In this document: piece after piece, positions 1 to 64,000 of the stretch
Layout: every line of letters starts with the position of its first letter
Position numbering within the stretch: position 1 is the first letter of the stretch
From: a phage
Sequence record: PZ445530.1
Reading direction: 5' to 3' (one strand)
Length of the DNA stretch: 64,000 bases
Position numbers and translations under genes: made by a program
Notes under the pieces: model-generated
Told to the model about the DNA's origin: nothing
The model's database searches: none
What the model saw: only the letters and a program-made list of their open reading frames with translations

Positions 1-1034
1 GGACACTCGTAATGCTTACAGGTCCATCAGGTGGCGGTAAAACAACCGTAGCTAAAAAACTGGAACACTGTATTGCAAGATACCTAATGGACCCGACATG
101 CCCGAAGGCTGATGACTATGAAGAGGATGATCGTCTATGTATGATCCATCTTGAGGAGGACCCAGAGGAAGCAATTAACTCCTTGTATGCAAACCAGTTA
201 GGGTTTGATGTTAAAGAGTTTGTTGAAGATCCTAGCCAGTTTTTAACTGATCAAGAACACGCAGAGATTCACCAATCATGGGCAAAAGCTGGAAAAATCA
301 AAGTGTTCAAACATTTCGGGTCTATTCCGGTGGATGAGTTGATTACCAAGCTTAAGCAAATGGTTTGCCTGTACCATTGCCGTTATATTGTGCTGGATCA
401 CCTGTCCATGGTAATTTCAGGGCTTAATGTTAAGGATGAGCGAAAAGAACTGGACATGGCTATGACTCAGCTGGCTGCGTTTTGTAAGCAGTTTAACGTG
501 TTTATCTTGGTGATCGCTCACCTCAAACGTACAGAGATTGTGCCTCCTAAGGACAAGGATGGTAACCCGTTACCTTTCTGGTATCCTGTGCGAAAAGAGA
601 ATTTGCGAGGATCGGCGGGGCTTGAACAGTTGAGTTGGGTAGTCATAGGTGTCGAGGCCGAAGAAATGGTGGATCGTTCTCGTGGACGTGTCCGTCTGGT
701 AGGTCTTAAAAACCGTCCAGCAAAAACTCTAGGTATTGCTGACACTTTGGTTATGGACCCGCACACAGGTAAGTTCCATGATGCCAGTAATTGGTACTGG
801 GACAAAGAAATGCAAATGTTTACAGACGGAGAAGGTGGGGAGGTTGTTTGGAGACCTCAGGCTATGTTTGAGGATCAGGAGCATGCAGTTGTAGAAACAC
901 CTATGGGCAAGGTTGTGGCTGATAAGGTTGTAACTCCTACTGTTAAGCCTGTTGACACGCAGGAAGACCTCCAGTACGATGATCCGTCCTCTGACCATGT
1001 TCCTGGTTTTGAGGATGATGAAACACCTTTTTAA
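1..1034 (+). CDS. DnaB-family replicative helicase (C-terminal part of primase-helicase), 5' end cut by window edge
   Basis: Reading frame open to position 1; Walker A GPSGGGKT near start; acidic C-terminal tail ending GFEDDETPF. Confidence 0.7.
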   Translation, partial: TLVMLTGPSGGGKTTVAKKLEHCIARYLMDPTCPKADDYEEDDRLCMIHLEEDPEEAINSLYANQLGFDVKEFVEDPSQFLTDQEHAEIHQSWAKAGKIKVFKHFGSIPVDELITKLKQMVCLYHCRYIVLDHLSMVISGLNVKDERKELDMAMTQLAAFCKQFNVFILVIAHLKRTEIVPPKDKDGNPLPFWYPVRKENLRGSAGLEQLSWVVIGVEAEEMVDRSRGRVRLVGLKNRPAKTLGIADTLVMDPHTGKFHDASNWYWDKEMQMFTDGEGGEVVWRPQAMFEDQEHAVVETPMGKVVADKVVTPTVKPVDTQEDLQYDDPSSDHVPGFEDDETPF

Positions 1035-1092
1035 TGTTTAACAAAGAGTGGGAGGGGTAGTACAACCGCCTCCCCTTTAAGGAGAACTGTAT

Positions 1093-3516
1093 ATGAGCAT
1101 GTGGTCGTTCGATTTTGAGTCATCCGGTTTGCTGGAAGACCCAGATCTTTATTATCACTGCGGCCTGTTTAAAGAGCTGAATAAGAACCGTTTTATGCTG
1201 TTCCTTCCTCTGAATGACCGCACACACTACTCCGAGGAGGATATAGAGAAGGCCAAGAACTTTATTCTGGCAAAGAAAACTCTTTATAAGGATTTTGAAG
1301 TTCGCATAGCAGATTTTTCGGAGTTGGAAGGTTGGCTTACAGGAAATTCCGACTGGTCACCAACAGCTTTGAACTGCCATAACTGCTACAGTTATGACTT
1401 TATGCTGATGGAGAGATTATCCGGTATTCATTTTGATATGTTCCGTGATCCTAAATGTATGGGGACTATCAACGACCACCAGGTTAACCTGTTTGATACG
1501 TTGGCGATGAGCCGAATCTTGTGGCCTGATCGCCCTTTACCAAAAGGTTGTCCGGACTCCGTATTCAACCCGGTTACTAAGAAAATGCAGCCTGTTGGTC
1601 CTCACGGCCTTATGGCATGGGGCTACGCCCTTGGTAACCAGAAAGTTCAAATTGATGATTGGCGCGATCTTCCGTTGTGGAAGTATGTGGATCGTGTATT
1701 CGAGGACGTTATCATCCAGGAGCTACTCTGGAAAGAGCTGGTAGCGGAATCAAAAGGTGTATTCTACGGCAAATCTGACATGCAGAACTTTATGTACGAT
1801 CCTGCCAAAGAGAAGCCGAAAGGGTTCAAGAAGATCACCTGGAAGAACGCATTGCGCCGGGGTATGCTGCAACACTTCCTGATGGAGCTGCAGGCCCGTC
1901 AGGGTGTGTATTTTGACATAGATGGAGCTATTGCTTTACGTGACCGTTGCGATGCGTGGATGAAAGAAATCGCTGATCGTGTTGAACCACAACTGCCTTT
2001 AAAAGAGCTGTCAATGTCTCAGCGGCCCAAGTTCCCTGAAAAGCCGTTTAACCAAGATGGGACAATCTCTAATAATGGTTGGAAATGGTTAAAAGATAAG
2101 CTTGGCTATCCTGTGGACATGAGTGCTTTAGAGTTCAAAGCCCCACCTAAGCGAGCATTTACCTCTACAGGAGATGTCAGTAAGATGGGGATAAAATGGT
2201 GTGAAGAGATGGGCTGCAAAGACCACGATAAGATGGCTGATTTCTTGAGAGGCTATATTAAGGGCACCTCCACACCACAACCTTTACCTAAAGAGCTGAT
2301 GGATCAGGCAATAAGCGATCTGCAGCAGAAGCGAATGCCTGACTGCAAGATACCTATGAAAATCAGCAATCAGGACGATATTAAGCGATACCTGATCAGT
2401 GCTGGTTGGCTTCCGACAATGTGGAGAACTAAGGATGTAACTAAAGACAGCAAGAAGAAAGCTTTACCTGATGCAGATGTTGATGCACGAGTATATGCAT
2501 ATATGGACGAGCTTTTGGAGTCAGAGTATTGTGACCTAATTATCAACTTCTGGAACAAAACTGATGCTAAGTTCCAGACAACCGTGCACAAGTTCCGAAG
2601 CTTTCCTAACTCCGAAAGGATTAAAAAGGAAGTATTCGGGAAAATACGTAGAAAAGCTAGGGCACTTATTACTTCTCCGCAACTGAAAGATACGTTTGGA
2701 CACCTGTGTCCGAATCTTGAAAAATTGAACGGAGAGATGGCTAAAGATATCGTCTTATGGTTATCATTGCGAAACCGCAGATCGGTACTTGATCCAATCA
2801 AGGAGGATAAGGTTGACACTGGTCTTCTTAATCACCCACGTTTGAAGATTGACCATAAGCTTCCTGCTAAAAGCTCTGGATTAACAAACACTTCCAGACA
2901 GAAACACAGTATTTGTGCAAACATGCCTAAACCCTCTCCTAAAGTGGTTATGGGTAAAGAGATGCGTAGCTTGTGGGGTGTTCCTCCAGGATACTTTGAG
3001 ATCGGTATCGACGGGTCCAACTTAGAGCAGCTTATCGGGGCTTGGGGTGCCTTTGAGTTCGACAACGGCCTGTATTACGATGTTGTAAGTAACGGAGACG
3101 CACACCAAAACAATGCTGAGGCATATACAAAAGTAGCAGGCAGAGAGGTGTCCCGTAACGACGGTAAACCTATCACGTATGGGGTTATGTACGGGGCACA
3201 AAAAGATAAAGTTGCAGATATGCTGGACATCTCTCCAGAGTTGGGACAAAGGGTAATCGATGCGCTTTGGGATGCCAACCCTGGTCTTAAGGGCCGTAAA
3301 GAGGATCTGGAGAAATTCTGGGAAGCAACGGGTAAGAAGTTTATCTACTCTTTTGATGGTCATGCCATCTGGACCCGATCTAAACACTCTTTACTTAATG
3401 CATACCAACAGAATGGTGGTGCATCGCTGTGTGACTTGGTTGGGATACTTATGCACCACCAAATGGTGAAGCGTGGGTGGTACGATGAAGGTGTTCGTCG
3501 TATTATCTATTACCAT
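1093..3516 (+). CDS. DNA polymerase family A, exon 1 (3'-5' exonuclease + polymerase motifs A/B)
   Basis: Exo I-like FDFESSG at N-terminus; motif A-like GIDGSNLEQL; motif B-like KPITYGVMYG; ORF stops shortly after, before motif C; SD ggagaa upstream. Confidence 0.8.
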
Positions 3517-4358
3517 AAATAACATTGTGGCTTCGTGCAGTGATGCACGTCGAAAACCTCTTTAATTGACGGGAAGGCTAAGTTGACTTTTACACCTAAA
3601 CATGGTAAAAGCTCAATATGCTAATCCGCAGCGAAGACTAAAGGGGTGTAGTTAAAATGGCTAGATCAGTTGAGTATCACGGATATACCGTGTTTGATGA
3701 TGGAACAATACCTTTATCGAAACGTGATCATACAACAATGTTTTGTTTTGATAATGGTCGAGGTTACCTTTGCGTAACCATGTTCATCGAGGGGAAGCAG
3801 TGCACAAAAGGTGTCCACCACTTGGTTGCTGAATGCTTTGTATCAAACCCTGATCCTGAAAGGCTCACATGGGTGAACCATAAGGACGGAAACAAATACA
3901 ACAATGCATACTGGAACCTTGAATGGACCACCCCTGGTGGAAATATCAAACACGCTTATGATAATGACCTCAGAGTAAGGCCAGTCGGTGAGTATAATGC
4001 CAACGCTGTACTGACCGAGGATGAGGTAACGGAGATTTGCGAACTGTTACAAAGTGGTTTACGACAATGCGAGATTAGGGATCTTGGGTATCCTTATGAG
4101 ACGGTCAGAGCCATAAAGCAAAGAAGACAGTGGAAACATATCTCTAAAAACTACACCTGGTAGTAACGTTCAGAGACTATCGAAAGCATAGCGCCAACAT
4201 AAATTGGTGCGAAGAAGCGAGTAGAGTAGACCAGCAAGTGCGGTCGAAATGGGAGGTGCCTTGGTAACAAGGTAGTGAGATAGTCCGATCCATACAGGAA
4301 ACTGTATGGCTGTGCACGTAATGGTGCGGGGTAGCTTAACGACCTACCTGAACTATTG
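3517..4358 (+). mobile_element. Group I self-splicing intron in DNA polymerase gene, carrying HNH homing endonuclease ORF
   Basis: P-like aattgacgggaagg 3564-3577, Q taatccgcagcgaag 3622-3636, R gttcagagacta 4168-4179, S gagatagtcc 4277-4286; exon 1 ends in U (3516), intron ends in G (4358); joining 3516 to 4359 restores pol motif C (YHDEYQ). Confidence 0.7.
3657..4163 (+). CDS. HNH homing endonuclease (intron-encoded)
   Basis: HNH_3-like VNHKDGNKYNNAYWNLEW motif; sits between intron Q and R elements; SD aaagggg upstream. Confidence 0.8.
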   Translation: MARSVEYHGYTVFDDGTIPLSKRDHTTMFCFDNGRGYLCVTMFIEGKQCTKGVHHLVAECFVSNPDPERLTWVNHKDGNKYNNAYWNLEWTTPGGNIKHAYDNDLRVRPVGEYNANAVLTEDEVTEICELLQSGLRQCEIRDLGYPYETVRAIKQRRQWKHISKNYTW

Positions 4359-4712
4359 GATGAGTACCAACTTCAAGTCCCTGACACACCGAAGTATAAG
4401 ACTGTGTACACCTTCGACACAATTGAAGAATTGGAAGCATTTAAGGCAGAGCAGGAGGCCAAACTTCATGTGTTCGACGGTCATAAGTACAAAAAGGCAC
4501 GCAAGGATGAAAACGGAAACGAAGTGGTTGACAGAGACGGAAACACGGTGTACGATCCTATCTTGAACGATGACGGAAAGCTTGAACTTATCTGGAGTCC
4601 TGTGGGCGAAATGGTGGTACATTGCTTCTGGCAAGCTTCTAAAATGATGGGAGTCCCGTTCCAGATCACAGGTGAATACTTGTGTGGTCGTAATTGGGGT
4701 GATTGTCACTAA
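4359..4712 (+). CDS. DNA polymerase family A, exon 2 (motif C and C-terminus)
   Basis: In-frame continuation after intron; begins DEYQLQV giving HDE motif C at splice junction; ends with terminal His as in family A polymerases; no SD or ATG of its own. Confidence 0.65.
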   Translation, partial: DEYQLQVPDTPKYKTVYTFDTIEELEAFKAEQEAKLHVFDGHKYKKARKDENGNEVVDRDGNTVYDPILNDDGKLELIWSPVGEMVVHCFWQASKMMGVPFQITGEYLCGRNWGDCH

Positions 4713-4761
4713 TGTAAACTATCAACACATGGAAGTGTTGTTGAGCAAAGAGGAGACTTTT

Positions 4762-5046
4762 ATGGTAGTAGAACCAACAAAAACATTTACATCTATGACT
4801 ATCCCTGTTATTATGCAGGTGGAGTGTGTTCAGGTATCTCAAGTGTGGCCTGGTACCAAAATCCCAACAGGGCCTGATTTCTTTCAGGTTGGGAAAGTGT
4901 ACAATGTCTGGAAGGCACCAGATTGTTACCCTTTCATCAAAGATGACCGTGGAATGTTGTGGTATCTTGGAAATGATTTGACACTGCACCTTGGGAATGT
5001 TATTATTGCAGTATTCAGACTTAACAAGAAGGAGACCGATCAATGA
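4762..5046 (+). CDS. hypothetical protein
   Basis: ORF with SD agaggag 7 nt before ATG 4762. Confidence 0.45.
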   Translation: MVVEPTKTFTSMTIPVIMQVECVQVSQVWPGTKIPTGPDFFQVGKVYNVWKAPDCYPFIKDDRGMLWYLGNDLTLHLGNVIIAVFRLNKKETDQ

Positions 5047-5270
5047 CAACTTTGGTTAAAGCTACTTTTGTAGAAGAAAAGATGACAGACCTGTCATTCT
5101 TTAAAGAAGGAAAGACCTACGAGGTTTATTACGATAAAAATCGTGCAAACAAGATGATTAAAGACGAGGAAGGGATTGCCTGGTTTATCTCCCATCTGGC
5201 AAACGGTGAGTATCATATCTACGGAACCACCCTGCTTGCCAAGTTTGTAGCTGTAGAAGAGGACCTATGA
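5043..5270 (+). CDS. hypothetical protein
   Basis: ORF with SD aaggag; start overlaps upstream stop (ATGA). Confidence 0.5.
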   Translation: MTTLVKATFVEEKMTDLSFFKEGKTYEVYYDKNRANKMIKDEEGIAWFISHLANGEYHIYGTTLLAKFVAVEEDL

Positions 5271-5461
5271 AAGTAAAGTATCTTGCTGAAGGTATGAGTA
5301 GGTATTTTACCCTTGGCGAAGAATATTGGCCCTTTACAAGCAACGGCGATGTCTACGTGAAAGATAATTTCGGAACGCCGTGGTTTCTGCACTCTAATGG
5401 GCTGGGATACTCCATTTACTGCGGTGCAGTGAACAACACAACTCTTGCAGAGTTCGTTTAG
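5267..5461 (+). CDS. hypothetical protein
   Basis: ORF, start overlaps upstream stop. Confidence 0.45.
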   Translation: MKVKYLAEGMSRYFTLGEEYWPFTSNGDVYVKDNFGTPWFLHSNGLGYSIYCGAVNNTTLAEFV

Positions 5462-5471
5462 AGGAGGTAGG

Positions 5472-5843
5472 ATGTTAGTAAAAGGTACCCACACAGTCAA
5501 ACAACGTATTGAAGTTGAGATTGATGATTGTGAGCTGAAGCATATTCTACGGTCATGTTCTAACGTTTTGCTCCTTAGCATTCTCCAAGAGCGAGCGGAG
5601 AACGAGTTCTTAAATGCATTGGCAGGCCGTCCGGGTGACTTTTGTGTGCGTAAGCGTGGTGACAACAAGTCATGGCTGTGGGAAATCGATGCCGACTGGG
5701 ATTACCACAAAAATGAGGGTATAGATGAGCCTATTCGTGAACTGACGGACAAAGAGATTCAGATGTACAATGAAGTTTGTCATTGGGCAACACGCCAACA
5801 AATTTACCTCGACCCTGTGTGGCTGATTGAAAATAGCCATTGA
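5472..5843 (+). CDS. hypothetical protein
   Basis: ORF; SD gaggagg before ATG 5472. Confidence 0.5.
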   Translation: MLVKGTHTVKQRIEVEIDDCELKHILRSCSNVLLLSILQERAENEFLNALAGRPGDFCVRKRGDNKSWLWEIDADWDYHKNEGIDEPIRELTDKEIQMYNEVCHWATRQQIYLDPVWLIENSH

Positions 5844-5919
5844 CAAGAAGTAAGATTAGATATAAGATGCTTCACACAAACAGATCGGTGATTTTTAAAT
5901 AACTAAGGAGACTGCCAAG

Positions 5920-6174
5920 ATGAAAATTACTTTGAAGCCAGATTGCGTTGCAAATGACCGAGCTTTTAAAGATTGCCCAGTCGGTGCAATTTATGAAGCA
6001 GAGTTTTGTGAGAACCCTCTGGTAAAAGCCCTTCTGGAAGAAGGGGCCCCTTTATCACAAGAAGAGATCGATGAGCTGGAAAACTCAGCACAGTGCCTTA
6101 CCTTTAAAGATGATGAAGGAGACTCTGTCTGGTGCACTGTTAATGAAGTCGTTTTTGTAAAACCTGAACATTAA
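5920..6174 (+). CDS. hypothetical protein (member of tandem paralog pair)
   Basis: SD aaggag; shares KPD..D.AF.DC and KDD.GD.V.CT motifs with next gene. Confidence 0.5.
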   Translation: MKITLKPDCVANDRAFKDCPVGAIYEAEFCENPLVKALLEEGAPLSQEEIDELENSAQCLTFKDDEGDSVWCTVNEVVFVKPEH

Positions 6175-6237
6175 TACTTGACAACAGCGATAGGACCTAG
6201 TACAATGGTCCTATCAAAACGAAAGGGGACCACAACA

Positions 6238-6510
6238 ATGACCAAACAATACCAACGAATTAAAGCCAAGGTTAAGCCAGACTATCTGGAGAAGGACTCT
6301 GCTTTTCGGGACTGCACAGCTGACAAAGTTTATACAGGGGCCGTCCTGTTGAACGATGAACTTGAAGTAGATATTCTGGGTAAAGAGGCAACTATTAAGG
6401 ACGACCAAGGCGATTATGTTTGCTGCACCACACGTGAGCTAGAAATCTTAGAATACTTCGGTGAAATCTTCACCTCTCTTGATGATTACTTAGATGATGA
6501 GGAAGCGTGA
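6238..6510 (+). CDS. hypothetical protein (paralog of 5920..6174)
   Basis: SD aaagggg before ATG 6238; motif similarity to upstream gene. Confidence 0.5.
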   Translation: MTKQYQRIKAKVKPDYLEKDSAFRDCTADKVYTGAVLLNDELEVDILGKEATIKDDQGDYVCCTTRELEILEYFGEIFTSLDDYLDDEEA

Positions 6511-6899
6511 TGAAAAATATTTGGGATATCGATATCTTTGAAGCCTCTAAGCTTGATGGTGCTGATGGAGTGATTATGGTGTCTGATGGCAAGGCAACAC
6601 TAACTTCCGGAGATATCATCTATGCCTTGGACGAGCTGGCGCTTCTGAAATCTACCGGTAACACTTTGGAGGAGCGTCTTCAAGGATTCGCTTTCAAAGA
6701 AGGTACAAATACAGCCATGATGTGCACCACACGGACAGTTCAGGTTGGTAACGGTGTCTATATGATTATTGCTGTGTGTCCTAAATTCAGCAACGTCAAC
6801 AAAGATGATGCTGACGCGGTCAACGATGTGGTTGTTCTCTTCGTGGGTGACGCTATGGCAGATCTGATGAATGCAGGAGAAGCAGCAAATGAAGACTGA
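6507..6899 (+). CDS. hypothetical protein
   Basis: ORF, overlapping start/stop with neighbours. Confidence 0.5.
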   Translation: MMKNIWDIDIFEASKLDGADGVIMVSDGKATLTSGDIIYALDELALLKSTGNTLEERLQGFAFKEGTNTAMMCTTRTVQVGNGVYMIIAVCPKFSNVNKDDADAVNDVVVLFVGDAMADLMNAGEAANED

Positions 6900-7191
6900 A
6901 AACATCACCCCAGCAGGGTTCTTAAAAGTATACCGTGAACTGCTATATACTACAGAGGACAGTGTTCTAGAGTATCCAGAATATCTTTTGCTGTATAAGT
7001 ATCTGCAGGAGGCTGGTGAAAATCTGCCAGTTAGTGCAGAAGGTGGTCCAAACTGGATATACAGTGCATGGAGAAAGGTTGACATTCTCCCAGACCCAGG
7101 TAAAGATATGGTAGTTTGGCAGCTTATCAACAACATCGGGATTCCAATCTTTGATGAAGCTGTTAAAATCTATTTTGAACTTGACGATTAA
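6889..7191 (+). CDS. hypothetical protein
   Basis: ORF; SD gcaggag before ATG 6889. Confidence 0.45.
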   Translation: MKTENITPAGFLKVYRELLYTTEDSVLEYPEYLLLYKYLQEAGENLPVSAEGGPNWIYSAWRKVDILPDPGKDMVVWQLINNIGIPIFDEAVKIYFELDD

Positions 7192-7208
7192 TATCAGGAG
7201 ACCTTAAG

Positions 7209-7454
7209 ATGACTGAAGCAGTTGCTCGCGCAGGACAGAAAGTACGTTGTGTTGAAGTAGGTTTTGGTGGCAAAGGGTGTCAAAACTTGACTCAAGGTAA
7301 GGAATACGCTGTTATCTCTGGGGGCGGAGACGAAAGTATTGTGTTCGAGGGCCACATCCTGGATGCTGAAAACTTTGAAATCTTTGACGACGATGGGGAC
7401 CCGATCACCTGCCTGCTGGACGGGAATTGGGGAACTTTCGAAGTGATTGGCTAA
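7209..7454 (+). CDS. hypothetical protein
   Basis: ORF; SD caggag upstream. Confidence 0.5.
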   Translation: MTEAVARAGQKVRCVEVGFGGKGCQNLTQGKEYAVISGGGDESIVFEGHILDAENFEIFDDDGDPITCLLDGNWGTFEVIG

Positions 7455-7537
7455 CAAATACCTATTGTAATTTACAGAAGGGGATGCTAAAATAGTGTCT
7501 CCTTCTATGTTGTTCAAATAAAATCGGAGATTCCATA

Positions 7538-7906
7538 ATGGAACAAATGAACGATCAAGCGTCGGTTGCGATGAACGAGCAAGAACAACCTCAAGAATTT
7601 TTCTTAGGGTTAAGTAAAGATCAAGTGTCTCTTCTGCTAGTGCTTTCTTCTTTCATGGGAAGACTTCAGGAGCTCACACAACAGCCAGAGGCTGAACAAT
7701 TATTTCAGGCTCTGCGTGAAGAAGAAAAATATCGTCGTTTGGACTATGCCTTGGGTTGGGTAGCTCAACAACGAGATATGCTGATGGCCCTCTCTGGGAC
7801 CACAAGTTTTGCAATGGGCCTGTTGGCTCAAGTTCAGGACAAATTAATTCAAGCAGGGTTTGCACACACGGCAAACACTAACGAAGAACAAGGAGACAAA
7901 GAATGA
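7538..7906 (+). CDS. hypothetical protein
   Basis: ORF; SD cggag upstream. Confidence 0.5.
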   Translation: MEQMNDQASVAMNEQEQPQEFFLGLSKDQVSLLLVLSSFMGRLQELTQQPEAEQLFQALREEEKYRRLDYALGWVAQQRDMLMALSGTTSFAMGLLAQVQDKLIQAGFAHTANTNEEQGDKE

Positions 7907-9129
7907 GCGTTATTCAACAATTCGCTAACCCGATGAATCCGCGTGAAACTGTTTTACTGGCTCACGGCATGATTAAACGCGTCAGCATCAAGCCTATCAA
8001 AGGTGCTGATCCTACAACAGGTATTAAAACCACTGTGTGGCAAGGTAAGAAAATTGAGTCCAGCCACACCATCTCTTTACTGATTTCTGAACTGGATTCC
8101 TCTGATAACCTACTTCAAGGTGGTGAAGAAGTTTGGATCAGTATGGGCGATAAGCTGCTTAAACCGGGTCATCAAGACTCTGTCTCTGTTAAAATTGATG
8201 ACAAGTGGGAAACCGTAACGCCAGGATGGATCGTAAATATCCCTTTGAAGGCAAACGAGCATAACGGTAAGACCTACTACAAAGGCTCACTGGCTAAGAT
8301 GGTTAAGCTGGGTGCAGGAGAGGCTCCAGCAGCGACTCAGCAGCAAAAACAGCAACAAGGTGCACAATCACAAGGCCAGAAGCAGAAACCTCAGCAGAAT
8401 GCCAATCAGGACGTTTTACGCATCTATGGTGATGTGACTCAGATTGTTGGCAACGTGGTTACTGTTAATGACCACAAGATTGGCGAAGGTGCTATGGTTG
8501 TAACTGATGAGCAGCTTAAAGACCTGGTGGTAGGTGGTCGTGTTGCAGCCATTGTTGACAAAGACACCGGAAACATTATCAGTGGTTTCAAAGCCTATCC
8601 TCCTAAGGCAGAGAACGGTACTCAAGGCTCTGGTGGCAAGCGTAAATCCTCTTACGACCCTATCGGTGTGGAAACGGGGCATAGCATCAATGCGTTGCAA
8701 ATCATCCTGGATCGCGGGTTTAAGGTAGACGACCCACTAGGAGTGGCTAAAACACTACACGTAGTCACTATTGAGCTTAAGAAAGAGTATGCTCAAGCCA
8801 CCAACCGAACTGAAGATGAAGTAGGTGCCAGTGTCGGTAATGCGGTGTTGAACGCTTGTCGCCGTATTGACAAGAAAACGAAAGTTGATGATTTTGCAGC
8901 GGCAATTACTGCAGAAGCAAAAGATGTCTTGACTAATCTGGCTGAGCCGTTGTACGATTGGATCAAGAACGGTGCTGGGTCAACTGACCATCAAGAACCT
9001 CAGGCTGCCAAACAGGAAGCAGCTCCACAGCAAAACACTGTAGACGCTCCTCCTGTAAATGATGGGGAAGATGACCCGATGGATCAGAATCCAGCACAGT
9101 ACGCCTTTGATGATGACATCCCATTCTAA
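7903..9129 (+). CDS. Putative single-stranded DNA-binding protein
   Basis: C-terminus AFDDDIPF matches the acidic SSB tip (DDDIPF); Gln-rich linker; position in replication block. Confidence 0.5.
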   Translation: MSVIQQFANPMNPRETVLLAHGMIKRVSIKPIKGADPTTGIKTTVWQGKKIESSHTISLLISELDSSDNLLQGGEEVWISMGDKLLKPGHQDSVSVKIDDKWETVTPGWIVNIPLKANEHNGKTYYKGSLAKMVKLGAGEAPAATQQQKQQQGAQSQGQKQKPQQNANQDVLRIYGDVTQIVGNVVTVNDHKIGEGAMVVTDEQLKDLVVGGRVAAIVDKDTGNIISGFKAYPPKAENGTQGSGGKRKSSYDPIGVETGHSINALQIILDRGFKVDDPLGVAKTLHVVTIELKKEYAQATNRTEDEVGASVGNAVLNACRRIDKKTKVDDFAAAITAEAKDVLTNLAEPLYDWIKNGAGSTDHQEPQAAKQEAAPQQNTVDAPPVNDGEDDPMDQNPAQYAFDDDIPF

Positions 9130-9145
9130 CATCTAGTTAACATAG

Positions 9146-9173
9146 CCCTGCCCGAAAGGGTGGGGCATTTTTG
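9146..9173 (+). terminator. Intrinsic terminator-like hairpin
   Basis: ccctgccc-gaaa-gggtgggg stem with GNRA loop followed by cattttt. Confidence 0.5.
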
Positions 9174-9191
9174 TATAAGGAGATCTGAAAA

Positions 9192-9608
9192 ATGACATTA
9201 GAAGATATCATTGTTAAACCTGAGAACTATGACCAATACAACCTGTCAACTCAATCTGTAGACCTTGGATGCGCCACAGTTAGTGCGTGGCTGGTTAACG
9301 GAAAAGAGCTGGACAAGTGCTTAGAAGCTCACATGTCTGTTAACAAGTTTCTGGATGAAAATACTCACTGGCTGGAAGGTGCAGGCGTATATGCTTCATG
9401 GTTGGAGAGCATGGGCTTTGACTATCAATCTGATGAAGGGTGGTGGAGCTATCTAGCTATCTGTCCAGAAACACGGCAATGCTTCATGAAATACTCTGAA
9501 GATCTTGAGTACCGAGCGGTGGTTGATAGTGCTATTGCCCGTTATAGCCGTAAACCTTTTTCCCACGACATTAAAACTGTGGAAGAATTTGTTGAAGTTT
9601 TCTGTTGA
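9192..9608 (+). CDS. hypothetical protein
   Basis: ORF; SD aaggag upstream. Confidence 0.5.
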   Translation: MTLEDIIVKPENYDQYNLSTQSVDLGCATVSAWLVNGKELDKCLEAHMSVNKFLDENTHWLEGAGVYASWLESMGFDYQSDEGWWSYLAICPETRQCFMKYSEDLEYRAVVDSAIARYSRKPFSHDIKTVEEFVEVFC

Positions 9609-9704
9609 CACAGGTTGAAAGGTGTGCAATTATAACTTCATATAACGGGAGGACGCGATGAACGAAGAAAACTGGGATGTATAACTAACAGGAGGCCACT
9701 GCCC

Positions 9705-9902
9705 ATGATTTATCGAATCCGTGTAAGAGAAGATGCACCAGGCTGTTACTTTGACTGGCGTGGGTGGTGGTTTCTCCACCCAATGGATGGACTCACAGAT
9801 AGAATGCTGGATGCTGCCCTTTATACAGATACCGACATAGAATATAATCTCTATCTGAAGGACGGTATAGATAACGGTCTATTTGAAGCAATTCCTGTGT
9901 AA
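9705..9902 (+). CDS. hypothetical protein
   Basis: ORF; SD caggagg upstream. Confidence 0.45.
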   Translation: MIYRIRVREDAPGCYFDWRGWWFLHPMDGLTDRMLDAALYTDTDIEYNLYLKDGIDNGLFEAIPV

Positions 9903-9967
9903 GAGACTGTGATAGCCATGTTTTATGATCTTCCTGTAGCACCACCTGTTGAACCTAGAGAACTAAG

Positions 9968-10393
9968 ATGATCTATGAAATGCCAAAACTGATTCGTGAC
10001 GATGCCCAAAACGCTAACACCATTATTATGGGCAAACGCATGGATATTATTTGTCATAAAGATTTCTGGGAAGGGAGTTACTTCACAGAGTATTTTGGTA
10101 AACTGGACAATGGTCTGCTGATCCAGTTCTACACCGATGCGGAAAACAATATCTGCTGGGAGTTCGAAACTGAAGATATCCATAAACTTTTCACCTTCCT
10201 AGGTATTAAGGTTGAGGCCAAGTTCGAAGAAGGTGAGTGCGACGATTGTGGATTCTACGAGGTAACAGATTTCTATCTCCCAAGTGGTGAGAACCTTTAC
10301 TATGAAAGCCACTTCGGTAACTCCAATATGCCACAGTGCTGGACTGAGTTTTTTGAAATTGCGGAAGAGGAGCTGGCATACCGTGATTATTGA
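9968..10393 (+). CDS. hypothetical protein
   Basis: ORF. Confidence 0.5.
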   Translation: MIYEMPKLIRDDAQNANTIIMGKRMDIICHKDFWEGSYFTEYFGKLDNGLLIQFYTDAENNICWEFETEDIHKLFTFLGIKVEAKFEEGECDDCGFYEVTDFYLPSGENLYYESHFGNSNMPQCWTEFFEIAEEELAYRDY

Positions 10394-10841
10394 TACTGTA
10401 GAGGGAGATTTAATCTCCCTTTTTAAGAGCGGTGCTGGTCACCTGATCCACGGTTGTAACTGCTTCCACACAATGGGCAAGGGGATAGCAAAACAGATTT
10501 CCCGTGAGTTCCCTCAAGCATTGGCAGCTGACAAAGAGACTAGATATGGTTGCCTAAGTAAACTGGGTGCGTTCTCCCGATGGGAGCACTTATCTCCGAG
10601 AGGTATTGTCTACGGAATCAATCTGTATACTCAGTTCTACCCAGGACCTAATGCTGAATATTTCTCAATTCTGAAAGGCTTTGAGCTAGTCAATGAGGTA
10701 TTCAGTAGATCGACTTTACCATTCTACATCCCTAAGATCGGGTGCGGCATAGGCGGTTTGAAGTGGGAGCACGTAGAGGACGTTATTAACCTTGCCACTT
10801 TTGATATGGATATTATCGTGGTAGACTACAAAAAGTGTTGA
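10383..10841 (+). CDS. Putative macro-domain (ADP-ribose binding/processing) protein
   Basis: Macro-like pattern VEGDLISL..HLIHGCNCFHTMGKGIAKQI and IPKIGCGIGGL; probable GTG start after SD gaggag. Confidence 0.45.
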   Translation: MIIDTVEGDLISLFKSGAGHLIHGCNCFHTMGKGIAKQISREFPQALAADKETRYGCLSKLGAFSRWEHLSPRGIVYGINLYTQFYPGPNAEYFSILKGFELVNEVFSRSTLPFYIPKIGCGIGGLKWEHVEDVINLATFDMDIIVVDYKKC

Positions 10842-10894
10842 CAGCTGGTTTTTGGGATGGTGTAGTCACCACAACGATTGAGATAGGGAGCACT

Positions 10895-11065
10895 ATGGAG
10901 ACTAAAATCTTAATTCTAGCTGTGATAGATACAACCGAAGGGGCTGTGTTCGAATCTGCAGGAGGGTATTTCTACCTACCCTACGGAAAAAGAACTGCTG
11001 AACCAGGTAAAGATTCAATCATCAAAGTGTTCCCGTGTGCTTTCTGGCTGGAGATTTTGGTATAA
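10895..11065 (+). CDS. hypothetical small protein
   Basis: ORF; SD gggag before ATG 10895. Confidence 0.35.
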   Translation: METKILILAVIDTTEGAVFESAGGYFYLPYGKRTAEPGKDSIIKVFPCAFWLEILV

Positions 11066-11091
11066 GATTGCAGAGGATTTGGGAGAGAATT

Positions 11092-11286
11092 ATGAGAAAC
11101 AAGAGAGAGCTTTACTCTGGCGAGTGGATAAACGATCAACAGGTTGGAGAGGTAACCTGCTTCCGGTGTTTTACTCGGTACAATCTTAAAACTGCACCAA
11201 AAAGTATTCCAAAGACTGATGGTTATTACATAAAAGAACCTCATTGCCCGAAATGTAAATGCCGATTATACTGGAGCAACCTGTAA
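11092..11286 (+). CDS. Small zinc-ribbon protein
   Basis: CFRC ... CPKCKC cysteine pairs; SD gggagag upstream. Confidence 0.4.
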   Translation: MRNKRELYSGEWINDQQVGEVTCFRCFTRYNLKTAPKSIPKTDGYYIKEPHCPKCKCRLYWSNL

Positions 11287-11290
11287 AAGA

Positions 11291-11318
11291 TTGACATCTG
11301 AAAACTACAGTGTATAAT
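11291..11318 (+). promoter_or_regulatory. Consensus sigma70-type promoter
   Basis: ttgaca - 16 nt - tataat (perfect hexamers). Confidence 0.6.
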
Positions 11319-11349
11319 ATACGCACAGACTAACAGAGAGCGATGTATT

Positions 11350-11541
11350 ATGGTAATTTTTAACCGGGATGGTATCATAGTTAGACAGCACCCCTTCCTT
11401 GAATACTATCAAATTGAGCAATGGTGCTACGGGGATTGCAGTCACTCCTATGGGCAAAGTTGGGGATATCGCACAGTTTTTGAATCAACAGACCTTGACA
11501 AAGTAAGACAGAAAGTTTTAGAACTTATTAACAACAAGTGA
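11350..11541 (+). CDS. hypothetical protein
   Basis: ORF downstream of consensus promoter. Confidence 0.45.
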   Translation: MVIFNRDGIIVRQHPFLEYYQIEQWCYGDCSHSYGQSWGYRTVFESTDLDKVRQKVLELINNK

Positions 11542-11550
11542 GTATGATAC

Positions 11551-11883
11551 ATGGTAACATTAGAAAGACGTAAAGCTATCGCCGCCACACTGGCAGACAT
11601 CTTTTGGGATTGCAACTTAAAAGATACCCGAAATTGTGGCGCATCTGTAGATGTATTATTCCCACGGCCCACCATTGTTGCAATGGGAAACCTGTTAAAC
11701 GTAGTGTACGGAGCATGGGACAAAGAAGGTGGATTCTATATCTGGCAACCTGACTACGGAGCCTGGAAAGAGGTAAGGGGTGCGGATGACTTTGGGCCTA
11801 CAGTTGCTAAGATGGATGGCTGGGAAATTTATGTTGGAAACGACATGAAGCTGAAAGGCGAGATTGTTTACTGGTTACCTTAA
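11551..11883 (+). CDS. hypothetical protein
   Basis: ORF. Confidence 0.5.
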   Translation: MVTLERRKAIAATLADIFWDCNLKDTRNCGASVDVLFPRPTIVAMGNLLNVVYGAWDKEGGFYIWQPDYGAWKEVRGADDFGPTVAKMDGWEIYVGNDMKLKGEIVYWLP

Positions 11884-11903
11884 GAAAGTGCAGGAGATAA
11901 AGT

Positions 11904-12149
11904 ATGAACAAAGGGTGGACATTTGTAGACGGCGTTAAAAACATGCCTCTAGGAAAGTATATCGTAGCCATGGCTGATGAGGATGGCAATGTAGATTTCG
12001 GAGCTTGCGAGGTTGTTCTTGCAGGATCTGGTAACTATGTGAGTAAAACCGGGATAATTAACGGTCAGTTCTACTTTGATCACAACCCTGTTGTAGCGTA
12101 TATGACTATGCCAGAGTTCAAGTTCCCAAAGGAGGGTGCAGATGTTTAA
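11904..12149 (+). CDS. hypothetical protein
   Basis: ORF; SD caggag upstream. Confidence 0.5.
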   Translation: MNKGWTFVDGVKNMPLGKYIVAMADEDGNVDFGACEVVLAGSGNYVSKTGIINGQFYFDHNPVVAYMTMPEFKFPKEGADV

Positions 12150-12339
12150 GCTTAAATCTGCATGGAACATCGCTGTGGGGGACGAGATCCGTATCCCAGG
12201 TGGAAAGACCATTATGAAGATATCTCGTATTGAGTACGAAGGTGACCGTGTATTCCACATCCTCGCAGAAGATGGTCGAGAAATTTATATACAGGCAGGT
12301 TCTCACATTTATATCCGTAAGAAAGGGGACGACAAATGA
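12142..12339 (+). CDS. hypothetical protein
   Basis: ORF; SD aaggaggg before ATG 12142. Confidence 0.45.
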   Translation: MFKLKSAWNIAVGDEIRIPGGKTIMKISRIEYEGDRVFHILAEDGREIYIQAGSHIYIRKKGDDK

Positions 12340-12665
12340 CAGAGATCATCATTTCAACTGCAGGGTATGTGTTCCTGACAATCATTGCACTGACTATTTT
12401 GGTGACAGTGTATGGGTTTGTTATCCTTCCTATCCTTGAGACATTTAGTTTGTGTCGGTGTTGGAGAAAAGCTTACGGTCCACAACCATGGAAGGACTGG
12501 CCCCACCTGGTGCGCTTAGCGTTCTCTTATGCTTACGATCACTCCAGTAGTGCATGCATAACCGGATACCACGCCCACAACTGGAGCTGGGAAGGATTGA
12601 GGAAATGGAATGTTACAAAGACCATACCTCTACGCATGTACAAACCTAAAAACAAAGACAGCTGA
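12336..12665 (+). CDS. Small membrane protein
   Basis: Hydrophobic N-terminal segment; SD aaagggga upstream. Confidence 0.5.
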   Translation: MTEIIISTAGYVFLTIIALTILVTVYGFVILPILETFSLCRCWRKAYGPQPWKDWPHLVRLAFSYAYDHSSSACITGYHAHNWSWEGLRKWNVTKTIPLRMYKPKNKDS

Positions 12666-12699
12666 TACTTGAAAATTCCTGGCATATCAAGTGTAAGGG

Positions 12700-13260
12700 G
12701 GATTTCTAAAATGGATTTCCTCCTTTTGATATTTCACCGGGCTGGATATTTTAAAATTCTTAGAAAATCAGAAAATGGATCGAAAACTAAAATGGATTTT
12801 TCAGAGTAGGCGCGACAAGCTGAATAACTCATCCTATCGTTTGCACCATATTCCAGGCCACCATTATAGATTTTCCACACATGCTAACCTCCCTCTACTA
12901 GAACTTCCTCCACTTGCCCTTAACCTTCTATGGTAACAATCTAACCACTATCTTGAAGTTGCGGTGCAGCTTTCCAAGTACTCGATCTGTTTTTCATTTC
13001 ATGGCTTGGATTTTCTGAAAATTTTTCTCGATAAATTTCTCAGTACTCGATCTGTTTTTCGTTTTCTGAATCGGATTTTCTGGAAATCGTTCCGGATCTC
13101 GACCTGAAATTTTTGGGGACGAAATCGATTTTTCGTTTTCAGAAATGGATTTTTAAAATTTCTATATGGGAATATTTTATGGGATACTGTTTTATAGGAA
13201 ATTGTTACGGAGGGTAATTAGCATGCTAATTAAATTTATTAAATGCGAGGAGTTCTCATT
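12700..13260. repeat. Iteron-rich non-coding region (candidate origin/regulatory region)
   Basis: Repeated aaatggat(t) and ggattttctg motifs; direct repeat cagtactcgatctgtttttc x2; perfect palindrome taattagcatgctaatta at 13219-13236; no plausible ORF. Confidence 0.5.
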
Positions 13261-13269
13261 TAGAATTTT

Positions 13270-13286
13270 GAATGATAATCATTCTC
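13270..13286. promoter_or_regulatory. Fur-box-like palindrome (copy 1)
   Basis: gaatgataatcattctc, 15 of 17 match to GATAATGATAATCATTATC core. Confidence 0.35.
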
Positions 13287-13403
13287 GTTTGCAGAATAAC
13301 GGGCAGGCCCGGTGATTGTCTCCCGGCCCCTGTTGCCCCGGCTTGTTATTATAGTATCACACAGGACAAAGAAAGCAAGGATTTTTTGCATAAATTTTTA
13401 AAT

Positions 13404-13422
13404 GATAATGATAACCGTTCTC
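13404..13422. promoter_or_regulatory. Fur-box-like motif (copy 2)
   Basis: gataatgataaccgttctc, 16 of 19 match to Fur consensus; followed by GC-rich element similar to that after copy 1. Confidence 0.3.
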
Positions 13423-13693
13423 ATTTTATGCAGCGCCCATCCCCGGTGGTTGTCTTCCCCGTCACCGGTGCCTGCCGTCCTTTCGATAGGTATATTGTGC
13501 CACCTGGCGGGGCCGCTGTCAACACTTTTCAAAAAATTTTTCTAACCTGATGCGCTAACCGCTGCAACCTGGCGGGGCCAGCCTGGCAGGACCTAACTGA
13601 CCAGGTAGGAGAGAATGAAGGCTTGTAAACCTGGTGGGCCTATGCTATAGGACAGGTAACAATTGAAGAGGAGGTACAAAAATAAAAGGTAAT

Positions 13694-13852
13694 ATGATCC
13701 CCCTGGAAAATGTAGCTATTAATGACGCTGAGGCTATCGCCCTGGTTGAAAAGGCCATGGCGGGAGCGTTGGAACATAAAGAAGAGTACGAAAAAATGAT
13801 GGTTAACCTGGCAGGGCGGCGGCAGGTGGATTCTATCATAAAAATAATTTAA
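13694..13852 (+). CDS. hypothetical small protein (52 aa)
   Basis: Short ORF below track cutoff; weak SD. Confidence 0.3.
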   Translation: MIPLENVAINDAEAIALVEKAMAGALEHKEEYEKMMVNLAGRRQVDSIIKII

Positions 13853-13940
13853 AATAATTGTTGACAACCGGGGGAGTCCTGCTATTCTTACCCTACAAGG
13901 TGAACAACACCGCACTAACTAGTAAAGAGGATAAAAAATC

Positions 13941-14138
13941 ATGAACGCATACGGAATCAAAGTACGTCGCAACACTCGCCAGGTGGTCACCGATCAAGTG
14001 GTTTGCCTGGTGGATGTAACCATCAACAACGGGCAAGGCCTTTATAAATTTCGTCGCGGTCATAGCTATACCCTGCAACAGCTTAATCGTTGCGCCCTGA
14101 CAAAAGGTCAGATCAATCACTGGTTTAATAAAAAATAA
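13941..14138 (+). CDS. hypothetical small protein
   Basis: SD aagagga; promoter-like ttgaca upstream. Confidence 0.5.
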   Translation: MNAYGIKVRRNTRQVVTDQVVCLVDVTINNGQGLYKFRRGHSYTLQQLNRCALTKGQINHWFNKK

Positions 14139-14142
14139 GTAT

Positions 14143-14170
14143 TGACATACGCCCCGACACAAAATATACT
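14143..14170 (+). promoter_or_regulatory. sigma70-type promoter
   Basis: ttgaca - 16 nt - tatact. Confidence 0.55.
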
Positions 14171-14202
14171 GAAATCACAAAAGACACTAAGAGGATAAAA
14201 TC

Positions 14203-14601
14203 ATGAAAACCACAACCTTTAATTTTGACAATGCCGACTTCTCTTTTTCTGATGTCAAGAACTGCCGCCGTGATCGTGGATTTTACAAGGCTTATAATCT
14301 GGTTGGCCTGGACGATGATAATAATTTGCACGAAGTAGCGGAGATCCGGTACTATGCCGCCGCCAGCGGTAACACTAACTACTGCGTTTTTTGGATACAC
14401 GACAACAAGAACAATAAGTACGGTTATACTGGCGGCAAGGCGAGCGGTCACGGTTATGATAAAGCTAACGCAGCACTTGAGAGCGCATTAAATGCTATGG
14501 GGATCACTGCCAACGGCTGGATCTACGAAGAAGAGTTTTTGTCGGCACTTGCTGACCACCTAGGCTATAAAAAGCACATTGTAACATGTGCCCACGAATA
14601 A
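14203..14601 (+). CDS. hypothetical protein
   Basis: SD aagagga; own promoter. Confidence 0.55.
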   Translation: MKTTTFNFDNADFSFSDVKNCRRDRGFYKAYNLVGLDDDNNLHEVAEIRYYAAASGNTNYCVFWIHDNKNNKYGYTGGKASGHGYDKANAALESALNAMGITANGWIYEEEFLSALADHLGYKKHIVTCAHE

Positions 14602-14608
14602 AAAATTA

Positions 14609-14636
14609 TTGACACGCTGCAAAATTCAAGTAAACT
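14609..14636 (+). promoter_or_regulatory. sigma70-type promoter
   Basis: ttgaca - 16 nt - taaact, followed by 5'-UTR hairpin ggcggg-gatgttt-cccgcc. Confidence 0.5.
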
Positions 14637-14684
14637 AGACACAAAAGGCGGGGATGTTTCCCGCCAGCACAAAGGAAAAAGATC

Positions 14685-15089
14685 ATGAATAAGAACGTAC
14701 GCCGCATCATGAACGAACTGGCAAACGATGAAAAAATTATTGACATGCATTTATTCAACATTTGCCGCCGTTGTGTAACATATAACAACCGCGCCGCAAA
14801 AGCGCGTGAGATGAACGCAAAAGGCACCTTAAAGCCATTCCAGGTGGTGGTAAAGGCCATTAAAGATGTAACTAATACGGCAAACCAGGTACAGGGGAAC
14901 ACCAACGAGAGTACCAATATTGATCCGGCTTACATCATGAAACGGATCCGGACCTGCAAGAACAAAGAGCAAGTGTATAATATCATAGACTGGTTGGATT
15001 CTATGGGCGATGTGGTTTACAATAGGTTTTCTGCAGCTATCGAGATCCAGCTTGACAGGTTGGACGGTAAAGTACTGAAAACTTACTAA
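14685..15089 (+). CDS. hypothetical protein
   Basis: SD aaaggaaa; own promoter and leader hairpin. Confidence 0.55.
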   Translation: MNKNVRRIMNELANDEKIIDMHLFNICRRCVTYNNRAAKAREMNAKGTLKPFQVVVKAIKDVTNTANQVQGNTNESTNIDPAYIMKRIRTCKNKEQVYNIIDWLDSMGDVVYNRFSAAIEIQLDRLDGKVLKTY

Positions 15090-15137
15090 GTTTATTTTTA
15101 GATGGCCTTGACTTCAGGGCCATCAATAAAGTAAACT
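15090..15137 (+). promoter_or_regulatory. Hairpin-embedded promoter/operator unit (copy 1)
   Basis: tttattttta + gatggcc-ttgacttcag-ggccatc palindrome containing ttgact, then taaact 18 nt downstream. Confidence 0.5.
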
Positions 15138-15170
15138 AATCTCAACTAAGCGAAAAAAGGGGGCTTTAAG

Positions 15171-15290
15171 ATGAGCACTACACGCCAATACACAAAGGTA
15201 ACTATTATCGTTTGCGTTGTCGGTTACATCCTGGCGCAAATGTTAATGAGTAGCGCTAACAGTTTTGCAAAATTTTTCTTAAATTTTTAA
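15171..15290 (+). CDS. Small hydrophobic peptide (39 aa)
   Basis: SD aaaagggggc before ATG; hydrophobic core VTIIVCVVGYILAQML. Confidence 0.35.
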   Translation: MSTTRQYTKVTIIVCVVGYILAQMLMSSANSFAKFFLNF

Positions 15291-15369
15291 TTGACAAACT
15301 AACTTAGATCGATATACTTAAACACGTAAACGGGAAAACTTCCCAGAGCACACAAAAGGAGAAAACACC

Positions 15370-15711
15370 ATGACTACTATGACCGCCGCAGAAAAAGCTA
15401 TGCAGATCGCCGCGCTGAAAAAACAGATCGCAGACCTTGAGAACAAGATCGACAACTTTGAAATCGACGAGGACAAGTACGACGAAAACTATGATGAATG
15501 GTTAGACGAGATCTACGGCGAAATTATGATCGGAAACATTTCTTTTCTTCCGTCGCGTATCCTCAAGGAGCTAGATCCTATCGCTTACCGCTGCGGATTT
15601 AGCGACTACATCGACAGCCTGGATATTGAGGAAGATGAAGAATACCAGGAACTACAGACAGAGTTAGAAGAAGCAAAAGAAGAGCTTGCGGAGCTGGAAG
15701 AAAACGAGTAA
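15370..15711 (+). CDS. hypothetical acidic protein
   Basis: SD aaaggag; upstream promoter ttgaca and leader hairpin. Confidence 0.55.
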   Translation: MTTMTAAEKAMQIAALKKQIADLENKIDNFEIDEDKYDENYDEWLDEIYGEIMIGNISFLPSRILKELDPIAYRCGFSDYIDSLDIEEDEEYQELQTELEEAKEELAELEENE

Positions 15712-15759
15712 GATTATTTTTAGATGGCCTTGACTCCAGGGCCATCAATAAAGTAAACT
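15712..15759 (+). promoter_or_regulatory. Hairpin-embedded promoter/operator unit (copy 2)
   Basis: Near-identical to copy 1: gatggcc-ttgactccag-ggccatc + aataaagtaaact. Confidence 0.5.
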
Positions 15760-15800
15760 TTATACTGTTAACACTGAACTAATTCAGAGGAGTTAAAACC

Positions 15801-16046
15801 ATGGCAGCACTAATCACCAAATATTATGCCCCTACCAACACCAAAAGCGCCCGTATCATGGTAAAAGGCTTCGGACGTAAAAAGGTTTACACCTGGGATT
15901 ATGCCTTAGACATGGAAGACAACTACACCAACGCGATGACCGATTTTATTAATGATCTGAACACGCGGATCTTGACAAATTATAAAATTACCGATATTGC
16001 CTATATAGGGGAAGGCGGGATCTGTTTTGTCGGTATCGTCAAATAA
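15801..16046 (+). CDS. hypothetical protein
   Basis: SD agaggag. Confidence 0.5.
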   Translation: MAALITKYYAPTNTKSARIMVKGFGRKKVYTWDYALDMEDNYTNAMTDFINDLNTRILTNYKITDIAYIGEGGICFVGIVK

Positions 16047-16095
16047 GCTGTTTTTTCGGTGGTCCTGGTAGCAGGGCCATCTATAAAGATAGTTT
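16047..16095 (+). promoter_or_regulatory. Variant hairpin-promoter unit
   Basis: ttttttcggtggtcctg-gtag-cagggccatc + tataaagat; diverged copy of the 15090 unit. Confidence 0.35.
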
Positions 16096-16121
16096 ATCAA
16101 CACAATGAAAGGAGAAAGTAC

Positions 16122-16469
16122 ATGATCAGCGGGGCAAGTTTTATTATTGGCGCTATTGCTACGGCTTTAATTGTAAACAAGATCCAATCTAAAAACGAAA
16201 AAGAGAGCAACGCGCTCACAGAATACCCATTTTGGGTATTCAACGACAATGAAGACTACATTATCAAGTACAAGAATGAGAAGGGCGACCAGGTAACACC
16301 GCGACCGATCCCGGCCTACAAGATGCAAGAAACACTATACCGCCTAAAGGCTGGAGGCGCAAAAATCGTAGACTTTTGGGGATATGATTGCAAGGATCAG
16401 GAGGTTATAAAACGGCGTATCCGGGCTATTCAGGCCAATATTGAAGTTAGCAAGGGGGGGAATATATGA
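16122..16469 (+). CDS. hypothetical protein with N-terminal membrane anchor
   Basis: SD aaaggag before ATG 16122; hydrophobic N-terminus. Confidence 0.5.
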   Translation: MISGASFIIGAIATALIVNKIQSKNEKESNALTEYPFWVFNDNEDYIIKYKNEKGDQVTPRPIPAYKMQETLYRLKAGGAKIVDFWGYDCKDQEVIKRRIRAIQANIEVSKGGNI

Positions 16470-16663
16470 AGATTAATTTTGAGAAGATTGTAAAGCGATC
16501 TCATGATTCCGAAGAGCTGCCGGAACGACGCCAACGTAACAATAAACTGAATAAGCCAAAAAGATTTGGAAAGATCTGGCGAAATCATTATGATCGTAAA
16601 TTGCCTGGCCTACTTTTGGAACGTGAACGACAGGCAGAACGATACCGCCATAAAGACAAATAA
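16466..16663 (+). CDS. Small basic protein
   Basis: SD aagggggg; Arg/Lys-rich. Confidence 0.5.
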   Translation: MKINFEKIVKRSHDSEELPERRQRNNKLNKPKRFGKIWRNHYDRKLPGLLLERERQAERYRHKDK

Positions 16664-16671
16664 CAACCAAC

Positions 16672-16701
16672 GCCCCCGCCATTGTGCGGGGCTTTTTATT
16701 T
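16672..16701 (+). terminator. Intrinsic terminator
   Basis: ccccgc-cattgt-gcgggg hairpin followed by ctttttattt. Confidence 0.6.
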
Positions 16702-16822
16702 CTATCCTACGAATAGCGCCCCTGGTTGGCCCTGTAAGCGCCAAAAAGGCCCCACCTATGCAATCGCCCCCTTTAACCTGAAAACATCGCCCAGGGCCGT
16801 TTCATGGCGTTAAAAATATCAT

Positions 16823-16850
16823 TGACATCGTCAACAGGTTAGCTATACTA
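16823..16850 (+). promoter_or_regulatory. sigma70-type promoter
   Basis: ttgaca - 16 nt - tatact. Confidence 0.55.
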
Positions 16851-16881
16851 ACCACATCAAAGAGAGAAAGGAGTAAACGCC

Positions 16882-17142
16882 ATGCGTAAATTAAAAAATT
16901 TTGATAAAGTTGATGTTGTCCTGAATAATTTTTACTACTGCAACAACAAGGCCATTTGGTGGCGTGATAGTTCCACCGATAAAGTCAAGGCGCGCTTTCT
17001 CCAGGGGCACTGGCAAGGCCGCCCAGTGATTAAAATCATGGGGCAATTGGTAGCGTTTAAAAATTGCCGCCGTGTTGATGACGTTGAGGAGATTTTAAAC
17101 ATTTTGCGCCACAATAATTTAAAAAATAGTGTTGACAAGTAA
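16882..17142 (+). CDS. hypothetical protein
   Basis: SD aaaggag. Confidence 0.5.
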   Translation: MRKLKNFDKVDVVLNNFYYCNNKAIWWRDSSTDKVKARFLQGHWQGRPVIKIMGQLVAFKNCRRVDDVEEILNILRHNNLKNSVDK

Positions 17143-17216
17143 ATCTCAATAAGTATAATTAAACACACAGGCGGGAAAACTTACCGCCACTAACAAAGAA
17201 AACAGGAGAAAATATC

Positions 17217-17297
17217 ATGACCACCGTTAACATTACCACAGGTTACAATTTATCTTTCGACGTGCTGACCGATGAACAAAAAAGAAAAAGCTATTGA
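17217..17297 (+). CDS. Short leader ORF (26 aa) at the canonical cassette start, out of frame with the downstream long ORF
   Basis: Promoter ttgaca..tataat, leader hairpin ggcgg-gaaaactta-ccgcc and SD caggag all point to ATG 17217; frame ends at TGA 17295-17297 after an A6 run. Confidence 0.3.
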   Translation: MTTVNITTGYNLSFDVLTDEQKRKSY

Positions 17298-17841
17298 AAT
17301 GGTCCGCGAAAGAGAAGAACACAGCGGGGATAACTTTTTTGCAGAAAGTGTAATTGAAGACTACAAAGAACATATCTTTCCAGAGTATGGCCTTGAAGAT
17401 ACCAAGGTACATTGGTCCGGCTTTTGGTGCCAGGGCGACGGCGCGTCAATCAGTGCGGAAAACGTGGATTTAGAAAAATTCTTGCGTAAAGTCAAGTCTC
17501 TGACTAAATTCCGCTCAATTCGTCACTTGTTCGGCACAATGCACGATGGCGAGCTATCCGCAAGTGTTGAGCGTGATCCATATAGCCGCTATAGTCACGA
17601 AAACACTGTAAGCGGGTACATCGATACTACATGGCTAGACCTGACAGCCAAGCAAGAAAGTAAGGTTGAAGAGCTGGAAGAGTTGATCACCGAGAACGTA
17701 CGGGAACTATCCCGCAAGGTTTACGTAGACCTGGAGCAAGCTTATCTTGAACAATTTACTACCGAAAACCTGATCGGCCTTATCGAGGCCAATGATTGGC
17801 GGTTTGATGTGGATGAATATGGAGAGATGAGTTTTTCATAA
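17272..17841 (+). CDS. hypothetical protein (start uncertain: 17272, 17299 via TGAAATG coupling, or 17217 if the A6 run is an indel)
   Basis: Long ORF; no SD of its own at 17272. Confidence 0.45.
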   Translation: MNKKEKAIEMVREREEHSGDNFFAESVIEDYKEHIFPEYGLEDTKVHWSGFWCQGDGASISAENVDLEKFLRKVKSLTKFRSIRHLFGTMHDGELSASVERDPYSRYSHENTVSGYIDTTWLDLTAKQESKVEELEELITENVRELSRKVYVDLEQAYLEQFTTENLIGLIEANDWRFDVDEYGEMSFS

Positions 17842-17931
17842 ATAAAGTGTTGCAATAATCTAAAAACCTGCTATATTAAAACTCAAGGGGCAAGACGTTT
17901 GCCCCCCACACAAAACAAAGAGGAAAACATC

Positions 17932-18312
17932 ATGAAAAACACTACTAAAGCTATTGACACCGTCATGTTTAACCTGGTTACCTTTCGCGAGGATATGAAA
18001 GATCTTCCACGTGAAACAGTGTGCGATCACATTGAAAACTATCGCAAACTAATCAAAGAGTTGCCTTTAAAACGTGATCAGTATGCGGCTAACGCCATGC
18101 TTAATGCCATGATCAAAAAGATGATCCAGTGTGATTTAACTCTGGCCTATGACTATGCGGGTGGTCGTTTTGCAGTATACAATCAGCCCGTGCCCGGTAT
18201 GGGCACCACCGAAGAATTGCACGCGTTAAATCTGAAGCAAGATGTATGGGATAACATGCCCCGCGTGGTGGTGTGGGCAGAAAGCGGAAAGATTTACGGC
18301 GATAATTTTTAA
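17932..18312 (+). CDS. hypothetical protein
   Basis: SD aagagga; leader hairpin ggggcaa-gacg-tttgcccc. Confidence 0.55.
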   Translation: MKNTTKAIDTVMFNLVTFREDMKDLPRETVCDHIENYRKLIKELPLKRDQYAANAMLNAMIKKMIQCDLTLAYDYAGGRFAVYNQPVPGMGTTEELHALNLKQDVWDNMPRVVVWAESGKIYGDNF

Positions 18313-18376
18313 TCAGGTAACAGGCGGCATATTTGCCGCCTTATTGTTAAACAGAGCTGCAAAAGAGGTACATAGA

Positions 18377-18748
18377 ATGGAATTTATTATTTTGGCTGTA
18401 GTAGTTGCCTTGTTCAACGCCTGGATAGCTGGCAAAATAGGTAGATCCGCTTTTCTATGGTTTGTTATATCTATTTTCCTGGGAGTGGTTGCAACCATTG
18501 TACTAGTTATCCTTGCAATTGTTGACAAGGATAATAATAAGAAGGGTAAAGTATTTTCCGACCTGTATGACGCCCAAACTTTTGTTAACGCCTATTATAG
18601 TGATCTTCCGGTCTCCTTGCGCTGCAGCCTGGCGCAACAAGTTTTTGATGAGGCTAAAACCAGAGATCAAGCCCATGAGATATGTTTAACTGAGGCGGAT
18701 CGCCTATTTGAGAGGAATAGAAAATATGTGGGCCAGCCGTTTAAATAA
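18377..18748 (+). CDS. Membrane protein (two predicted TM segments)
   Basis: SD aaagagg before ATG 18377; hydrophobic stretches. Confidence 0.5.
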   Translation: MEFIILAVVVALFNAWIAGKIGRSAFLWFVISIFLGVVATIVLVILAIVDKDNNKKGKVFSDLYDAQTFVNAYYSDLPVSLRCSLAQQVFDEAKTRDQAHEICLTEADRLFERNRKYVGQPFK

Positions 18749-18971
18749 TACCACGTTAATTAATCCCTTTAGTGAAGATTTGAAGCCAGCCGCCTGGCGT
18801 GATGGATTCAATAACGAACGCTTTATTTTCAAGCCTGATCTTGAGGAATTTTATAACAATGGATCGAACAACAGCGGAGATAATTTTTCTTGGGATGTGC
18901 GTGGTGATGGTACTCCTGGGGGCCATTGTAAACCACGTCACTACTACCAGGAGGAAAGGGGGAGACGATGA
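18726..18971 (+). CDS. hypothetical protein
   Basis: ORF; weak SD. Confidence 0.4.
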   Translation: MWASRLNNTTLINPFSEDLKPAAWRDGFNNERFIFKPDLEEFYNNGSNNSGDNFSWDVRGDGTPGGHCKPRHYYQEERGRR

Positions 18972-19087
18972 CAACCAAGGATAAGCCCCGTACCGATAAG
19001 GCGCGCCGGGTTATGGTATGGCTTGAGATCATCGCCCTTGAAATATTGCTAGGCGTAGGGATGTACTTTATCGCTGTAAGTAACTAA
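18968..19087 (+). CDS. Small membrane peptide (39 aa)
   Basis: SD aggagg; hydrophobic WLEIIALEILLGVGMYFIAV. Confidence 0.3.
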   Translation: MTTKDKPRTDKARRVMVWLEIIALEILLGVGMYFIAVSN

Positions 19088-19091
19088 GAAC

Positions 19092-19120
19092 GGCCCCCGA
19101 TCATGGGGGCCTATCTTTTT
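19092..19120 (+). terminator. Intrinsic terminator
   Basis: ggccccc-gatcat-gggggcc hairpin followed by tatcttttt. Confidence 0.6.
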
Positions 19121-19229
19121 AAAAAATTTCCCTTTCAGGGTGTTGCAATCCGGTCCGCAATATGGATAATAACAATCAACGGGGAAACATCCCCGCCACA
19201 CAAACAAAAGCCCGAAGAGGAGAAAGAAG

Positions 19230-19429
19230 ATGAGCAACAATATCCGCGTTATTAACTTCAAAAAGAAGAAAAAATTGCCGTGCTGATTGACGGTCAAGAA
19301 ATCTTCAAGGGCGACTATGAAGATCATCAAACGGCGATTAGTATCACTCGCGTGATTGGTTATCATAATTTCTACCCCCAAGGCGCTGAGGCAGCAGTTA
19401 AACGAATCAAAGAGATTGTAGGCCTGTAA
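19230..19429 (+). CDS. Small protein gene interrupted at an A6 run (frameshift or indel)
   Basis: Canonical start 19230 reads 18 codons to TGA; the remaining 52 codons continue in the -1 frame from the A6 run at 19269-19274. Confidence 0.35.
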
Positions 19430-19430
19430 A

Positions 19431-19478
19431 ATTTATTTTTAGATGGCCTTGACTTCAGGGCCATCGATAAAGTAAATT
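19431..19478 (+). promoter_or_regulatory. Hairpin-embedded promoter/operator unit (copy 3)
   Basis: tttattttta + gatggcc-ttgacttcag-ggccatc + gataaagtaaatt. Confidence 0.5.
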
Positions 19479-19522
19479 TAAACCCTGTTAAAATACCACG
19501 CAGTTAACAAGGAGTGATAGAC

Positions 19523-19822
19523 ATGTTTATCCAGGCTAATAATCTTTATTTCTTTGATGGTCAGATCGTAGATGGTGTGGAAGTGGAGATCACCGGGTGC
19601 CCTGGTGGTCAGGCTATGACTTTCCGGAATAATGCCTTTGATGATTCTCATATCGTTATGAGAATGGAAGTTACGAAGCTGGACGACAAGAAAACACTTA
19701 TTGACTATTCTGTGAAAGATCATCCAGACTACCACATGATCTATGGTGATTTGTGCATTGTTGACCGTGACAAGGTGGGCGGCATTGTGATCGCTATTGT
19801 GAACGATGTTTTCTCAAACTAA
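19523..19822 (+). CDS. hypothetical protein
   Basis: SD aaggag before ATG 19523. Confidence 0.5.
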   Translation: MFIQANNLYFFDGQIVDGVEVEITGCPGGQAMTFRNNAFDDSHIVMRMEVTKLDDKKTLIDYSVKDHPDYHMIYGDLCIVDRDKVGGIVIAIVNDVFSN

Positions 19823-19839
19823 TTTCAGCAGGTGATTTT

Positions 19840-20190
19840 ATGAAAGTAAAACTATATTACCTTAATGAGCTTAACCCCCTTGCCCAGGTCCGCGCCCTGG
19901 CTAATACCTTGATTTGTGAGAAATCTGTATATTGTGTTGAGCTTAACGCCATGCGTGAACGTCTCAAAGGTGGTTACTTTGACATCCATGCTGCAATCAA
20001 CGGCCTGAATATGGAATTTATCCGCTTACGTAACAACAGCCGGAATCTGGCAAGAATGGAACAAGATCCGGCCCACCTTCGTAAGCTGGTTATTGAAAAT
20101 CATCTGATGTTCAATGCCGAGGGTGATTATTACCATTTTCACCGCAAACGTTGGTACCGTGGCGGCAATACAAGCAAGAATGCAAAATAA
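19840..20190 (+). CDS. hypothetical protein
   Basis: ORF. Confidence 0.5.
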   Translation: MKVKLYYLNELNPLAQVRALANTLICEKSVYCVELNAMRERLKGGYFDIHAAINGLNMEFIRLRNNSRNLARMEQDPAHLRKLVIENHLMFNAEGDYYHFHRKRWYRGGNTSKNAK

Positions 20191-20225
20191 GGCCCCTAGC
20201 AGGGCCTGCAGCGATATAATCACAT

Positions 20226-20260
20226 AAAGGCTATGCGGTTGCATGGCCTTTATTATTTTA
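20226..20260 (+). terminator. Terminator-like hairpin
   Basis: aaggctatgc / gcatggcctt stem followed by tattatttta. Confidence 0.4.
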
Positions 20261-20392
20261 GCGTTACAGCGACCCCTAAGGCGCTTAAAAAATTTTTTAA
20301 AGAAGTACTTGCATCAAGCCCTACAGTATGGATAATAGGACGTGTCGGGGGGCGGCCCCCAATCATTAACCGGATAGATAGGAGTTAAAACC

Positions 20393-20677
20393 ATGGCTAT
20401 TGTTACCGCTGGCGATGTAGTAGAAATGGAAGCAAAATACTTAAAAGCGGGTATGCATATCCTACGCAACGATCTTGAACTGGTCCTGACAATGGTTGAC
20501 TATAACCCAGGGCAAGATTATCCAAGTGTTGACTACTTTTTTGAGTATGTTGATGAAGAATTAAAAGAGGATGAGGCTTATCAGGGCGAATTCTGTAATT
20601 TCTTTTGCTCTGATGAGGTTGTAAAAGTTATCTATCAACCTGGCGTACCTTTCCCGCTGCACGCTATCAATAAATAA
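20393..20677 (+). CDS. hypothetical acidic protein
   Basis: SD ataggag; upstream TG-extended -10 (tggataat). Confidence 0.5.
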   Translation: MAIVTAGDVVEMEAKYLKAGMHILRNDLELVLTMVDYNPGQDYPSVDYFFEYVDEELKEDEAYQGEFCNFFCSDEVVKVIYQPGVPFPLHAINK

Positions 20678-20733
20678 ACCTGGCGGGGCCGAAAAGGCCC
20701 CCCAATTATGAAAATAAAGAGAGGCAAATCATC

Positions 20734-20967
20734 ATGATGGAACAAATTAAACGCGCCGAGGCTATTAATGGCAACGTGATCTATTTTGTCAGCAAAAACG
20801 AAAAAGGCGTACCCTATGCGGCTGTAATAGTACAGCCTGACGGCGATTATTGGTGCACTGTGTACGGCGCTTATTCTTTTGGGCGTCCAGTGCATGATAA
20901 AATTTTGAAAGTAGCGAACCCTACCGGGAAAAATATTACAGCAGAAAAATTTTTTGAAAAGTGTTGA
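20734..20967 (+). CDS. hypothetical protein
   Basis: SD aagagagg. Confidence 0.5.
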   Translation: MMEQIKRAEAINGNVIYFVSKNEKGVPYAAVIVQPDGDYWCTVYGAYSFGRPVHDKILKVANPTGKNITAEKFFEKC

Positions 20968-21045
20968 CATGACCTTATAAGACTGTAGAATATAAATCAA
21001 AGGGGGGCAACAAGCCCCCCACCAACCACAAAGAGGATAAAAATC

Positions 21046-21225
21046 ATGGCTATTATTGCAAAGACTGAGATCGTAGGCTTAGATTCTATTCTCCTCGCAT
21101 ATGAGGAAGCTATAGAAATGTATGTGGTTTCCTATGGTGAGTATATTCGTGAATATAAATCTATTGATCTGGCTTTTGAATGTTATATTCGCCAGGTAAA
21201 TAAAGCATATGATGATTATCGTTAA
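21046..21225 (+). CDS. hypothetical small protein (59 aa)
   Basis: Full cassette: ttgaca..tagaat promoter, gggggg-caacaag-cccccc hairpin, CA-rich leader, SD aagagga. Confidence 0.4.
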   Translation: MAIIAKTEIVGLDSILLAYEEAIEMYVVSYGEYIREYKSIDLAFECYIRQVNKAYDDYR

Positions 21226-21310
21226 AATAGTTTGACAACAATTACAAATCGGGTAGAATGTATTTCGTAGGGCGGCAATGATGCCGCTCACAACTAAAAG
21301 AGAGATCATC

Positions 21311-21505
21311 ATGGCGCTTAAAAAACTAACAAGCAATACTCGTTGGGATGAAATCGACGGGGAAGTTTACATTTTTGCCCGTAAACCAGGGGATCAAAAA
21401 TGGTCAAAGGCTTTTACTTGCCATCCTGCAACAATAGATCTGATAAAAAGTCAAGGACTACGTGAAGCAGTAGCAAGAAGTTTACTGATCCCTTGTAAAA
21501 ATTAG
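21311..21505 (+). CDS. hypothetical small protein
   Basis: Promoter ttgaca..tagaat, hairpin gcggca-atga-tgccgc, SD aagagag. Confidence 0.45.
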   Translation: MALKKLTSNTRWDEIDGEVYIFARKPGDQKWSKAFTCHPATIDLIKSQGLREAVARSLLIPCKN

Positions 21506-21582
21506 TTTGACAACAGTCAACAATCTGGTAAAGTGTACTACATAGCGCGGGAATACTTCCCGCCATTAATGAGGGTAATTTA

Positions 21583-21720
21583 ATGAAAACTTTCAACGCA
21601 ACAGCCTCGACAATTGGTTATATTATTACAGTACAAGCCGTGGATCTGGTAGCAGCAGCAAACAAGATTAAAAAGATGATTCCGCCAGGTAGTGAATTTT
21701 CCGTTTGGGAAGTAAAATAA
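21583..21720 (+). CDS. hypothetical small protein (45 aa)
   Basis: Promoter ttgaca; hairpin gcgggaa-tac-ttcccgc; leader cattaatgagggta shared with next gene. Confidence 0.35.
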   Translation: MKTFNATASTIGYIITVQAVDLVAAANKIKKMIPPGSEFSVWEVK

Positions 21721-21803
21721 ATCTTGACAATAATTTATTACTTGATAGACTGTATTTCGTAGTGCGGGGAAATAAGGCAACGCCCATTAATGAGGGTAGA
21801 ATC

Positions 21804-21908
21804 ATGTTAGAGAAAATTTTCACGGTTGTAGTAGTTGGCCTGGCATTATCGGTTGGATGGGTTGCAACTATGGCTAACATGATCCTATCTTCCCACGGTA
21901 TCGGTTAA
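21804..21908 (+). CDS. Small hydrophobic peptide (34 aa)
   Basis: Leader cattaatgagggtagaatc; hydrophobic VVVVGLALSVGWVATMANMIL. Confidence 0.3.
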   Translation: MLEKIFTVVVVGLALSVGWVATMANMILSSHGIG

Positions 21909-21909
21909 G

Positions 21910-22134
21910 GTGAATCAAATGATCACGAATAAAACAGGTAAAACGGAATTCTTGCGCGGCTTGCAGGTCGGCAAGCCTGAGATCTGGCATTGCACTAAAA
22001 CACCACGTGACGAAATGAAAGACTTCACCGCCACGCTGCAACGGGTAAAGATATCCATTACGCAGAAAAAAGCCTTGATAGTGGTGGAAGGTGAGATCCC
22101 TCAAGCCGTTGTTATAGTTGAGCGTACAGCATAG
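21910..22134 (+). CDS. hypothetical protein
   Basis: ORF immediately after previous stop. Confidence 0.45.
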   Translation: MNQMITNKTGKTEFLRGLQVGKPEIWHCTKTPRDEMKDFTATLQRVKISITQKKALIVVEGEIPQAVVIVERTA

Positions 22135-22225
22135 TTTAATTTATACCGATACCCGAAAATTAACCAACAAAGCATAAACAGGCGGTTGCCGCCGCCTTAA
22201 ACGTAGCAGAAAGAGGATAGATACA

Positions 22226-22459
22226 ATGAAAAAGATGATCGCAGTAGTTGCCCTGGTTCTGGAAGAAGAAATTAAAGCCATGCACCATAGCAACAGATTT
22301 ATTGGTGACGCGCAGGATAATATGAAAGTATGCCGCCATAAAGTTAATGAAGTGCTTAAAGAGTACGGCTATAAAGATCTTATGATCAAACGTGAGGAAA
22401 AATTCCGCTACCGTAACGACCTGGCAAATCGGATTTTTGAAATATACGAATCATTATAA
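22226..22459 (+). CDS. hypothetical protein
   Basis: Leader hairpin aggcgg-ttgccg-ccgcct, SD aagagga. Confidence 0.5.
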   Translation: MKKMIAVVALVLEEEIKAMHHSNRFIGDAQDNMKVCRHKVNEVLKEYGYKDLMIKREEKFRYRNDLANRIFEIYESL

Positions 22460-22478
22460 TTTTTTAACTGAATTATCA

Positions 22479-22504
22479 AGGGGCTTAGGCCCCTTTCTTT
22501 TTGT
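22479..22504 (+). terminator. Intrinsic terminator closing the plus-strand early block
   Basis: aggggc-ttag-gcccct hairpin followed by ttctttttgt. Confidence 0.6.
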
Positions 22505-24935
22505 CTGCTCTTCTCCTACCATAAACGGCCCTACCTGGCAAGTGGAATAATTGACTAGCCATCAATCCCACATACTGTACAAATATACATGGAAAATAAC
22601 TATTGCATAATTTTTCATTGTGTGGTAGCAAGTCCATTTTTACCCGTTTTCTCTCCCAAAAGTGCACGTAATGCCGCTATTGCACAAATTTTAACCTGAT
22701 GCACATCTCCAATATCTTGTCAACAACTAAAAATCTTTATAAGTCATACACTTACACAGCATCGAAAGCGTGTTCTACGCGAAAAATCGAGTATAACTAT
22801 AGCCGCCAGATCTCAGAATTCACGTACGCACGCCATTCTATAGCCTGCAAAGTATTTATTCCAACCACAGAATAACGGAATAGTCAATACCTGCATAAAA
22901 TAATTATTCGTGCAAACTGCATAACATAAATCAGCTCAGGTGTCAACATTTTTCGTAAACAGTCCGAAATTATAACGATGAGTTATCATAAACAGAGAAA
23001 TCTTTAGTCGTCTAATGTTTACTGTACATTACTATACTGACTGGAATCATTAGATGACTAAGAGAAAGATAAGAAATAATTAATAATGTAATTATTTTAC
23101 CTGTAACAATAAGGCAACTATGCAAACGAATGGCATGGCGCGACGGAGTCGCGACATAATATAAAAGCAGTAACCATCACCCCCGTGATAGTTTGTCTGC
23201 AAACTATTAATCAGATCATAGTTGCCTTGTATTTAGTTAATCATGACATAACAAGCAAGGCAACTATAGATCTGCTAATAGTTGCCCTGCTTTTATATTA
23301 TGTCATGCTAATTATAATCAGTGCGATTATTGTCATGTATAATTATTGTCATGCAAACGAATGGCATGGCTGATTATCGGTGTGTAAACAGTCAATCATG
23401 TAAATGGTTAGCATGTGAACAATCAGGAATGTAAACAATCCAGTGTGTAAACTAATAGGTGTGTAAAAGTGTCATGTTGTGTCAGTTAGGTCACATTATG
23501 TCAGACAAGTTTTTCTCCTCTTTGTCAAGTGCTGCATGAAAAATTTACAAACTGGTATGGTAGCATTTTTGCGGCCCTGTTTACATTCAGTAATGTATGT
23601 ATAATCCTTGTTGTGTGGGCGTTTAGACGTCTAGACGGTTGGAAGTCCACAGGTCAATATCTAATCTATCGGCTGCTAACTATATCCCACACAAATAGCA
23701 AGAAATATGATTGTTATATGCGTAAACTGTAACTCATGTTATCAATCCCTGTATGGATCGCCAGTGGTGCGCATAATGGGTATTATGTTAAATTGCCCGT
23801 AATGATAACTATTCTCACAATGATAGGTATTCTCATTCATCCACATAAAATAGGTTGCAAATGTTGTGCCACTGTGTGAACGGCCTGGCCTATTAATTTG
23901 CCTCACTGCCTTGATATTTGAGAATTGTTATAAGAATGAGAAGTATTCCCATTTCGTCCGCCTGGCAGCACTCCTGTAGGTCAGGTCAAAATCGTGGTAG
24001 AATTGGGCCTGTTCAGATATTTCTGGCTGACTCTTCAGGTCTGTGTGGGAAAAGCCAACCTCTCCGGCGGGGCAGGGGGTCATGACGGGAAAATTGCAGG
24101 TCAATTAAAAATTTACGTGGTGTATGAAGCGCTCTTCAGGTAAGGCATGTATTATGGGATGAAACCCGCTTCAGGCAATGATATTTGTGGGTGTGATATT
24201 TGCTGGAAAGCCAGATATGACGGGACTCCCGGCGGGGATGGGGTAGTACAGACAGGGAAAATATGAGAATGTAGTTGGGGAAATTGATCAGACAGGTAGA
24301 GTATGGAATATGTTACAAGTATGTTAAATATGGAGGTTGAATATCTGTAGGATTTGTGTGTAAAATCAAAGACTTAAGGGGTGTTGTGGTATTTTCTATA
24401 AATAATTCAAGTTTAATAGGCAATATTTGTCTCTATCCGTTTTGTGTGGTAAACAGATTCAGATTAGATTGGTTTACAAGTGTATACATAATATACAAAT
24501 TAAAGATACAAGAAACCCCCCTCCCCCCTTCGGCTACCATTCACCTTTTCCTCTGACTGGTACTTAAACACTTATTCAGACTCTTCAGGTTATCACCCAT
24601 ATATCATATGGCAGTGACTGGTGTCCTCCGGCCCCTCTTTCGTCACCCGTCCGCTTCGCCATGCTAATGCCATAGCCAATGGTTCGGTTGTTCACCCTGT
24701 TCACTCAGGTGTATCTCCATACCCCTTCAAACCGAAGAGAACAGAAAACCCGAATTACTCGGTAAAAGAAAAGAGAAGAACTTAATTTTATCAGGATAGG
24801 CAAGAATGTCAAGGCATGACTGCTCACTAAACAAGCAAACAGTCATGTGTGGAAGGTAAGTGATTGTGGTGGTGGGAAATTTAGTTGAAAGATGTGTTAT
24901 AGGTGCTTCCAGCACTTTAGCCGGGCAGCTAATTG
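22505..24935. repeat. Repeat-rich non-coding region at the convergence of plus and minus transcription
   Basis: No convincing ORF; inverted repeats ggcaactat/atagttgcc; tgcaaacgaatggcatggc x2; tgtaaaca-type iterons 23380-23470; CTCTTCAGG x4; duplicated tccggcggggcagggg unit. Confidence 0.5.
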
Positions 24936-24939
24936 TGTG

Positions 24940-25155
24940 TCAGTCCAGCGGTTCATCCTCTACTTCACTGAAATCAATGTTCATGGTCTCTTCCCAACCA
25001 TCGATCTCAGCACAAGAGTGGAGTTCTTTAGGGTTTACTCCCAAAGCCTCAGCAACAGAGTCTATATTTAACACCTCTGGCAGGTATGATTCATCGAATT
25101 CAAGGTAAATCAGGCCACGAGTGTTGTCAGCTCCACCAAATATTTCTATCTTCAT
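24940..25155 (-). CDS. Small acidic protein (MKIEI family)
   Basis: N-terminus MKIEIFGG, acidic C-terminus; SD ggagatt upstream. Confidence 0.45.
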   Translation of the reverse strand: MKIEIFGGADNTRGLIYLEFDESYLPEVLNIDSVAEALGVNPKELHSCAEIDGWEETMNIDFSEVEDEPLD

Positions 25156-25276
25156 GAAATCTCCTCTGGAAATGAGAGTGTGAACAGGGTTTTATACGTT
25201 CCGATGCACAGGAATTATGCACGTTTGCCTCTTCAGGCCATGCTTTAGCATGAGGAACCTGTGTGGGCTCGGTGCT

Positions 25277-25489
25277 TCATAGTCTACCACCCCTGAACTC
25301 TTCGTGCTCAGGCATAATAGAGAACCAGATATCTACGATGTCTTCCCACGTTAGGTCATCAGCCTCAGGATCTACCTGGAGCGAAGATGGAGAATCTTCA
25401 GAATCTAAGTTTTCCTCTTTCACTGGCTCAGCCAAGGGACATATAGTCACTCCTTTGGATGTCTCTTCAGATGCATGTGTGTTTATCAT
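25277..25489 (-). CDS. Small acidic protein
   Basis: ORF; ATG overlaps upstream TGA. Confidence 0.45.
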   Translation of the reverse strand: MINTHASEETSKGVTICPLAEPVKEENLDSEDSPSSLQVDPEADDLTWEDIVDIWFSIMPEHEEFRGGRL

Positions 25490-25575
25490 GTTCCACCCGT
25501 GAGTATTCCGGCAACAGCCGCTATGGACGTAATGATCATCAGGATCACCACTAAAACTTCGGACAATGTTCTCAT
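25486..25575 (-). CDS. Small membrane peptide (29 aa)
   Basis: SD ggag 7 nt upstream; hydrophobic VLVVILMIITSIAAVAGIL; stop overlaps next start (ATGA). Confidence 0.3.
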   Translation of the reverse strand: MRTLSEVLVVILMIITSIAAVAGILTGGT

Positions 25576-25849
25576 TGTGTACTCCATATTCTACAAACTA
25601 TGTGTGGATACTATCACTGGATCGGTAATGTGTCAACAGAAACGCCGCGAGGGTTTGGTTAAAATCCGAGCGTATGGTGATTTGGGTCAAAACGGACGTG
25701 CGTTCTCGCTACGCTCGAAATACGGAGTTGTTTGTAGGGAGCTCTTAAACGCTCTGTAATGAGATTAACTGCCCAAGGTATGCAATCGTGCACCAGATAA
25801 AGAAAAGGACGCCACAGAGCGTCCTAGGTGTCTTAAATTTGATATTTTG

Positions 25850-26161
25850 CTATACCCACGAGGGCTTATCAAGGTTGGAGTAGCTGAAAGGTGTCAAAAG
25901 GTGACTGTCAAAATCTCTCAAACTATCCAAATCTTTTTCCTCGTCCTGACACCATCTGTGCCTACATTTGTTGTTGTAGTGCATGGAATGCATAGCGTTC
26001 TGCAACTTAACAGGCACAAGTGATTCAGGAGTAGATAGTATTGTTGGGTATGCCAGAACCACCTCAAACAGTGGAAACACATCGAAACTAAAGTCTACCT
26101 CTGCAGAGGTTGATGGCATGTAGGAGTATTTAGCCGCCTTTGTAGACATAATCCACCTCAC
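25850..26161 (-). CDS. hypothetical protein
   Basis: ORF. Confidence 0.45.
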   Translation of the reverse strand: MRWIMSTKAAKYSYMPSTSAEVDFSFDVFPLFEVVLAYPTILSTPESLVPVKLQNAMHSMHYNNKCRHRWCQDEEKDLDSLRDFDSHLLTPFSYSNLDKPSWV

Positions 26162-26490
26162 ACAGGTTTGATAATACCTTCACCGAATAGCTCTTCGTAT
26201 CTAATCTTGTCCGGATCCCACTCCTGGATAATTTCGAAGACAATATCCAACCCAGGAACAATCACTTCTCCAGTGTCAAGCTTAGCAAGAACAAAACCGG
26301 AAGGTTGAATGGTTTCCCAGTTACGGCGATCAGAATAAAATACTTCGAAAATATCACCAACCTCAATCCGTTTCTGTTGCTCAAGATGCTCAAGGTTCTC
26401 TTTCATACGGATGCAGCGTATTTTTCGTGCAGGCCATAGACCACCTGCATCACGTTCATTCAATTCTTTTACAGTGATCGGTATACCCAT
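26158..26490 (-). CDS. hypothetical protein
   Basis: ORF; SD gaaggag upstream. Confidence 0.5.
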   Translation of the reverse strand: MGIPITVKELNERDAGGLWPARKIRCIRMKENLEHLEQQKRIEVGDIFEVFYSDRRNWETIQPSGFVLAKLDTGEVIVPGLDIVFEIIQEWDPDKIRYEELFGEGIIKPV

Positions 26491-26545
26491 CTCAAATCTC
26501 CTTCATAGATAGTAAAAAGAGGGGCCCAAGCCCCTCTTTTTGTCA

Positions 26546-26851
26546 TTATTCTACAGAGCGTTTGAACAGAATGTCTGCCTCGGACATGTGCTCAACCTCT
26601 TCTTCGATTTTAGCTCGACGTTTTTCAGCCTCATAGCGAATATCGAACTCGGTAGCCACCAGAGATTTGATGAATTTAGGAGAATACAGGTGATCCTGCT
26701 TCTCAACGAGAATGATATCCTTAATGGCATCTTTCAGATCTTTAATCTGAAGTTGGAGTTCCACCAGTTCTTCGATTGTCTTGCGAAGGCGATCACGCTC
26801 TGCAGTGTCAGAAGGAAGAGAGGTGAACAGTTCAACTTTAGATTTAGCCAT
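26546..26851 (-). CDS. hypothetical protein
   Basis: ORF; SD aaggag upstream. Confidence 0.5.
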   Translation of the reverse strand: MAKSKVELFTSLPSDTAERDRLRKTIEELVELQLQIKDLKDAIKDIILVEKQDHLYSPKFIKSLVATEFDIRYEAEKRRAKIEEEVEHMSEADILFKRSVE

Positions 26852-26879
26852 AGTAAGAGTCTCCTTATGTTGTTTTAAA

Positions 26880-27131
26880 TTAACGTTCTACAAAAATACC
26901 GTTCAGTTCAATAACCAGGAATTTCTGGTCTTCACTGTCGTCTCGTGCCAGCACCTCACAGACGTATCGGTCATCTCCATCATCATCGCAGTCAAATACA
27001 AGACTGAGGACTTTATCATGATAAACCTTCGCCACTACCGCCTCGTAAGTATTGCCGATTGTGAATCCAAGATAATCTCCGATGCATTTGACAACAACAT
27101 GGTCGCCAGCATTCAAGTCAATCTTCGTCAT
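26880..27131 (-). CDS. hypothetical protein
   Basis: Start moved to MTKIDL with SD aaggag 8 nt upstream. Confidence 0.45.
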   Translation of the reverse strand: MTKIDLNAGDHVVVKCIGDYLGFTIGNTYEAVVAKVYHDKVLSLVFDCDDDGDDRYVCEVLARDDSEDQKFLVIELNGIFVER

Positions 27132-27286
27132 TACTGCGCTCCTTGGGTAATAATACTGTATGTAAAACTTTAACCAGAGATGTGAATAACGCCCCAAAAC
27201 ACACCGATAGCGCTAAAACAGACAAGGCCATCATTAAAGCTTCAGTAAAATCAGTCACTCCTCACCTCTTGTTAGTCACTATACTG

Positions 27287-27550
27287 TCATTTATCCTTGC
27301 CGTCAAGAACTTTTTTAAATCTTTCAGGGATATCGCCTGTTCTTAGATAGCTCATGACCTCACAAGGTTCCCACTTGAATTTCTTACAAAGCAGGGCGGC
27401 TGAGATTGTTTCATTGCGAAAAGAAAGGATATTAATATCCCATTCTGAGAACCCCAACTTCCGAAGGGTAGCTACAGAAATCCTCACCGCAACCCAGCAG
27501 CAAAAACATGCAACAAACGCCACTGCTATAACCCACATCAGGATGTTCAT
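27287..27550 (-). CDS. Small membrane protein
   Basis: Hydrophobic N-terminus MNILMWVIAVAFVACFCCWVAV. Confidence 0.45.
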   Translation of the reverse strand: MNILMWVIAVAFVACFCCWVAVRISVATLRKLGFSEWDINILSFRNETISAALLCKKFKWEPCEVMSYLRTGDIPERFKKVLDGKDK

Positions 27551-27639
27551 ACAAGCACCTCACTGAAATACAAGACACAGTGTTAAGGTTACAGACCAGC
27601 AAATAATTAACAGTGCCGTTGCAACCTTGGCAAGATTTA

Positions 27640-27927
27640 TCATAGTGCCTCTAAGATTTCATATCCTTCGGGTCGGAATACAAGCCACTCCGTGGCTCCG
27701 TTTGGTCGATACGTTTTATACAGAACAACCTGATCTCGGCACATGCACATAGCTACATAGTTTTCATCCACACCTGCAGCCTGCATTGCAGCTTCTTCTC
27801 CGGCAACTGCTTTGCTTACAACCTCCTTAGTAGGCAGGTGTGCGATCAGCTCGTCACCATCATTAATTCCAAAATGGCTGAGTTCTCCATTGGTATCTTT
27901 AATCTTAATCTTAACCAGATCTTTCAT
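27640..27927 (-). CDS. hypothetical small protein (MKxL family)
   Basis: ORF. Confidence 0.5.
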   Translation of the reverse strand: MKDLVKIKIKDTNGELSHFGINDGDELIAHLPTKEVVSKAVAGEEAAMQAAGVDENYVAMCMCRDQVVLYKTYRPNGATEWLVFRPEGYEILEAL

Positions 27928-27979
27928 TAGTCTTCCTCCAGGTTCAAAGGCCCTAAGATTTCATATGCCAGATTAGAAG

Positions 27980-28258
27980 TTACCAGAGGGTCTTCTGCAT
28001 CTTTAGTATTATACCACCCGTGAATAACCAGAGTCCCACACTCTGTTTCATATCTAACTGGAACTGTTCTGCAGTTTCCTCATCCATCTCTAAGATCTCC
28101 ATAAGGTACTTGATGTTAGGAAGGTATGCAGCTGTTACAGTTCCCTCTACCAGACCTTCGGGCCAACCTACATCCGGATGACAAGTAGGAACCAGATTAG
28201 TCAGCTTAATAGTGTACGCTTTTTCTGCACGAGCCTTCAGTAACGGGTCAATCTTCAT
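27980..28258 (-). CDS. hypothetical protein
   Basis: ORF. Confidence 0.5.
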   Translation of the reverse strand: MKIDPLLKARAEKAYTIKLTNLVPTCHPDVGWPEGLVEGTVTAAYLPNIKYLMEILEMDEETAEQFQLDMKQSVGLWLFTGGIILKMQKTLW

Positions 28259-28608
28259 TATTCGTCCTCCTCTTCGGTGCCTGCTTCCAGTAATAAGTTA
28301 AGAATATCTTCTGCACAAGGCTCATAGAACTCTTGGCCTTCATTATCAATGATTTTGTAGTCATCTCCACGAATAATCAGGGGATCACTCTCAAAATTAT
28401 CGAGACCTTTAACAACGACAACACGATCGATTGCCATCATTGTAAGAACTTTATCGACATCTTCCTCTGCTACACCATACTGCAGCAGAATGTCTTTGGT
28501 AGGAGGAACAGCATCCACCACAACGCCGTTACCAAAACCTTCCGGAAGTTTAGCTAAAATATCTTCCGGAACCACATTCACATCAAAACCGGTAATTTCT
28601 ACTTTCAT
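28258..28608 (-). CDS. Small acidic protein (MKVEI family)
   Basis: N-terminus MKVEITGF; acidic C-terminus EEEDE. Confidence 0.5.
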   Translation of the reverse strand: MKVEITGFDVNVVPEDILAKLPEGFGNGVVVDAVPPTKDILLQYGVAEEDVDKVLTMMAIDRVVVVKGLDNFESDPLIIRGDDYKIIDNEGQEFYEPCAEDILNLLLEAGTEEEDE

Positions 28609-28869
28609 TTACAGCACCTCTTCGTCAACTACTTCATAAAAATGGCCTGGGATTGCAATAGCGTTCTCACCTTCACCTACAAACACAGTTCCGTCAAGAA
28701 TCAACATCATAAGAATTTCTGTAATATCCTCTTCCGGAACGTTGCCAAAACCTTTAATCAGCTCGTAGGTTGGAATATTTACCTCTAAGATGTCACCATC
28801 TTTAGAACGGAAATCAACACCGTCCTGAATCTCTGCCGTTTCAAGGTTTTTCAATTTAATCTTCATCAA
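28609..28869 (-). CDS. Small acidic protein (MKIKL family)
   Basis: N-terminus MMKIKLKNL; ends VVDEEVL. Confidence 0.5.
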   Translation of the reverse strand: MMKIKLKNLETAEIQDGVDFRSKDGDILEVNIPTYELIKGFGNVPEEDITEILMMLILDGTVFVGEGENAIAIPGHFYEVVDEEVL

Positions 28870-28945
28870 TCGGTCTCCTGTCTTGTTAAGATGAAGGTAT
28901 TATTTCACACAGGGTTGGCGTTGTCAACACCTGTGTGCAAGAAAA

Positions 28946-29341
28946 TTACTGAAACAGTGCGGATAAATTACCTTCTGGTGGGAACTTATCTGCCAAAAAC
29001 GGTGTTAGCACAGTAGCCTTCTGAAGATCTGGGGTCCACTCGTTGTTCAGAACATCCCAGTAGTACGCAATGTTGCTGTGTGGGTGCCGCATTACGAACT
29101 TTTTCCCTTCGTAGTCATCTGAAACCTCTACAGAAGAAATAACAACAGAATCTTCAAGGGTTTCTTCATAGAAAGATCCACCTTCAAATTTCCAACGAGA
29201 TGCAAGAGCCCCTGCCTTGAACGCTGCAGATAACGGACTGTCGGCAAGAACATACATTTCTTGCACTCTGTCGCTGCGATCTTTGCTTCTTACGTTGTAT
29301 ACAGTATCTGAGCTATACTCAACACGGTATAGGCTTACCAT
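28946..29341 (-). CDS. hypothetical protein
   Basis: ORF. Confidence 0.5.
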   Translation of the reverse strand: MVSLYRVEYSSDTVYNVRSKDRSDRVQEMYVLADSPLSAAFKAGALASRWKFEGGSFYEETLEDSVVISSVEVSDDYEGKKFVMRHPHSNIAYYWDVLNNEWTPDLQKATVLTPFLADKFPPEGNLSALFQ

Positions 29342-29673
29342 TACCGCACCTCCTCAATAACTTCCACATCTGAACCTACCGCAAATGCAAAAGGACAGGT
29401 TTCATGAAAGATATCCGGATCGCCGCCAAGCTTGCTAACAATTTCTCCACCACTAATAAACACAAGCTCACCGATATTCATCAGATTGCTGAAATAGTAC
29501 CCATAATGATTAAAGAATGCAGCAGGGTCAGGTAGACTAGTAGCCTCAAGCACTACATCGGTTGAGGTTACTTTCTTATCATAACCTCTCGCCTTTTGAG
29601 ATGCAAGATCTGCAGAATCCTCAGGAGACCGGAGATGCACAGGAATTGTTTCACCAATAAAGCGTACTTTCAT
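29341..29673 (-). CDS. hypothetical protein (MKVRF start)
   Basis: Start placed at ATG 29673 with SD-like gggtga upstream; track start 29700 is TTG. Confidence 0.45.
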   Translation of the reverse strand: MKVRFIGETIPVHLRSPEDSADLASQKARGYDKKVTSTDVVLEATSLPDPAAFFNHYGYYFSNLMNIGELVFISGGEIVSKLGGDPDIFHETCPFAFAVGSDVEVIEEVR

Positions 29674-29677
29674 ATTA

Positions 29678-29941
29678 TCACCCAACAACCATAGCTTCAA
29701 AAGGAGTCATGAACGAATAAACGGCATCATCATCTGCTTCAGGGAATGCTCCCAAAGACTTCATGTCTGAGCCCTTGACAAATACAAGGTTTTGATCAAA
29801 AGCTTCTTGGGGGTCAATCCGATACATATTTCGTAGAATATCGCTTACCTCCTCATCAAGAGGTGAGTATGCTGTGCACGTTTTTCCGATCAAGCTTTGA
29901 GAATCAGGGTAGCCACCTGAAGTTTTAAAATAAACAATCAT
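29678..29941 (-). CDS. hypothetical protein
   Basis: ORF. Confidence 0.5.
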   Translation of the reverse strand: MIVYFKTSGGYPDSQSLIGKTCTAYSPLDEEVSDILRNMYRIDPQEAFDQNLVFVKGSDMKSLGAFPEADDDAVYSFMTPFEAMVVG

Positions 29942-30032
29942 ATAGTATCACCTCTGGTAAGAGATTGGGATTCCTTTCCCATAAATAATTACAAATCTTC
30001 CTTAGCGAGGAAGTATGCTAATCCAAGCAGGA

Positions 30033-30302
30033 TTATTCCTCTACAATCTCATACACATCAGGAGTTACAATCAACTCTTCTCCGTTACCCGGTGCAACAA
30101 ACACCACCAAGCCTTCAGGTGTGTGCTTTTTAGCCATCTCGATAACATCTTCTCGCAGAGCTGGCTCCATCAGATCAAAGCCTTCACCCAGGGCATCACG
30201 AACCACCTTCATATAGTCCACTGGTTGTGCTTCAACAATCATGCCTTCAACCAGTCCACAGTTTTTGTCTGCCAGCTCAGTTTTGAATAATTTAATTTTC
30301 AT
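30033..30302 (-). CDS. Small acidic protein (MKIKL family)
   Basis: N-terminus MKIKLFKTEL; ends YEIVEE; SD gaggag upstream. Confidence 0.5.
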   Translation of the reverse strand: MKIKLFKTELADKNCGLVEGMIVEAQPVDYMKVVRDALGEGFDLMEPALREDVIEMAKKHTPEGLVVFVAPGNGEELIVTPDVYEIVEE

Positions 30303-30354
30303 TTAGAGGTCTCCTCAATTATTTGATATTAATAGCCGTAACCTAACACATTAA

Positions 30355-30609
30355 CTACAACTGCGATTGCAAACATAATTTCAAAGCATGCCCATGGTAA
30401 AAATCTTTGTCCTTAGACAGTTTCTCATCTATATCTGCATCAACACATTCGTGATCCATAGCATTTTGCCTGAACGCATCGGTTATGCCAATGCACGCCT
30501 TGCTCTCAAGACTGGTATATCCGATATCTTTTAATTCAGTTTCCCAAGTCCAGTACCCTATAAAAGCTAAAACAGCTACCCACAGTAATAACGTTTTAAT
30601 CTTTGGCAT
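30355..30609 (-). CDS. Putative secreted small protein
   Basis: N-terminal signal-like LLLWVAVLAFIGY. Confidence 0.45.
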   Translation of the reverse strand: MPKIKTLLLWVAVLAFIGYWTWETELKDIGYTSLESKACIGITDAFRQNAMDHECVDADIDEKLSKDKDFYHGHALKLCLQSQL

Positions 30610-30671
30610 TCTCTCTACCTCTTTCTTAGTTTATTTCACTATGGCACATCCTTTGTGCCATATCTCAACTA

Positions 30672-31142
30672 CTACTTAAATAGTAGTTCAAAATAGTGCA
30701 AAATTAACAGAAGTTGAACTACACCTAGTGCAACGGCGAGTATGTTAATCTTAGAATCGAAAAACTTCTTAACTTTTACTCTAAAAGGTTCCTTAATGTC
30801 CTTTACGATCCTATCTATAGATGACCTCATATCTCTGATTACCCTCCTGAACATTAAAGACGGATGCTCCCCCATCTCTGTAACGGAATCGAAAACATAC
30901 TCTCTTCGGTCATAAGGGCCGCCAGCTCTGCGTATTAACCTCTCCACAGAGACCTCGAACGTCACACCTGTAACGTAATCATCTATAACAAGTCGTGACG
31001 GGTCTTTACCTTTACTATCAAGAGGTATCAAAGTTATCTTTCCAGATTTTGTTAAAATTTCCCCTTTTTCAAGCAAGGTGTACCAATGCTCTCTGCCAAG
31101 ACTGTTGAGGCACGTTTTTACATATTTAACAAACATCGTCAC
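30672..31142 (-). CDS. hypothetical protein with C-terminal TM segment
   Basis: ORF; hydrophobic C-terminus ILAVALGVVQLLLILHYF. Confidence 0.5.
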   Translation of the reverse strand: MTMFVKYVKTCLNSLGREHWYTLLEKGEILTKSGKITLIPLDSKGKDPSRLVIDDYVTGVTFEVSVERLIRRAGGPYDRREYVFDSVTEMGEHPSLMFRRVIRDMRSSIDRIVKDIKEPFRVKVKKFFDSKINILAVALGVVQLLLILHYFELLFK

Positions 31143-31342
31143 CCCTCATCGCACGTCTGATATAACCACTCTATAAAATCTTGATACCATTCGCCCTCTG
31201 AGCGCTCCGTAGGCCAATAATCTTCACCCTCTCGTGCATTAAAATCTGAGTATTCAACTTTCCACTCCTTTACCAGCTCGTGGAGAAGGTTTTCAGCCTG
31301 CTCTAAAGATTTATTTTTTACCATTGCTGTCTCCTTTTTCAA
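31139..31342 (-). CDS. hypothetical protein
   Basis: ORF; overlapping stop/start. Confidence 0.45.
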   Translation of the reverse strand: MKKETAMVKNKSLEQAENLLHELVKEWKVEYSDFNAREGEDYWPTERSEGEWYQDFIEWLYQTCDEG

Positions 31343-31543
31343 GATAGTTATACATCAGAACTGCACCACCTAAGATGGCTACCAGTAACAATACCCCAGA
31401 TAGCATCTCAATAAACATGGCTTGAAACACTGGAAGGCCTCCCTAAATTAACGCACCATTTTAAATACATGCTCTTTTCCCATAAAGGTGCCTGGCTAAG
31501 ATCTGCGTAGAACGCAATCTCTTTAAGAACAGTATAAACAGTT

Positions 31544-31780
31544 TTAGGTGCGGTCTCCATCCCTACCCTCCTTTTTCTCCTTACGGATATTCTTGTAGTA
31601 ATCAACCAGGCACATTATCACGATGAAGATAACAACAGGCCAAAAAGGTGCAGCAGTGATGATGGTGATAAAATCATCAAACTTCACCCTTCGTCTGGAC
31701 ACGATGCATACACCTGTCAAGAATACCGCTGTTATAACGGACATTACCAGGTAACCTATTAGCACAACATTTATACTCAT
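31544..31780 (-). CDS. Small membrane protein
   Basis: Two hydrophobic segments. Confidence 0.45.
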   Translation of the reverse strand: MSINVVLIGYLVMSVITAVFLTGVCIVSRRRVKFDDFITIITAAPFWPVVIFIVIMCLVDYYKNIRKEKKEGRDGDRT

Positions 31781-31810
31781 TGGTCCTCCCTTTGTAGGTT
31801 AAATTGTATA

Positions 31811-32344
31811 CTACAAATGGCAGCTGAGGGTGTCAAGAAAATTATCCCGTTCTTTCTCAGAGTTTTCATGGGTGTAGCTGAAAAACATATCGAGAATAAC
31901 CTTATTGATATATTCCAGCTCCTCTGTGTTCAGATGCTTAGCAGGATCTACAATGACATCCCAAATATCATACAGACCCCACTCATGATACCCATAACGC
32001 CACTCAATTGTCAAGCTGAGCGGCAAATCTTTACCGTCACAAACAACCTTCCATCTACATATGTTGGTATCTGGTCGTACCTGTGCACGGTACACCTGTA
32101 CAAAATCCAATTTGAATTTGAGGTACTCGTCATACAATTTAAGCACAAAGCTCTCGATTTGTGGAGACACTTTTGCAGCAAACTGTGCGTATTTGTACTT
32201 GCACTGGATGATCTTTCTGCGTTTTGCAGTTAAATTTTTTGCCGCCAGTTGTTCTTCAGTATATCTCCACCTACGATCAACAAACGCAACAGGGTCTTTG
32301 TCTCCATAGAGGTCTTCCCAGTTAATCAGAAGCATACCTGTCAC
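31811..32344 (-). CDS. hypothetical protein
   Basis: ORF. Confidence 0.5.
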   Translation of the reverse strand: MTGMLLINWEDLYGDKDPVAFVDRRWRYTEEQLAAKNLTAKRRKIIQCKYKYAQFAAKVSPQIESFVLKLYDEYLKFKLDFVQVYRAQVRPDTNICRWKVVCDGKDLPLSLTIEWRYGYHEWGLYDIWDVIVDPAKHLNTEELEYINKVILDMFFSYTHENSEKERDNFLDTLSCHL

Positions 32345-32574
32345 TCCTCTACAACTTCAAGGCCTTTACCGCCTCGCTCTGGCAGATTACTTAAAGATAG
32401 GTAATACATATAATCAGGAGAGATCCTGCCAGACTCTGCACCTGCAGCTAGTAAATCCTTCCCTTTAACCAGGACAACATTCTCGTTTGCAGATAGCCGT
32501 TTTGTTTCCACAATTTTACCAACACAGTCAACCAAGGAAGGGTACCCTAAATCTGTAAGAAATTTAACTTTCAT
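32341..32574 (-). CDS. Small acidic protein (MKVKF family)
   Basis: N-terminus MKVKFLTDL; ends LEVVEE. Confidence 0.5.
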   Translation of the reverse strand: MKVKFLTDLGYPSLVDCVGKIVETKRLSANENVVLVKGKDLLAAGAESGRISPDYMYYLSLSNLPERGGKGLEVVEE

Positions 32575-32611
32575 GCTACCTCCTACCTACCGTCCCTGGT
32601 AAGATAAATTA

Positions 32612-33010
32612 TTACTGAACAGAGCGCGGTGCTGGGAAGGATAACTCTTCTAAAGAGAAGATTTCATTTCCTACCACCCAAGTTGCTGGGTCATCTGGAT
32701 CAACAGGTTGGATAATCATTACCTCATCCGCCTCGCACACACGTTTCCCACCCATAGTAGCGTCAGCCACTAACATACGCGGCTCTTCAGAAATGCACAG
32801 GTAGCCACCTCGGCCCACTGTTCCTTCCACGGGATCCTGCCCTTTGACCACAATGAATACCTTCTCTCCTGTGGCGATATTACTTTTCACACTAACAGTT
32901 TGACCAACTTTAGATGTACCGATCTTGGTGGCTTCAAACATTAAATCCCGAATTACTGTTGCATAGTTGCCGGACACTTTCTTACCTTCTTTAGTAATCT
33001 CAATCTTCAT
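32612..33010 (-). CDS. hypothetical protein (MKIEI family)
   Basis: N-terminus MKIEITKEG. Confidence 0.5.
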   Translation of the reverse strand: MKIEITKEGKKVSGNYATVIRDLMFEATKIGTSKVGQTVSVKSNIATGEKVFIVVKGQDPVEGTVGRGGYLCISEEPRMLVADATMGGKRVCEADEVMIIQPVDPDDPATWVVGNEIFSLEELSFPAPRSVQ

Positions 33011-33282
33011 AATCTAGGCTCCTTAAATGAATCTATGTAATCAATTAAATCCCAAACATCGCGATGGGCTGTCAGAGGGTATACTTCTCCGAGAGGGATC
33101 ATAGCAATAAGTCTATCAAAAACCCAGTCTGGACGCAACATTTTATGGTGATATTCCCACTCACCTTCCACAGATTTTTTCTGAGTGATCAGGATCTCTG
33201 TGTAGTGTTTCGCCTGTCTTGAGTAGATTGAAAATGACTTGTACATAAATGACCCCCTCTTGTTGAAAACAACAATACACAA
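33007..33282 (-). CDS. hypothetical protein
   Basis: ORF. Confidence 0.45.
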   Translation of the reverse strand: MCIVVFNKRGSFMYKSFSIYSRQAKHYTEILITQKKSVEGEWEYHHKMLRPDWVFDRLIAMIPLGEVYPLTAHRDVWDLIDYIDSFKEPRL

Positions 33283-33597
33283 CTACCAGGTTACTGTCAA
33301 GTAGGCAACCGTATTATTTTTCTCTGGGGAGATGCCAACAACATCTACCTGCAGACCTCCTGCCCTTAAATCTCCAACAATGTGCGGGAAGTAATCTGAG
33401 AGATGCGAGGGTAGATTTATCGAAAATCCGCACCCCAGAAAGCCTGCTAACGCTTTATTTTGTATCTCCCCCACAATCGAATCATAAATGGAGTTAAGCT
33501 CGTCAGGGAGCGTTACAGGACGTTTTAGCGCTAACTGGTGTAATTTGTCCTTAGCACTCATTTTCATTTCAGGTCTACCTCTGGTGGTGCCAACCAC
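33283..33597 (-). CDS. hypothetical protein
   Basis: ORF. Confidence 0.45.
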   Translation of the reverse strand: MVGTTRGRPEMKMSAKDKLHQLALKRPVTLPDELNSIYDSIVGEIQNKALAGFLGCGFSINLPSHLSDYFPHIVGDLRAGGLQVDVVGISPEKNNTVAYLTVTW

Positions 33598-34097
33598 ATA
33601 AATGGCGGCAAGCCTAAACGGTTTTTCTTATCCCACACAAAATATGCATATGCTTGCCCGTCAGTTCTGCCATTTGATTGAAAAGATGGACGCTTAGATA
33701 TTGTGATCACAGAGGTAGGTGCATTATCAAGCCACCATTCAAATCTGGCTTTGCTTTCCAGAAAATTAAGACGCAAAAGCATAATAACTACGTCAGCATC
33801 TTTCAACGCCTTGTCTACAAACTCACGAGCCAAACTGTATGGTGGGTTGGTGATAATACAGTCAACATGGTTGTATTCTGTATTCAGATAGTCAACACCT
33901 TCTTGGATTTCTCCCCATGCAGATCCTAACGGCATACGGGAGTAGAACACACCTGAGGCACTATTCCTGCAAGGCTCTAAGTAGGTCCAGTCTTCTGGGA
34001 ACGGAATAAGGTCATACAGCCCTTCTGCACACCACTCCGGTGTCACATACTCATCGTAAGCGTTACGTTGTTCATCAGGTTTTCTAGCACAAGTCAT
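33564..34097 (-). CDS. DNA N6-adenine methyltransferase (NPPY type)
   Basis: Catalytic motif DCIITNPPYS. Confidence 0.7.
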   Translation of the reverse strand: MTCARKPDEQRNAYDEYVTPEWCAEGLYDLIPFPEDWTYLEPCRNSASGVFYSRMPLGSAWGEIQEGVDYLNTEYNHVDCIITNPPYSLAREFVDKALKDADVVIMLLRLNFLESKARFEWWLDNAPTSVITISKRPSFQSNGRTDGQAYAYFVWDKKNRLGLPPFMWLAPPEVDLK

Positions 34098-34148
34098 GCA
34101 AATCTCCAGATCATAAAAGCCCTCCGAAGAGGGCTTTAGAATTAATGT

Positions 34149-35195
34149 TTAAGCTTCTTCGACAATTCCTGCACCCAGGATTTTTTCATTGAGCTCTTTT
34201 GCTGTTTTAATAATATTGTCCACCAGACGCTTGCGAGTCTTATCTTTTACCTTAACCTCTTCACCGCCGTTCAGGGTTGTCTTCAATTGGGACAGAATGT
34301 CTTGAAGTTCAACGACAGAGAATCGCTGCAGATCTTCTGAGGTAATCTCACCTAAGGCAATCTTAATGGTCTCACCACTTTCCATCTGCAGATTTAGGAA
34401 CACAGTGTGAACATCACCTTTCGAACCAACCGCTTTCGCAGATTCAACAGCATGAACTAGCTCATCTAAAGAGGTGCACTGGTGAATCTCAGGAAGACCT
34501 GCTTCACCTAACACGCCTTCATCACCTTTTGCCAGAAGCTTTTTAGGTTTTTGTCCGTTCTGGATGCGCTGTATGTTACCTTCATCCAGAATGATGGCTC
34601 CAGTTCGAGCTGCCAGCTCCTCTCCGTCCAACCACACTTCACCACCAGCTGTGATGGATGCGATCTCATCTTCTGTCAGCACCCCACCGTAGTATTTTTC
34701 GATCAGGCGTTCAAAACGTTTTTTCCAGTAGCTGACCTGAGTATTCATGTTCACACCGTTACCATAAGTGCCACCTTGATAGTAGTGGAACATAAATTCT
34801 GTGTCCGGAGCCACAGTGCGTTCTTTACAACCCAGCCATAAGATTGTTCCCGCAGAGCAGCACATCCCTTCAGCATGTGCAACAACGCTTGCCTGAGACT
34901 CGCGGAATGCCTGCAGATAAGCCATTGCAATGTGCACGCAACCACCAGGGCTATTGATGATCACCCGAATGCTTTCTTCCGGCTGAGCCATACGGATCGT
35001 CTGCAGACGAGACATATGATCCTGCAGGTCTTCCAAATCGTCGATATAAAGAACGTGGTCAACAACAGGTGTTGGGTAGCTGTATGTTTCCATGATACCG
35101 CCCGGCATACCAAACATTTTATTACTCATAGGTTCGAAACCGTTCTGTTTTTCTTTCATGCCGTGTACCATGGTGCTGCGAGGTGTTAAATTCAT
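34149..35195 (-). CDS. ClpP-family serine protease with C-terminal extension
   Basis: ClpP-like INSPGG and catalytic-Ser region GMCCSAGT. Confidence 0.65.
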   Translation of the reverse strand: MNLTPRSTMVHGMKEKQNGFEPMSNKMFGMPGGIMETYSYPTPVVDHVLYIDDLEDLQDHMSRLQTIRMAQPEESIRVIINSPGGCVHIAMAYLQAFRESQASVVAHAEGMCCSAGTILWLGCKERTVAPDTEFMFHYYQGGTYGNGVNMNTQVSYWKKRFERLIEKYYGGVLTEDEIASITAGGEVWLDGEELAARTGAIILDEGNIQRIQNGQKPKKLLAKGDEGVLGEAGLPEIHQCTSLDELVHAVESAKAVGSKGDVHTVFLNLQMESGETIKIALGEITSEDLQRFSVVELQDILSQLKTTLNGGEEVKVKDKTRKRLVDNIIKTAKELNEKILGAGIVEEA

Positions 35196-35255
35196 GAGAA
35201 ATCCTTAATATTGGAAGTTGAAAGCTATTTATTTAAACCTGATTCACATTTACCT

Positions 35256-35627
35256 TTATTTAGCAATCACTATGGAATACTTACGATTGTCAGAAGCATC
35301 ACAACTCAATGATTGCCAGTCTACCACATACCACGTATCATTGTCAACAATTACTTTATCGCCTGTTCTGTAGCAAGTGCTGCTTTCAATAATTCGAGAC
35401 TCGATAAAGAATCTGTGTCGGCGCTCACGTAGCAACGCTAAGTTAATTATATTACCACCGCTGTCCTTGGTCCACACATTCTTGGATCCTTTATTTGCCA
35501 AAATTGTCTCGCCGTTATAGACAAACAGGCAGTATATTTTATTCAATCTCTCTTGTATTGTAGCCATACTGTCCTTCTCTTTGTTTTGTCCGATAATAAT
35601 ATCTAAAGCTTGCCTATTTGTCAACAA
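35256..35627 (-). CDS. hypothetical protein
   Basis: ORF. Confidence 0.4.
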   Translation of the reverse strand: MLTNRQALDIIIGQNKEKDSMATIQERLNKIYCLFVYNGETILANKGSKNVWTKDSGGNIINLALLRERRHRFFIESRIIESSTCYRTGDKVIVDNDTWYVVDWQSLSCDASDNRKYSIVIAK

Positions 35628-35668
35628 CTGTTTTAGATATTTAAGGGTGGAATAACCACCCTTCTATA

Positions 35669-36457
35669 TTACTCGGAAACAGGGGTCCAAATATGATTTG
35701 CACGATCCTCAATAAGATTGAGTGCGATCTGACGACCCAACCCGGAACGAACGACATCGTCTGGACTATCAAAGCTGATCATTCCAACCTCAGGATCTGG
35801 ATGACGAGTAAAGAAATCCGTCACCCATGCAAGTCCAGATTTACCAGGGATGTCACGTTGGCTATTATCCCCCATAATTACAAGGGTGGCCTGATCAGAG
35901 ATCCTTGTGATAATTGACAACATTTCTTCAGGGTTAGTTTGCTGTGCCTCGTCAATCAGGACAAAGCATCGCTCATCGAAACTACGACCACGAATGCTTT
36001 CAACTTCACAAATCTCGATACGGCTGTTCTGACCGTCTCCCAGCATTGCGGCAAAAGCACCTTTGCCAACACGGCGACAAATCGTGTCCATCATGCTTCG
36101 AAGATAGGGCCACAGTTTCTGCATTGCATTTCCAGGTTTAAATCCTGAAGTCTTCCCTGTCTGAACGTAAGGGCGTGCAACAATGATCTTATCAATCTCG
36201 TTCTTACGCAGAAGATCACCTGCATATGCAGATGCCATGAATGTCTTACCGGATCCAAACACACCGTTTACAATAATAATCTTACGTGACCCTAGATAAT
36301 CAAGGTACTTTTGCTGCTTTTTATTCATTGGTCGGAGAGCTGGAGCGGTGTGCTCTCTTTCGTCAGCAAATTTCTCAGCAGCCTTACGCAGGCGATCAGA
36401 TTTGCGAGCCTCTCTAGCTTCATCACGCATGCGTTTTGTTTCTTTAGCTCGACCCAT
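35669..36457 (-). CDS. phoH: PhoH-like ATPase
   Basis: Walker A GVFGSGKTF; Walker B-like FVLIDEAQ; typical PhoH length. Confidence 0.85.
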   Translation of the reverse strand: MGRAKETKRMRDEAREARKSDRLRKAAEKFADEREHTAPALRPMNKKQQKYLDYLGSRKIIIVNGVFGSGKTFMASAYAGDLLRKNEIDKIIVARPYVQTGKTSGFKPGNAMQKLWPYLRSMMDTICRRVGKGAFAAMLGDGQNSRIEICEVESIRGRSFDERCFVLIDEAQQTNPEEMLSIITRISDQATLVIMGDNSQRDIPGKSGLAWVTDFFTRHPDPEVGMISFDSPDDVVRSGLGRQIALNLIEDRANHIWTPVSE

Positions 36458-36495
36458 GTTGGGACTCCTTTCAGATTGAGATGTGCCAAGTACTT

Positions 36496-36846
36496 TTACT
36501 GCAACAGTTTTTCAATAGCCGCTTCCATGCTGCTTGCAACAGCCTGAACTCGGATATTCATCTCTTCTTGGTGGATCAGCTCCTTAAGCTCTTTAATGGT
36601 AAATTCTTTAGAGAAACCTTCCACCATAATCTTGTGCAAGGCTTCTTGCGTGTCTACTTGCAAGAACTTTTCCAGTTTGTTGGCAGAGGCTTCTAAATCA
36701 GCCCGAATACGAGGGTCATCTGTGCGATTCAGCATTAGGCGTAAGCCATCAAGATTAGTAGAAATAGCATCTGCATGTTGAGTAACTAACCGTGGCAAAA
36801 TGAGATCTACAACCTTATTAGCCAAATCGATACGTTCTTGTGTCAC
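36496..36846 (-). CDS. hypothetical protein
   Basis: ORF; GTG start overlaps upstream stop (GTGA). Confidence 0.45.
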   Translation of the reverse strand: MTQERIDLANKVVDLILPRLVTQHADAISTNLDGLRLMLNRTDDPRIRADLEASANKLEKFLQVDTQEALHKIMVEGFSKEFTIKELKELIHQEEMNIRVQAVASSMEAAIEKLLQ

Positions 36847-36956
36847 TGTTGCACCCCCTCTTCATCTTCATGATGTTTCTTTTCACGCTTGTGTTTTTTC
36901 TTAAGCTCAAGCGCAATCTCTTTCTTGTACGCCTTCTTCAAGGCTTTTTTAGCCAT
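36843..36956 (-). CDS. Small basic protein (37 aa)
   Basis: SD gaggagg 6 nt upstream; Lys-rich MAKKALKKAYKK. Confidence 0.35.
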   Translation of the reverse strand: MAKKALKKAYKKEIALELKKKHKREKKHHEDEEGVQQ

Positions 36957-37020
36957 TTGGCACCTCCTCTGCTTTCATTTTACGATAATTATACCTATCT
37001 ACACCAAGCTTTGTCAACAA

Positions 37021-37494
37021 CTAGTCTACCTGAACCCAACCGCCTGCTACTTTTTTAAACATTCTTTGGTTATCGCTGCCTCGGAACGGTTTCTTGGTTG
37101 GTAAATCTTTTACATACTTACCGTCAATGATGATATCAGCCAGTTTAAGAACATCACTAGAGATATGGTCAAATGTGAACCCAGTATATACAAGAATAGT
37201 TTTCTTGTCACCAAATTTTTCCTTAATTTTCTCCATCAGGCTAATAATACCTGGCTCATTATAGTATGCTAAGGGTTCTCCACCCAGCAGAGAGATACCG
37301 CACACAGACGGGTTATCCAGATCTGACAAGATTTTTTGCAAATCTTCTTCAGTGAACTCCCTCCCCTTATCTTTTGACCAAAATGCCTGATTAAAGCAAC
37401 CAGGGCAAGCGTGTGGGCACCCAGATACCCACAAGGCAGTTCTAATACCTGGCCCTTCTGTGTAAGATACTTCTGTGTATCCGACAATGTTCAT
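37021..37494 (-). CDS. nrdG: Anaerobic ribonucleotide reductase activating protein
   Basis: Radical-SAM CPHACPGC motif; adjacent to nrdD. Confidence 0.8.
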   Translation of the reverse strand: MNIVGYTEVSYTEGPGIRTALWVSGCPHACPGCFNQAFWSKDKGREFTEEDLQKILSDLDNPSVCGISLLGGEPLAYYNEPGIISLMEKIKEKFGDKKTILVYTGFTFDHISSDVLKLADIIIDGKYVKDLPTKKPFRGSDNQRMFKKVAGGWVQVD

Positions 37495-37523
37495 AGATAC
37501 TCCGTATCACATTTAGGGCAATG

Positions 37524-37607
37524 TCAAATAAAATCGTCTAGTGCCTTGCACCAACGAAGATTGCAACGACAACCACACTTGCAAATTTTATAAATACCTG
37601 TAGACAT
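37524..37607 (-). CDS. Cys-rich micro-ORF (27 aa) between nrdD and nrdG
   Basis: Strong SD aggagg 6 nt before ATG; sequence MSTGIYKICKCGCRCNLRWCK. Confidence 0.35.
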   Translation of the reverse strand: MSTGIYKICKCGCRCNLRWCKALDDFI

Positions 37608-37670
37608 ACTGTACCTCCTAGCCCACTGTGTGTCAATAATATGCCACATCCTTGTGGCTTTTGTCAAGTA

Positions 37671-39794
37671 TCAGCAACTACAACTTCCATAGTGCTTAAC
37701 TCGCTCGATAACTTCCGCTTGCTTACCTTTATTGTAAGGACGGGAGTTAGGACTGGAAAGGTATCCAGACACTCTTCGGATCACTGAGATATATTGTTCA
37801 TCGTGGCATCCGCACGCAGGGCAGCAGAACCCTTTAGCTGTTGCACTGAACTCACCAGAGAAACCACACTTGAGACATTTATCTACAGGTTGGTTAATAC
37901 CAAAATACATAATGTGTTTATACCCGAAGTCAACAAGAGCCTCTAAAGCATCCAGGTTGTTTTTCAGGTTAGGTGTCTCTACGTATCCGATGTTGCCACC
38001 AGAGGAGATCATAGCAAAACCTTCCTCATACTCCCACTTATCAAAAGGAGAGCTATTTATCCATACTGGCTGATGGAAACTGTTGGTGAGATATTCATGC
38101 TCGTGCTTCAACACTTCCGGATATTCACGATCCAGACAGGTTGCAGCTTTATAGCATAGACTCTCAGAAGGAGTGCCGTACAAGCTAAACGCTAGTCTAC
38201 TTTCCTTCTTGTATCGCTCACAAGCATCTCTCATGTGCTGAAGGATTCCAAGAGCTAAAGCCTTGTCACCCTCTCTACCCAAAATCTGACAGGTTTCATA
38301 CACACCAATATACCCAATACTGATGGAAGCGTACCCGTCATAGAAGAGTTTATCAATACTCTCTTCAGGATCCAGGCGAGCAAGAGCTCCTTCACACCAC
38401 ATGATGGGGTTCTGCCCTGCCTTTGTTCCTTTTAGACGGTTAACCCTTACAAGGTGAGCCTCGTATGCAAGATCCAAGTATTCGTCAAGAACTGCAAAGA
38501 AATCAACACCTTCCGTCTTAGCTTTTGCCGCAATCATTGGCAGGTTAAGGCTAACAACGCCTAAGTTAAATCTGCCAAGGTATTTCTCCTCGCCTGTTTC
38601 CAAGTCATTGTATTTGCTAAGAAAACTCCTGCAACCCATGCTAGTTACTTTGCCATCTGTCGAGCCTGTCACTTTTCTATTTAGTGGTACAGATACGAAG
38701 TCAGGATAGATACGTTCTGCACAGCATTCCAGAGCTAATCGTTTCAAATCATAGTTAGGATCCCCAGGGTTCATGTTGACACCCTCTTCCAGGAAGAACA
38801 GCACTTTAGGGAACACAGGTGTGATACGTTCTTCACCAAGACCCATTTTGTGGACTTTCAAGTAGTTTTTGGTAATCATTCTACCAAAGACCGAGGTATC
38901 CAGCCCTAAACTTAATGTTATGAATGGAGTTTGCCCGTTGACAGAGGTTAACGTATTGATTTGATAGAGCAAAGTCTGCATGCTGTCAAATACGTCTTTA
39001 TCTGTCATTTGCATTGCAACAGTCTCAGCATCTGGCAACCAATGTTCCTGGCAAAATTTAAGGTTCTTCTCATAAGTTGCTTCAGCATATTGTGCCAGAT
39101 AATGATCAATATGGCTCATAGTCTGACCACCATATTGAGCACTAGCTACCGCACTAGAGATTTGGCTAAGGATTGTTGTTGCAACCCCTATTGACTTCGG
39201 CTTACTGACATGGGCGTTACCAATGTTGAATCCGTTTTCCAACATATCTGGATAATTTACCAAACAACAGTTTGTTAACGGACTGATCAAGTAGTCAAGA
39301 TCATGCACATGGATGAATCCTTTATTGTGCTCTTCGGAGACACGGTCTGGCAGGATCTGTGTTGATGCAAGGTGTTTGCTAAGAATACCTGCAAGCAGGT
39401 CGCGATGAGTGTGTACATGATTAGTAGGCTTATTTGCGTTTTCTTTTGTAAATTCATCACAAGTTCGATCCAAGAAGCCACTAATATCTGCAAGCAGTTT
39501 TCCACCTGCCTCTCTGTTATTATCTCTTGTCTGTCTATACTGGATGTATTCTCTGGCTGCACATTTTAAACCCATATCCATAAGAGCATCTTCAACAAGG
39601 ATATGGATATTTTTTACAGAGATCGTGCACTGGTCGGTTGGTAGATTGTTAGCAACAACTTCATTAACTGCACAAGCTATCCGGTAAGCTTCTTCTTCAG
39701 TATGTCCAGACTCAAGTAAGGCGGACTCTGCCGCCTTGATCACCTTAATTCCGTTATAAAACTCTTCTCTACCGTCCCGTTTTACAACTTTCAC
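37671..39794 (-). CDS. nrdD: Anaerobic ribonucleoside-triphosphate reductase
   Basis: C-terminal glycyl-radical motif RVSGY; C-terminal Zn ribbon CLKCG..CPACG; about 700 aa. Confidence 0.9.
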   Translation of the reverse strand: MKVVKRDGREEFYNGIKVIKAAESALLESGHTEEEAYRIACAVNEVVANNLPTDQCTISVKNIHILVEDALMDMGLKCAAREYIQYRQTRDNNREAGGKLLADISGFLDRTCDEFTKENANKPTNHVHTHRDLLAGILSKHLASTQILPDRVSEEHNKGFIHVHDLDYLISPLTNCCLVNYPDMLENGFNIGNAHVSKPKSIGVATTILSQISSAVASAQYGGQTMSHIDHYLAQYAEATYEKNLKFCQEHWLPDAETVAMQMTDKDVFDSMQTLLYQINTLTSVNGQTPFITLSLGLDTSVFGRMITKNYLKVHKMGLGEERITPVFPKVLFFLEEGVNMNPGDPNYDLKRLALECCAERIYPDFVSVPLNRKVTGSTDGKVTSMGCRSFLSKYNDLETGEEKYLGRFNLGVVSLNLPMIAAKAKTEGVDFFAVLDEYLDLAYEAHLVRVNRLKGTKAGQNPIMWCEGALARLDPEESIDKLFYDGYASISIGYIGVYETCQILGREGDKALALGILQHMRDACERYKKESRLAFSLYGTPSESLCYKAATCLDREYPEVLKHEHEYLTNSFHQPVWINSSPFDKWEYEEGFAMISSGGNIGYVETPNLKNNLDALEALVDFGYKHIMYFGINQPVDKCLKCGFSGEFSATAKGFCCPACGCHDEQYISVIRRVSGYLSSPNSRPYNKGKQAEVIERVKHYGSCSC

Positions 39795-40069
39795 TTTTTC
39801 TCTCCAAAACCATTCTTAACAAAAGAGATGAAATCGTCTGCACCGCCTATATGGACACTGTCAAGATCGCTTTCTAAGAAGATCTGCGGCAACGTTCTGG
39901 GGACGATTGGACTACACTTCTCAATAAGCTCTTCTTTTGTGTAGCCCTCGCCAAGTGTCTTATATACAAAAGGCAGACCTTTGCTGATTGCAAATTCTTT
40001 TGCTCTGACACAATGTGGGCAGTTATCCTTACCGTAAATGATGATGAAAAAAGATTTTTCGCAGCTCAT
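39791..40069 (-). CDS. nrdH: Glutaredoxin-like protein (NrdH-like)
   Basis: Redox motif CPHC near N-terminus; about 90 aa; between nrdB and nrdD. Confidence 0.7.
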   Translation of the reverse strand: MSCEKSFFIIIYGKDNCPHCVRAKEFAISKGLPFVYKTLGEGYTKEELIEKCSPIVPRTLPQIFLESDLDSVHIGGADDFISFVKNGFGEKK

Positions 40070-40072
40070 ATA

Positions 40073-41161
40073 TTAAAACTCCCAAATTTCTTCTTCAGCG
40101 TCGTTAACAGTTGTGTTGACGCGGTAGTCAGTGTTCGACATTTCTTGGTTCGCCGTCTGTTGCAATGAAGGTTTCATCCACACCTGCATAAACGGTAGCG
40201 GGTCCTTTGTTGGCGGCACAAAGTCTTTGTCGATGTCGTAGTAATCATAAATCGGTGAGCAGTTATAGTCAACCCACTCTTTAAGCAACGGTGAGTTAAG
40301 ACCTATAATCGCTCTTCCTTCGCTGAAAATATAGTCACTCCAGCCGTACTCTTTGGTTCGTACTTCATCAAGAATCTCTTTTAACTCCCCCTTTATCTCA
40401 AGGAAGCTTTTCTCCCATGCGGGATCATTAAGCAAGATATCAATGATGGCAAAATCACCTTTCGAATGTAGCATTTCGTCAAGCATGATTTTTTGAACAA
40501 GCTGCGCCACCTGAACAAAGATACCCTGTTCAGCTACTGCGAAAGTGCATGCAAAACTTGCAATAAACTCAATACTTTCCAGAGCTAAAAGTGCAAAAAG
40601 CGCTCTAAGAATGCATTTCCGCACAACATCTTCTTCAACACTAGAAGGATCCAGTCGGTATTTTGCACCAATAACCTCAAGCTCTTGCATGTATTTGACA
40701 ATAACTCCGGATCTGCTCAGAACGTTTTGGTTTTCCTGAATCTCTTCTATAATCTCACGGGCATTAGGGAGGCATTGTCTAACAATCTCTGAGTAAGTTA
40801 GTGCGTGAAGAACTTCAATCTCTGACTGTTTCATCAATAGAGTGAAAAGCTCACTATTAGTGATGAATGGTGAAAAGAGGCAGATGATCGATCTTGCCGC
40901 AACGCTATCAGCCTCCCATTGCCACATCAAGGTCTGCACCATCACGTCATAAGTTGACTTTGAGCATGTTACAAAATCTGAAATAGATTGCGACAAATCC
41001 ACTTCATCCTCTGCCCAATCTTGCTCTTTTTGTTTTTTGTATAGTTCAAACAGTTGTGGATATTTTTTGTTGATAGAGTCGTACATACCCATTTGCTGTC
41101 CCAGAAACAGCGGATAGTCACCAGTTTTATGAGCGGTGTTCTCAGCATTAAATACAGCCAT
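40073..41161 (-). CDS. nrdB: Ribonucleotide reductase class Ia small subunit
   Basis: N-terminus resembles E. coli NrdB; start moved to MAVFNAEN with SD agaggtag; next to nrdA. Confidence 0.85.
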   Translation of the reverse strand: MAVFNAENTAHKTGDYPLFLGQQMGMYDSINKKYPQLFELYKKQKEQDWAEDEVDLSQSISDFVTCSKSTYDVMVQTLMWQWEADSVAARSIICLFSPFITNSELFTLLMKQSEIEVLHALTYSEIVRQCLPNAREIIEEIQENQNVLSRSGVIVKYMQELEVIGAKYRLDPSSVEEDVVRKCILRALFALLALESIEFIASFACTFAVAEQGIFVQVAQLVQKIMLDEMLHSKGDFAIIDILLNDPAWEKSFLEIKGELKEILDEVRTKEYGWSDYIFSEGRAIIGLNSPLLKEWVDYNCSPIYDYYDIDKDFVPPTKDPLPFMQVWMKPSLQQTANQEMSNTDYRVNTTVNDAEEEIWEF

Positions 41162-41199
41162 TATTCTACCTCTAAAATGGGGCCGAAGCCCCTTTAAAA

Positions 41200-43515
41200 T
41201 TATAGTGCACAGCTTTCGCAATACGGATCTTCAACTGAACTATCTGCAATCAAAGGATAGTTCTTTCTGGTTTCATCTTCAGCCTGTTTCTTGGCATGAA
41301 GTTCCTCTGCCAAGGAGTCACCAGCACCAACCCTAGAGTTTAAATAATACCATGTCTTCATCCCGAATTTAGTGGCACGGATAAGGTACCCTAACTGCTC
41401 CTTCATTGAAATTTTACCATCTTTCAACTTGGTGTAGTCTATGTATAAATCCGCGCTGATTGCCTGACCTGTGAATTTTTGAATCACGGCATACATATCG
41501 ATCATGTCGTTAGTATCAACGTCCCAAGCCGAGGTGTAATACTCTTTCAACTCATCATAGTCAGGAACGATAAACAGCACCTGCCCTTGTGGCGACTTTT
41601 TAAAGATAATGTGCTCACGGACAGGATAAACCCCGTTAGTGGTGTTTGTTGCCAGCGAAGAGCTTTCATTAGGCATATATGCTTCAAGAACGCTATTACG
41701 TAGCCCACCATTCTCAATGATTTCTTTACGTAACCCTTCCCAATCCTGTTTAAGAGAAGGATCTTTCACCACGCTATCGACCTCTTTGTTATAGGTGTCG
41801 ATTGGTAACCAACCTTCTGGATATTTTGTTTTATGCATCCACTCGCAGACACCACGCTCTTTTGCCAACCGTAAACTTGCCTTATGCAAGCTGTAGCTGT
41901 GAAGTTCTGCAAGATCGTGAACGAGCTGTTTACTTTCAGGAGACCCGTAAGTAACCTTGTGGCTGGCAATAAAATGTGCAACATTGGTAAGGCCAACCCC
42001 GATGGATCTGCGTTTTTTAACTGTGCTTTCCATATTTTCATACGGATATGTCATGATTTCCATAACATTGTCAATCATAAGCACCGTGTAGTATGCAACA
42101 TCCTCATACTCCTCTGGAGTAACCCTTCCAGCTACAAGAGATGACAGGAAGCACAATGCAACCTCTCCATCATCAGCATCGTACTTGAAGATATTACGCA
42201 TATCTGAATAGCCTTTTGTCGGGAGGGCTATTTCTGCACACAGGTTACTTGAATAGATCACATCTTTAAAAGGTGTATGTCTATTCATCTCATCTGTCCA
42301 GTATACATACAGCCTTCCCACCTCAGTACGCTGCGTGATCAGTTCAACAGCAAGATCTCTGGCTCGGATCCATGTTTTAGGAATACTGTCATCTTTAGCA
42401 ATACGCTCAACCTCTGCATCGAACTCCTCCATAGACATGGTGAAGATACCCTCATGCAGTTGAGGAGCGTGCTTATAAGAAACAAGCATCCAATCTAAAT
42501 TCTTAGCCACACGGTTGATAAACGACCTATTAATACCGATGGAGTAGTCCATGGTGTTGATTCTTTTTGAAGCAACAGTCATAGGGTTTCTCAAACGGAT
42601 TAGCTCATCAATCTGCGGGTCCAGTGCAAGGAATGATACTGTTGCAGAACCGCCACGTGATTGTTGTCTGTTCTCCTTAACACCAGCATCAATACCTCGA
42701 TAATATGGAATCTTACCCATATGTTTAATAGTGTTACCACGAACACCATCGCCTGCAGATCTTGAGGATAAGTAGTAGCCGATACCTGCTTGGTTAACCG
42801 TCATTGTGTACGCAACTTCACGTGCCACACCAATAGATTTTGCTGTATCGTCAGCTTTTATTACACAACAAGATGCATACCCTGTCTTACCTGTGCGCAG
42901 CCCGTTTAAGTACGGTGTCGGGGCATTGATCTTTAAGTCGGACAGATAAGTGTATAATTTTACAACATCGTTGATACGACGTTCTTTCGGCATATTCTTC
43001 ATGACAGCCATTGCTATCCCCATAAACATCATCTGGGGAGATTCAAACAAGGTGTCTTTAAGAGTATCCTTGATCCCGTATTTGTCGCGAAACTGTTTAA
43101 GGACTGCATAGCCATAACCGAGATCTTTACTGTGGTCAATAACAGCGTCTAAAGTGTTTAGCTCGGTAAAGCTATAACCCATATCCTCCCAATAACCTTT
43201 CTCAACCATGTCATTGTAAAATGATGGTAAGGAAGGGATCTTTGTAAACCCTCCAAAAGCCTCTTTATAGATCTGACCAATAAGAACACGACCAGCCATA
43301 CGGGAATGTGCTTCGTCTTTACGGCTAACACAAGAGTCTATAATAGCTTGGTTAACTTCTTTGGTTGTACATCCATCATACAACCGCTTGTAGGCATCCA
43401 GTGCAATATGTGACCAATTGCCGTTACCATCGTCACCGAAAATAGCTGCCTTATTTAAACGTTCTGGATCGAATGCTACTTCACATCCGTTGCTTTTAAT
43501 TACCTTGGTGATCAA
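41200..43515 (-). CDS. nrdA: Ribonucleotide reductase class Ia large subunit
   Basis: N-terminal ATP-cone; C-terminal CESCAL redox cysteines; about 770 aa. Confidence 0.9.
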   Translation of the reverse strand: MITKVIKSNGCEVAFDPERLNKAAIFGDDGNGNWSHIALDAYKRLYDGCTTKEVNQAIIDSCVSRKDEAHSRMAGRVLIGQIYKEAFGGFTKIPSLPSFYNDMVEKGYWEDMGYSFTELNTLDAVIDHSKDLGYGYAVLKQFRDKYGIKDTLKDTLFESPQMMFMGIAMAVMKNMPKERRINDVVKLYTYLSDLKINAPTPYLNGLRTGKTGYASCCVIKADDTAKSIGVAREVAYTMTVNQAGIGYYLSSRSAGDGVRGNTIKHMGKIPYYRGIDAGVKENRQQSRGGSATVSFLALDPQIDELIRLRNPMTVASKRINTMDYSIGINRSFINRVAKNLDWMLVSYKHAPQLHEGIFTMSMEEFDAEVERIAKDDSIPKTWIRARDLAVELITQRTEVGRLYVYWTDEMNRHTPFKDVIYSSNLCAEIALPTKGYSDMRNIFKYDADDGEVALCFLSSLVAGRVTPEEYEDVAYYTVLMIDNVMEIMTYPYENMESTVKKRRSIGVGLTNVAHFIASHKVTYGSPESKQLVHDLAELHSYSLHKASLRLAKERGVCEWMHKTKYPEGWLPIDTYNKEVDSVVKDPSLKQDWEGLRKEIIENGGLRNSVLEAYMPNESSSLATNTTNGVYPVREHIIFKKSPQGQVLFIVPDYDELKEYYTSAWDVDTNDMIDMYAVIQKFTGQAISADLYIDYTKLKDGKISMKEQLGYLIRATKFGMKTWYYLNSRVGAGDSLAEELHAKKQAEDETRKNYPLIADSSVEDPYCESCAL

Positions 43516-43742
43516 TTTGCTTCCTCCACTTCACTAACGTATTTATCAAGGCAGGTATCAGTATCTTGCTGGATAAAAGTATCCTCTTCTACAGAGATAT
43601 TTATAATTTTACCTGTATACTCGTCATAATAGACATCATCATACATTTTAATATCGTTTGTCAGGCCATTGAACCAAAGCCAACCAACATACTCTGCCCG
43701 ACTTGCAAAACCAAGATCCTTCCACTTGGAGTTATGACTCAT
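43512..43742 (-). CDS. hypothetical protein
   Basis: Start moved to MSHNSKW with SD aaggtgg. Confidence 0.4.
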   Translation of the reverse strand: MSHNSKWKDLGFASRAEYVGWLWFNGLTNDIKMYDDVYYDEYTGKIINISVEEDTFIQQDTDTCLDKYVSEVEEAN

Positions 43743-43752
43743 CTTCACCACC

Positions 43753-44253
43753 TTAGCTTTCAATACCGAATAATTTTTCCAGGCGATGCAGATCTTCAAA
43801 ATTGAAAGGTTCATCAACAATATGAATATCTTCAGCCTTTTCAGATTGTTTTGTATACTTTCTTACATTAACACGATCCTCTACAGGGATATCATACGGG
43901 AGATCTTGAACAAGCATTGCCTCACCAGGTGCTTTATCTACATCTAAAATATCTACACCGTTATACATTTGTGGGTATCTAAAGTCTGCACGCATGACAC
44001 CAGCAAATACATCTGCCTTTCGATAATGTGTTGGCTTATTTTTGCATCGAACGTTTTTTCCACGAAGAACATCAATACTTTTTAAATCAAACCCTACGGC
44101 AAAGAGTGCAGCTCGGAGACCGTTTCGTGTGCGAACGTTAAACCCGGGGACGGTAGATAGAAAATCTAAAGTAACTGAAATAAATGTCTTTTTAGGAATC
44201 ATAACATTACTCATATCTGTCTCCATTTCTGGCTCACCAACAAAGTGAGCCAT
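43753..44253 (-). CDS. hypothetical protein
   Basis: ORF. Confidence 0.45.
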   Translation of the reverse strand: MAHFVGEPEMETDMSNVMIPKKTFISVTLDFLSTVPGFNVRTRNGLRAALFAVGFDLKSIDVLRGKNVRCKNKPTHYRKADVFAGVMRADFRYPQMYNGVDILDVDKAPGEAMLVQDLPYDIPVEDRVNVRKYTKQSEKAEDIHIVDEPFNFEDLHRLEKLFGIES

Positions 44254-44312
44254 TATTATAGATTATCTAATACTATTAGTCAACACAAAAGTTACCTATC
44301 GCTGTGATAGGA

Positions 44313-45296
44313 TTAACCTTTCACGAAGTGGTTATTAAGCAGTTGTCTGTGCTGAACCCACCCACAAAAGTTGGCAGACCAGAATTTACCATCACGGTCT
44401 TGATGGGTTACACCTTCCTGCCAAGTACTGATGTCTTGTGTGATTTCACATGAAGACAGGTAGTAGTTTAAACGTTCCATTGCATTATCGTGATCCATAG
44501 GTGTTGCCTGGTGCTCGTAAGGGCTTGCATGAATACGATCCCCACCAATCAATTTTTTAGCAACACTATCTGCCTTTTCAAACGTGCTGTCAATATTTCG
44601 ATAAGATACTTGTGCACAGCAACTAGCACTGATAGACAGAGCTTCTTTAGTATCGAGAATGCAAAGCTTTCCTTCTGTGTCACGTACAGCGTAGTTAAAC
44701 TCTCCGTCCAAATAAACGTGCTCTACATATGGGGTGTGCCATTGACCCGGTTTAAGGATTTCAGGAGTGCTATTCTCAAGAGCCTCCCACATACAATTAG
44801 CTAACATCTGAATCGTAGGATCCGCATCGTGCCAGCAACGGAGGTGGAAAAAATTATTCCACTCGGTGCTTGTTACAACTGTTTTCATGCGCTGGAACGG
44901 CTCCACTAAGCGGTTACATACTTGCTTATGGTAACCAGCAAGGGCGAACTTCTCTGCATGCCAAGCGGCGTTTTTTGCAGCTTCTTTCCAAAACTCTTCA
45001 GGAGTTAGCTCCATGTCAGTGTACTCTACACGGATCTTTTGATCGTGTTCCCCACCATCTTCCATTCCTCGCTTATTTACACCGAAGCGAACTGGCATTG
45101 CCGGATTCTCCACAATCTGTTGCAGCATCTTGCCGACAGGTACTGCACGGGAAGACATGGCGTTTCTGCTGAACACTCGGTGCGTCATAAGCTCTGAGTG
45201 AATAATTCGAGGATACTCTAGTTCAAAAGTGGTGATACGCTTACCTTTCTCGGAAATGCTGTCAGCAATAATCTTTGCAGTGCACAGTTTTAGCAT
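44313..45296 (-). CDS. thyX: Flavin-dependent thymidylate synthase (ThyX-like)
   Basis: ThyX-type signature variant THRVFSRNAMSSRA (RHR-x7-S pattern); location in nucleotide-metabolism cluster. Confidence 0.6.
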   Translation of the reverse strand: MLKLCTAKIIADSISEKGKRITTFELEYPRIIHSELMTHRVFSRNAMSSRAVPVGKMLQQIVENPAMPVRFGVNKRGMEDGGEHDQKIRVEYTDMELTPEEFWKEAAKNAAWHAEKFALAGYHKQVCNRLVEPFQRMKTVVTSTEWNNFFHLRCWHDADPTIQMLANCMWEALENSTPEILKPGQWHTPYVEHVYLDGEFNYAVRDTEGKLCILDTKEALSISASCCAQVSYRNIDSTFEKADSVAKKLIGGDRIHASPYEHQATPMDHDNAMERLNYYLSSCEITQDISTWQEGVTHQDRDGKFWSANFCGWVQHRQLLNNHFVKG

Positions 45297-45496
45297 TATT
45301 TAGCTCTCCTTGTTTTAATTTTGGAAATTTCGTCTGGGTTTATGTTGGCCTTAAATGCAAGGTATCTGTTGAACATGTCAGAGCACATATCTTGGGTGAT
45401 CCTAGAGGCATACACTAGCTTACCTCCTAGATCATACACCTCTAGCCAGTCACCATATCTGACTACAGGATCGCCACCTTTAGAACATCTGCCCAT
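45296..45496 (-). CDS. hypothetical protein
   Basis: ORF. Confidence 0.4.
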   Translation of the reverse strand: MGRCSKGGDPVVRYGDWLEVYDLGGKLVYASRITQDMCSDMFNRYLAFKANINPDEISKIKTRRAK

Positions 45497-45497
45497 T

Positions 45498-46091
45498 TCA
45501 AATACCTTCTAAAAATTTTCCTATTTTATACCAGCTATTAGCGGTATAGTCAACACTGACCTTTAACTCCTCGAATTGCTCATAAGGCGTATCTTTTAGG
45601 ATTTTAATAACTTCAGGTCGTGAAGCGAATTGGTTCAGGTATTCATGCCTGTCGTCAATTATAACATCTACAGCCACATTCCCTTTGAAATGTGTGGCGT
45701 AGAAGCCGTGGCCCTGGGTGTGGTCGTCCAGATCCATAAAATCACTGGTCCAACGCTTTAAGAACCTTGATTTAGATGCAAGGTGACCTTTCTTGCATAC
45801 CGAGATAAATGCAAGCTTGTGACCACGAGCCACCAAATCTTTCATAACCTCAATAGCCCCCTCTTCAGGCTTAAGGAAGTCGTAGAGGAACGGATCACTC
45901 CAGAAATCAAAAGGTCCTATGATGTTTTCTTTGGGACGATCAGGCCAATACTTTGACAGATCGTAATACATTAGCCCATTAGAAGGTTTAGCTACTGTCT
46001 TACTGGCTGGACCATACAAACGCTCCAACCACTCCCACCATGCTGTTCCTGAATCTACCAGTGTCAGATCTACATCAATTCCGATTAACAT
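45498..46091 (-). CDS. HAD-superfamily 5'(3')-deoxyribonucleotidase-like phosphatase
   Basis: HAD motif I IDVDLTL (DxDxT); downstream DVIIDDR motif. Confidence 0.6.
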   Translation of the reverse strand: MLIGIDVDLTLVDSGTAWWEWLERLYGPASKTVAKPSNGLMYYDLSKYWPDRPKENIIGPFDFWSDPFLYDFLKPEEGAIEVMKDLVARGHKLAFISVCKKGHLASKSRFLKRWTSDFMDLDDHTQGHGFYATHFKGNVAVDVIIDDRHEYLNQFASRPEVIKILKDTPYEQFEELKVSVDYTANSWYKIGKFLEGI

Positions 46092-46699
46092 TCTTCTTGG
46101 GCCTCTTTAACATCAATATACTTGCACACAATCTCCGATGCACACTCCCAAGGTGCACCTTCAGGGTTTACAACATCAAACTCAACCCCTTTTATTCCGT
46201 TCTTTTCCAGACTTAGATAGGTTCTGGAATCATTTCCCCAGTCATATCCTACACGGTGAATACGGAACAACAACAGATCTCCACCTGTGCTGTATGCGTA
46301 CTCGCTAAGGCATGCCAGCTCCTCTTTGAATCCCCCATCGGAGTAAACAATAACCCCTTTACCTTCAGGGAAATCTTTCTTCAAAGATGCGACTGCGGCT
46401 TTACCGAAAGCATCTTCACCAAAGATAGGTTTAATCAGATTTTCACTACAATGGATCATCCATTCTCGCGGAGAAACATGCTTGCCGTCTATCATTAAGA
46501 AAGGGCAAGGCTCTTCTTTGTAGTGGCGGTCATAAAGTGCATTCCAGAGTTGAGGAGTTACACCAGCTGCCTTAATTGCCACACTGAAGAGCATTTCCTT
46601 AACCTCACGGTGGTGTGAGTTAGGAATAGCTTCCAACAAGAGATCTGCAATGTGATCCTTACCACTGCTGGGTGGGGCGTTAAGAACAATAATATCCAT
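46085..46699 (-). CDS. Deoxynucleoside monophosphate kinase (T4 gp1-like)
   Basis: N-terminal P-loop IVLNAPPSSGKDHIAD resembling T4 dNMP kinase. Confidence 0.6.
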   Translation of the reverse strand: MDIIVLNAPPSSGKDHIADLLLEAIPNSHHREVKEMLFSVAIKAAGVTPQLWNALYDRHYKEEPCPFLMIDGKHVSPREWMIHCSENLIKPIFGEDAFGKAAVASLKKDFPEGKGVIVYSDGGFKEELACLSEYAYSTGGDLLLFRIHRVGYDWGNDSRTYLSLEKNGIKGVEFDVVNPEGAPWECASEIVCKYIDVKEAQEEC

Positions 46700-46902
46700 T
46701 AAAAACCTCCGTGGTATTCTTCAACTGCATCAATAATACTTTTACACTTATCTACCAGCTCGTTAGCCACTACAGCATCGTCTTCCCAAACAGCCTCCTC
46801 AATCTGATCAAGCAATGATCGCATCTTACTCATCATTTCTGGGATAAAGTTTTCTGAAAAGCTGTCTGGAATTGTTAACTCTAGTGTCATTTCGGTCTCC
46901 AA
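46699..46902 (-). CDS. hypothetical acidic protein
   Basis: ORF. Confidence 0.4.
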   Translation of the reverse strand: METEMTLELTIPDSFSENFIPEMMSKMRSLLDQIEEAVWEDDAVVANELVDKCKSIIDAVEEYHGGF

Positions 46903-46917
46903 TCATACTATGCGTTA

Positions 46918-47376
46918 TTAGAAGTTTGTTTTTACACGTCCCTTCTCATCAACCTCGTTGTTAGCTAAAAGCGTTACAAAGTCTGTGAAACGAACATGAA
47001 GAACCCTTTTCTTATCAAGGTATCCTAAAGCCACCCCTGAGAAATTTAGCATCAAAGGGGCTAAAGAAGCTCTGGCACTGAAATGCTGTTGTTCTACCCT
47101 TCCAACACCCTTAGTGTAGGATGGGTTAAGATTGTAAGTTCTGAATCCCAGTTTTGTTGGAGCTTTAGAATTAAAAACGACTTTATAGCGTTTCTTACTC
47201 AACTTATGCTCCAGGATAAGCATTCCCTTATCACCTTTGATAAGTTGAAAATCTGTAAAGTGCTCTTTTAAGACGAAAGGTAGTGCCAGTCCCATCGCCT
47301 GTCCTCTTTGTACCGCTGTCTCACCAAAAGCTTTTGCATCAGTAAGTTCTTTGGTCAAGTCTATGCTTTTGATCAT
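46918..47376 (-). CDS. hypothetical protein
   Basis: ORF; SD ggaga upstream. Confidence 0.45.
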   Translation of the reverse strand: MIKSIDLTKELTDAKAFGETAVQRGQAMGLALPFVLKEHFTDFQLIKGDKGMLILEHKLSKKRYKVVFNSKAPTKLGFRTYNLNPSYTKGVGRVEQQHFSARASLAPLMLNFSGVALGYLDKKRVLHVRFTDFVTLLANNEVDEKGRVKTNF

Positions 47377-48187
47377 ACCTGGTCTCCAAAATGTATTGTA
47401 GTTCTTTCTTACCTATACTCTTCATTCCAGCAGTCTTACCTGCTTCTTCTTGAAAAGAAGAATAGCATTCAGCAAACACTCTGTCAACACCGTTAACTAA
47501 AGATTTTATGAAATATGTTGATTCTTCAGATTTTGGGTCATCATCCCCCAATACTTTTCCAGCATTATACCCAACACGTCTTACACAGAAGTCGTAGTCA
47601 TCTGGTGTGCTAAAAGAAAATAACTTATTCTCTCCAATCTCTACAGGATCCCTATTGCACGCCTTTTTCTCCCAAATTTGGAAAACACATGGCACGTCAT
47701 AAGGTTTGCCATTAAGTAAAAACGAATTCTTAGGGCACCTTTCGCTGTAGACAAGGTGCATCGACATGTCCAGTTTGTTTGCAAAAAATATTTTTTCAAA
47801 TGTCCGTGGCAAGATGAAGGCTATAGCCCCTCCAAGCTCTAGCAATGATGCACAATGGTTAAAGAATTTGCAAGCTAAGGATGAATTCTTGCCAAATGGT
47901 GGGTTACCTATGAAGACATCTGCCTTGGGATGCACCTCCAAGAAGTTTGCCTGAATGCACGGTGTTGGTCCTTCAAATTCAGGATCTGGTACTAAATCGT
48001 ACGACAGTATCTCTGAAAATAGTTTTGAAAAAGAACCCCTTCCAGCAGAAGGCTCAACGTATGCACAATTCCCATACTTATCTTTTACTTTACCAACAAG
48101 ATATTCTGCATACTCAGGGTTTGTGTAGTATTTGTCGTTGGACTCTTTCTTGCTCAAAGTGCCTCCAAAAGGAAAAGGGAGGCGCAA
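47339..48187 (-). CDS. DNA N6-adenine methyltransferase (NPPF type)
   Basis: Catalytic motif FIGNPPFG. Confidence 0.6.
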   Translation of the reverse strand: MRLPFPFGGTLSKKESNDKYYTNPEYAEYLVGKVKDKYGNCAYVEPSAGRGSFSKLFSEILSYDLVPDPEFEGPTPCIQANFLEVHPKADVFIGNPPFGKNSSLACKFFNHCASLLELGGAIAFILPRTFEKIFFANKLDMSMHLVYSERCPKNSFLLNGKPYDVPCVFQIWEKKACNRDPVEIGENKLFSFSTPDDYDFCVRRVGYNAGKVLGDDDPKSEESTYFIKSLVNGVDRVFAECYSSFQEEAGKTAGMKSIGKKELQYILETRYDQKHRLDQRTY

Positions 48188-48202
48188 GCCTCCCTATAAT
48201 TG

Positions 48203-49186
48203 TTAGATTATCTGAATCAGGGTATTTTTCATTTCTTCTCTGGTGCGGATGTTGTTACGGTCACGAACAACAGATCCACAACCTTCGCAGCGGTATGTTT
48301 TAAATGCACTCAGTTGAGTATACGCCAAAGCTTCTTCCTCGTGAAGGTGTTCTCCACCACAGCGTGGGCAACGAACTTTTGGCTCCTCATCCTGGTAGTA
48401 CAATGACATGTTGGGGTGCTGCTTAGCAAACGGGCGAGCCAGCAAATACAGGCCTTCCAGAGATAGGATATCGCCAACATTGTACTCCCGCATCTGTTTA
48501 AACGCCTCAAGATCACCGTGAACACACTTGATCCACATTTCAAATGTGTGGTCAATCAGTTTCTGTCGGGCAAGTTGGAAGTATTTGCATGCATACTCCA
48601 AAGTGTTTGCATTCAAACGGAATGCCTTCTTGATCATTTTAAGGGTGTCAACCTCTTTGTAGGGGCTTGTTGGAGGCAATCCGTGAAATGCAAATCGTTG
48701 GTTGGCCCACCCACAGTCAAAACCTGAATTGTGGGCTACTGCGACATCACATTTATCCAGATAATACCACAAATCCTGAATCAATTCGAGATCATTGTGA
48801 ATATCCTCATCCCACATTTTGTAATCAGGAAGAGCGCAGTCAACCACACTAGGACTGTCTAACCACTTACCTGCGAAAGTTAGCATGTAGGGCATAATTT
48901 CAATACCGCAGGTTTGAATGTTGGTCTTATAGTGCCCAAAGAACCAGCCGTTTGTTGGAGATGTCTCTGTATCATACACCCAAACTTTAGCACCTTTGTG
49001 CTCTTCAAGGAAGCGCTCCGTTGCTTCTCCTACAATCTCTGACATATTCTCTTGTGCACGTTTAAGCTGTAGTCGGATCCAGCTCTCACGTGACTCACGG
49101 CCTAAAAATTCACGAGCAATTTGTCTATTAGTGTATCCCTGTTGCTTTAGTGTTAAAATTTGCTCAAGAGTTAACTTTGTCATCAT
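48203..49186 (-). CDS. DEDD-family 3'-5' exonuclease with N-terminal HTH and C-terminal Zn ribbon
   Basis: Exo motifs VYDTETS, AHNSGFD, YNVGD; HTH-like QQGYTNRQIAREF; CPRCG...CEGCG. Confidence 0.55.
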   Translation of the reverse strand: MMTKLTLEQILTLKQQGYTNRQIAREFLGRESRESWIRLQLKRAQENMSEIVGEATERFLEEHKGAKVWVYDTETSPTNGWFFGHYKTNIQTCGIEIMPYMLTFAGKWLDSPSVVDCALPDYKMWDEDIHNDLELIQDLWYYLDKCDVAVAHNSGFDCGWANQRFAFHGLPPTSPYKEVDTLKMIKKAFRLNANTLEYACKYFQLARQKLIDHTFEMWIKCVHGDLEAFKQMREYNVGDILSLEGLYLLARPFAKQHPNMSLYYQDEEPKVRCPRCGGEHLHEEEALAYTQLSAFKTYRCEGCGSVVRDRNNIRTREEMKNTLIQII

Positions 49187-49198
49187 CGTTAAGATTCC

Positions 49199-49420
49199 TT
49201 AGTAAAACTGAAGAATGTCTTTTAAAGCGAAGTCACGATATTCGCCCTTGTCTACATCGAAGGCACGCATCAACCACTGCTCTTCTTTATGATACTCTGT
49301 AGAGCCAAACCATAAATTAGGCTCAGTAACGCAGCGATCTGCAACAACACCTTTCCAGTTACGGTATTTCATCCTGATCAGGACTGAGTCGCAAGGATTG
49401 AATACCTTTTTCATCCCCAT
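49199..49420 (-). CDS. hypothetical protein
   Basis: ORF, overlaps upstream gene end. Confidence 0.35.
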   Translation of the reverse strand: MGMKKVFNPCDSVLIRMKYRNWKGVVADRCVTEPNLWFGSTEYHKEEQWLMRAFDVDKGEYRDFALKDILQFY

Positions 49421-49964
49421 AGAAATCTCTCTCCTCAGTTTTCTTTATAAACTCCTGCATGTAGGACTCAATAGCCTCATGCTTGGTGCACTCTGGATTA
49501 ATGACAAGATTGAGATCTGATTCTGCTCGTGCAATAATCGTAGCTTTAGAGCATCTCCTCAAGAACTTTGTCATATCATCTCTGTAGTTTTTGTGGAGCG
49601 GGAAGTCGCTGTAGTCTTTCTCCAGATAGTCAGCCATCCGGCGCAACGCCTCTGATAAACTGCAATCTGTATACTCGTTACAGTATTTCATCCAGTATTT
49701 AAGCACATACCCCTCAAAGGTATTAGTGCACTGAGACAAAACACCCCTGCAACGACCAGTCAGATGATCATGATCTAAACAAGGCTTACGAAGTGGCTCG
49801 CACAAGATCGGATCAAGACCATCCTGCTCCTCTGACAATTCTTTTCGAAAGTTGGCTATGTCCTTAGAATCTTTTAGCCACCCGCTATGAACGGGGGCTT
49901 TGACAGCTTTCTTTCTTATTTTACGCTTTGCGATAACCCCTCCAGATGCGCCCTGCCTATCCAA
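49359..49964 (-). CDS. Endonuclease VII-like Holliday junction resolvase
   Basis: T4 Endo VII-type motif CLDHDHLTGRCRGVLSQCTN. Confidence 0.7.
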   Translation of the reverse strand: MDRQGASGGVIAKRKIRKKAVKAPVHSGWLKDSKDIANFRKELSEEQDGLDPILCEPLRKPCLDHDHLTGRCRGVLSQCTNTFEGYVLKYWMKYCNEYTDCSLSEALRRMADYLEKDYSDFPLHKNYRDDMTKFLRRCSKATIIARAESDLNLVINPECTKHEAIESYMQEFIKKTEERDFYGDEKGIQSLRLSPDQDEIP

Positions 49965-50545
49965 TAAGCATCTGCGAGATCGGCCTTACCTTGTACCAAA
50001 TTGATCCCATCTAGGAACCCTGGTTCAGATACTTCGCAGGCCTTAACCATCAACTTTTTATCCATCGTAACAGGTTTCTTCACAGTATGCTCTTTACCTG
50101 TCTTTTTGTCAAGCTTTTTCTTCTCCTCAAAAGCAAGTTCTTCAGGAAGATGACTACGAGCAAACTTTTTGGCAGTTGTTGGTGTCACTGTGTGAACCTT
50201 AAACAGGCCGTCATTTTCACAATCAGCTAAAGCATCCCAAAGCATAACTTCGAGACCGTAAAACAACCCAGCCAGTTCACGTGTGGCATCCCCGCGAGAT
50301 CCGAAGGAAAGTCCTTCCATAACCACGGTGTCAACTCCGTGCGTGTGGATATAATATCTGACCTGTTTGCAGATCCAGTCAATACGCTCAGCAGCTGTTG
50401 CAAAAGAAACCGTCCCTGGTTTCTTCTCTTTTGCAGATGAGCTTTGAGTTCGTAACACAACCTTATGAACAGGCTTTCCATCGTCCCATACAACGCAAGC
50501 TGTGTGTGTCAACGACTGGTCTATGGATAATAGACGCTCTCTCAT
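49916..50545 (-). CDS. RuvC/RNase H-fold nuclease-like protein
   Basis: N-terminal SIDQSLTHTACVV resembles RuvC-like resolvases; weak. Confidence 0.35.
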   Translation of the reverse strand: MRERLLSIDQSLTHTACVVWDDGKPVHKVVLRTQSSSAKEKKPGTVSFATAAERIDWICKQVRYYIHTHGVDTVVMEGLSFGSRGDATRELAGLFYGLEVMLWDALADCENDGLFKVHTVTPTTAKKFARSHLPEELAFEEKKKLDKKTGKEHTVKKPVTMDKKLMVKACEVSEPGFLDGINLVQGKADLADAYWIGRAHLEGLSQSVK

Positions 50546-50877
50546 ACTTCCTCATCCTCCTCTCCTTCATCAGGAGCATAAGCCTTATCTTTGAACAAGA
50601 CGAGAGAGCAAAGCTTAACATCTGTTTCCACACTGGTGAACATGCATAACCGCTCGCCCTCAATCAGTTCACAATCCTCTTTTAAAACAGCAGACCATAC
50701 ACGGTCATCTGCGTAATCATCAGTGTACAGGATGTATGAAATGGTGTCATCTTCATACAACCGCCACATACCTGTGGCAACAACGAATGTATTTTTTGTT
50801 TTAAGTGTCCCTGTTGTATGATCATCCTCAAAAACAGCTTCCATAATTGCACTATCTACAGAATTTTTAGTCATCAA
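50542..50877 (-). CDS. hypothetical protein
   Basis: ORF. Confidence 0.4.
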   Translation of the reverse strand: MMTKNSVDSAIMEAVFEDDHTTGTLKTKNTFVVATGMWRLYEDDTISYILYTDDYADDRVWSAVLKEDCELIEGERLCMFTSVETDVKLCSLVLFKDKAYAPDEGEEDEEV

Positions 50878-52013
50878 ATTGCTCCAACATTTCTAAGAAC
50901 GTTAACAAGTTTTGTTTGATCATTGAATGTTCGCTTCATATACAAACAGTCAAAAATTATACTCATCCATTGACCTACGGAAATTCTACGATCAACACCA
51001 TTGAAGTCAGTATACTTAACAACACCTTTCGGGAACCACTTCTTGTACTGATCAATAATAGCCACCCACATCTCCTTTGGAGTGCTGCACTGAGACAGTA
51101 GGTAGAATGCTGAGGCATCCCCGAACTTACCCTTACCGATAAGTCCTTGATACGGCTTGATATTGTCGGCAGAGTCACCACACAGCATTTGGTATCCGAA
51201 GAACAGCATTCCGTAACCACCAACCTCTCCATTAGGCTTCATGAAGATGTTCCCCATACCGTTATCGATCAGCATAGGGGTTTCCCTTACAAAATCTCCC
51301 TTATCGTTTCGCATGGGATCGAACACAAGCCCCGGCAGTGTTCTTTGGTCCTTATCAATAGAGATAATAAACTTGTTGAACTTACCTGTTTTTTGGTAGT
51401 GGTTCCAACCTTCAAATTGCTGGATAGCTAACCAGTCGTCAGCCTCGATACCGTTGATCACTTGAGCATTATACTGCTTTTGGAGATACTGTCTTGCATC
51501 TCCAAGCAGCAGTGGTCGAAGAGTATTGTTACGGTTGGCTTTATATCTTTCCGGCATGGGAAGATCTAGTCTGAAATTACCTGTGCCTCCAAGTACCCCC
51601 ACGCACCGATCTTCCGGAATACCGAGATAATTAAGGACTGCATTAGCTTTACACTTAATTGTGTGCAAGCAGTTCTCTACAGGATCAGGGGTTTGGATAT
51701 CCAAGACATCGAAATCTTCTCGTGTCCACGGAATAAACTCCTTGCCAGCCTTTTTACATGCAGCTTCACGGTTGGTATTCTCAGCTTTTAACCAACCACC
51801 AACGGTGTTCTTCTGCCGCCCCCAGAACTCTGTTCGTGTTTTAAACATCTTCTTACGTCCGGAGGCTTTGTGTGTTACCTCAATTGTCCTTTTTTCACAA
51901 CTTGCTGCAGCTTGATATGCAACCTGATCGAAGTCATAATAAACTATAGCGTCAGGTTCAAGAAGATCAGCCAGACAATCTATGGACTCAATAAGTGGAT
52001 ATTCTCTACTCAA
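50874..52013 (-). CDS. 5'-3' exonuclease / flap endonuclease
   Basis: H3TH-type motif MLCGDSADNIKPYQGLIGKGKFGDA; acidic motif GIEADD. Confidence 0.7.
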   Translation of the reverse strand: MSREYPLIESIDCLADLLEPDAIVYYDFDQVAYQAAASCEKRTIEVTHKASGRKKMFKTRTEFWGRQKNTVGGWLKAENTNREAACKKAGKEFIPWTREDFDVLDIQTPDPVENCLHTIKCKANAVLNYLGIPEDRCVGVLGGTGNFRLDLPMPERYKANRNNTLRPLLLGDARQYLQKQYNAQVINGIEADDWLAIQQFEGWNHYQKTGKFNKFIISIDKDQRTLPGLVFDPMRNDKGDFVRETPMLIDNGMGNIFMKPNGEVGGYGMLFFGYQMLCGDSADNIKPYQGLIGKGKFGDASAFYLLSQCSTPKEMWVAIIDQYKKWFPKGVVKYTDFNGVDRRISVGQWMSIIFDCLYMKRTFNDQTKLVNVLRNVGAI

Positions 52014-52314
52014 AGACCCTCCTGTTAGTTATTCTGCAAGATGGTTGGATGCTGTAATGGAATGCATCATCACTCTCTGCAATAAGTGACTCAACATCCC
52101 AATACTTTTCAAAAAGGAACGGATTAGACCCCCAGTGGTGGGTTATTTTCATCAAGGAGTCTGATATCATATAACCACAGATCTTAATTACATCGCCAGG
52201 TTGAATTGTGTTTTCATGAAGGTTGCTTGCCTTCTTCAGAATCATACCTTTATGATTCTCGTTTGCATACAACTGGACAATATCTTTATCTTCAACAATA
52301 AAAATTTTAAGCAT
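52006..52314 (-). CDS. hypothetical protein
   Basis: ORF. Confidence 0.4.
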   Translation of the reverse strand: MLKIFIVEDKDIVQLYANENHKGMILKKASNLHENTIQPGDVIKICGYMISDSLMKITHHWGSNPFLFEKYWDVESLIAESDDAFHYSIQPSCRITNRRVFE

Positions 52315-52373
52315 ATCTAGTTCTCCTAGTTTATAGATATCTGACCGATAATATCAGATTAATAACACTTTTG

Positions 52374-52667
52374 TCAAGACTTTTTGGTCTTTCTTGGAGA
52401 GCTTTTTGTTGATCTTTTCCTTTTGTGGTAGATTCCAAGTGCAGCGTTTTCTTGGGCGCACGTTTTAACAGTTCTCAGACAAGAACTTTCAGCTTTAGGC
52501 AGGTTTAACTCCCACCAACCAAGCCAGTAAAGTTCTGATTCAGACAACTGCTCAGATTCAGCCTTCCGATACAAGGATTGCATACCTCTGATGATGTCGT
52601 CCAGAGGTGTATCGAATACAAAAGCTGTCTTATCAAATTTCTCTTTTAAAGGTTTCTTAGCCATCAA
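52374..52667 (-). CDS. hypothetical basic protein
   Basis: ORF. Confidence 0.4.
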   Translation of the reverse strand: MMAKKPLKEKFDKTAFVFDTPLDDIIRGMQSLYRKAESEQLSESELYWLGWWELNLPKAESSCLRTVKTCAQENAALGIYHKRKRSTKSSPRKTKKS

Positions 52668-53121
52668 GGTAACCCTCTATCCACGAAAAGTCAGTCTTCC
52701 ATTCTGGAACTTTACTAAGCTCACGCCACTCTGCAAAGCAGTCTCGGTAATACGCCTCTGCCATACCCTTGGTGATCTTATTCACCTTAGCCAACTGACT
52801 AACTGCCTGAGCATACTTTCCACGGATATTTGCTAACCCAGGATGCACAGATGTGTGACAATCTGGGCACAACGCTATCAGTCCGACAAGCCGGATCACT
52901 CCCTCTTCGAAAGTGTAAAGTTCATGACACTCCACTGGGTGTTTGCTGCCTTTACCGCCGCACACCTCACAGGTGTAGTTGGCTTCTCTATAGCACTTCT
53001 TGCGGATCTTATCCCACTCACTCTTCTTTACAGCGTTTCGGAGGTTATTATACCAAGCTGTTTCTGGGATCAGTTGCACAATAAGCCTGCGTTCAGACTT
53101 CATTAAACGTCCGTCTTCCAC
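52657..53121 (-). CDS. Putative HNH-type zinc-binding endonuclease
   Basis: CEVCGG ... HPVECHELY ... CPDCH pattern. Confidence 0.45.
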   Translation of the reverse strand: MEDGRLMKSERRLIVQLIPETAWYNNLRNAVKKSEWDKIRKKCYREANYTCEVCGGKGSKHPVECHELYTFEEGVIRLVGLIALCPDCHTSVHPGLANIRGKYAQAVSQLAKVNKITKGMAEAYYRDCFAEWRELSKVPEWKTDFSWIEGYLDG

Positions 53122-53130
53122 GTATCCCCC

Positions 53131-53337
53131 TTATTCAAAGAAATGGGTGCGAGGGCAGGAACCTGCCTCGCCTTGTTTCACAAGCTCGTAGAGCTCACCT
53201 TGGCTTGTCTCATAAAGGCAAATACGTTTACCATTGTCCCGATATACATCGACAAGATACGCTGTTTCACCTGCAAACACGACACCACAGGCCAGACATG
53301 CTGCCATGAACAAAATTGCCAACAGAAAATCTTTCAT
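53131..53337 (-). CDS. Small lipoprotein
   Basis: Signal peptide with lipobox-like LAACLACG; 68 aa. Confidence 0.5.
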   Translation of the reverse strand: MKDFLLAILFMAACLACGVVFAGETAYLVDVYRDNGKRICLYETSQGELYELVKQGEAGSCPRTHFFE

Positions 53338-53405
53338 GGTTAAACCCTCCCTAACATTGTATGAGGTAACAATACCACGTCCGTGTGGTCATGTCAATGA
53401 TACTG

Positions 53406-54104
53406 TTACAATCTTTCAGCAAGAGCCTTTGCGTAACACGCTTCAGCAGACTCTTTGGTGTCAAACCTGCCTAGCGTTTTTCCTCTGAAAGTTACTTTCC
53501 ATTTGCCCCTATCTGCTTCAAATCTGACACCTCTAGATTTATCCCTCCCTAAAGGCTGTCCACGATATTCCCTGACAAACGTGCCACTTTCAAAAGACTT
53601 TTGAGCAGCAAGGGCCTCTTCTAAGGTATCGTATTCTCCTAGGTCTTTCTTATAGTAATGACCTACCTTACCAAAAGCAGCATACCTTCCAGTTCTAGCA
53701 TGAAAATATACACCCAAGTGTCCAGTGTTAGATTTAGGTATCTTGCGTGCCAGGCATCCGTCATCTGCCGCCTTTTTTGCGTTTTCTTCTGGTGTTAACA
53801 GTTGTAGGTTTTCTATCCTGTCATCAGCAACACCATCGGAATAGAAAAGTGGCTTTATGTGATCAACTTCGTACCCTTCTGGAATTGGTCCATAATGCAT
53901 CTCCCACACCAATCTATGCCTGTAGTAATGCACGCCGCGATAGATTATATCCCTGTACCCGTCCATGTTAGTACATCCAGCCTCCTTTCCCATCAGTTGA
54001 GGTTTGTTTTTTGGTGGGGACTTCCAAAACAACCTTCCAGTGCCTGTATCGTATCTAAAGACACTCCACCAGTCAATCCCGTTACTCATCTGTAACAACT
54101 CCAC
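53406..54104 (-). CDS. HNH homing endonuclease with AP2-like DNA-binding repeats (free-standing)
   Basis: HNH motif EVDHIKPLFYSDGVADDRIENLQLLTPEEN; two AP2-like repeats. Confidence 0.8.
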   Translation of the reverse strand: MELLQMSNGIDWWSVFRYDTGTGRLFWKSPPKNKPQLMGKEAGCTNMDGYRDIIYRGVHYYRHRLVWEMHYGPIPEGYEVDHIKPLFYSDGVADDRIENLQLLTPEENAKKAADDGCLARKIPKSNTGHLGVYFHARTGRYAAFGKVGHYYKKDLGEYDTLEEALAAQKSFESGTFVREYRGQPLGRDKSRGVRFEADRGKWKVTFRGKTLGRFDTKESAEACYAKALAERL

Positions 54105-54570
54105 CTGCCTTCTTAAAGATCTCCAGCATCTTGTCTATACTTTCTGCTCGCTGATTGTACAGCTTTCCAGCCCCTGGCGGTGGTGGGAAGCTTGCCCAGC
54201 GGCTGCGGCATTTATAAATGGCCTGATGAATACGCCCTTCATCAATGTCGGCGAGAGCCTTGCACTCACGGATCAGTTGCAACGCAATCTTGTCCTGACT
54301 GTCAGGGCCAAAATCTGGTAATCCTAACTGTTTCATGTAGTGTTTAGCAAACTTCTCCAAAACCTGGTAACGCCCAGCAGCGGAGGAGGTAAGTTTAGCA
54401 TTTAGCTTAACGTAAACACCGGGATGCTTGCTGTAATCGCTGAACAGCTTGCCTCCGACTATGACATCGTACCCCCGATCCTTGGTAGGTTGTCTACCAT
54501 TATCTGTGCCTTCCGAATATGCGATCATATCCAAGAAAGCTTTTCGTTGAACATTTTTATCAAGTTTCAT
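54082..54570 (-). CDS. Endolysin, lambda R-like lytic transglycosylase
   Basis: Close match along length to lambda R (NVQRKAFLDMIAYSEGTDNGRQ, GYDVIVGG, AGRYQ, KQLGL). Confidence 0.9.
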   Translation of the reverse strand: MKLDKNVQRKAFLDMIAYSEGTDNGRQPTKDRGYDVIVGGKLFSDYSKHPGVYVKLNAKLTSSAAGRYQVLEKFAKHYMKQLGLPDFGPDSQDKIALQLIRECKALADIDEGRIHQAIYKCRSRWASFPPPPGAGKLYNQRAESIDKMLEIFKKAGGVVTDE

Positions 54571-54694
54571 TTTTCATACTCTCCAGTTTACTCATAACTA
54601 ACCCGATCAACAACACTGCATAGTGTGGTTATGTAGGTGCCAATTGAAAAACCATCATTCAATTGGCTACCGTTACCTACTGAACCTCCCTACA

Positions 54695-55978
54695 TCATTC
54701 CAGCACCTCCCAAGTGTCTGGGTTAACATTTCGGACGCAGATACCGACAGGGAATTGGTAGTTGTTGTCTTCTGTCCTTGCTTGATATTTGAAGGTGACA
54801 AACTTGCCGATCATTTCCTGCATCCTGTCATAGCTACGCTCCTCGTGCGTGCCTTTCATCTTCATTTTAACAACAACACCTTCCTTGTCAACACAGATAA
54901 GAACACCTTCATCATTCTTATCTTTCTCAACGTCAATAACTTTCACCTCTGCGTCGTTGAACTTTTTCCATTTCAATGCTTCAGATGTTCGCTGACCATA
55001 CTCATATTTACCACAGAAGTTACGCATAATGGTACCTTCATATCCTTCAGACATAAATATACCAACAGACTCTTCGCACCGATCAACCGTATATGCAAGC
55101 TCTGCATCAACAACCTTAATATGATCAAGCATCAAAGAAGTAATAGCACCGTTTGCCTCCATAAGATCCTTACAGCGACCAGACTCTGTTTCAGGATCCC
55201 ACCACACCTTATCGCTAGGAATATCGAAAATATGATACTCTAAGTCGTAGCTGCAGTACCCTCCGTAACGCAAATCATCACGAACAGGCTCAACATCAAC
55301 AGGAATGTCCACCTTGTTGAAGTTTTTGTATGTTGCTAAACCTGCTTTAATCGCAGCCTGACGGCGTTTTTTATCTGCCTTGTAGTCTTTATCGATCTCG
55401 GCCTGAATTTCTTCCTGTGTGCGCCACCGTTTAGCAAGAGACACTATTTTCTGCAAAGGAAGACCATGAATGTATAGTTCCCCATCAAGTTGTTTAATCC
55501 CAGTGGTAGAATGGAAAGAACGAAGTTGCTCTAAAAGCTTTCCTTGAATAGGGTAGGACTTATTACCACGGGAAATAAATTTAGGCTCACCATTTTGGAA
55601 AACAACAAGCAGACGAAGGCCATCTAACTTACGCAAGATCCAGCAAGGTAATTTAAGTGCCTTGCCACGCTTCAGGTAGTCATGCACCAGCATGGGTAAA
55701 AGATCAACACCCTGCTCGCAATCTTCCATGTTTTCAACATACCCCAGACGGACTTGTTTTTCCCACTTGCTGATAGCCTCAAGCTCGGCCTGTTGCTCAG
55801 CTGTAGTCTCGTTGGCACGACCTACGTTCTTAGGTGTGCATACCGTCTCTTTGTACTGCAGTTTACCATCAAGCTTGCCAAACTCTACGATAACCTTATC
55901 ACCATCCGTGAATACTTTCCACTGTTGGTAGCTGCCATCTTTATTCAGTGCGTACAGTGTTGTTTTGATCTGATGCAT
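54695..55978 (-). CDS. ATP-dependent DNA ligase
   Basis: Nucleotidyltransferase motif I KLDGLR (KxDGxR); size about 430 aa. Confidence 0.75.
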   Translation of the reverse strand: MHQIKTTLYALNKDGSYQQWKVFTDGDKVIVEFGKLDGKLQYKETVCTPKNVGRANETTAEQQAELEAISKWEKQVRLGYVENMEDCEQGVDLLPMLVHDYLKRGKALKLPCWILRKLDGLRLLVVFQNGEPKFISRGNKSYPIQGKLLEQLRSFHSTTGIKQLDGELYIHGLPLQKIVSLAKRWRTQEEIQAEIDKDYKADKKRRQAAIKAGLATYKNFNKVDIPVDVEPVRDDLRYGGYCSYDLEYHIFDIPSDKVWWDPETESGRCKDLMEANGAITSLMLDHIKVVDAELAYTVDRCEESVGIFMSEGYEGTIMRNFCGKYEYGQRTSEALKWKKFNDAEVKVIDVEKDKNDEGVLICVDKEGVVVKMKMKGTHEERSYDRMQEMIGKFVTFKYQARTEDNNYQFPVGICVRNVNPDTWEVLE

Positions 55979-56247
55979 TACTCGGCCTCTTCCTTAAAAA
56001 TTTTAAACATCTCTTCTTTACTCATTACCAACCAGTCTCCCATAAAGTCAACTAGCCAATCCCCCTGGTACAAGACAAGGTTACCAAAAGGCTCGACAAG
56101 CTCACACATGCGACGAAGATCTCTGGTCCGAACAGGTGACGATGTAAACACACCTGTATCAATCCACCGTTGCAGATCAGATACTGATGAAGAGCTTCCG
56201 TCAAACTGATGTGCTTCTACAGGTTTAGCAAGATTAAATAACGGCAT
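55978..56247 (-). CDS. hypothetical protein
   Basis: ORF. Confidence 0.4.
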   Translation of the reverse strand: MPLFNLAKPVEAHQFDGSSSSVSDLQRWIDTGVFTSSPVRTRDLRRMCELVEPFGNLVLYQGDWLVDFMGDWLVMSKEEMFKIFKEEAE

Positions 56248-56542
56248 TGCAGTCCTCCTTCTGTAGTAGGTCTTTTATAGGATAAACAAGTAAGTGTGGG
56301 TCGTAATAACGTATAGTCCTATTCTGCCACACTATGAACTTTATTACAACCAAATTTACAATATCTTTATCACCATGTAGCCCAACACACACATTTGTCC
56401 ATATTTTGTGGTTGAAGACCTTGCTATCGATGTAGATTTTAGTGTCAAACTTATCTTCCATTCTACCAATAAGTTTGATCAGCTCCTTCATCTGGTCGCC
56501 AAACACAGCATCTTTTTCAAGATCTCTGGAATGCTTGTACAT
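56234..56542 (-). CDS. hypothetical protein
   Basis: ORF. Confidence 0.4.
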   Translation of the reverse strand: MYKHSRDLEKDAVFGDQMKELIKLIGRMEDKFDTKIYIDSKVFNHKIWTNVCVGLHGDKDIVNLVVIKFIVWQNRTIRYYDPHLLVYPIKDLLQKEDCNAVI

Positions 56543-56604
56543 AACTGACTACCTCACTGCATACTTTCCATAATAAGTAAAGCCGGGTAATCCCGGCTAT
56601 GTTG

Positions 56605-57318
56605 TTAAATATACTCTGTTACATCCTTGAAGCTCGAAGGCTTCATAATCTTACCTTTACTGTCAAGGAATATAATAACTTTATTGCCGTTGTAGAACTC
56701 CTCTTTAGCAACGAAACCTTCGTAGCGACCACCAAAACGACGCTCAAGATCTTTAATCTCCAACTCGATGAGTTGTTCAGCAGGCATATCTGCACTGGCA
56801 CCGTGTGAATGCCGTAGATGGTTGATCCGTGCAAACTTACTGTCATTAGATTTTAGAACCTTCCGCATCATCCCACACACATCCCCGCTAAGCTGGAACA
56901 GCAAAGCTGTTGATAACTCCGCTAGTCGGTAAGCTGACGCTCTTTGCTTGGATGTGTTTTTCGCAGCGATCAGTGTATCATAGAACTCACCGATCTTGAA
57001 CTTAAGACCTCGCGGATTATCAAACAGGTTTGACCACTTTTCGTGGTTATCATTAACAAGATAAGCTGCATAACTTGTGACAACGTGAAGATCGCAGGCC
57101 TCTTTTAGCAGGTGATCTCCACCATCACCTTTCTCCAGCTCTTCCAAAACCTCATTGAACTCTTCCTCAATGAAGCTAAGCTGTAATTCGAATGGTGTGT
57201 ATGATTTTTTCACTTTAGCTGCCACACGGTTCCAGTTTTCCACCCAGTTGGCAGACCAAAGGTAGTTTTCAGGCTGGGACAGTTTTTCCAGGTTGTCGAT
57301 CAGTTTAGTATTCAGCAT
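56605..57318 (-). CDS. hypothetical protein, possibly MazG-like NTP pyrophosphohydrolase
   Basis: Acidic FIEEEFNEVLEELEKGDGGDHLLKEACD resembles EExxE motifs; weak. Confidence 0.3.
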   Translation of the reverse strand: MLNTKLIDNLEKLSQPENYLWSANWVENWNRVAAKVKKSYTPFELQLSFIEEEFNEVLEELEKGDGGDHLLKEACDLHVVTSYAAYLVNDNHEKWSNLFDNPRGLKFKIGEFYDTLIAAKNTSKQRASAYRLAELSTALLFQLSGDVCGMMRKVLKSNDSKFARINHLRHSHGASADMPAEQLIELEIKDLERRFGGRYEGFVAKEEFYNGNKVIIFLDSKGKIMKPSSFKDVTEYI

Positions 57319-57331
57319 TAAAGGTCTCCTT

Positions 57332-57865
57332 TTAAAGTTCCATAAAGTTTTCTACAGTTTCAATAAATGCTTTATCAGAGAAAGCGTCAACAGCACCGTT
57401 AAACCATACAGGGATCCCGCGATCCTCATATTGATAAAGGTCGCTACGTGAAATGCCACTTCCATCTGCACTCTGCGAATCATACTTGTTTACAATCAGC
57501 AGTTTTGTGCCTTTACAAGTAGCAGGAAACAATTCCCAGTTAAAATTAATAACTGTGTTAGAACAACCTACCAGGATCACCATATCATTGCTTGTGAGAG
57601 ATGTCAACAGGTCATACATGTCTGTATACTTAGGAGCAACCTCACCGAAGAACACTACATTGGGCTTAACCCAGGTATACTTGCCTGTATCTACCTCCGT
57701 GTATCCGATATTTTTAATTACATCATTACCTTCAGCATCTTCGTAGGTGATTTCAGGCAAATACCCGTGGACATGTAAAATATCTTCATGTTTTACACCA
57801 GCACGCTCCAGCAAATCATCTACATTGGTAGTAAGGTTGATCACACGACCAGACCAGCGGGTCAT
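57332..57865 (-). pseudogene. Sir2-family protein fragment lacking the N-terminal NAD-binding motif
   Basis: Sir2 motifs LTTNVDDLLERAG, HVHG, KPNVVFFGE, LVGCSNTV present; GAGIS region absent; no SD; stop 5 codons upstream in frame. Confidence 0.5.
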
Positions 57866-57920
57866 GGAGTTTGATTCATGTCAAAAACACAGATCTCAGT
57901 ATGATCACAATCTTGACAGT

Positions 57921-58370
57921 ATGAATGCGGGAATCATCGCCGAGTGGAACTCTGTTGTGTCACCTGCAGACACTGTGTTCCACTTGGGAGATATTGCGTG
58001 CACTAATGATAAGAATATCAACAACTTACTTCCAGATATTCTAAATATGTTGAACGGACATATTATTCTTGTTCGTGGCAACCATGACACAAGGACGACT
58101 GTCAGAATTATGAAAGAGTTCGGTCATGAGGTTGTAGATTATTACGAGCTTCGCCACAACAAGAATTTAATCTGTATGAGCCATTACCAGTTTGCAAAGT
58201 GGAACAGAAAGCCTCACGGATCAGTCCAACTGTTCGGTCATGCTCACGGAACCACACAACAGTTGTTTGGCAGGCAGCTTGATGTCGGTTGGGATGTGTG
58301 GGGGAGACTCTTACCATTAGAAGAGGCATACCGTATTGCAATGAGTTTTGATATTGACAGCAGGGAGTAA
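57921..58370 (+). pseudogene. Calcineurin-like metallophosphoesterase lacking N-terminal motif I
   Basis: Motifs II-V present (HLGDIA, GNHD, SHY, GHAHG) but DxH motif I absent; no SD; track N-terminal extension is antisense to Sir2 fragment. Confidence 0.5.
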
Positions 58371-58417
58371 TCCCTGCTATTTTAAAGAAAATTGCCACAC
58401 AAGGAGAATCAGGAGAT

Positions 58418-58768
58418 ATGAAAGATGGGGATAAGCTGCTATATCTTAAAGTCCCCCTTGAAATACTATCTATGTCAAAAGTTTTGAATGACACAACTGG
58501 GGAGGTTGTTGTTCTTGACTTGTATGACAAGATCGTATACTGCTACCTGCACAACTGGTATAAGCTTGGAGGAAATTCACGCTTCACACCAAGCACAAGG
58601 AAAATTGCAGCAGATGTTGGGATAAAGAAAACAAAAGCAGCAGCGTGCGTTAAAACTTTAGAATGTGCAGGAGTGGTTGAAACATCCACACAAGGGAGAG
58701 GTAAAAGATGCACATTTTCCAAAGTTTTGCCACCAGAAGAAGTTATTCGGATGTCAACAACTGGTTAG
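58418..58768 (+). CDS. Putative HTH DNA-binding protein
   Basis: HTH-like TRKIAADVGIKKTKAAACVKTLECAGVV; SD ggagaa; sits next to palindromic array. Confidence 0.4.
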   Translation: MKDGDKLLYLKVPLEILSMSKVLNDTTGEVVVLDLYDKIVYCYLHNWYKLGGNSRFTPSTRKIAADVGIKKTKAAACVKTLECAGVVETSTQGRGKRCTFSKVLPPEEVIRMSTTG

Positions 58769-58843
58769 ACCAGTAAAAACTTAAATATCTGTACTATAAG
58801 GATTCGTATGTTTTATGTTCGCCATGGAACGGATACTATTAAC

Positions 58844-58924
58844 TGTCCGTGATACGGACACTACTGTCCGTCACGCGGACACATCTGCCCGTAATACGGA
58901 CACTAACTGTCCGTGATACGGACA
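58844..58924. promoter_or_regulatory. Array of four tandem 17-bp palindromic operator-like sites
   Basis: tgtccgtgatacggaca (58844-58860, 58908-58924) plus variants tgtccgtcacgcggaca and tgcccgtaatacggaca, 21-22 bp apart. Confidence 0.55.
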
Positions 58925-59429
58925 CATAAAGAATATAACTAAAATAACTAAATAATAAAAAATAAAAGATCTAGTACTTATGGTACTAAGTACATATACT
59001 TAACTTATGTAGAATATACTAGATCCTAAGTACCATGTTTTAAATTTATTACTTACTATGGGCAGTGTCGGCCCTTCATTGGCACTCGCCTACGAGGGGC
59101 GAGATGCCGGGCCTCCTTGGTGCACACAATAACAGAAGTTCATACATGCAGGTCTGTTAACATGTGTGGGAGCGAAGCGATAGCGCAGGCCAAAGGCCGA
59201 GCACTGATGTGGACCACCGACGAAAGCTTGCCAGCGCCGTAAGGAGTCGGTTGAGAGTCTCCCGCGCGAGCTTGGATGAAGTTTATGTGTGGAAACTGAC
59301 AAGAAGGCCCCTAAATCGCTCCACAGCTATATAAACTATACCAGGTAATGCAATCGCACCAGTTTGATAGAAAAGCTCGTTACAAAGCGATACAGTGAGT
59401 TTTTCTATAACTTGAAGAGGGGGGCAGCT

Positions 59430-60008
59430 ATGGGTTCACGCAAAGATGACCGTGAAAAGATTGCAAAACGTTATCAGAATGAAGAACAGATGGAGAAAAC
59501 TTTCAAGTGGAAGCCCGGTTTCCAGCGTAATCATTCTAACGCTCGTGATCGTAAGCATCCGGATAAGTGGCTAACACCGCCAAATGATGGCATGCAGGTT
59601 GGTGATGAGAAGGAGATGTCACCTGGAAAAGATGGCAACTACATTCGCACTAAGGAAGCTGGTCCAAAGGATGACAGCTATCTTGTAGATAAGGTTCTTA
59701 ATGGTATTGATGTAGATGTTGACACTGCACGAAACCTTTTTCTTGGTTGGTATCGTACAGGGTTTTTCGACATCAAGGCTATTCGTCGTGTTTGTGATAT
59801 TAAAAAGTCTGCCTATGATGATGACTCCCTACATCGCACTCTGAGACAATACTCAGAGAGATACGGTCATCCAGTTATCACTCTTGACGATATTAACGAA
59901 GTGATGTATCATGCAGAGGTTGTTGCAGGTAGATTCGGTGATGCATATCTAGATATCCTTTCTGCAAAGGATGAGGTAATGTTAAATAAGATTTACTATG
60001 AACGCTGA
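59430..60008 (+). CDS. hypothetical protein
   Basis: ORF; SD gaagagggggg before ATG 59430. Confidence 0.45.
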   Translation: MGSRKDDREKIAKRYQNEEQMEKTFKWKPGFQRNHSNARDRKHPDKWLTPPNDGMQVGDEKEMSPGKDGNYIRTKEAGPKDDSYLVDKVLNGIDVDVDTARNLFLGWYRTGFFDIKAIRRVCDIKKSAYDDDSLHRTLRQYSERYGHPVITLDDINEVMYHAEVVAGRFGDAYLDILSAKDEVMLNKIYYER

Positions 60009-60018
60009 GGGGTGCTTA

Positions 60019-60207
60019 ATGAACAATCCGGTAGCAAAGAACTGTACTAAGTTTAACAAGTCTGCGATTCACACTGACAGGAAAAAGGGCTGGTCTCCTG
60101 ACATTGACGAGGAGCTTGAGAGTTACTTTGAAGACCTGGTCACTAATGCAGATGAGGTTGCGATTAAAGAATACACAGACAGGCGAGATAAGGCCGGAAT
60201 CTGTTGA
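60019..60207 (+). CDS. hypothetical small protein
   Basis: ORF. Confidence 0.4.
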   Translation: MNNPVAKNCTKFNKSAIHTDRKKGWSPDIDEELESYFEDLVTNADEVAIKEYTDRRDKAGIC

Positions 60208-60283
60208 CAAAAATAATGTTACCTGATAAGATCTGCAATATGATGTGATACAATTTTAACTTACGAGGTCTACAGGTAATGCT

Positions 60284-60526
60284 ATGTTTAAGGTTAAGCT
60301 CGTTTTTCGTTCCATGAATGAGGATTATTTAGAAGATGAAGGTGAATTTCGTGCACTGGATGATGCAATAGATTTTGCCAACGACTTAGCTTGTATGAAT
60401 ACGGGTTATGGGCTATGCTGTTGGGATGGTGGTGTTCAGATCGGTGATAGCAAGATCTTCTACTTCTACCCTGAGCCTGATAACAAACAAATTAAGTATG
60501 TTTTATTTATTTGTGCTTTACAATGA
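60284..60526 (+). CDS. hypothetical protein
   Basis: ORF; SD gaggtc upstream. Confidence 0.45.
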   Translation: MFKVKLVFRSMNEDYLEDEGEFRALDDAIDFANDLACMNTGYGLCCWDGGVQIGDSKIFYFYPEPDNKQIKYVLFICALQ

Positions 60527-60813
60527 GGTTGTTTTCGTGTATCATGATGAATATCCAATTTAAAGATGAATTTGATGGCTTTATCTCCGGATGCTTTGAA
60601 ACAGGGTTCGGAGAAGGCTGAGTTCCCCTTAGAGGGCTTGATAGTGCACCACACTTAAAATGGTAGGGGCAGCCAGCACATGACGATGTGACCCCAGCCA
60701 ACCTGTAATAAGGTCTAGCCAAAGCGCGGTAATGGGCTCTGGTAACCCACTTGTTGGGTCTTGCTGGTCCAGGACGCTGGACAAGTCGCAGGGAATACCA
60801 CCCTGCGGCGAAC

Positions 60814-60842
60814 TTGACAATCAGTATTTGCTATGATAAAAT
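60814..60842 (+). promoter_or_regulatory. sigma70-type promoter
   Basis: ttgaca - 17 nt - taaaat. Confidence 0.55.
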
Positions 60843-60870
60843 CCACCTATCACGTGATAATGGAGGAAAC

Positions 60871-61209
60871 ATGGCGGATACAACTAAAAAGCGTCGCCGT
60901 AGAGGCAGACCTCTGAAAGAGGAGTCCAACGCCATTCAGCTAGAGAAGAACATCCTTGATATGAAGGAATCTTTTATAGCGATGGTTCCAGAAGCTCACA
61001 AAGTTCTAAGAGAGCTGATGTTGGACCCGAAAACCAAACAAAATATTCGTCAAAGCATTGCAGAGTATGTTCTTGATAAGGCAGACCGAATGCAGGAAGA
61101 ATATGATGAGATGTTTGGTGAAGAGGAAGAGGTGGTAGTAGAAGAGGCTGAAAAACCAGCACCTTTTATGCCATTTACCACAGAAATACAACCTGTTAGC
61201 AATAGCTAA
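60871..61209 (+). CDS. Small protein with AT-hook-like motif
   Basis: KKRRRRGRP N-terminus; acidic C-terminal half; SD ggagga before ATG 60871. Confidence 0.5.
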   Translation: MADTTKKRRRRGRPLKEESNAIQLEKNILDMKESFIAMVPEAHKVLRELMLDPKTKQNIRQSIAEYVLDKADRMQEEYDEMFGEEEEVVVEEAEKPAPFMPFTTEIQPVSNS

Positions 61210-61218
61210 AATATTTTC

Positions 61219-61247
61219 TTGACAAACTTTGCTTAACAGTGTAATAT
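61219..61247 (+). promoter_or_regulatory. sigma70-type promoter upstream of tRNA cluster
   Basis: ttgaca - 17 nt - taatat. Confidence 0.55.
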
Positions 61248-61305
61248 TGTAAACATGGTCTCACACCTTTTCTGGCGGCTAAGGTGTAAAAGAAAGCCAC
61301 CCAGT

Positions 61306-61380
61306 GCCCTGTTAGCTTAGTGGATAAAGCAGCGGCCTTCTAAGCCGTTGACACTGGTTCGAGTCCAGTACGGGGTGCCA
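61306..61380 (+). tRNA. tRNA-Arg (anticodon TCT)
   Basis: Cloverleaf by hand: acceptor gccctgt/acggggt, T-loop ttcgagt, anticodon loop cttctaa, encoded CCA. Confidence 0.6.
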
Positions 61381-61384
61381 AATT

Positions 61385-61471
61385 GGGGAGTTATCCCGTA
61401 GAGGTAGCGGTGTAGACTGTAAATCTATTGTCATTACGACTCGGGTGGTTCGACTCCACCACTTCCCACCA
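61385..61471 (+). tRNA. tRNA-Tyr (anticodon GTA), class II long variable arm
   Basis: Acceptor ggggagt/acttccc, anticodon loop ctgtaaa, long variable arm, T-loop ttcgact, CCA. Confidence 0.55.
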
Positions 61472-61585
61472 AATTTATAGTTTTAAATGCATAAATCATA
61501 CAGATAATGGCATTGATATTTATCGTCGTTTATACTAGTCACTAACTGCTCGAAAATCAGTGTCATTATCAGTATTGTTTATAAA

Positions 61586-61676
61586 TGAGGGTAGGGAGCA
61601 ATGGTGCTCAAGCGGTCTTGAAAACCGTCCCGTTGAGGATGACTCGATGATGGTTCGATTCCATTACCCTCAGCCA
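61586..61676 (+). tRNA. tRNA-Ser (anticodon TGA), class II
   Basis: Acceptor tgagggt/accctca, anticodon loop cttgaaa, long variable arm, T-loop ttcgatt, CCA. Confidence 0.5.
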
Positions 61677-61774
61677 TATTGTTGACCTTGTAATTAAGCG
61701 AAAGCCGGAAGCAGAACCGGATTATCAAATGTTACAGTCGTCATCGCCGACTAGCAACATGGTCAACATACTGA

Positions 61775-61871
61775 GCTAGGTAAGCCCTTTGGCAAGGGCG
61801 AGGATTTTTAATCCTGAAAATAGACGAGGTAGTCGTTGAATACATAGGTGGTTCGATTCCATCACCTAGCA
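61775..61871 (+). ncRNA. Aberrant tRNA-like element (97 nt)
   Basis: Acceptor gctaggt/acctagc and T-arm ggtgg-ttcgatt-ccatc are canonical, but anticodon arm folds as aggat-tttta-atcct (5-nt loop) with about 30-nt extra arm. Confidence 0.3.
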
Positions 61872-61879
61872 CCTTTTTT

Positions 61880-61955
61880 GCTGATGTAGCACAATTGGTA
61901 GTGCAATTGATTTGTAATCAATAGGTTGCAGGTTCAAGTCCTGCCATCAGCACCA
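61880..61955 (+). tRNA. tRNA-Thr (anticodon TGT)
   Basis: Acceptor gctgatg/catcagc, anticodon stem attga/tcaat with loop tttgtaa, T-loop ttcaagt, CCA. Confidence 0.6.
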
Positions 61956-61956
61956 T

Positions 61957-62031
61957 GGCCCTGTAGCTGGAAGGTTCAAGCAAGCGACTCATAATCGCCA
62001 GACGGTGGTTCAATTCCACCCAGGGCCACCA
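61957..62031 (+). tRNA. tRNA-Met or Ile2 (anticodon CAT)
   Basis: Acceptor ggccctg/cagggcc, anticodon loop ctcataa, T-loop ttcaatt, CCA. Confidence 0.6.
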
Positions 62032-62043
62032 AATAATAAATAC

Positions 62044-62119
62044 TCCGCGTAGCTCAGCTTGGTAGAGCGCCTGATTTGGGATCAGGAGGTCGAGTGTTCG
62101 AATCACTCCGTGGAGACCA
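62044..62119 (+). tRNA. tRNA-Pro (anticodon TGG)
   Basis: Acceptor ctccgcg/cgtggag, anticodon stem cctga/tcagg with loop tttggga, T-loop ttcgaat, CCA. Confidence 0.6.
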
Positions 62120-62165
62120 CTTTCAGTTATACTTTAAACATATACAAACAAAAGGAACCTTTAAA

Positions 62166-62435
62166 ATGTATACACTTAAAATTGTAGAGCGTGTAAATCC
62201 AACCCATACCGTAGATTTTCGTGACGATTTCAATCCTCTGGCTGTAAATCTTCGAGAGTCATATCATGAACTCAGCTGCGATGCAGTGGTGGTCTTTTTT
62301 GAAGACAACTCTGAAGGGGCGGTAGCTTGTGTTGTTGATAGTGAGCAGAAGTTTTATATTTACAGAGATGTAGATGCATACTTGATGAATGAAAATGCAG
62401 TTACTGTTAGAATCATCCACCGAGTGCCTCGATAA
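62166..62435 (+). CDS. hypothetical protein (89 aa); small terminase subunit is one possibility by position
   Basis: SD aaaaggaa before ATG 62166; lies upstream of spanins and terminase large subunit. Confidence 0.45.
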   Translation: MYTLKIVERVNPTHTVDFRDDFNPLAVNLRESYHELSCDAVVVFFEDNSEGAVACVVDSEQKFYIYRDVDAYLMNENAVTVRIIHRVPR

Positions 62436-62488
62436 GTATTAGTCTCCTTTTAGTTAGTTTCGATCTATTTAGGTTACTCAATTTTAAC

Positions 62489-62523
62489 CCGCCCCGTTAG
62501 CTGTATAGCTGCGGGGTTTTTTC
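62489..62523 (+). terminator. Intrinsic terminator
   Basis: ccccg-ttagctgtatagctg-cgggg hairpin followed by tttttt. Confidence 0.6.
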
Positions 62524-62540
62524 GTTTCTGGAGCCTTAAA

Positions 62541-62939
62541 ATGATTTCAGTTTTAACATGGCTGAGTAGGTATAGAGGGATCATAAAAGGTTTAGTTTTT
62601 GCAGCTGCGCTAGGTACAGCTTATCTTGGAGCCGTATATTGGTTTAACTTTAAGCTTAATGAAGCCTACCAAGAGGGTGTGTCAGCAACAGAGTTAAAGT
62701 GGGAACGGATCCTTGATCAGCAACAAAAGCAGGCCGACAAAATTAAAATGGGCCACGCAGAGGAGGTTAAAAACCTTGAAAAATCCCTTTCTGATCTGCA
62801 GGATAAATTAAATATGGCTGAGAAGGCAGGTAAAGAAAAGCAGATTATCTACCTCCAGTCACCTGAAGGCAAGAAGTCAACACTCCCTGATCAGCTTATA
62901 GATATTTATAATGAGAGTATCAATCAGGAGGATCGATGA
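62541..62939 (+). CDS. i-spanin (Rz-like)
   Basis: N-terminal TM segment IIKGLVFAAALGTAYLGAVYWF then coiled-coil-like periplasmic domain; adjacent to lipoprotein gene. Confidence 0.6.
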   Translation: MISVLTWLSRYRGIIKGLVFAAALGTAYLGAVYWFNFKLNEAYQEGVSATELKWERILDQQQKQADKIKMGHAEEVKNLEKSLSDLQDKLNMAEKAGKEKQIIYLQSPEGKKSTLPDQLIDIYNESINQEDR

Positions 62940-63223
62940 GAGTTGCTACACTGGTTATTGTGTGCTTGTTATTATGTGGGTGTGCAACCAACGTTGAGAG
63001 AGAATACAAGATTGACCCTCCGGATGTAGGAAGGTTGATTGTTAAACCCCCGGAAGGTGCCATGAAACCACCTGCTAAAGCTATGCCTTTGAAGAAAGGT
63101 GCGCCAGATGCAGTGAATTCTGGCATTATGAGGGATAATAATCTGTCTTGTAGCAATGATAGAGCTAAATTGATCATTTTGCAAGACTATATTAGAACAC
63201 TGTTTCCAAAGGAGAGCGGTTAA
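62936..63223 (+). CDS. o-spanin (Rz1-like lipoprotein)
   Basis: Lipoprotein signal with LLLCGCA lipobox-like cysteines; Pro-rich mature part; start overlaps i-spanin stop. Confidence 0.6.
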   Translation: MRVATLVIVCLLLCGCATNVEREYKIDPPDVGRLIVKPPEGAMKPPAKAMPLKKGAPDAVNSGIMRDNNLSCSNDRAKLIILQDYIRTLFPKESG

Positions 63224-63648
63224 TGTCTAAGATTTACGGACCGTGTTCTGAAAAGCAGAAGATGATCCTCGAAAACGATGCAGATATTTTGGTAATCGGC
63301 GGTGCCGCAGGGTCTGGCAAGTCGTTCCTCTTGCAATTGATGCCACTTAAAATTATTGATGACCCCCACAGCTCTGTGGTTATGTTCCGAAGAACAACCC
63401 CGCAGTTGGAAGGTGAGGGTGGACTATGGCCTAAAGCGGTAGCTATTTATAGTGATCTGCCTGAAAACATTAAGCCAAAGTTCAGAGAGAAGGATCATAA
63501 GTTCATTTTTCCACGGTTTGATCCGAACACTGGCAAGTGGGATAGAAGCAAAAAGGGAGCTGTTGTAAAATACTGCCACATGGAGTATGTACAAGATAAG
63601 CTTAACCATCAAGGGCTTGAGTACACCATGGTTTGCTTCGATGAGGGT
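63223..63648 (+). CDS. Terminase large subunit, exon 1 (ATPase N-terminus)
   Basis: Walker A VIGGAAGSGKS; Walker B MVCFDEG at exon end; stop codon lies inside group I intron. Confidence 0.7.
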
Positions 63649-64000
63649 TAATTTGTAGCTCTCGTAAAACCTCCCTAATTGCGGGGAAATCTTTACTATT
63701 AATACCACCAACCTGTCATGGTAACATGATAGAGGCTTCGAAGAGAGATCGAAGGTATGGTAACAGTGTGTTAATTTAGATAATCCGCAGCGAAGCATCC
63801 GAGAGGATGAACGTTCAACGACTAGTCGAAAGACGTAGAATCAAGCGATTCGAAACGGGAGGATAAGCGGTTGTTGTCGCTTATAAGATATAGTCTGGTC
63901 TGCATGGAGACATGCAGCTGCCTGAAAATGGCGGGGCAAGACTAGCGACCTTGCCCGAACATAAACGACACAATTCGAATGGGAGCAGATAGACTATCTG
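63649..64000 (+). mobile_element. Group I intron interrupting terminase large subunit (3' end beyond window)
   Basis: P aattgcggggaaa 63677-63689, Q taatccgcagcgaag 63781-63795 (identical 15-mer to pol intron), R gttcaacgacta 63813-63824, S aagatatagtc 63885-63895; no long ORF inside. Confidence 0.65.

Follow-up and report, generated by a model that had tools for sequence, protein, structure and literature searches.

Acidic Pro-Phe tails on the helicase and on a candidate single-stranded DNA-binding protein of an rV5-like phage

Background

Two proteins encoded at this locus, a replicative helicase and a 408-aa protein that almost every record lists as 'hypothetical protein', end in acidic tails with a terminal Phe, and the question is whether this pair reflects a T7-like replisome. 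The window, that is, the whole stretch of 64,000 nucleotides analysed here (PZ445530.1), is Vequintavirus (rV5-like) DNA from a genome of about 137 kb; the phage is a myovirus by taxonomy, and a tail sheath protein is annotated. The initial annotation likened the two tails to those of T7 gp4 and gp2.5, which contact the polymerase, and proposed a T7-like replisome core.

The tail of T7 gp2.5 is anchored on gp5 at a patch of basic residues (PMC12339929, PMC5686142). This front basic patch, formed by K587, K589, R590 and R591, docks acidic tails (PMC12339929), and PDB entry 6P7E shows gp5 with a DTDF peptide bound as a mimic of the gp4 tail (PMC12339929, PMC5686142). Papers cited in these sources describe the C-terminal Phe of gp2.5 as essential in their titles (PMC12339929, PMC5686142). 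SSBs of the gp2.5-like or Enc34 ORF6 type are phage OB-fold proteins with an acidic C-terminal tail (PMC5686142), and at least 17 partners are known to converge on the tip of E. coli SSB (PMC10018359, PMC5872125).

Results

Both C-termini were correctly described in the initial annotation: the helicase ends in GFEDDETPF and the 408-aa ORF in AFDDDIPF. Among the 350 ORFs of at least 50 aa in the window, these are the only real genes ending in an acidic stretch and Pro-Phe, and the same two proteins alone show this feature among the 663 ORFs of a complete relative genome. Homologs as distant as 30% identity retain the tail of the 408-aa protein, Pro-Phe being invariant at the end of 24 aligned homologs; of 150 representatives of the family, taken from clusters at 50% identity, 111 have a PF C-terminus, and close relatives of the helicase end in the pattern acidic-x-PF. 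Being unique among the ORFs and conserved both in the 408-aa family and in close helicase relatives, the tails are not a product of chance. In divergent relatives the tip of the 408-aa family is retained, whereas the helicase tails vary (...NYG, ...GSY), thus the two-tail arrangement is lineage-specific. Across the lineages tested, co-variation of the helicase and SSB tails was not strict, VDF pairing with APF and IPF with IDF. While acidic C-termini are common and that of the helicase is lost at a distance, a coincidence of two unrelated acidic C-termini ending in Pro-Phe, with no shared function, is very unlikely, given that both carriers are replisome proteins and that the tip is so strongly conserved.

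The helicase gene is truncated by the start of the window, so that its C-terminal part is present (1..1034, + strand; ORF 12..1034, encoding the C-terminal 340 aa); the full-length protein has 692 aa in relatives, and its N-terminus lies outside the window. The product matches Pfam AAA_25 and DnaB_C and PHROG 239 ('DNA primase/helicase'), GenBank likewise calls it a primase/helicase, and T7 gp4 is its best PDB match (E = 4e-16), in agreement with a gp4-like replicative primase-helicase. The T7 protein carries a primase, made up of a zinc finger and TOPRIM, fused to the N-terminus of its helicase; a full-length relative of the present helicase gave no Pfam match to Toprim, and its alignment to the TOPRIM region of T7 was weak and non-significant. 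The protein finishes with an acidic extension of about 72 residues (816..1031, +; 18 D/E vs 4 K/R), whose tip GFEDDETPF is encoded at 1005-1031 (+) before a stop codon at 1032-1034 (C-terminus ...DHVPGFEDDETPF).

Downstream lies a family A, T7 gp5-like DNA polymerase gene, consisting of exon 1 (1093..3516, +; 808 codons, ending ...IIYYH) and exon 2 (4359..4712, +; 117 codons plus stop, matching PHROG 8888 'DNA polymerase' at positions 185-295). The two are separated by a group I intron (3517..4358, +), which interrupts the gene at motif C, matches Rfam RF00028 (E = 3.4e-7; 39 bits, under the gathering score) and contains an HNH homing-endonuclease ORF (3657-4163) assigned by Pfam/PHROG. Splicing restores YYH/DEYQ, which aligns with VHDEIQ of T7, and the annotation of a BASEL phage joins the polymerase gene. 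The family A assignment was borne out, with T7 gp5 as the sole PDB match (E = 7e-16) in an alignment spanning the splice junction; the Pfam DNA_pol_A score was 31.8 bits, slightly below the cutoff of 34.3. An N-terminal FDFES motif resembles, by sequence, a DnaQ-type exonuclease motif. Phages of rV5 type had been annotated before with a T7-like polymerase and primase-helicase.

The phage polymerase differs from gp5 in length (925 vs 704 aa) and in its intron, and in the alignment it has extra residues in the region corresponding to the T7 thioredoxin-binding domain, through which host thioredoxin serves T7 as processivity factor. The 12-residue loop of gp5 that carries K587, K589, R590 and R591 is absent from it in the alignment, where only a KK aligns with R590/R591, which speaks against a polymerase contact made in the T7 manner. 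As for the remaining genes, an ATP-dependent ligase was found at 54695-55978, and the i- and o-spanin genes (62541-63223) are directly followed by TerL, which starts at 63223, as had been proposed. A 5'-exonuclease is named in the annotation of a relative only, and Pfam gave no match for it here. The claim of a T7-like replisome core is partly supported: it holds for the gp4-like helicase and the gp5-like polymerase, with ligase and exonuclease genes present as in T7, and does not hold for the SSB, which is not gp2.5-like; the docking loop of gp5 is also missing.

The 408-aa protein is encoded at 7903..9129 (+), 3.2 kb downstream of the polymerase, and ends ...NPAQYAFDDDIPF. It matches PHROG 4477 (function unknown) over its full length (E = 2.9e-173, residues 1-408 vs profile positions 1-393). 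Two recent GenBank records label homologs as ssDNA-binding, and literature searches returned no characterisation of the protein in Vequintavirinae. An SSB-like OB fold, on which the comparison with gp2.5 had depended, is predicted for residues 1-139 (7903..8319, +; pI 9.1); in some family members the N-terminal domain is not basic. It is followed by a disordered Gln-rich linker of residues 140-168 (8320..8406, +; pLDDT <50), which varies in length among close relatives (indels in P0002 and P0005), and by a small beta domain of residues 169-236 (8407..8610, +), which is missing from short family forms of 260-300 aa. Conservation within the family peaks in a four-helix domain of residues 251-358 (8653..8976, +). 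The protein then runs into a disordered acidic tail of residues 359-408 (8977..9126, +; net charge -11), closed by the SSB-Ct-type tip AFDDDIPF (9103-9126, +) and a stop codon at 9127-9129. A hairpin with a T-run resembling an intrinsic terminator lies directly 3' of the gene (9145-9176, +).

Beyond the tail, the protein has no sequence-level match to any SSB family. Pfam, from which the family is absent, gave no match at E <=0.01, phmmer against the PDB returned noise only (E >=0.28), and Foldseek against viral structures retrieved mostly uncharacterised homologs, together with weak matches to SSB, a DUF2815 protein (E = 0.011) and LEF-3. Conversely, phmmer with E. coli SSB found no match among the phage ORFs, and the complete, curated genome of a relative contains no canonical SSB. 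The family tails match PHROG families of canonical SSBs across their last 25-45 residues.

The body of the protein is unrelated to gp2.5 by sequence and profile, and has two extra domains. No Pfam or PHROG 112 match was obtained, and homology with gp2.5 was discarded after hhalign against three gp2.5-like sequences aligned the tail only (8 residues), although a profile so thin leaves some room for remote homology. The gp2.5-like and Enc34 ORF6 proteins (DUF2815, PF10991, PHROG 112) are therefore a separate family, similar in being OB-fold SSBs that serve gp4-like helicase and Pol A replisomes and in the ...PF terminus of some metagenomic sequences. Several other phages that combine a gp4-like helicase with Pol A encode next to them an SSB, gp2.5-like (PHROG 112) or of a third family (PHROG 2544), whose tail is likewise acidic and Phe-terminated, in some cases ending in ...PF. 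The tails themselves, disordered, acidic and closed by Phe on both helicase and SSB as in T7, are not of the T7 type: they end in ...PF, in contrast to ...DF, and the 408-aa tip resembles the bacterial SSB-Ct (DFDDDIPF) and not the ...DTDF of T7.

Seven of the last eight residues are identical to the E. coli SSB-Ct (MDFDDDIPF), and up to 13 consecutive C-terminal residues are identical in other family members (NEPPMDFDDDIPF). The protein also shares with E. coli SSB the arrangement of a basic, predicted DNA-binding OB fold, a disordered low-complexity linker and an acidic tip D-D-D-[IL]-P-F. It differs in lacking a Pfam SSB (PF00436) or phmmer match and in having the beta and four-helix domains between OB fold and tail, and in this phage the helicase, too, carries an SSB-Ct-like tip. 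The resemblance raises the possibility that the tips are functional copies of the SSB-Ct whose main partners are host SSB-interacting proteins (e.g., the Pol III chi subunit, PriA, RecQ, Exo I, RNase HI or DnaG), recruited to phage forks or diverted from host SSB, and not the phage polymerase. The many host proteins served by the SSB-Ct, the matches to tails of canonical SSBs and the missing docking loop would fit such a role. On the other hand, genes for ligase, exonucleases and polymerase are part of the phage genome, and members of the family lie 0.3-1.4 kb downstream of the gp4-like helicase and Pol A pair in three divergent contigs, a tight synteny with the phage's own replication genes. 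A PF tip alone implies no host partner, since gp2.5-like SSBs of T7-type replisomes also end this way. We consider host proteins rather unlikely as the main partners, while noting that this proposal overlaps with the one favoured below and is compatible with a phage SSB.

In rV5 and about 31 of some 116 close records, the SSB-like ORF runs 15 residues past ...IPF (...DDIPFAPVGLQYGKSRIHAL in rV5), so the initial expectation of a terminal Phe as in T7 does not hold for the SSB-like protein of rV5 and about 30 relatives. Read-through into an intron was rejected as the origin of this extension, which stems from an EndoVII-type homing-endonuclease cassette whose 5' end encodes it. The capped rV5 product, ORF 214, would have 423 aa. 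No such cassette follows the 408-aa gene in the present phage, thus the Phe is the true C-terminus there; isim is another uncapped phage. In phage WalterGehring, the endonuclease following the helicase belongs to a different family from that of the cassette. The capping in rV5 indicates that a free terminal Phe on the SSB-like protein is dispensable for viability in that phage, unless the extension is trimmed.

This tolerance of capping, the helical domain not found in classical SSBs and the identical tip on host SSB could also suit an OB-fold accessory factor that mediates recombination, anneals strands or loads the helicase, for instance, and combines an OB fold with a helical domain on the plan of RecO or RPA32/Stn1, with host SSB coating the phage ssDNA. 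However, a disordered linker leading to an SSB-Ct tip is a signature of SSBs, and partners such as RecO bind this tip and do not carry it. In addition, no other phage-encoded SSB was found, and the equivalent position in related replisomes is occupied by gp2.5-like SSBs. An accessory role is accordingly quite improbable.

Discussion

The 408-aa protein is most likely the phage's own SSB, belonging to a family that does not yet carry this annotation. This is favoured by the unique and conserved tails, the E. coli-like tip, the lack of a canonical SSB and the synteny, as well as by the T7 precedent, the tailed SSBs of comparable replisomes and the ssDNA-binding labels in GenBank. As common partner of the two tips, the phage polymerase and host SSB partners, alone or together, are the most likely. 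Taken together, we regard as probable, with some reservation, a phage SSB and a helicase whose shared tips dock on a common partner, likeliest the gp5-like polymerase and perhaps host proteins too; the tail-only match to SSBs, the missing gp5 loop, the capping in rV5, the variable helicase tails and the non-basic N-termini of some members weaken this explanation.

Under this explanation, the N-terminal OB fold would bind ssDNA, and the conserved helical domain behind it would perhaps mediate self-association or partner binding. The long disordered acidic tail would present D-F-D-D-D-I-P-F, the peptide with which bacterial SSBs dock their partners, and the gp4-like helicase would present F-E-D-D-E-T-P-F on a similar extension. 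Both tips might act as docking peptides, inserting the terminal Phe and its carboxylate into a hydrophobic pocket with a basic rim on the shared partner, which by analogy with T7 would likeliest be the gp5-like polymerase. With the helicase keeping it at the fork, the polymerase could therefore be passed along the SSB-coated template. Since the 408-aa tip matches that of host SSB, proteins of the host that bind SSB may also be contacted.

A broader proposal is that this widespread unannotated family, comprising 249 clusters at 50% identity, constitutes a new class of SSB, in which an OB fold is combined with a conserved four-helix domain and the SSB-Ct of the host is copied exactly, and that the replicative helicase of rV5-like phages has acquired this host-type tip too, so that both proteins would plug into, or compete with host SSB for, the host network of SSB partners. 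In this extended form the proposal is doubtful, and we put it forward only tentatively.

A probable function, that of a replicative SSB, can be suggested for a gene that is called hypothetical in almost every one of about 250 sequenced phages, among them members of the BASEL reference collection and phages against O157 that have been put forward for biocontrol. A known replisome design, acidic tails ending in Phe, is found here in a new protein family, which suggests that this T7 logic persists while unrelated OB-fold SSB bodies are swapped. Since the tip matches the host SSB peptide, whether these phages use host SSB partners becomes a testable question. The selfish endonuclease cassette that caps the tail in rV5 provides a natural loss-of-terminus variant, and near-identical capped and uncapped phages constitute a natural experiment on the role of a free C-terminal Phe.

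Acidic Pro-Phe tails of the helicase and the 408-aa protein

Over its first 9.2 kb, the window is matched at 96-98% identity by over 100 coliphages of the rV5 type (Vequintavirus, about 137 kb). The acidic, Phe-ended tails that the initial annotation had ascribed to the helicase and a 408-aa protein were confirmed by the ORF ends: the helicase, represented by its C-terminal 340 residues (ORF 12-1034, cut by the window start), ends ...DHVPGFEDDETPF, and the 408-aa protein (ORF 7903-9129, with a hairpin and T-run 3' of it at 9145-9176) ends ...AQYAFDDDIPF. All ORFs of 50 aa or longer were listed, 350 from the window and 663 from the complete genome of a relative, itself put together from loci; an acidic stretch closed by Pro-Phe ended these two genes only. 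The resemblance is real and not a product of chance. The remaining acidic and aromatic ends were those of one 141-aa ORF and of the NrdB-like ribonucleotide reductase beta subunit (40073-41221, minus strand, ...NDAEEEIWEF), a second acidic, aromatic-ended tail of the window. We take the latter (...EEEIWEF) for the classical R1-binding tail of R2, a well-known separate system, and therefore unrelated to the replisome tails.

A putative SSB with a bacterial-type tip

The 408-aa protein gave no Pfam match and no meaningful match among PDB sequences. Its PHROG family is 4477 (function unknown), and homologs occur in 252 phage records, nearly all labelled 'hypothetical protein', with two recent Klebsiella phage records naming them ssDNA-binding. 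AlphaFold, run on a 24-sequence alignment, predicted three confident domains, namely a basic OB-like beta domain (residues 1-139, pI 9.1), a small beta domain (169-236) and a four-helix domain (251-358), followed by a disordered tail (359-408, net charge -11); thus the OB fold on which the T7-like reading depended is, in this prediction, present. The helical domain is conserved in this family. The Gln-rich stretch joining the OB and second beta domains (window 8320-8406) varies in length among relatives of 95-99% identity, giving 404-aa and 395-aa forms, which suggests slippage within a low-complexity spacer. The complete, curated genome of one close relative lists no SSB, and E. coli SSB as phmmer query found none among the phage ORFs. 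The 408-aa protein is the sole SSB candidate and most likely represents the phage SSB, of an unannotated, predicted OB-fold family with a tip like the C-terminal peptide of E. coli SSB (SSB-Ct).

The tip has the consensus DFDDDIPF, the final Pro-Phe being invariant in 24 homologs down to 30% identity. In a profile search over 1.8 billion representatives, which yielded 249 clusters, 111 of the 150 best ended ...PF, the others mostly being ...PW, ...DF, ...PF plus one residue, or fragments. DDDIPF, within MDFDDDIPF, is the SSB-Ct, through which at least 17 partner proteins are recruited (PMC5872125, PMC10018359). Up to 13 consecutive C-terminal residues are common to E. coli SSB and some family members (NEPPMDFDDDIPF), and in some members the final 25-45 residues hit canonical-SSB PHROG families. 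While E. coli SSB has the same tip as the 408-aa family, the tail ends of T7 are unlike it, DTDF being the peptide that stands in for the gp4 tail in PDB 6P7E (PMC12339929). Of the proposed T7-like tails, the acidic, Phe-ended character therefore stands, but the tip, by its sequence, is of bacterial rather than T7 type.

The proposed kinship with gp2.5 was not supported, as profile-profile comparison of the 408-aa family with gp2.5-like proteins aligned eight tail residues only. In three divergent contigs (30-36% identity), a family member retaining DDDIPF follows a gp4-like helicase and Pol A pair at a distance of 0.3-1.4 kb, in the gene order of the window. Other phages with such a pair have either a gp2.5-like SSB (PHROG 112) or a member of PHROG 2544, a third family without annotation, both with acidic, Phe-terminated tails, some ...PF. 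Since these families are alternatives with tails alike, the replisome module appears to retain the tail and swap the SSB body.

Helicase, polymerase and putative docking partners

The helicase fragment matches DnaB_C and AAA_25 (Pfam) and PHROG 239 ('DNA primase/helicase'). For a full-length relative the top solved homolog is T7 gp4 (E = 4e-16), then Twinkle, which bears out the suggested gp4 likeness; the N-terminal primase part, outside the window, gave no Pfam detection in that relative. Helicases end acidic-x-PF in close relatives and ...DEFDNVDF in T7-like relatives, and those partnering PHROG 4477 in some divergent phages end ...NYG or ...GSY; across relatives this tail is less constant than the SSB-like tip.

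The polymerase ORF halts after ...IIYYHK and a later ORF opens MDEYQLQV, with a group I intron (about 3517-4358; RF00028, E = 3.4e-7, under gathering score) exactly at motif C (YYH/DEYQ) and an HNH homing-endonuclease ORF (3657-4163) inside it. The spliced product is 925 aa, and its sole solved homolog is T7 gp5 (E = 7e-16), the alignment spanning the junction (iyyHDEyql in the phage, awvHDEiqv in T7), as expected of the family A, gp5-like enzyme proposed. A BASEL record gives the gene as joined. Many GenBank records list the exons as two genes, and the intron ORF is apparently missing from rV5 itself.

In T7, the gp2.5 tail is anchored on the front basic patch of gp5 (K587, K589, R590, R591) (PMC12339929), and titles of cited papers describe the C-terminal Phe of gp2.5 as essential. 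When the T7 segment was aligned with the window polymerase and four polymerases of other tail-bearing replisomes, the 12-residue patch-bearing loop was missing in the window polymerase and three of the four others, and only KK faces R590/R591 in the former. The exact form of the T7 docking site is, on this alignment, not conserved, so that a polymerase-tail contact, if any, must involve a different surface. The gp4-like helicase of this lineage carries a tip similar to SSB-Ct, and both tips are best read as peptides that would dock on a common partner. By analogy, this partner would be the phage polymerase, although not via the T7 patch; for tips of bacterial type, the partners of host SSB are a serious alternative as targets, and might also act in addition to the polymerase.

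Capped tails and homing endonucleases

The SSB-like gene goes on beyond ...DDIPF with APVGLQYGKSRIHAL in rV5 (ORF 214) and in about 31 of some 116 close records. A cassette with an EndoVII-type homing-endonuclease gene (PHROG 1035) is inserted at its stop codon (locus L015, 10726-10772, rV5 ORF 214/213; locus L014, 2893-2938), replacing the stop and adding about 15 residues (AP[IV]GLQY....I[YH].L). The extension overlaps the start of the endonuclease gene, whose ribosome-binding site and ATG lie within it in another frame. Phage WalterGehring has an endonuclease of this family directly behind an intact stop codon, and the extension also occurs on distant family members and one helicase fragment (P0068). 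Structural work on SSB-Ct complexes has established that partners recognise, among other features, the terminal carboxylate. Barring trimming of the protein, Phe is not C-terminal in viable capped phages, which argues against strict essentiality of the SSB-like tip, or else the intact helicase tail or host SSB can compensate.

Genomic context and novelty

The other expected genes, ATP-dependent ligase, spanins and TerL, are present, as are EndoVII and a DnaQ-like exonuclease. A group I intron with no ORF (63639-63917; RF00028, 84 bits, over gathering score) interrupts TerL, whose exon 1 begins at 63223 and holds a Walker A motif; the TerL interruption of WalterGehring holds a homing endonuclease. 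The spanin and terminase genes are directly preceded by a cluster of at least five tRNA genes (61306-62116), with two more weak tRNA-like matches (61385-61467, 61587-61671). Past the SSB-like gene, the early region encodes a Macro-domain (ADP-ribose-binding) protein (10284-10841). Over this region, some 16-20 'Campylobacter phage' records (host C. jejuni; MG065635, MG065677, MG065644 and others) match rV5-like phages of E. coli at 96-99% identity, and their host label looks doubtful.

Annotations of rV5-type records already included the T7-like polymerase and the primase-helicase, and with them the replisome type; the principle is known. The new points are the assignment of the family to SSBs, a tip of host type on each of the two proteins, and capped variants that occur naturally.

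Follow-up and report, generated by a model that had tools for sequence, protein, structure and literature searches.

The polymerase ORF of this phage stops inside a catalytic motif, and the question raised by the locus is what the 842 nt that follow the break represent: a self-splicing intron, a cassette between the two parts of a split gene, an intron in decay, or an element removed at the protein level. The window, meaning here the whole stretch of 64,000 nt analyzed (record PZ445530.1), comes from an rV5-like E. coli phage (Vequintavirus). Its region 3000-4800 is 98.4% identical to that of Escherichia phage AlexBoehm (Bas56) and shares 91-98% identity with 116 other records, nearly all of them rV5-like Vequintavirus coliphages. 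An earlier note on this DNA had read positions 3517-4358 as an 842-nt group I intron carrying a gene for an HNH homing endonuclease. We reach the same reading, with a probability of roughly 0.93: the segment is a mobile, self-splicing, IA2-like group I intron, inserted in an essential family A polymerase gene at the H/DE of motif C (a slash marks the insertion site throughout). Direct results cover its exact boundaries, a conserved RNA structure with covariation, a reading frame that is restored by joining the exons, the family of the endonuclease, and a presence/absence polymorphism among near-identical phages.

Interruption and Restoration of the Polymerase Frame

Downstream of a DnaB-like primase/helicase (12-1034), the polymerase gene begins with exon 1 (1093..3516, 808 codons), which ends in RRIIYYH and forms part of an ORF extending from 1093 to 3522. 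The exons, the intron, its helices and the endonuclease gene all lie on the plus strand. The stop at 3522 reported in the earlier note was indeed found: the ORF ends in RRIIYYHK and is closed by a TAA at 3520-3522, the polymerase being interrupted at T3516/A3517. Exon 1 matched Pfam DNA_pol_A, phrog_17 and phrog_8888, and aligned to T7 gp5. Exon 2 (4359..4712, 117 codons plus stop) starts with DEYQLQV; when searched alone against Pfam, it gave no match.

The position of this stop bears on a first alternative, that of an intein or another in-frame element acting at the protein level. An intein-like insertion that keeps the frame does exist at another place in this polymerase gene in related phages. 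This explanation is nevertheless rejected here, because the polymerase frame stops one codon into the insert; moreover, the endonuclease ORF has its own ATG at 3657, past the in-frame stop.

The intron reading, by contrast, restores a complete enzyme. Joining 3516 to 4359 produced an open frame of 925 aa that reads RRIIYYH/DEYQLQV across the junction and terminates in GDCH before the stop codon, which recovers both the HDE of motif C and the C-terminal His, as had been claimed. The spliced junction is expected to read ...TATTACCAT/GATGAGTACC..., and the peptide spanning it ...IIYYHDEYQLQVPDTPK. The Pfam DNA_pol_A match was extended from profile positions 137-261 in the unspliced protein to 137-348 in the spliced one (31.8 bits for a cut-off of 34.3), while in PHROGs positions 1-185 of phrog_8888 were matched by exon 1 and positions 186-295 by exon 2. 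Residues 468-658 of T7 gp5 aligned to the spliced protein (E 7e-16), motif B (SRNDGKPITYGVMYGA) included, and this alignment crosses the junction, with YYHDEYQL on T7 wvHDEiqv (motif C). The spliced, T7 gp5-like palm/fingers domain contains both motif B (R..K......YG) and motif C (HDE) of family A polymerases. The alignment of the 925-aa product to a family A enzyme, called for in the earlier note, was thus obtained, and it corrects that note on one point: the intron does not fall between motifs B and C, but interrupts motif C, separating its His from the catalytic Asp-Glu.

A second alternative is that of a genuinely split polymerase, in which an endonuclease cassette would separate two ORFs that are translated independently and form a two-piece enzyme without splicing. 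Such an arrangement has a precedent in the NrdA of Aeromonas phage Aeh1, split by mobE, and two separate polymerase CDSs are annotated in many GenBank records. The start of exon 2 is of particular relevance here, as it had been described as devoid of an ATG and of a Shine-Dalgarno sequence of its own. An in-frame TTG at 4356 does precede exon 2 and is used by mechanical ORF callers, which qualifies that description; its other part holds, since no Shine-Dalgarno-like sequence was seen by eye before this TTG. A break located between the His and the Asp-Glu of a catalytic motif also speaks against two independently translated pieces.

Boundaries Defined by Intron-Less Alleles

Comparison with related phages fixed the limits of the intron (3517..4358), which starts with AAAUAAC, ends with CUAUUG and has G4358 as its omega-G. 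Among 117 related records, this region falls into length classes: full length (30 records, with intron and ORF), about 514 or about 566 nt shorter, and exactly 842 nt shorter. Six alleles from the shortest class, those of nimi, CarlMeissner, DrSchubert, ECP26, S127 and Murica, were compared with the window. They lack exactly 3517-4358, and no other register fits. All six end exon 1 with the same ...TATTACCAT/ and read ...ATTTATTACCAT/GA(C/T)GA..., and their polymerase is annotated as continuous. Because precisely 842 nt are missing from these alleles, T3516 is the last base of exon 1 and the 3516/4359 junction is fixed. When compared by eye, the C-terminal ~140 residues of the contiguous polymerase of nimi were the same as those of the spliced product of the window.

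In the two intermediate classes, about 514 and about 566 nt shorter, the intron is devoid of the ORF and measures 328-329 nt and 276 nt, respectively. Besides the 30 records that have both intron and ORF, roughly half of the 117 are intron-less, as estimated from sampling every other record, and the remainder carry an ORF-less intron. Among phages that are more than 95% identical, the element is found in some and missing from others, always at one and the same site.

RNA Family and Core Elements

The search with a group I covariance model suggested in the earlier note gave a match to RF00028 (Rfam group I) at 3507-4308, which spans the entire model (positions 1-253) with 39.1 bits and a local E of 3e-8. 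This score lies below the gathering cut-off of 50 bits, the intron having been found by a local E-value search, and it is sub-threshold because a 510-nt ORF insertion sits in P6 in the alignment. Where this intron is free of the ORF, as in SYGMH1, JLBYU08, rV5, 24-2-1 and Vibrio phage K460, its score rises to 64.7-91.2 bits. The four core elements were found with canonical group I sequences where the earlier note had located them, namely P (AATTGACGGGAAGG, 3564-3577), Q (TAATCCGCAGCGAAG, 3622-3636), R (GTTCAGAGACTA, 4168-4179) and S (GAGATAGTCC, 4277-4286). As a separate observation, Rfam at its gathering threshold reports only a different intron in the window, at 63639-63917.

Secondary Structure and Covariation

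A structure running from P1 to P9.2, including P5/5a/5b, P6/6a/6b, P7.1, P7.2, P9.1 and P9.2, was drawn up manually on the window sequence, so that the P1-P9 fold and splice sites proposed earlier could indeed be accommodated. It was then confronted with 14 homologous introns, taken from eight phage groups and aligned with their ORF loops masked. On these homologs, 94.6% of cells pair, versus 36-40% in controls slid by 1-3 columns, a difference that is inflated because the window sequence itself served to build the model. Counts of compensatory changes are less affected by this bias, and double changes were observed at 38 of the 73 pairs, versus 4-12 in the slid controls. None of 500 shuffles reached the observed values. 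In P2, P8, P9.2 and P7.2, most or all of the positions covary, and covariation also supports the conserved P3-P8 core with its P3/P7 pseudoknot.

At the 5' splice site, P1 (3513..3530) pairs CCAU/AA (3513-3518) with an internal guide, UUGUGG (3525-3530). Its six pairs form in all 14 homologs and the U3516·G3527 wobble at the splice site is invariant; such near-invariance is expected, as the helix contains coding sequence. A terminal G was present at every homologous intron 3' end inspected, as at that of the present intron. From the sequence, a guide for P10 is proposed at 3523..3526 (CAUU), whose partner would be GAUG at the beginning of exon 2 (4359-4362). Position +3 of exon 2 is a T in all eight intron-bearing Vequintavirus alleles and a C in five of the six intron-less ones, and this T would provide the U-A pair that completes P10, a helix of only 4 bp that is weaker in some homologs, e.g., SPA01 and K460.

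Further into the intron, the P2 hairpin CGUGCA-GUGA-UGCACG (3534..3549) showed double changes at 6/6 pairs, with 100% of cells paired. The 5' strand of P3 (3556..3562) pairs with GGGAGGU (4251-4257), and three of its pairs are double-changed, for instance from C-G to U-A in seven of the 14 sequences. P4 (3567-3573 with 3625-3630, from the Rfam alignment) encloses an extended P5/P5a/P5b arm, within a span (3564..3630) that holds P and Q; two of its pairs are double-changed, and one pair was misaligned by MAFFT in SSE121-type sequences, owing to a bulged base. The 5' strands of P6, P6a and P6b (3631..3653) face their 3' strands at 4149..4169. For P5a/P5b and P6a/P6b, only the proximal pairs were counted in the covariation test, 70-86% of them being paired; these values are lower because neither the length nor the register of the arms is constant from one lineage to another.

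On the 3' side, the 5' strand of P7 (4173..4179, G-A-GACUA with a bulged A) pairs with UAGUCC (4281-4286), the two strands corresponding to the R and S elements; all six pairs form in 100% of cells and two are double-changed. It is followed by P7.1 (4191-4210) and P7.2 (4229-4245), peripheral helices characteristic of subgroup IA that together span 4191..4245, with double changes at 4/7 and 3/4 pairs, respectively. The P8 hairpin GCCUUG-GUAA-CAAGGU (4258..4273) is double-changed at 5/6 pairs. Finally, P9 (4290-4309), P9.1 (4314-4327) and P9.2 (4330-4348), which occupy 4290..4348, pair in 98.6-100% of cells, with four, two and three double-changed pairs. Subgroup IA2 is defined by extra helices P7.1 and P7.2, joined by G-U-A, between the 5' strand of P7 and P3' (PMC3428280). 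Both helices are present here, and the linker GAGUAGAGUAG that joins them contains GUA; on these grounds, we place the intron in or near IA2.

These structural data weigh on the split-gene explanation: outside the ORF, the insert amounts to 335 nt, which adopt a covarying group I fold and match RF00028, and a simple cassette needs neither. The persistence of ORF-less inserts at the very same site also counts against it. We consequently regard a two-piece polymerase as very improbable, and retain the group I intron.

That the intron could have decayed, splicing inefficiently and leaving an impaired polymerase or a defective genome, was also considered. The homing-cycle theory predicts decay of introns and endonucleases after fixation, and the sub-threshold Rfam score of the window might be taken as a sign of it. 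The low score is, however, accounted for by the 510-nt insertion, and all the core helices are intact in the window. The non-ORF core is moreover the same as in the viable isolate AlexBoehm (100% identity) and shares 97-99.7% identity with its counterparts in many other cultured phages, and the HNH ORF is intact as well (see below). Decay is thus highly unlikely, and a functional intron is the reading that we pursue.

The Intron-Encoded Endonuclease

An I-HmuI-like HNH homing endonuclease gene of 168 aa (3657..4163) is looped out of P6, between Q and R. This agrees with the earlier description of an HNH homing endonuclease ORF at this place. Its assignment to HNH rests on phrog_59 (E 6.5e-38) and on I-HmuI (PDB 1U3E, E 4.4e-6), with the catalytic motif aligned as vHhLVA...vnHkDGNkyNN..NLeW; the narrower label of HNH_3 type fared less well, the match to Pfam HNH_3 being weak (17.7 bits for a cut-off of 24.8). 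The ORF is 95-100% identical to the copies found in other isolates, and 100% identical to that of AlexBoehm.

Just upstream of the ATG, the purine-rich GGGGUGUAGUU (3643-3653) is likely to be the ribosome-binding site of the endonuclease. This element pairs with 4149-4158 to form P6b, a 10-bp helix, and a mini-construct folds likewise (z = -3.05). The 3' strands of P6b, P6a and P6 overlap the last codons of the HNH ORF and its stop codon, and in Av-05 the P6b helix is kept through a compensatory change from G-C to A-U that involves a synonymous codon change. Sequestration of the putative ribosome-binding site in P6b probably limits translation of the endonuclease. Sequestered initiation regions are indeed typical of intron endonuclease genes (PMC3428280).

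Proposed Mechanism

From a functional point of view, we infer catalysis, the activity and target of the endonuclease, and homing from the features described above. The transcript would fold into the P1-P9.2 core and splice, as its structure and the precedents discussed below suggest. An external guanosine would attack after U3516, which its wobble with G3527 positions in P1. The free 3'-OH of exon 1 would then attack after the terminal G4358, possibly aided by the short P10 (CAUU with GAUG), and ligation of the exons would yield the mRNA for the 925-aa polymerase. Translation of an unspliced transcript would stop at the TAA and give a product deprived of the Asp and Glu of motif C. During mixed infection, the HNH endonuclease would probably nick or cut intron-less polymerase alleles near the insertion site, and recombinational repair may then copy the intron, together with some adjacent exon sequence, into these alleles (homing).

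Distribution, Cargo Variation and Exon-2 Haplotypes

Homologous introns were found at the same YH/DE position in Avunavirus (Av-05, 24-2-1), Seunavirus (SSE121, PVP-SE1) and Certrevirus (phiTE, CB7, CR9), as well as in phage A5-4, Aeromonas phage 4L372D, Pseudomonas phage SPA01 and Vibrio phage K460. The genera with an intron at this site thus extend beyond rV5-like phages to Plateaulakevirus (Aeromonas) and Pakpunavirus (Pseudomonas). The cargo of these introns varies. Some copies contain the I-HmuI-like HNH gene in P6; those of phiTE, CB7 and 4L372D contain an unrelated HNH gene that starts in the P5 loop; PVP-SE1 has a LAGLIDADG enzyme after the 5' strand of P7; and other copies are free of cargo.

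In Vequintavirus, exon 2 opens with the 12 nt GATGAGTACCAA in seven of the eight intron-bearing alleles and with GACGAATATCAG in five of the six intron-less ones. These haplotypes differ by four synonymous changes, in a surrounding region that is 95-98% identical. A hybrid allele, that of JLBYU08, shares only the T at +3 among the four. The other three differences would fit co-conversion or immunity of the endonuclease target. Murica is intron-less and yet has the intron-type exon haplotype, apparently as expected after precise loss of the intron. The allelic states of Vequintavirus therefore comprise the empty site, the intron with its ORF, the ORF-less intron and, in Murica, an apparent precise loss.

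A single intron lineage may occupy the identical H/DE boundary across very different phages, possibly including the T7-like PhiI and W31, with repeated exchange of its endonuclease cargo and with all stages of the homing cycle co-circulating in Vequintavirus. We give this wider proposal an even chance. If it is true, the homing cycle and target-site immunity could both be studied in these phages as a natural model.

Comparison With Known Systems

The closest known system is the intron of AlexBoehm, whose core and HNH protein are identical to those of the window and which shows no structural difference. In its record (MZ501048), the polymerase is a two-piece joined CDS around a "putative homing endonuclease". 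For the Vequintavirus genomes of the BASEL collection, comparative genomics was used to place the intron boundaries (Maffei et al., 2021; PMC8594841), while the 2013 paper on the rV5 genome mentions terminase introns only (PMC3606486); an RNA structure or a group I classification for the present intron was not found in either of these two papers. Since the rV5 record (DQ832317) lists a truncated polymerase plus hypothetical ORFs, many records are still mis-annotated.

Splicing has been demonstrated in a close relative. The HNH-containing polymerase introns of Pectobacterium phage CB7 (Vequintavirinae: Certrevirus) were shown by RT-PCR and Sanger sequencing to be spliced in infected cells (Buttimer et al., 2020; PMC7344957). 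One of these introns, between CB7_51 and CB7_49 and also present in phiTE, interrupts the polymerase at the same site (RRIIYYH/DEYQLEV). It is 687 nt long, and its core, which starts with AAGUAACAUUGUGGC..., is homologous to that of the window and about 75% identical to it. The cargo differs: this intron has an HNH gene of the phiTE_007/CB7_50 type, which extends from its start in the P5 loop across Q and P6. An HNH-containing insertion of the same phage, CB7_245, did not splice (PMC7344957), which can be cited in favor of a split gene; splicing of the CB7 ortholog itself argues in the opposite direction.

The finding is thus real and correct, but already known, because the intron is annotated in near-identical phages and splicing has a precedent in a close relative. 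It leaves current concepts unchanged, and adds one more group I intron to those that target, within an essential phage gene, the catalytic codons that are most conserved. Its residual value concerns the annotations to be corrected and the way in which the allelic states are distributed in the population. Most rV5-like records list a truncated polymerase and "hypothetical proteins" where the correct product is the spliced 925-aa enzyme, and the exact 3516/4359 junction, together with the validated structure, allows these records to be corrected. The co-circulating allelic states constitute a convenient system for the study of homing.

More distant parallels come from two sets of phages. In the summary of Kong et al. 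(2012; PMC3428280), the introns of the T7-like phages PhiI and W31 are IA2 introns that self-splice in vitro and are located at position 881 in the numbering of E. coli Pol I. The host phages of these introns (sequences AY769989 and AY769990) are podoviruses with T7-type polymerases. We take position 881 to be the His of motif C (H881-D882-E883), so that the PhiI/W31 site would be the same H/DE. The resemblance extends to the architecture summarized for these introns (Bonocora and Shub, 2004): IA2 introns with P7.1/P7.2, an HNH ORF in P6a (e.g., I-TslI) and a sequestered ribosome-binding site. The introns of SPO1, SP82 and Bastille, which encode I-HmuI, I-HmuII and I-BasI, are also group I introns in a family A polymerase, but they occupy a different site, which lies in the fingers subdomain (position 674 of E. 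coli numbering; PMC3428280), and their hosts are Gram-positive bacteria. The endonuclease of the window is nevertheless related to I-HmuI, which is encoded in the polymerase intron of SPO1 and acts as a nicking homing endonuclease.

Endonuclease cargo and exon-2 haplotype of the polymerase intron

Introns homologous to the polymerase intron occupy the identical H|DE site in other phages, and both their endonuclease genes and the loops hosting these genes vary between phages. A LAGLIDADG endonuclease, placed after the 5' strand of P7, is encoded in PVP-SE1 (L014, 1692-2285), and a second HNH type is found in phiTE (L010, 453-836), in Aeromonas phage 4L372D (L013, 923-1315) and in the H|DE intron of CB7. 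In these last three, the ORF starts in the P5 loop and continues through the Q element (ATGGGTAATCAGCAGG). The intron of rV5 (L002, DQ832317, 2018-2293; Rfam score 64.7 bits) is a divergent, ORF-less version of 276 nt; its P5 is short, its P8 is long, and the record annotates a truncated polymerase and hypothetical ORFs 225-227 over it.

When window 4359-4379 was set against L001, L017-L021 and further loci, the presence of the intron was tracked by a four-site synonymous haplotype in the 12 nt that open exon 2; these read GATGAGTACCAA in intron-bearing alleles and GACGAATATCAG in intron-less ones. Position +3 fits P10 pairing, and the remaining three sites may reflect co-conversion or immunity of the endonuclease target. 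The haplotype of JLBYU08, whose intron is ORF-less, is a hybrid. Murica has no intron, yet carries the haplotype of the intron type, a combination which may stem from precise intron loss. It should be noted that 16 records labeled "Campylobacter phage" (MG0656xx) are 95-96% identical to rV5-like coliphages across the intron region; these probably represent wrong labels or contaminated samples.

Other insertions in the polymerase gene

A 969-nt in-frame insertion was found in polymerase exon 1 of VB-EcoM-WM (L022), 241Ecol014PP (L023) and YP-6 (L024), between ...SNGDAH and (Q/C)NNA..., at a point equivalent to window ~3105. In VB-EcoM-WM, the sole one of the three to be translated, it starts with CYSGDTQIL, ends with ...VAVCGN|C and looks like an intein. 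A further HNH-containing intron lies within the polymerase gene of CB7 (L025, 2757-3471) and phiTE, at the equivalent of window ~3190; CB7_51 is the middle exon of the CB7 polymerase, starting at MYGAQ, equivalent to motif B. The window polymerase lacks the 969-nt insertion and has no insertion at the motif B site (~3190).

A second intron, in the terminase gene

Toward the end of the window lies a cluster of five tRNA genes (61306-62116, plus strand), one of which (61775-61871) is a long and weak match of 35.5 bits. The large terminase gene (host ORF 63223-63651) is split by another group I intron, which matches RF00028 with 84.3 bits at 63639-63917 and continues toward the window end and beyond; the split comes directly after ...MVCFDEG, read as a Walker B-type motif. 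Its Q-P6-R segment (63781-63819, TAATCCGCAGCGAAGCATCCGAGAGGATGAACGTTCAAC) is near-identical to the P6 region in the polymerase introns of SYGMH1 and JLBYU08, where no ORF is present, and this suggests a common origin of, or past recombination between, the terminase and polymerase introns. Introns in this same terminase gene have been described for rV5 (PMC3606486).

Follow-up and report, generated by a model that had tools for sequence, protein, structure and literature searches.

Two short open reading frames (ORFs) stand one behind the other on the plus strand of a 64,000-nucleotide stretch of phage DNA (sequence record PZ445530.1), which is called the window here. Their products look alike, and the locus therefore raises the question of whether they are true paralogs, how old their duplication is, and what the pair does for the phage. 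The first, gene A (5920–6174, + strand), encodes 84 amino acids and is the ortholog of FFH2 ORF199 and rV5 ORF220. The second, gene B (6238–6510, + strand), encodes 90 amino acids and is the ortholog of FFH2 ORF198 and rV5 ORF219. Both products are acidic, with a pI of about 4.2.

The window comes from an rV5-like E. coli phage of the genus Vequintavirus, a model group that is widely used in E. coli O157 typing and in biocontrol. Its region 4300–7600 is 98.5% identical to Escherichia phage FFH2, 90–99% identical to about 113 other rV5-like Vequintavirus phages, and 80–90% identical to six more. Sixteen GenBank records (MG0656xx) named 'Campylobacter phage', with C. jejuni as the host, are 96–98% identical to E. 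coli rV5-like phages here, and their host labels look doubtful. Genes A and B are placed in a run of small plus-strand ORFs that extends from the DNA polymerase gene to the gene of a 408-residue protein. On the 5′ side of this block are the family-A DNA polymerase gene (1093–3522) and an HNH endonuclease gene (3657–4163), together with a 118-residue polymerase-fragment ORF annotated as 'DNA polymerase' (4356–4712). The polymerase thus looks split, with the endonuclease gene between its two parts. In a distant relative, the 145-kb metagenomic contig L004, one longer polymerase gene leads directly into the small ORFs without the HNH insert. On the 3′ side is the 408-residue ORF (7903–9129), whose product has no match in the family libraries and ends in ...AFDDDIPF, which we take to resemble the tip of the SSB C-terminus in E. 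coli (DFDDDIPF). A putative ssDNA-binding protein is annotated in one related genome, somewhere inside the 3.3-kb match. Every small ORF of the block is a 'hypothetical protein' in the GenBank records of the relatives, and the rV5 genome paper, the CRISPRi-ART and Hachiman/EdH4 papers, and a literature search on Vequintavirus give no data on A or B.

Both ORFs have the features of translated genes. Gene A has the Shine-Dalgarno sequence AAGGAG 9 nt 5′ of its start. For gene B, the evidence supports a start at the ATG of 6238, which has the Shine-Dalgarno sequence AAAGGGGA; the beginning of the protein, MxxQ(Y)QRIKAKVK, is kept in the divergent ortholog of L004, and the longer starts given for B in some GenBank records fall inside or 5′ of a promoter −10 box. 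The stop codon of B overlaps the start of the next gene, and B therefore appears to head a small operon. Searches with tblastn find gene A in 116 phage records and gene B in 116 at a coverage of at least 80%. Conservation in the genus is 87% or more for each protein, and the pN/pS ratios are 0.13 for A (7 distinct alleles) and 0.17 for B (10 distinct alleles). The occurrence in 116 of 116 relatives, these low ratios, and the L004 orthologs all indicate that both copies are functional. A and B are real protein-coding genes kept by purifying selection throughout Vequintavirus and in L004. In tblastn and database searches, no ortholog of either is detectable in a cultured phage outside Vequintavirus.

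In 114 of the 116 records, all but JLBYU08 and Alma, gene A is matched intact over 252 nt in one piece. Many frameshifted or truncated variants of A are found in metagenome assemblies, clustered at a G4C4T3 run (6035–6055 of the window). The A genes of JLBYU08 and Alma also break around this homopolymer-rich stretch, and in-frame indel variants (P0002 and P0004) occur there too. A frameshift hotspot with phase variation was considered and set aside: because 114 of 116 finished genomes are intact, the frameshifts most likely stem from errors of sequencing or assembly, or from rare mutants.

The two proteins are homologous. The original prediction had described a tandem paralog pair, and the ORFs are present on the plus strand as it described them, with two shared peptide blocks that agree exactly with the translations. 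BLASTP with compositional adjustment aligns A and B with 25 identities over 77 positions (32%), 38.5 bits, and E = 2e-10. The Smith-Waterman score (BLOSUM62) is 97, compared with a mean of 26 (sd 4.9) for shuffled sequences, which gives a z of about 14. None of 10,000 shuffles reaches 97; the maximum is 63 among 5000 shuffles of B and 59 among 5000 of A, so the alignment is far better than the shuffled controls against which the prediction was to be judged. Among 918 six-frame ORFs of the window, the sole phmmer match is the reciprocal pair A/B. Gene A matches the protein family phrog_12544 (E 1e-58) and gene B matches phrog_11936 (E 3e-59), while each cross-matches the family of the other at about 1e-5 and phrog_17459 at about 3e-3. 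The similarity at the DNA level is limited to the two conserved blocks. That the resemblance is due to chance or composition, or that the ORFs are not genes, has nothing in its favor beyond their small size; the shuffle statistics, the reciprocal PHROG matches, the conserved orthologs, and pN/pS ratios far below 1 all contradict it, and it can practically be dismissed.

The duplication is old. In L004, A and B are neighbors within the same gene order as in the window, with A 53% and B 52% identical to the window copies, and with each only about 27–28% identical to the other type. Because L004 keeps both copies adjacent to each other, the duplication predates the split between L004 and the window. 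The predicted local duplication is therefore supported as a tandem event, although not as a recent one, and the pair that was to be sought in related phages is present in the 116 GenBank relatives as well as in L004. Comparison of these sequences shows A and B to be descendants of one module of about 65–70 residues that was duplicated in tandem long ago. By alignment, B consists of the minimal module plus an acidic C-terminal tail; in A, about 16 extra residues are inserted into the module, between its two conserved blocks.

A wider family that would include neighboring ORFs was also considered, since several of them (4729–5046, 5043–5270, 5267–5461, and 7209–7454) have a similar 'G..Y ... KDDxG' look. 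It was rejected at the sequence level. An HMM of A and B finds nothing else in the rest of the window (best E 0.8–1.8), and the best hhalign result against eight neighbor families is P = 0.016, over 13 columns, which is not significant. At the sequence level, these four ORFs and the one at 6507–6899 show no significant similarity to the A/B module. L004 has a further tandem paralog pair in this block, at 2830–3072 and 3087–3308, both of which match the window ORF 5043–5270 (E 1e-6 and 1e-7). This window ORF weakly matches the PHROG of its own upstream neighbor.

The module has a clear signature, (A/S)(F/L)RD(C/T)..G..Y.(A/G) ... (hydrophobic)xDDxGD, which is found family-wide. An exhaustive profile search of 1.84 billion representatives gives only 13 proteins at E ≤ 0.001, and a profile search of a 5.8-billion set gives 57 proteins at E ≤ 1. 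Almost all of the matches are A-type or B-type and are located on contigs of about 125–145 kb. One match, the HYR-repeat protein P0029, is spurious and driven by its repeats. In Pfam, no family reaches the cut-off for A or B, the best being unrelated DUFs (E 0.01–0.15); nothing passes the cut-offs of NCBIfam, and a sequence search of the PDB gives nothing significant.

The original prediction also emphasized conserved Cys and Asp positions. The Asp and Gly residues are indeed conserved family-wide, but the cysteines are conserved only within the Vequintavirus-type A/B set. Among the aligned A- and B-type sequences, the first of the two shared positions (C19 and C72 in A, C26 and C63 in B) never varies and at least 90% retain the second, which would suit small proteins that depend on a disulfide or a metal site. 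P0030, P0033, and the phage megetsur proteins gp9 and gp10, however, lack the second Cys, and the first is replaced by Thr in gp9, so the cysteines do not define the family. Liganding cysteines of a zinc-binding or disulfide class are thus not conserved across it. The shared cysteines are just two, with neither CxxC pairs nor His partners, and A and B are cytoplasmic. A cysteine-dependent function is accordingly very improbable.

Structure prediction of both products, as had been proposed, succeeded for B and not for A. The AlphaFold2 model of B is confident (pLDDT 85.6, pTM 0.73, from 41 sequences), and contains strands at residues 5–12, 32–37, 50–54, 60–64, and 68–78, and a short helix at 14–19. 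The model of A is poor and unusable (pLDDT 50.7, from 15 sequences). The top Foldseek matches of the B model in the PDB are SH3 domains and the prophage protein YorP, with E values of 0.14 or higher. Its BFVD neighbors are only uncharacterized phage proteins of 81–83 amino acids (Shigella phage CM1 and Edwardsiella phage MSW-3). The SH3 strand order of the predicted model, together with these structural neighbors, assigns the B module to the five-stranded SH3-like small β-barrels, a fold class and nothing closer. No curated Pfam SH3 or SH3-like profile scores above its gathering threshold with A or B. When the alignment is mapped on the B model, the AFRDC motif falls in the long loop after strand 1, which is the RT-loop position, and DDxGD falls in the hairpin between strands 3 and 4, which is the distal-loop position. 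The A insertion falls between strands 2 and 3, at the n-Src-loop position, and the acidic tail of B comes after strand 5. The insertion may be helix-prone, which is only suggested because the sole model of A is poor.

The two genes differ in their promoters. A sigma-70-like promoter of A, TTGACA-17-TAAGAT, is located at 5840–5868 (+ strand) and scores 10 of 12 in the promoter scan. The equivalent site is annotated as 'Sigma70-type promoter; P220' in the rV5 record and is conserved in eight relatives. It is not conserved in L004, in which A overlaps the upstream gene (ATGA) and is translationally coupled. A second sigma-70-like promoter, TTGACA-17-TACAAT, lies in the A–B spacer at 6178–6206 (+ strand), scores 11 of 12, and is found in all relatives examined, including L004 (TTGACA...TATAAT). 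It is a putative promoter of B and the overlapping downstream genes. Duplication of a whole unit of promoter plus gene was considered, as the distance from the −35 box to the KPD codons is 95 nt for one gene and 96 nt for the other. It was not adopted, and the match is possibly coincidental because A of L004 is promoterless and translationally coupled.

The spacer promoter is combined with a hairpin. A 9-bp inverted repeat, GATAGGACC at 6189–6197 and GGTCCTATC at 6207–6215 (+ strand), encloses the −10 box in its 9-nt loop. Its RNA minimum free energy is −15.3 kcal/mol, and no other promoter-like site of the window has a hairpin as stable as this. In eight sequences, 98.6% of the cells are paired and five of the nine pairs change on both sides, whereas slid controls give 29–49%. 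The stem of L004 is wholly different in sequence, GGGGTTAT/ATAACCCC, and lies in the same register. The G-U cells are on the plus strand, which is consistent with a hairpin in the RNA of transcripts that read through from upstream, and the hairpin may attenuate or process read-through from gene A. It has no match in Rfam. A promoter with a strong hairpin is found at two sites in the window, 6178 and 58354.

Some sequences have one hybrid gene, or a fusion, in place of the usual genes. In L006, an L004-like phage (Logan contig ERR14040474_4475), the pair is replaced by the hybrid gene P0044 (3001–3243, 80 amino acids). Its first 22 residues are A-type and the remainder is B-type, the crossover falls within the conserved block AFKDC..G, and the promoter of the A–B spacer is missing. 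This natural hybrid, which stands in for the pair, suggests that A and B could be largely redundant and kept for dosage or robustness, with one copy or a hybrid being sufficient. It is seen in a single Logan assembly contig, while both copies are kept in all 116 cultured relatives and L004, both are under purifying selection, and the A insertion and the B tail are themselves conserved. Because the retention is universal, redundancy is the less likely reading, and we consider it quite unlikely. A separate rearrangement is shown by P0021, from a single metagenome assembly, in which B is fused in frame to the next gene (6507–6899). This fusion corresponds to a 299-bp deletion between 11-bp direct repeats, TGCACCACACG (coding for CTTR), which are present at 6424–6434 in gene B and at 6723–6733 in the next gene.

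The module comes in twos in other lineages as well. The metagenomic proteins P0030 (143 amino acids) and P0033 (154 amino acids) contain two module copies in one chain. A tblastn search with P0033 reaches Escherichia phage megetsur (Autographiviridae, Bonnellvirus), whose adjacent early genes 9 (81 amino acids) and 10 (76 amino acids), at 2501–2980 of its sequence, are colinear with P0033 (6001–6465 of its contig). The products gp9 and gp10 are 37% identical to each other (E 1e-9), and an HMM made from A and B sequences only matches each at about 4e-4. The pairs of Vequintavirus, Bonnellvirus, and the metagenomic fusions may go back to one duplication or to several, and neither A nor B is assigned to a particular half of the podophage pair.

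A joint role of A and B is suggested by this recurrence of the module in twos: the window and Bonnellvirus have it as neighboring genes, and metagenomes have a two-domain fusion. Barrels of the SH3-like type generally bind proteins. The recurrent pairs, the covalent fusion, and this general property of the fold point to an adaptor or inhibitor. A and B might then act together, as a heterodimer or pseudo-dimer, on a host or replisome target early in infection, a proposal that we advance tentatively and hold to be possible rather than probable. The steps that the sequences show are the ancient tandem doubling of a single module, selection that has kept both copies, a conserved sigma-70-type promoter of B's own, the promoter of A being limited to Vequintavirus, and lineage-specific differences in loop and tail. 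In the proposed role, the two copies of the acidic SH3-like module would present different contact surfaces through the A-specific loop and the B-specific tail, which would amount to subfunctionalization after duplication. The single hybrid of L006 counts against joint action, and implies either that the function does not strictly depend on two distinct partners or that the hybrid can homodimerize. The recurrent pairs may also simply reflect the ease of tandem duplication in phage early regions. It also counts against the proposal that the searches of PHROGs, Pfam, NCBIfam, and the PDB gave no homolog with an annotated function; the PHROGs matches are only to families without an assigned function.

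Alternatively, A and B are independent effectors that have diverged toward different targets, such as host factors or defense proteins in an arms race, with no interaction between them and with their adjacency being a relic of the duplication. A and B differ in the C-terminal tail and at the usual ligand-contact site of SH3-like domains, where the A insertion lies between strands 2 and 3. The promoter-hairpin element gives B a transcription unit of its own, so that differential expression is possible, and the two proteins are about 30% identical to each other, yet each is highly conserved in the genus. That three lineages have the module in twos, one of them as a covalent fusion, is however not obviously expected for independent effectors, and pN/pS ratios of 0.13–0.17 give no sign of positive selection. 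We regard independent action as the main rival, about as probable as the joint role and with the balance still against it.

The best explanation as a whole combines the old tandem duplication, its retention under selection, the SH3-like module, and a joint adaptor or inhibitor role, and we give this combination about an even chance of being correct. A stronger form makes the module an obligate two-copy unit, in which a pseudo-symmetric SH3-like heterodimer, covalently fused in some phages and split into separate genes in Vequintavirus and Bonnellvirus, would be an early effector that binds a particular host protein, for instance a factor of defense or DNA metabolism, and neutralizes or hijacks it. 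This form is unlikely; if it is true, the unit is an undescribed early phage effector. On present evidence A and B are an uncharacterized, ordinary family of duplicated early ORFans of phages, which is of modest interest and shows no new mechanism. Two PHROG families without an assigned function and their distant podophage relatives can be joined in a single module family, for which a fold is predicted and the signature is clear. The tendency of the module to come in twos gives a concrete and testable basis for annotating a conserved early gene pair of rV5-like phages.

When compared to known families and systems, the pair differs from its present classification. PHROGs files A and B as the separate families phrog_12544 and phrog_11936, which like phrog_17459 have no assigned function, whereas A and B are demonstrably homologous. 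The fold class to which the B module is assigned comprises eukaryotic SH3, bacterial SH3-like/GW, KOW, Tudor, MIB/HERC2, PsaE, and YorP of the prophage SPbeta. The megetsur pair and the fused proteins P0030 and P0033 share with A and B the RD(C/T)..G..Y ... DDxGD module in two adjacent copies, and gp9 and gp10 are likewise encoded in the early region, 5′ of the primase gene. In contrast, they are only about 30–38% identical to A and B over 45–55 residues, and have neither the second Cys nor the insertion of A nor the tail of B.

The A–B spacer resembles the promoter-early stem-loop (PeSL) cassettes of T4-type phages, in which a strong early promoter, together with a stem-loop, is located between small ORFans (PMC2839356, PMC4122927). 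A stem-loop over the −10 box is one of the two commonest positions in PeSL, and G-T pairs are tolerated (Arbiol et al. 2010, PMC2839356). The spacer element differs in belonging to an rV5-like myovirus and not to a T4-type phage. It also has no repeated sequence family in the window, the only comparable hairpin being that at 58354; the promoter-like site with a hairpin there (58354–58383) may be another PeSL-like element. The architecture at the A–B spacer is otherwise that of PeSL, as shown by the TTGACA-17-TACAAT promoter, the 9-bp stem round its −10 box, and the covariation of this stem. As in PeSL, the stop codon of an upstream ORFan is followed by a strong sigma-70-like −35/−10 pair, a stem-loop over the −10 box, and, after these, a small ORFan's Shine-Dalgarno sequence and start codon.

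What the first reader, a model, noticed from the sequence alone, without database searches (positions are those of the whole stretch)
10383..10841. Candidate macro-domain protein in the early region
The ORF carries a macro-like pattern (GD..., HGCNC, GKGIAKQI, IGCGIGG). Macro domains bind or hydrolyse ADP-ribose derivatives, which could reverse ADP-ribosylation or remove NAD-derived signalling products. The assignment rests on motif resemblance only.
Basis: inference. Interest (0 to 1): 0.5.

Follow-up and report, generated by a model that had tools for sequence, protein, structure and literature searches.

The report
Phage macro-domain ADP-ribose eraser (AdfM-like)

Summary
Window 10383-10841 (+) is a 152-aa CDS with a GTG start and a GAGGAG ribosome-binding site 10 nt upstream.

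It is a macro domain:
- Pfam Macro scores above its gathering cut-off.
- The AlphaFold2 model has pLDDT 96.
- The best PDB fold matches are TARG1, Poa1p and DarG.

The window is a Vequintavirus (rV5-like E. coli phage). Sister genomes already annotate this same CDS as a macro domain protein, phosphatase or O-acetyl-ADP-ribose deacetylase.

The new point is its family. It is the reciprocal best hit of T4 Tk.4 (40% identity over the full length). It is 66% identical to the protein in the tk.4 position of the T4-like phage GEC-3S. A 2025 preprint names Tk.4 AdfM and reports that deleting it sensitises T4 to DarTG2.

The most likely function is therefore removal of DarT2-added ADP-ribose from thymidines in phage single-stranded DNA. 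This is untested in Vequintavirus.

One nuance: this clade replaces DarG's catalytic lysine with an invariant glutamine (NLYTQ), and it shares the HxCN motif with Streptomyces SCO6735. It is not DarG-type and differs from PhiKZ AdfM.

No ADP-ribosyltransferase, NADAR or DarT gene was detected elsewhere in the window. The finding is correct but ordinary.

The parts
10383..10841 (+). CDS of 152 aa plus stop: a stand-alone macro domain of the ALC1-like/TARG1 class, in the T4 Tk.4 (AdfM) family
   Evidence: ORF and translation. Pfam Macro 27.5 bits against a cut-off of 22. PHROG 335 at 2.7e-59. AF2 pLDDT 96.3. Foldseek PDB top hits are TARG1, Poa1p and DarG. 40% identity and E 3e-42 to T4 Tk.4. 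The same CDS is annotated in relatives.
10367..10372 (+). Shine-Dalgarno-like GAGGAG, 10 nt upstream of the GTG start. It lies inside the 3' end of the upstream ORF, which suggests translational coupling.
   Evidence: Read directly from the sequence. The 11-nt overlap of the upstream CDS with the macro CDS is conserved in BP9, JES2013, EPFV3 and rV5_ev147.
10449..10463 (+). H23-G-C-N26-C motif. N26 is invariant in the family and aligns with SCO6735 N27, TaqDarG N22 and PhiKZ AdfM N23. H23 aligns with SCO6735 H24 and Poa1p H23.
   Evidence: Alignments A1 and A2 and HMMER alignments. Mutant data for SCO6735 N27S come from PMC9411070. Mutant data for PhiKZ gp104 N23A come from PMC13309987.
10476..10499 (+). 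G32-K-G-I-A-K-Q-I39, the glycine-rich loop 1 of the macro fold that binds ADP-ribose phosphate. G32 is conserved in at least 90% of the 45 homologues; G34 and A36 are invariant.
   Evidence: Alignment A1. It aligns with 'MGKGIALQF' of DarG.
10620..10634 (+). N80-L-Y-T-Q84 motif. The invariant Q84 occupies the position of the catalytic Lys of DarG (K80) and TARG1 (K84), and matches Q85 of SCO6735.
   Evidence: Alignments A1 and A2 and HMMER alignments to 5m3i, 5m31 and 5e3b. SCO6735 Q85A is inactive (PMC9411070).
10731..10757 (+). P117-K-I-G-C-G-I-G-G125, the glycine-rich loop 2 that binds the diphosphate. P117, I119, G120 and G125 are invariant.
   Evidence: Alignment A1. It matches 'PRIGCGLAGG' of SCO6735 and BT1257, against 'PPLGVGNGG' of DarG.

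Best explanation
The gene encodes a catalytically competent, stand-alone macro-domain ADP-ribosyl glycohydrolase. It is the Vequintavirus member of the phage T4 Tk.4 (AdfM, 'anti-DarT factor macrodomain') family.

Proposed mechanism. During infection the host toxin DarT2, of the DarTG2 toxin-antitoxin defence, uses NAD+ to attach ADP-ribose to thymidines in single-stranded phage DNA, which blocks replication. The phage enzyme binds the ADP-ribose through its two glycine-rich loops and hydrolyses the ribose-thymine bond, restoring normal DNA so that replication continues. It acts as an orphan antitoxin-like eraser: it has no DarT-binding C-terminal domain and no toxin partner.

Its active site is of the SCO6735 type (His23, Asn26, Asn80, Gln84) rather than the DarG/TARG1 lysine type. 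Catalysis is therefore probably by substrate positioning and an activated water, not by a lysine nucleophile.

Shown here: the macro fold, membership of the Tk.4 family, conservation of active-site residues, and purifying selection.
Taken from the literature: T4 Tk.4 is needed against DarTG2 (preprint), and SCO6735 removes thymidine-linked ADP-ribose and needs Q85 and N27.
Inferred: the Vequintavirus protein has the same substrate and role.
For: Fold and domain:
- Pfam Macro scores above its cut-off.
- The AF2 model has pLDDT 96.3 and pTM 0.91.
- Foldseek PDB hits are TARG1 2.8e-10, Poa1p, TaqDarG 1.9e-9, MtbDarG, BT1257 and SCO6735, all with probability 1.00.

Closest curated sequence models are DarG:
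- NCBIfam antitoxin_DarG matches at 1.2e-12, over the macro part only.
- PADLOC DarG matches at 5e-14.
- Among PDB sequences the best match is MtbDarG.

Homology to T4 Tk.4:
- tblastn finds T4 at 40% identity over 99% of the query, E 5e-32.
- The T4 locus is annotated Tk.4.
- The pairwise E-value is 3e-42.
- Reciprocally, Tk.4 has a single significant hit in the window, at 10383-10832.
- Both proteins fall in PHROG 335.
- The window protein is 66% identical to the GEC-3S protein in the syntenic vs-X-tk position.

Function of the T4 homologue: tk.4 was the single significant hit when the T4 transposon library was screened on a DarTG2 host, and a clean knockout sensitises T4 to DarTG2 (bioRxiv 10.1101/2025.11.20.689424).

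Active site: N26, N80 and Q84 are invariant in 45 homologues. They align with SCO6735 N27, N81 and Q85. SCO6735 removes thymidine-linked ADP-ribose, rescues cells from DarT toxicity, and is inactivated by Q85A and nearly so by N27S (PMC9411070).

Selection: dN/dS is 0.12-0.14.

Lineage context: other Vequintavirinae carry a NADAR eraser against DarTG1 (PMC11825919), so DarTG pressure on this lineage is documented.
Against: - No experiment exists for any Vequintavirus macro protein. The Bas54 (Vequintavirus) transposon library was not reported on DarTG2.
- The T4 evidence is genetic, comes from a preprint, and includes no biochemistry on Tk.4.
- Identity to Tk.4 is only 40%.
- The catalytic lysine of DarG is absent. 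Activity on DNA therefore rests on the analogy with SCO6735, from which the phage clade also differs: Gly24 replaces Val25, and the lysine-rich mobile loop is missing.
- Macro domains are promiscuous. His23 and Thr30 align with Poa1p H23 and S30, so ADP-ribose-1''-phosphate or protein substrates are not excluded.
- The genomic context is uninformative. All neighbours belong to PHROGs of unknown function.
Confidence: 0.65

Rival explanations
1. It erases ADP-ribose from proteins or RNA rather than DNA. It might reverse modifications made by other host ADP-ribosyltransferase defences or toxins, or tune a phage-encoded transferase.
For: TARG1, the top structural match, is a protein glutamate/aspartate ADP-ribose hydrolase. 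SCO6735 acts on proteins as well as DNA (PMC9411070). The family is found in 2822 phage records from many hosts, and stand-alone in bacterial chromosomes without a DarT2 neighbour within 4 kb in 77 loci. That spread suggests a substrate broader than one defence system.
Against: In T4, which does encode the ADP-ribosyltransferases Alt, ModA and ModB, the only reported phenotype of tk.4 is DarTG2 sensitivity. No ADP-ribosyltransferase domain was found among window ORFs of at least 90 aa; the obvious ribonucleotide-reductase genes were not scanned. The TARG1 Lys/Asp dyad is absent.
Confidence: 0.15
2. It is a small-molecule ADP-ribose metabolite enzyme, as the database labels say: an ADP-ribose-1''-phosphate phosphatase (Poa1p-like) or an O-acetyl-ADP-ribose deacetylase. 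It would tidy up by-products of RNA repair or sirtuin reactions.
For: PHROG 335 is labelled 'phosphatase', and relatives are annotated phosphatase, O-acetyl-ADP-ribose deacetylase or Poa1p-like. Poa1p is among the best fold and sequence matches. The IHGCNC...T30 stretch aligns with Poa1p IHSCNC...S30, including the two residues, H23 and S30, that the PDB depositors mutated.
Against: These labels are inherited from homology, not tested. The invariant N80 and Q84 of the family are not explained by the Poa1p comparison. From my own recollection of the Poa1p sequence, not checked here, Poa1p lacks both. The window shows no tRNA-splicing 2'-phosphotransferase or sirtuin that would generate such metabolites. 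The T4 homologue has a defence-specific phenotype.
Confidence: 0.1
3. It works mainly without catalysis. It might bind and inhibit DarT2 directly, or sequester or degrade ADP-ribose-derived immune signals such as those of Thoeris.
For: Catalytically dead SCO6735 Q85A still inhibits DarT in vitro by interaction (PMC9411070).
Against: Every residue needed for catalysis in SCO6735 (H, N, Q and both glycine loops) is invariant or nearly so across 45 diverse homologues, as expected for an enzyme. The protein lacks the DarG C-terminal DarT-binding domain; it is 152 aa, all macro. No evidence links this clade to cyclic ADP-ribose signals.
Confidence: 0.05

Closest known systems
Phage T4 Tk.4 = AdfM (anti-DarT factor macrodomain; bioRxiv 10.1101/2025.11.20.689424)
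   Same: Stand-alone protein of about 150 aa. 40% identity over the full length and reciprocal best hit. Same PHROG 335. Identical catalytic signature: HGCNCFHTMG, NLYTQF.PGPN and P.IG.GIG. Both infect E. coli.
   Different: The genomic neighbourhood differs. T4 has the gene between vs and tk.3; here it sits in an array of unknown small genes downstream of the replication genes. The anti-DarTG2 phenotype is shown only for T4.
PhiKZ gp104 AdfM (chimallivirus DarG2-like antitoxin; PMC13309987)
   Same: A phage-encoded stand-alone macro domain shown biochemically to remove DarT2-added ADP-ribose from DNA and to rescue DarT2 toxicity. It falls in the same broad PHROG 335. The Asn equivalent to N26 is conserved.
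   Different: Only 20% identity. It keeps the DarG-type lysine (FPTKDNW) and the TVN/PPLG motifs, where this protein has Q84, HGCN and PKIG. It is imported into a phage nucleus, which Vequintaviruses do not build (the last point is from my own knowledge).
Streptomyces coelicolor SCO6735 (PDB 5E3B) and Bacteroides BT1257 (2FG1/2AFC)
   Same: The catalytic architecture matches: His, Asn and Gln at the positions of H24, N27 and Q85, Asn at N81, and a P-[KR]-I-G-C-G loop. All are stand-alone proteins not encoded next to a DarT. SCO6735 hydrolyses thymidine-linked ADP-ribose on DNA.
   Different: About 25-27% identity. Gly24 replaces the Val25 proposed to position the catalytic water. The phage clade lacks the 5-7-residue lysine-containing insertion after the Gln. 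SCO6735 and BT1257 are cellular proteins, not viral.
DarG2 antitoxin macrodomain (M. tuberculosis 5M3I, T. aquaticus 5M31/5M3E; NCBIfam NF048014)
   Same: Best-scoring curated and PDB sequence relatives. Same fold. The first glycine loop, MGKGIA, is shared. The presumed substrate is the same.
   Different: There is no C-terminal DarT-binding domain and no adjacent DarT. The score is 47.8 bits against an equivalog cut-off of 250. The catalytic Lys80 is replaced by Gln84.
Human TARG1/OARD1 (4J5R) and yeast Poa1p (6LFR)
   Same: Top Foldseek matches, TM 0.74-0.79. Both belong to the ALC1-like class of minimal macro domains. The Poa1p IHSCNC...S motif resembles IHGCNC...T here.
   Different: The TARG1 Lys84/Asp125 dyad is absent. 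Their substrates are protein-linked ADP-ribose and ADP-ribose-1''-phosphate respectively, and they are eukaryotic proteins.

Membership tests
Macro domain superfamily (Pfam PF01661) | The sequence scores at or above the Pfam gathering threshold | tested here: met
   27.5 bits against a cut-off of 22, E 3.1e-6. 26 of the 45 homologues in A1 carry a precomputed PF01661 hit.
Macro domain superfamily (Pfam PF01661) | Three-layer alpha/beta/alpha macro fold | tested here: met
   The AF2 model has pLDDT 96.3 and pTM 0.91. Foldseek against the PDB gives 186 hits at E<=1e-3. The top 19 are all macro domains and nearly all of the top 50 are, apart from a few designed serine-hydrolase entries. TM 0.73-0.79 to TARG1, DarG and SCO6735.
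Macro domain superfamily (Pfam PF01661) | ADP-ribose binding or hydrolysis | not testable with these tools
   This needs ITC or an enzymatic assay. Here only the conservation of both glycine-rich loops and of the Asn was seen.
T4 Tk.4 / AdfM family (Q-type phage macro domains) | Full-length homology to T4 Tk.4, reciprocal best hit | tested here: met
   40% identity over 150 of 152 residues, E 3e-42. T4 has one matching place, annotated Tk.4. Tk.4 has one significant hit in the window, at 10383-10832, E 6e-36.
T4 Tk.4 / AdfM family (Q-type phage macro domains) | Shared signature HGCNC, NLYTQF.PGPN and P.IG.GIG; stand-alone protein of about 150 aa | tested here: met
T4 Tk.4 / AdfM family (Q-type phage macro domains) | Required for phage growth on DarTG2-carrying hosts | not testable with these tools
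   Shown only for T4. No Vequintavirus test was found in the literature searches.
DarG antitoxin (NCBIfam NF048014 equivalog; PADLOC DarG) | Score at or above the equivalog cut-off, with full-length architecture of macro domain plus C-terminal DarT-binding domain | tested here: not met
   47.8 bits against a cut-off of 250. Only profile positions 3-138 of 338 are matched. The protein is 152 aa and consists of the macro domain alone.
DarG antitoxin (NCBIfam NF048014 equivalog; PADLOC DarG) | Catalytic lysine (TaqDarG and MtbDarG K80) in the FPTKKHW motif | tested here: not met
   It is replaced by the invariant Gln84 in NLYTQF.
DarG antitoxin (NCBIfam NF048014 equivalog; PADLOC DarG) | Encoded next to a DarT toxin gene | tested here: not met
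   No Pfam family was found in the neighbouring ORFs. tblastn with P. aeruginosa DarT2 finds nothing in the window; the best E is 1.6.
SCO6735-type ALC1-like macro domains | Gln at the DarG-Lys position, with its stabilising Asn (SCO6735 Q85 and N27) and the preceding His (H24) | tested here: met
   Q84, N26 and H23 align with Q85, N27 and H24. Q84 and N26 are invariant and H23 is conserved in at least 90% of 45 homologues.
SCO6735-type ALC1-like macro domains | Val or Ile at position 25 and the extended lysine-bearing mobile loop (K89, K94) proposed for DNA clamping | tested here: not met
   Gly24 is invariant in the phage clade. Alignment A2 shows a 5-7-residue gap where SCO6735 and BT1257 have GMKTGSKG and GIYKDSKG.
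Poa1p-like ADP-ribose-1''-phosphate phosphatases | His23 and Ser30 of the IHSCNCNGS motif (the residues mutated in PDB 6LFS and 6LFT) | tested here: inconclusive
   H23 and T30 align with them, but what these residues do could not be checked: no Poa1p mutagenesis paper is in the library. The rest of the sequence scores no better than against DarG or SCO6735.

The most novel reading that the evidence does not exclude
The widespread T4 Tk.4/Vequintavirus clade was not captured from DarG antitoxins, as the 'orphan antitoxin' picture suggests. Instead it derives from, or shares ancestry with, a separate lineage of stand-alone bacterial macro proteins of the SCO6735/BT1257 kind. These use a Gln-based, lysine-independent mechanism.

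If so, phages hold two mechanistically different anti-DarT2 erasers: a K-type (PhiKZ AdfM) and a Q-type (T4 Tk.4 and this gene). The Q-type may have a broader substrate range covering both DNA- and protein-linked ADP-ribose. It could then neutralise more than one ADP-ribosyltransferase-based defence.

Support:
- Q84 is invariant, and the HxCN and PxIGCG motifs are shared with SCO6735/BT1257 and not with DarG.
- 77 bacterial loci, many of them Rhodobacteraceae chromosomes, encode stand-alone homologues of about 150 aa; 60 of the 77 show an N.YTQ motif, and none has a DarT2 within 4 kb.
Probability: 0.3. Interest if true: 0.5.

Novelty: new member of a known kind. Interest (0 to 1): 0.3.

Why it matters
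If the inference holds, rV5-like phages carry a ready-made antidote to DarTG2. These phages have broad host ranges and are often proposed for biocontrol of E. coli O157 and for therapy. Their relatives carry a NADAR antidote to DarTG1.

That helps predict which E. coli defence repertoires will or will not stop these phages. It also extends the T4 AdfM result to a second large phage lineage.

The glutamine-for-lysine active site gives enzymologists a natural phage set for testing the lysine-independent mechanism proposed for SCO6735.

The gain is incremental. The gene is already labelled a macro domain in GenBank, and the family's role has been reported for T4.

Tried and rejected
1. Longer reading from GTG 10284 (185 aa). 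Rejected: it overlaps the upstream ORF by 110 nt, it has no support from homologue N-termini, and the ribosome-binding site fits 10383.

2. Search for partner genes in the window (ADP-ribosyltransferase, NADAR, DarT, sirtuin, NAD salvage). Pfam scans of concatenated ORFs of at least 90 aa found only PhoH, a ClpP-like protein, ThyX, a nucleotidase, endonuclease VII, HNH, DNA ligase and DUF7238. The DNA polymerase, the helicase and the obvious ribonucleotide-reductase ORFs were not scanned. PHROG scans of the nine nearest neighbours gave only families of unknown function. tblastn with DarT2 found nothing.

3. Treating PhiKZ AdfM as the direct homologue. Rejected as same-clade: 20% identity, and it is of the K-type.

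4. Looking for DarT2 next to bacterial homologues. None was found in 77 loci. This used a single-query tblastn, so sensitivity is limited.

5. Literature searches for any test of a Vequintavirus macro gene or of Vequintavirinae on DarTG2. None was found.

6. Poa1p mutagenesis literature. It is not in the library.

7. Promoter and terminator scan to establish 'early' expression. The number of sites is not above the shuffled expectation, 14 against 11.0 +/- 3.4, so no claim is made.

8. A 648-kb contig carrying a homologue was checked as a possible cellular DarTG context. It looks like a giant phage, with small unknown ORFs and ankyrin repeats.
Full report
**Observation**

The frame containing the finding is open from 10284 to 10841.

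The start is GTG at 10383. It overlaps the stop codon of the upstream ORF 9968-10393 (GTGATTATTGA). A GAGGAG lies at 10367-10372, 10 nt upstream. The N-termini of homologues (T4 Tk.4 MIVKYIKGD, GEC-3S MIIDTVKGD) fit this start and not the 185-aa alternative.

The product is 152 aa and contains all the quoted motifs: G8-D9, H23GCNC27, G32KGIAKQI39 and I119GCGIGG125.

**What the window is**

A 3.5-kb stretch around the gene is 95-98% identical to about 120 phage genomes. Those with taxonomy shown are Vequintavirus (rV5-like E. coli myoviruses of about 136 kb). In these records the same CDS is labelled 'macro domain protein', 'O-acetyl-ADP-ribose deacetylase' or 'phosphatase'. The basic assignment is therefore already public.

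**Is it a macro domain?**

Yes.
- Pfam Macro (PF01661) scores 27.5 bits against a gathering cut-off of 22.
- PHROG 335 matches at 2.7e-59.
- A single-sequence search of PDB sequences finds M. tuberculosis DarG (5M3I, 2.2e-7), Poa1p, SCO6735, BT1257 and TARG1.
- A profile built from 45 homologues (alignment A1) raises these to 3e-16 through 6e-13.
- AlphaFold2 with that alignment gives pLDDT 96.3 and pTM 0.91, with the alternating strand/helix order of a macro fold.
- Foldseek against the PDB returns TARG1, Poa1p, T. aquaticus and M. tuberculosis DarG, BT1257 and SCO6735. All have probability 1.00 and TM 0.73-0.79.

**Which kind of macro domain?**

All the best relatives belong to the minimal ALC1-like/TARG1 class. 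The closest curated models are DarG: NCBIfam antitoxin_DarG at 1.2e-12 and PADLOC DarG at 5e-14. The match covers only the macro part, and the score of 47.8 bits is far below the equivalog cut-off of 250. The protein has no room for DarG's C-terminal DarT-binding domain.

The decisive link came from a translated search of 50,697 phage genomes. 2822 records carry a homologue. Among them is T4, at 40% identity over 99% of the query (E 5e-32). That T4 locus is annotated Tk.4, 'contains A1pp phosphatase motif', and lies between vs.1 and tk.3.
- The pairwise E-value is 3e-42.
- Tk.4 has a single significant hit back in the window, at 10383-10832.
- Both proteins fall in PHROG 335.
- The T4-like phage GEC-3S (Krischvirus) has, in the syntenic vs-X-tk position, a protein 66% identical to the window protein.

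**What the family does**

The HIDEN-SEQ preprint (bioRxiv 10.1101/2025.11.20.689424) reports three things.
- tk.4 was the single significant hit when the T4 transposon library was grown on a DarTG2 host.
- A clean knockout sensitises T4 to DarTG2.
- The authors name the gene adfM (anti-DarT factor macrodomain).

DarT2 ADP-ribosylates thymidines in single-stranded DNA and thereby blocks phage replication. The macrodomain antitoxin DarG2 removes the mark (PMC11825919 introduction).

A second, independently named AdfM is PhiKZ gp104. It was shown biochemically to remove DarT2-added ADP-ribose from DNA and to rescue cells from DarT2 toxicity (PMC13309987).

Other Vequintavirinae (Bas60-62) carry a NADAR enzyme that neutralises DarTG1. 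Selection by DarTG systems on this phage group is therefore documented.

The same preprint built a transposon library in the Vequintavirus Bas54 but did not report it on DarTG2. I found no direct test of a Vequintavirus macro gene.

**Active site**

In alignment A1 the invariant positions are G24, N26, G34, A36, N80, Q84, P117, I119, G120 and G125. H23, C27, M31, G32, Y82, T83, G88 and G122 are conserved in at least 90% of sequences.

HMMER and MAFFT alignments place Q84 exactly where DarG has its catalytic Lys80 (FPTKKHW) and TARG1 its Lys84. SCO6735 and BT1257 also have Gln there (NMIGQH). They share the H-x-C-N and P-[KR]-I-G-C-G motifs with the phage clade. DarG and PhiKZ gp104 instead have T-V-N, F-P-T-K and P-P-L-G.

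For SCO6735, PMC9411070 reports the following.
- It hydrolyses thymidine-linked ADP-ribose more efficiently than DarG or TARG1, and it rescues cells from DarT.
- Q85A abolishes activity and N27S nearly does.
- The proposed mechanism is substrate positioning by Gln85 plus a water held by the Val25 backbone, not a lysine nucleophile.

T4 Tk.4 has the same Q-type signature as the window protein. So there appear to be two mechanistic kinds of phage anti-DarT2 macro domain: a K-type (PhiKZ) and a Q-type (T4 Tk.4, Vequintavirus).

The phage clade differs from SCO6735 in two ways. It has an invariant Gly24 instead of Val25, and it lacks the lysine-bearing insertion after the Gln.

**Context and evolution**

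The gene sits in a long co-directional array of small genes, downstream of the helicase and DNA polymerase genes. Pfam scans of window ORFs of at least 90 aa gave no ADP-ribosyltransferase, NADAR, sirtuin, DarT or NAD-salvage domain; the polymerase, helicase and ribonucleotide-reductase ORFs were not included. The nine nearest neighbours fall in PHROGs of unknown function. DarT2 has no tblastn match in the window. The enzyme therefore has no partner visible in the window.

Sigma-70-like sites lie upstream at 9605-9633 and 9820-9848. A rho-independent-like terminator lies at 9145-9166. The number of such sites is not above chance, so 'early' is plausible but not shown.

Against the rV5_ev147 allele, dN/dS is 0.12-0.14 with dS about 1. 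The flanks are 93-100% identical while the gene itself is 74-85% identical. This is a recombinational allele replacement under purifying selection, typical of accessory and counter-defence genes.

Stand-alone homologues of about 150 aa also occur in bacterial genomes (77 loci, many of them Rhodobacteraceae chromosomes). An N.YTQ motif was found in 60 of the 77. None has a DarT2 homologue within 4 kb. This hints that the Q-type clade is not simply a captured DarG.

**Conclusion**

- The macro-domain call is right (confidence about 0.95).
- The specific role I consider most likely is removal of DarT2-made ADP-ribose from phage DNA (0.65).
- The rivals are erasure of protein or RNA ADP-ribosylation (0.15), hydrolysis of small ADP-ribose metabolites as the 'phosphatase' labels imply (0.10), and non-catalytic binding or signal sequestration (0.05).

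The finding is a new member of a known kind. It is correct and useful for annotation, but not surprising. The only mildly novel aspect is the Gln-type active site shared with SCO6735.

Noticed in passing
window 63639-63917 (+), next to ORF 63223-63651: Rfam group I intron (RF00028, 84.3 bits, E 5.5e-20) begins right at the end of an ORF with a P-loop (GGAAGSGKSF). Relatives annotate this ORF as terminase large subunit. The terminase gene therefore appears to be split by a self-splicing intron. Only 53 of 123 related records cover at least 80% of this stretch, so the intron may be present in only some relatives.
   Followed up: partly
window 61306-62119 (+): Cluster of seven tRNA genes (Arg-TCT, Tyr, Ser, Thr, Met, Pro). 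One odd member at 61775-61873 is called by ARAGORN with a four-base anticodon (atcc). It scores only 35.5 bits with the Rfam tRNA model.
   Followed up: no
window about 23,700-25,400: A stretch of about 1.7 kb has no gene annotated in relatives (EPFV3 locus L003 34662-36408) and only short ORFs here. It lies just before the point where gene orientation switches from + to -. [quoted passage not shown] The equivalence was not checked.
   Followed up: no
window 10380-10830 compared with L007 (rV5_ev147): The macro gene is a local divergence island. It is 74-85% identical in nucleotides, while both flanks are 93-100% identical. With dN/dS about 0.13, this indicates replacement by a divergent allele through recombination. 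The nearest non-Vequintavirus allele found in the phage search (66% amino-acid identity) sits at the tk.4 position of the T4-like phage GEC-3S.
   Followed up: yes
window 11291-11318 (+): A perfect sigma-70 consensus promoter (TTGACA, 16 nt, TATAAT) lies about 450 nt downstream of the macro gene, ahead of the next small ORFs.
   Followed up: no
GenBank relatives of window 9000-12500 and 62900-64000: Sixteen to eighteen records named 'Campylobacter phage' (MG0656xx, host Campylobacter jejuni) are about 97% identical to this E. coli Vequintavirus. They carry no annotation. The host label looks doubtful.
   Followed up: no
loci L009-L085 (bacterial genomes): Stand-alone homologues of about 150 aa occur in chromosomes of Ruegeria, Roseovarius, Shimia, Hyphomicrobiaceae, Nitrospirales and others; 60 of 77 show an N.YTQ motif. 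In Pelagimonas (L012) the neighbours look like housekeeping genes; this is my reading of the ORF translations, not a database result. No DarT2 lies within 4 kb in any of the 77 loci.
   Followed up: partly
window 9968-10393 (+): The 141-aa upstream ORF (PHROG 8157, unknown function) overlaps the macro start by 11 nt in all Vequintavirus records examined. This suggests translational coupling. Whether the two act together is unknown.
   Followed up: partly
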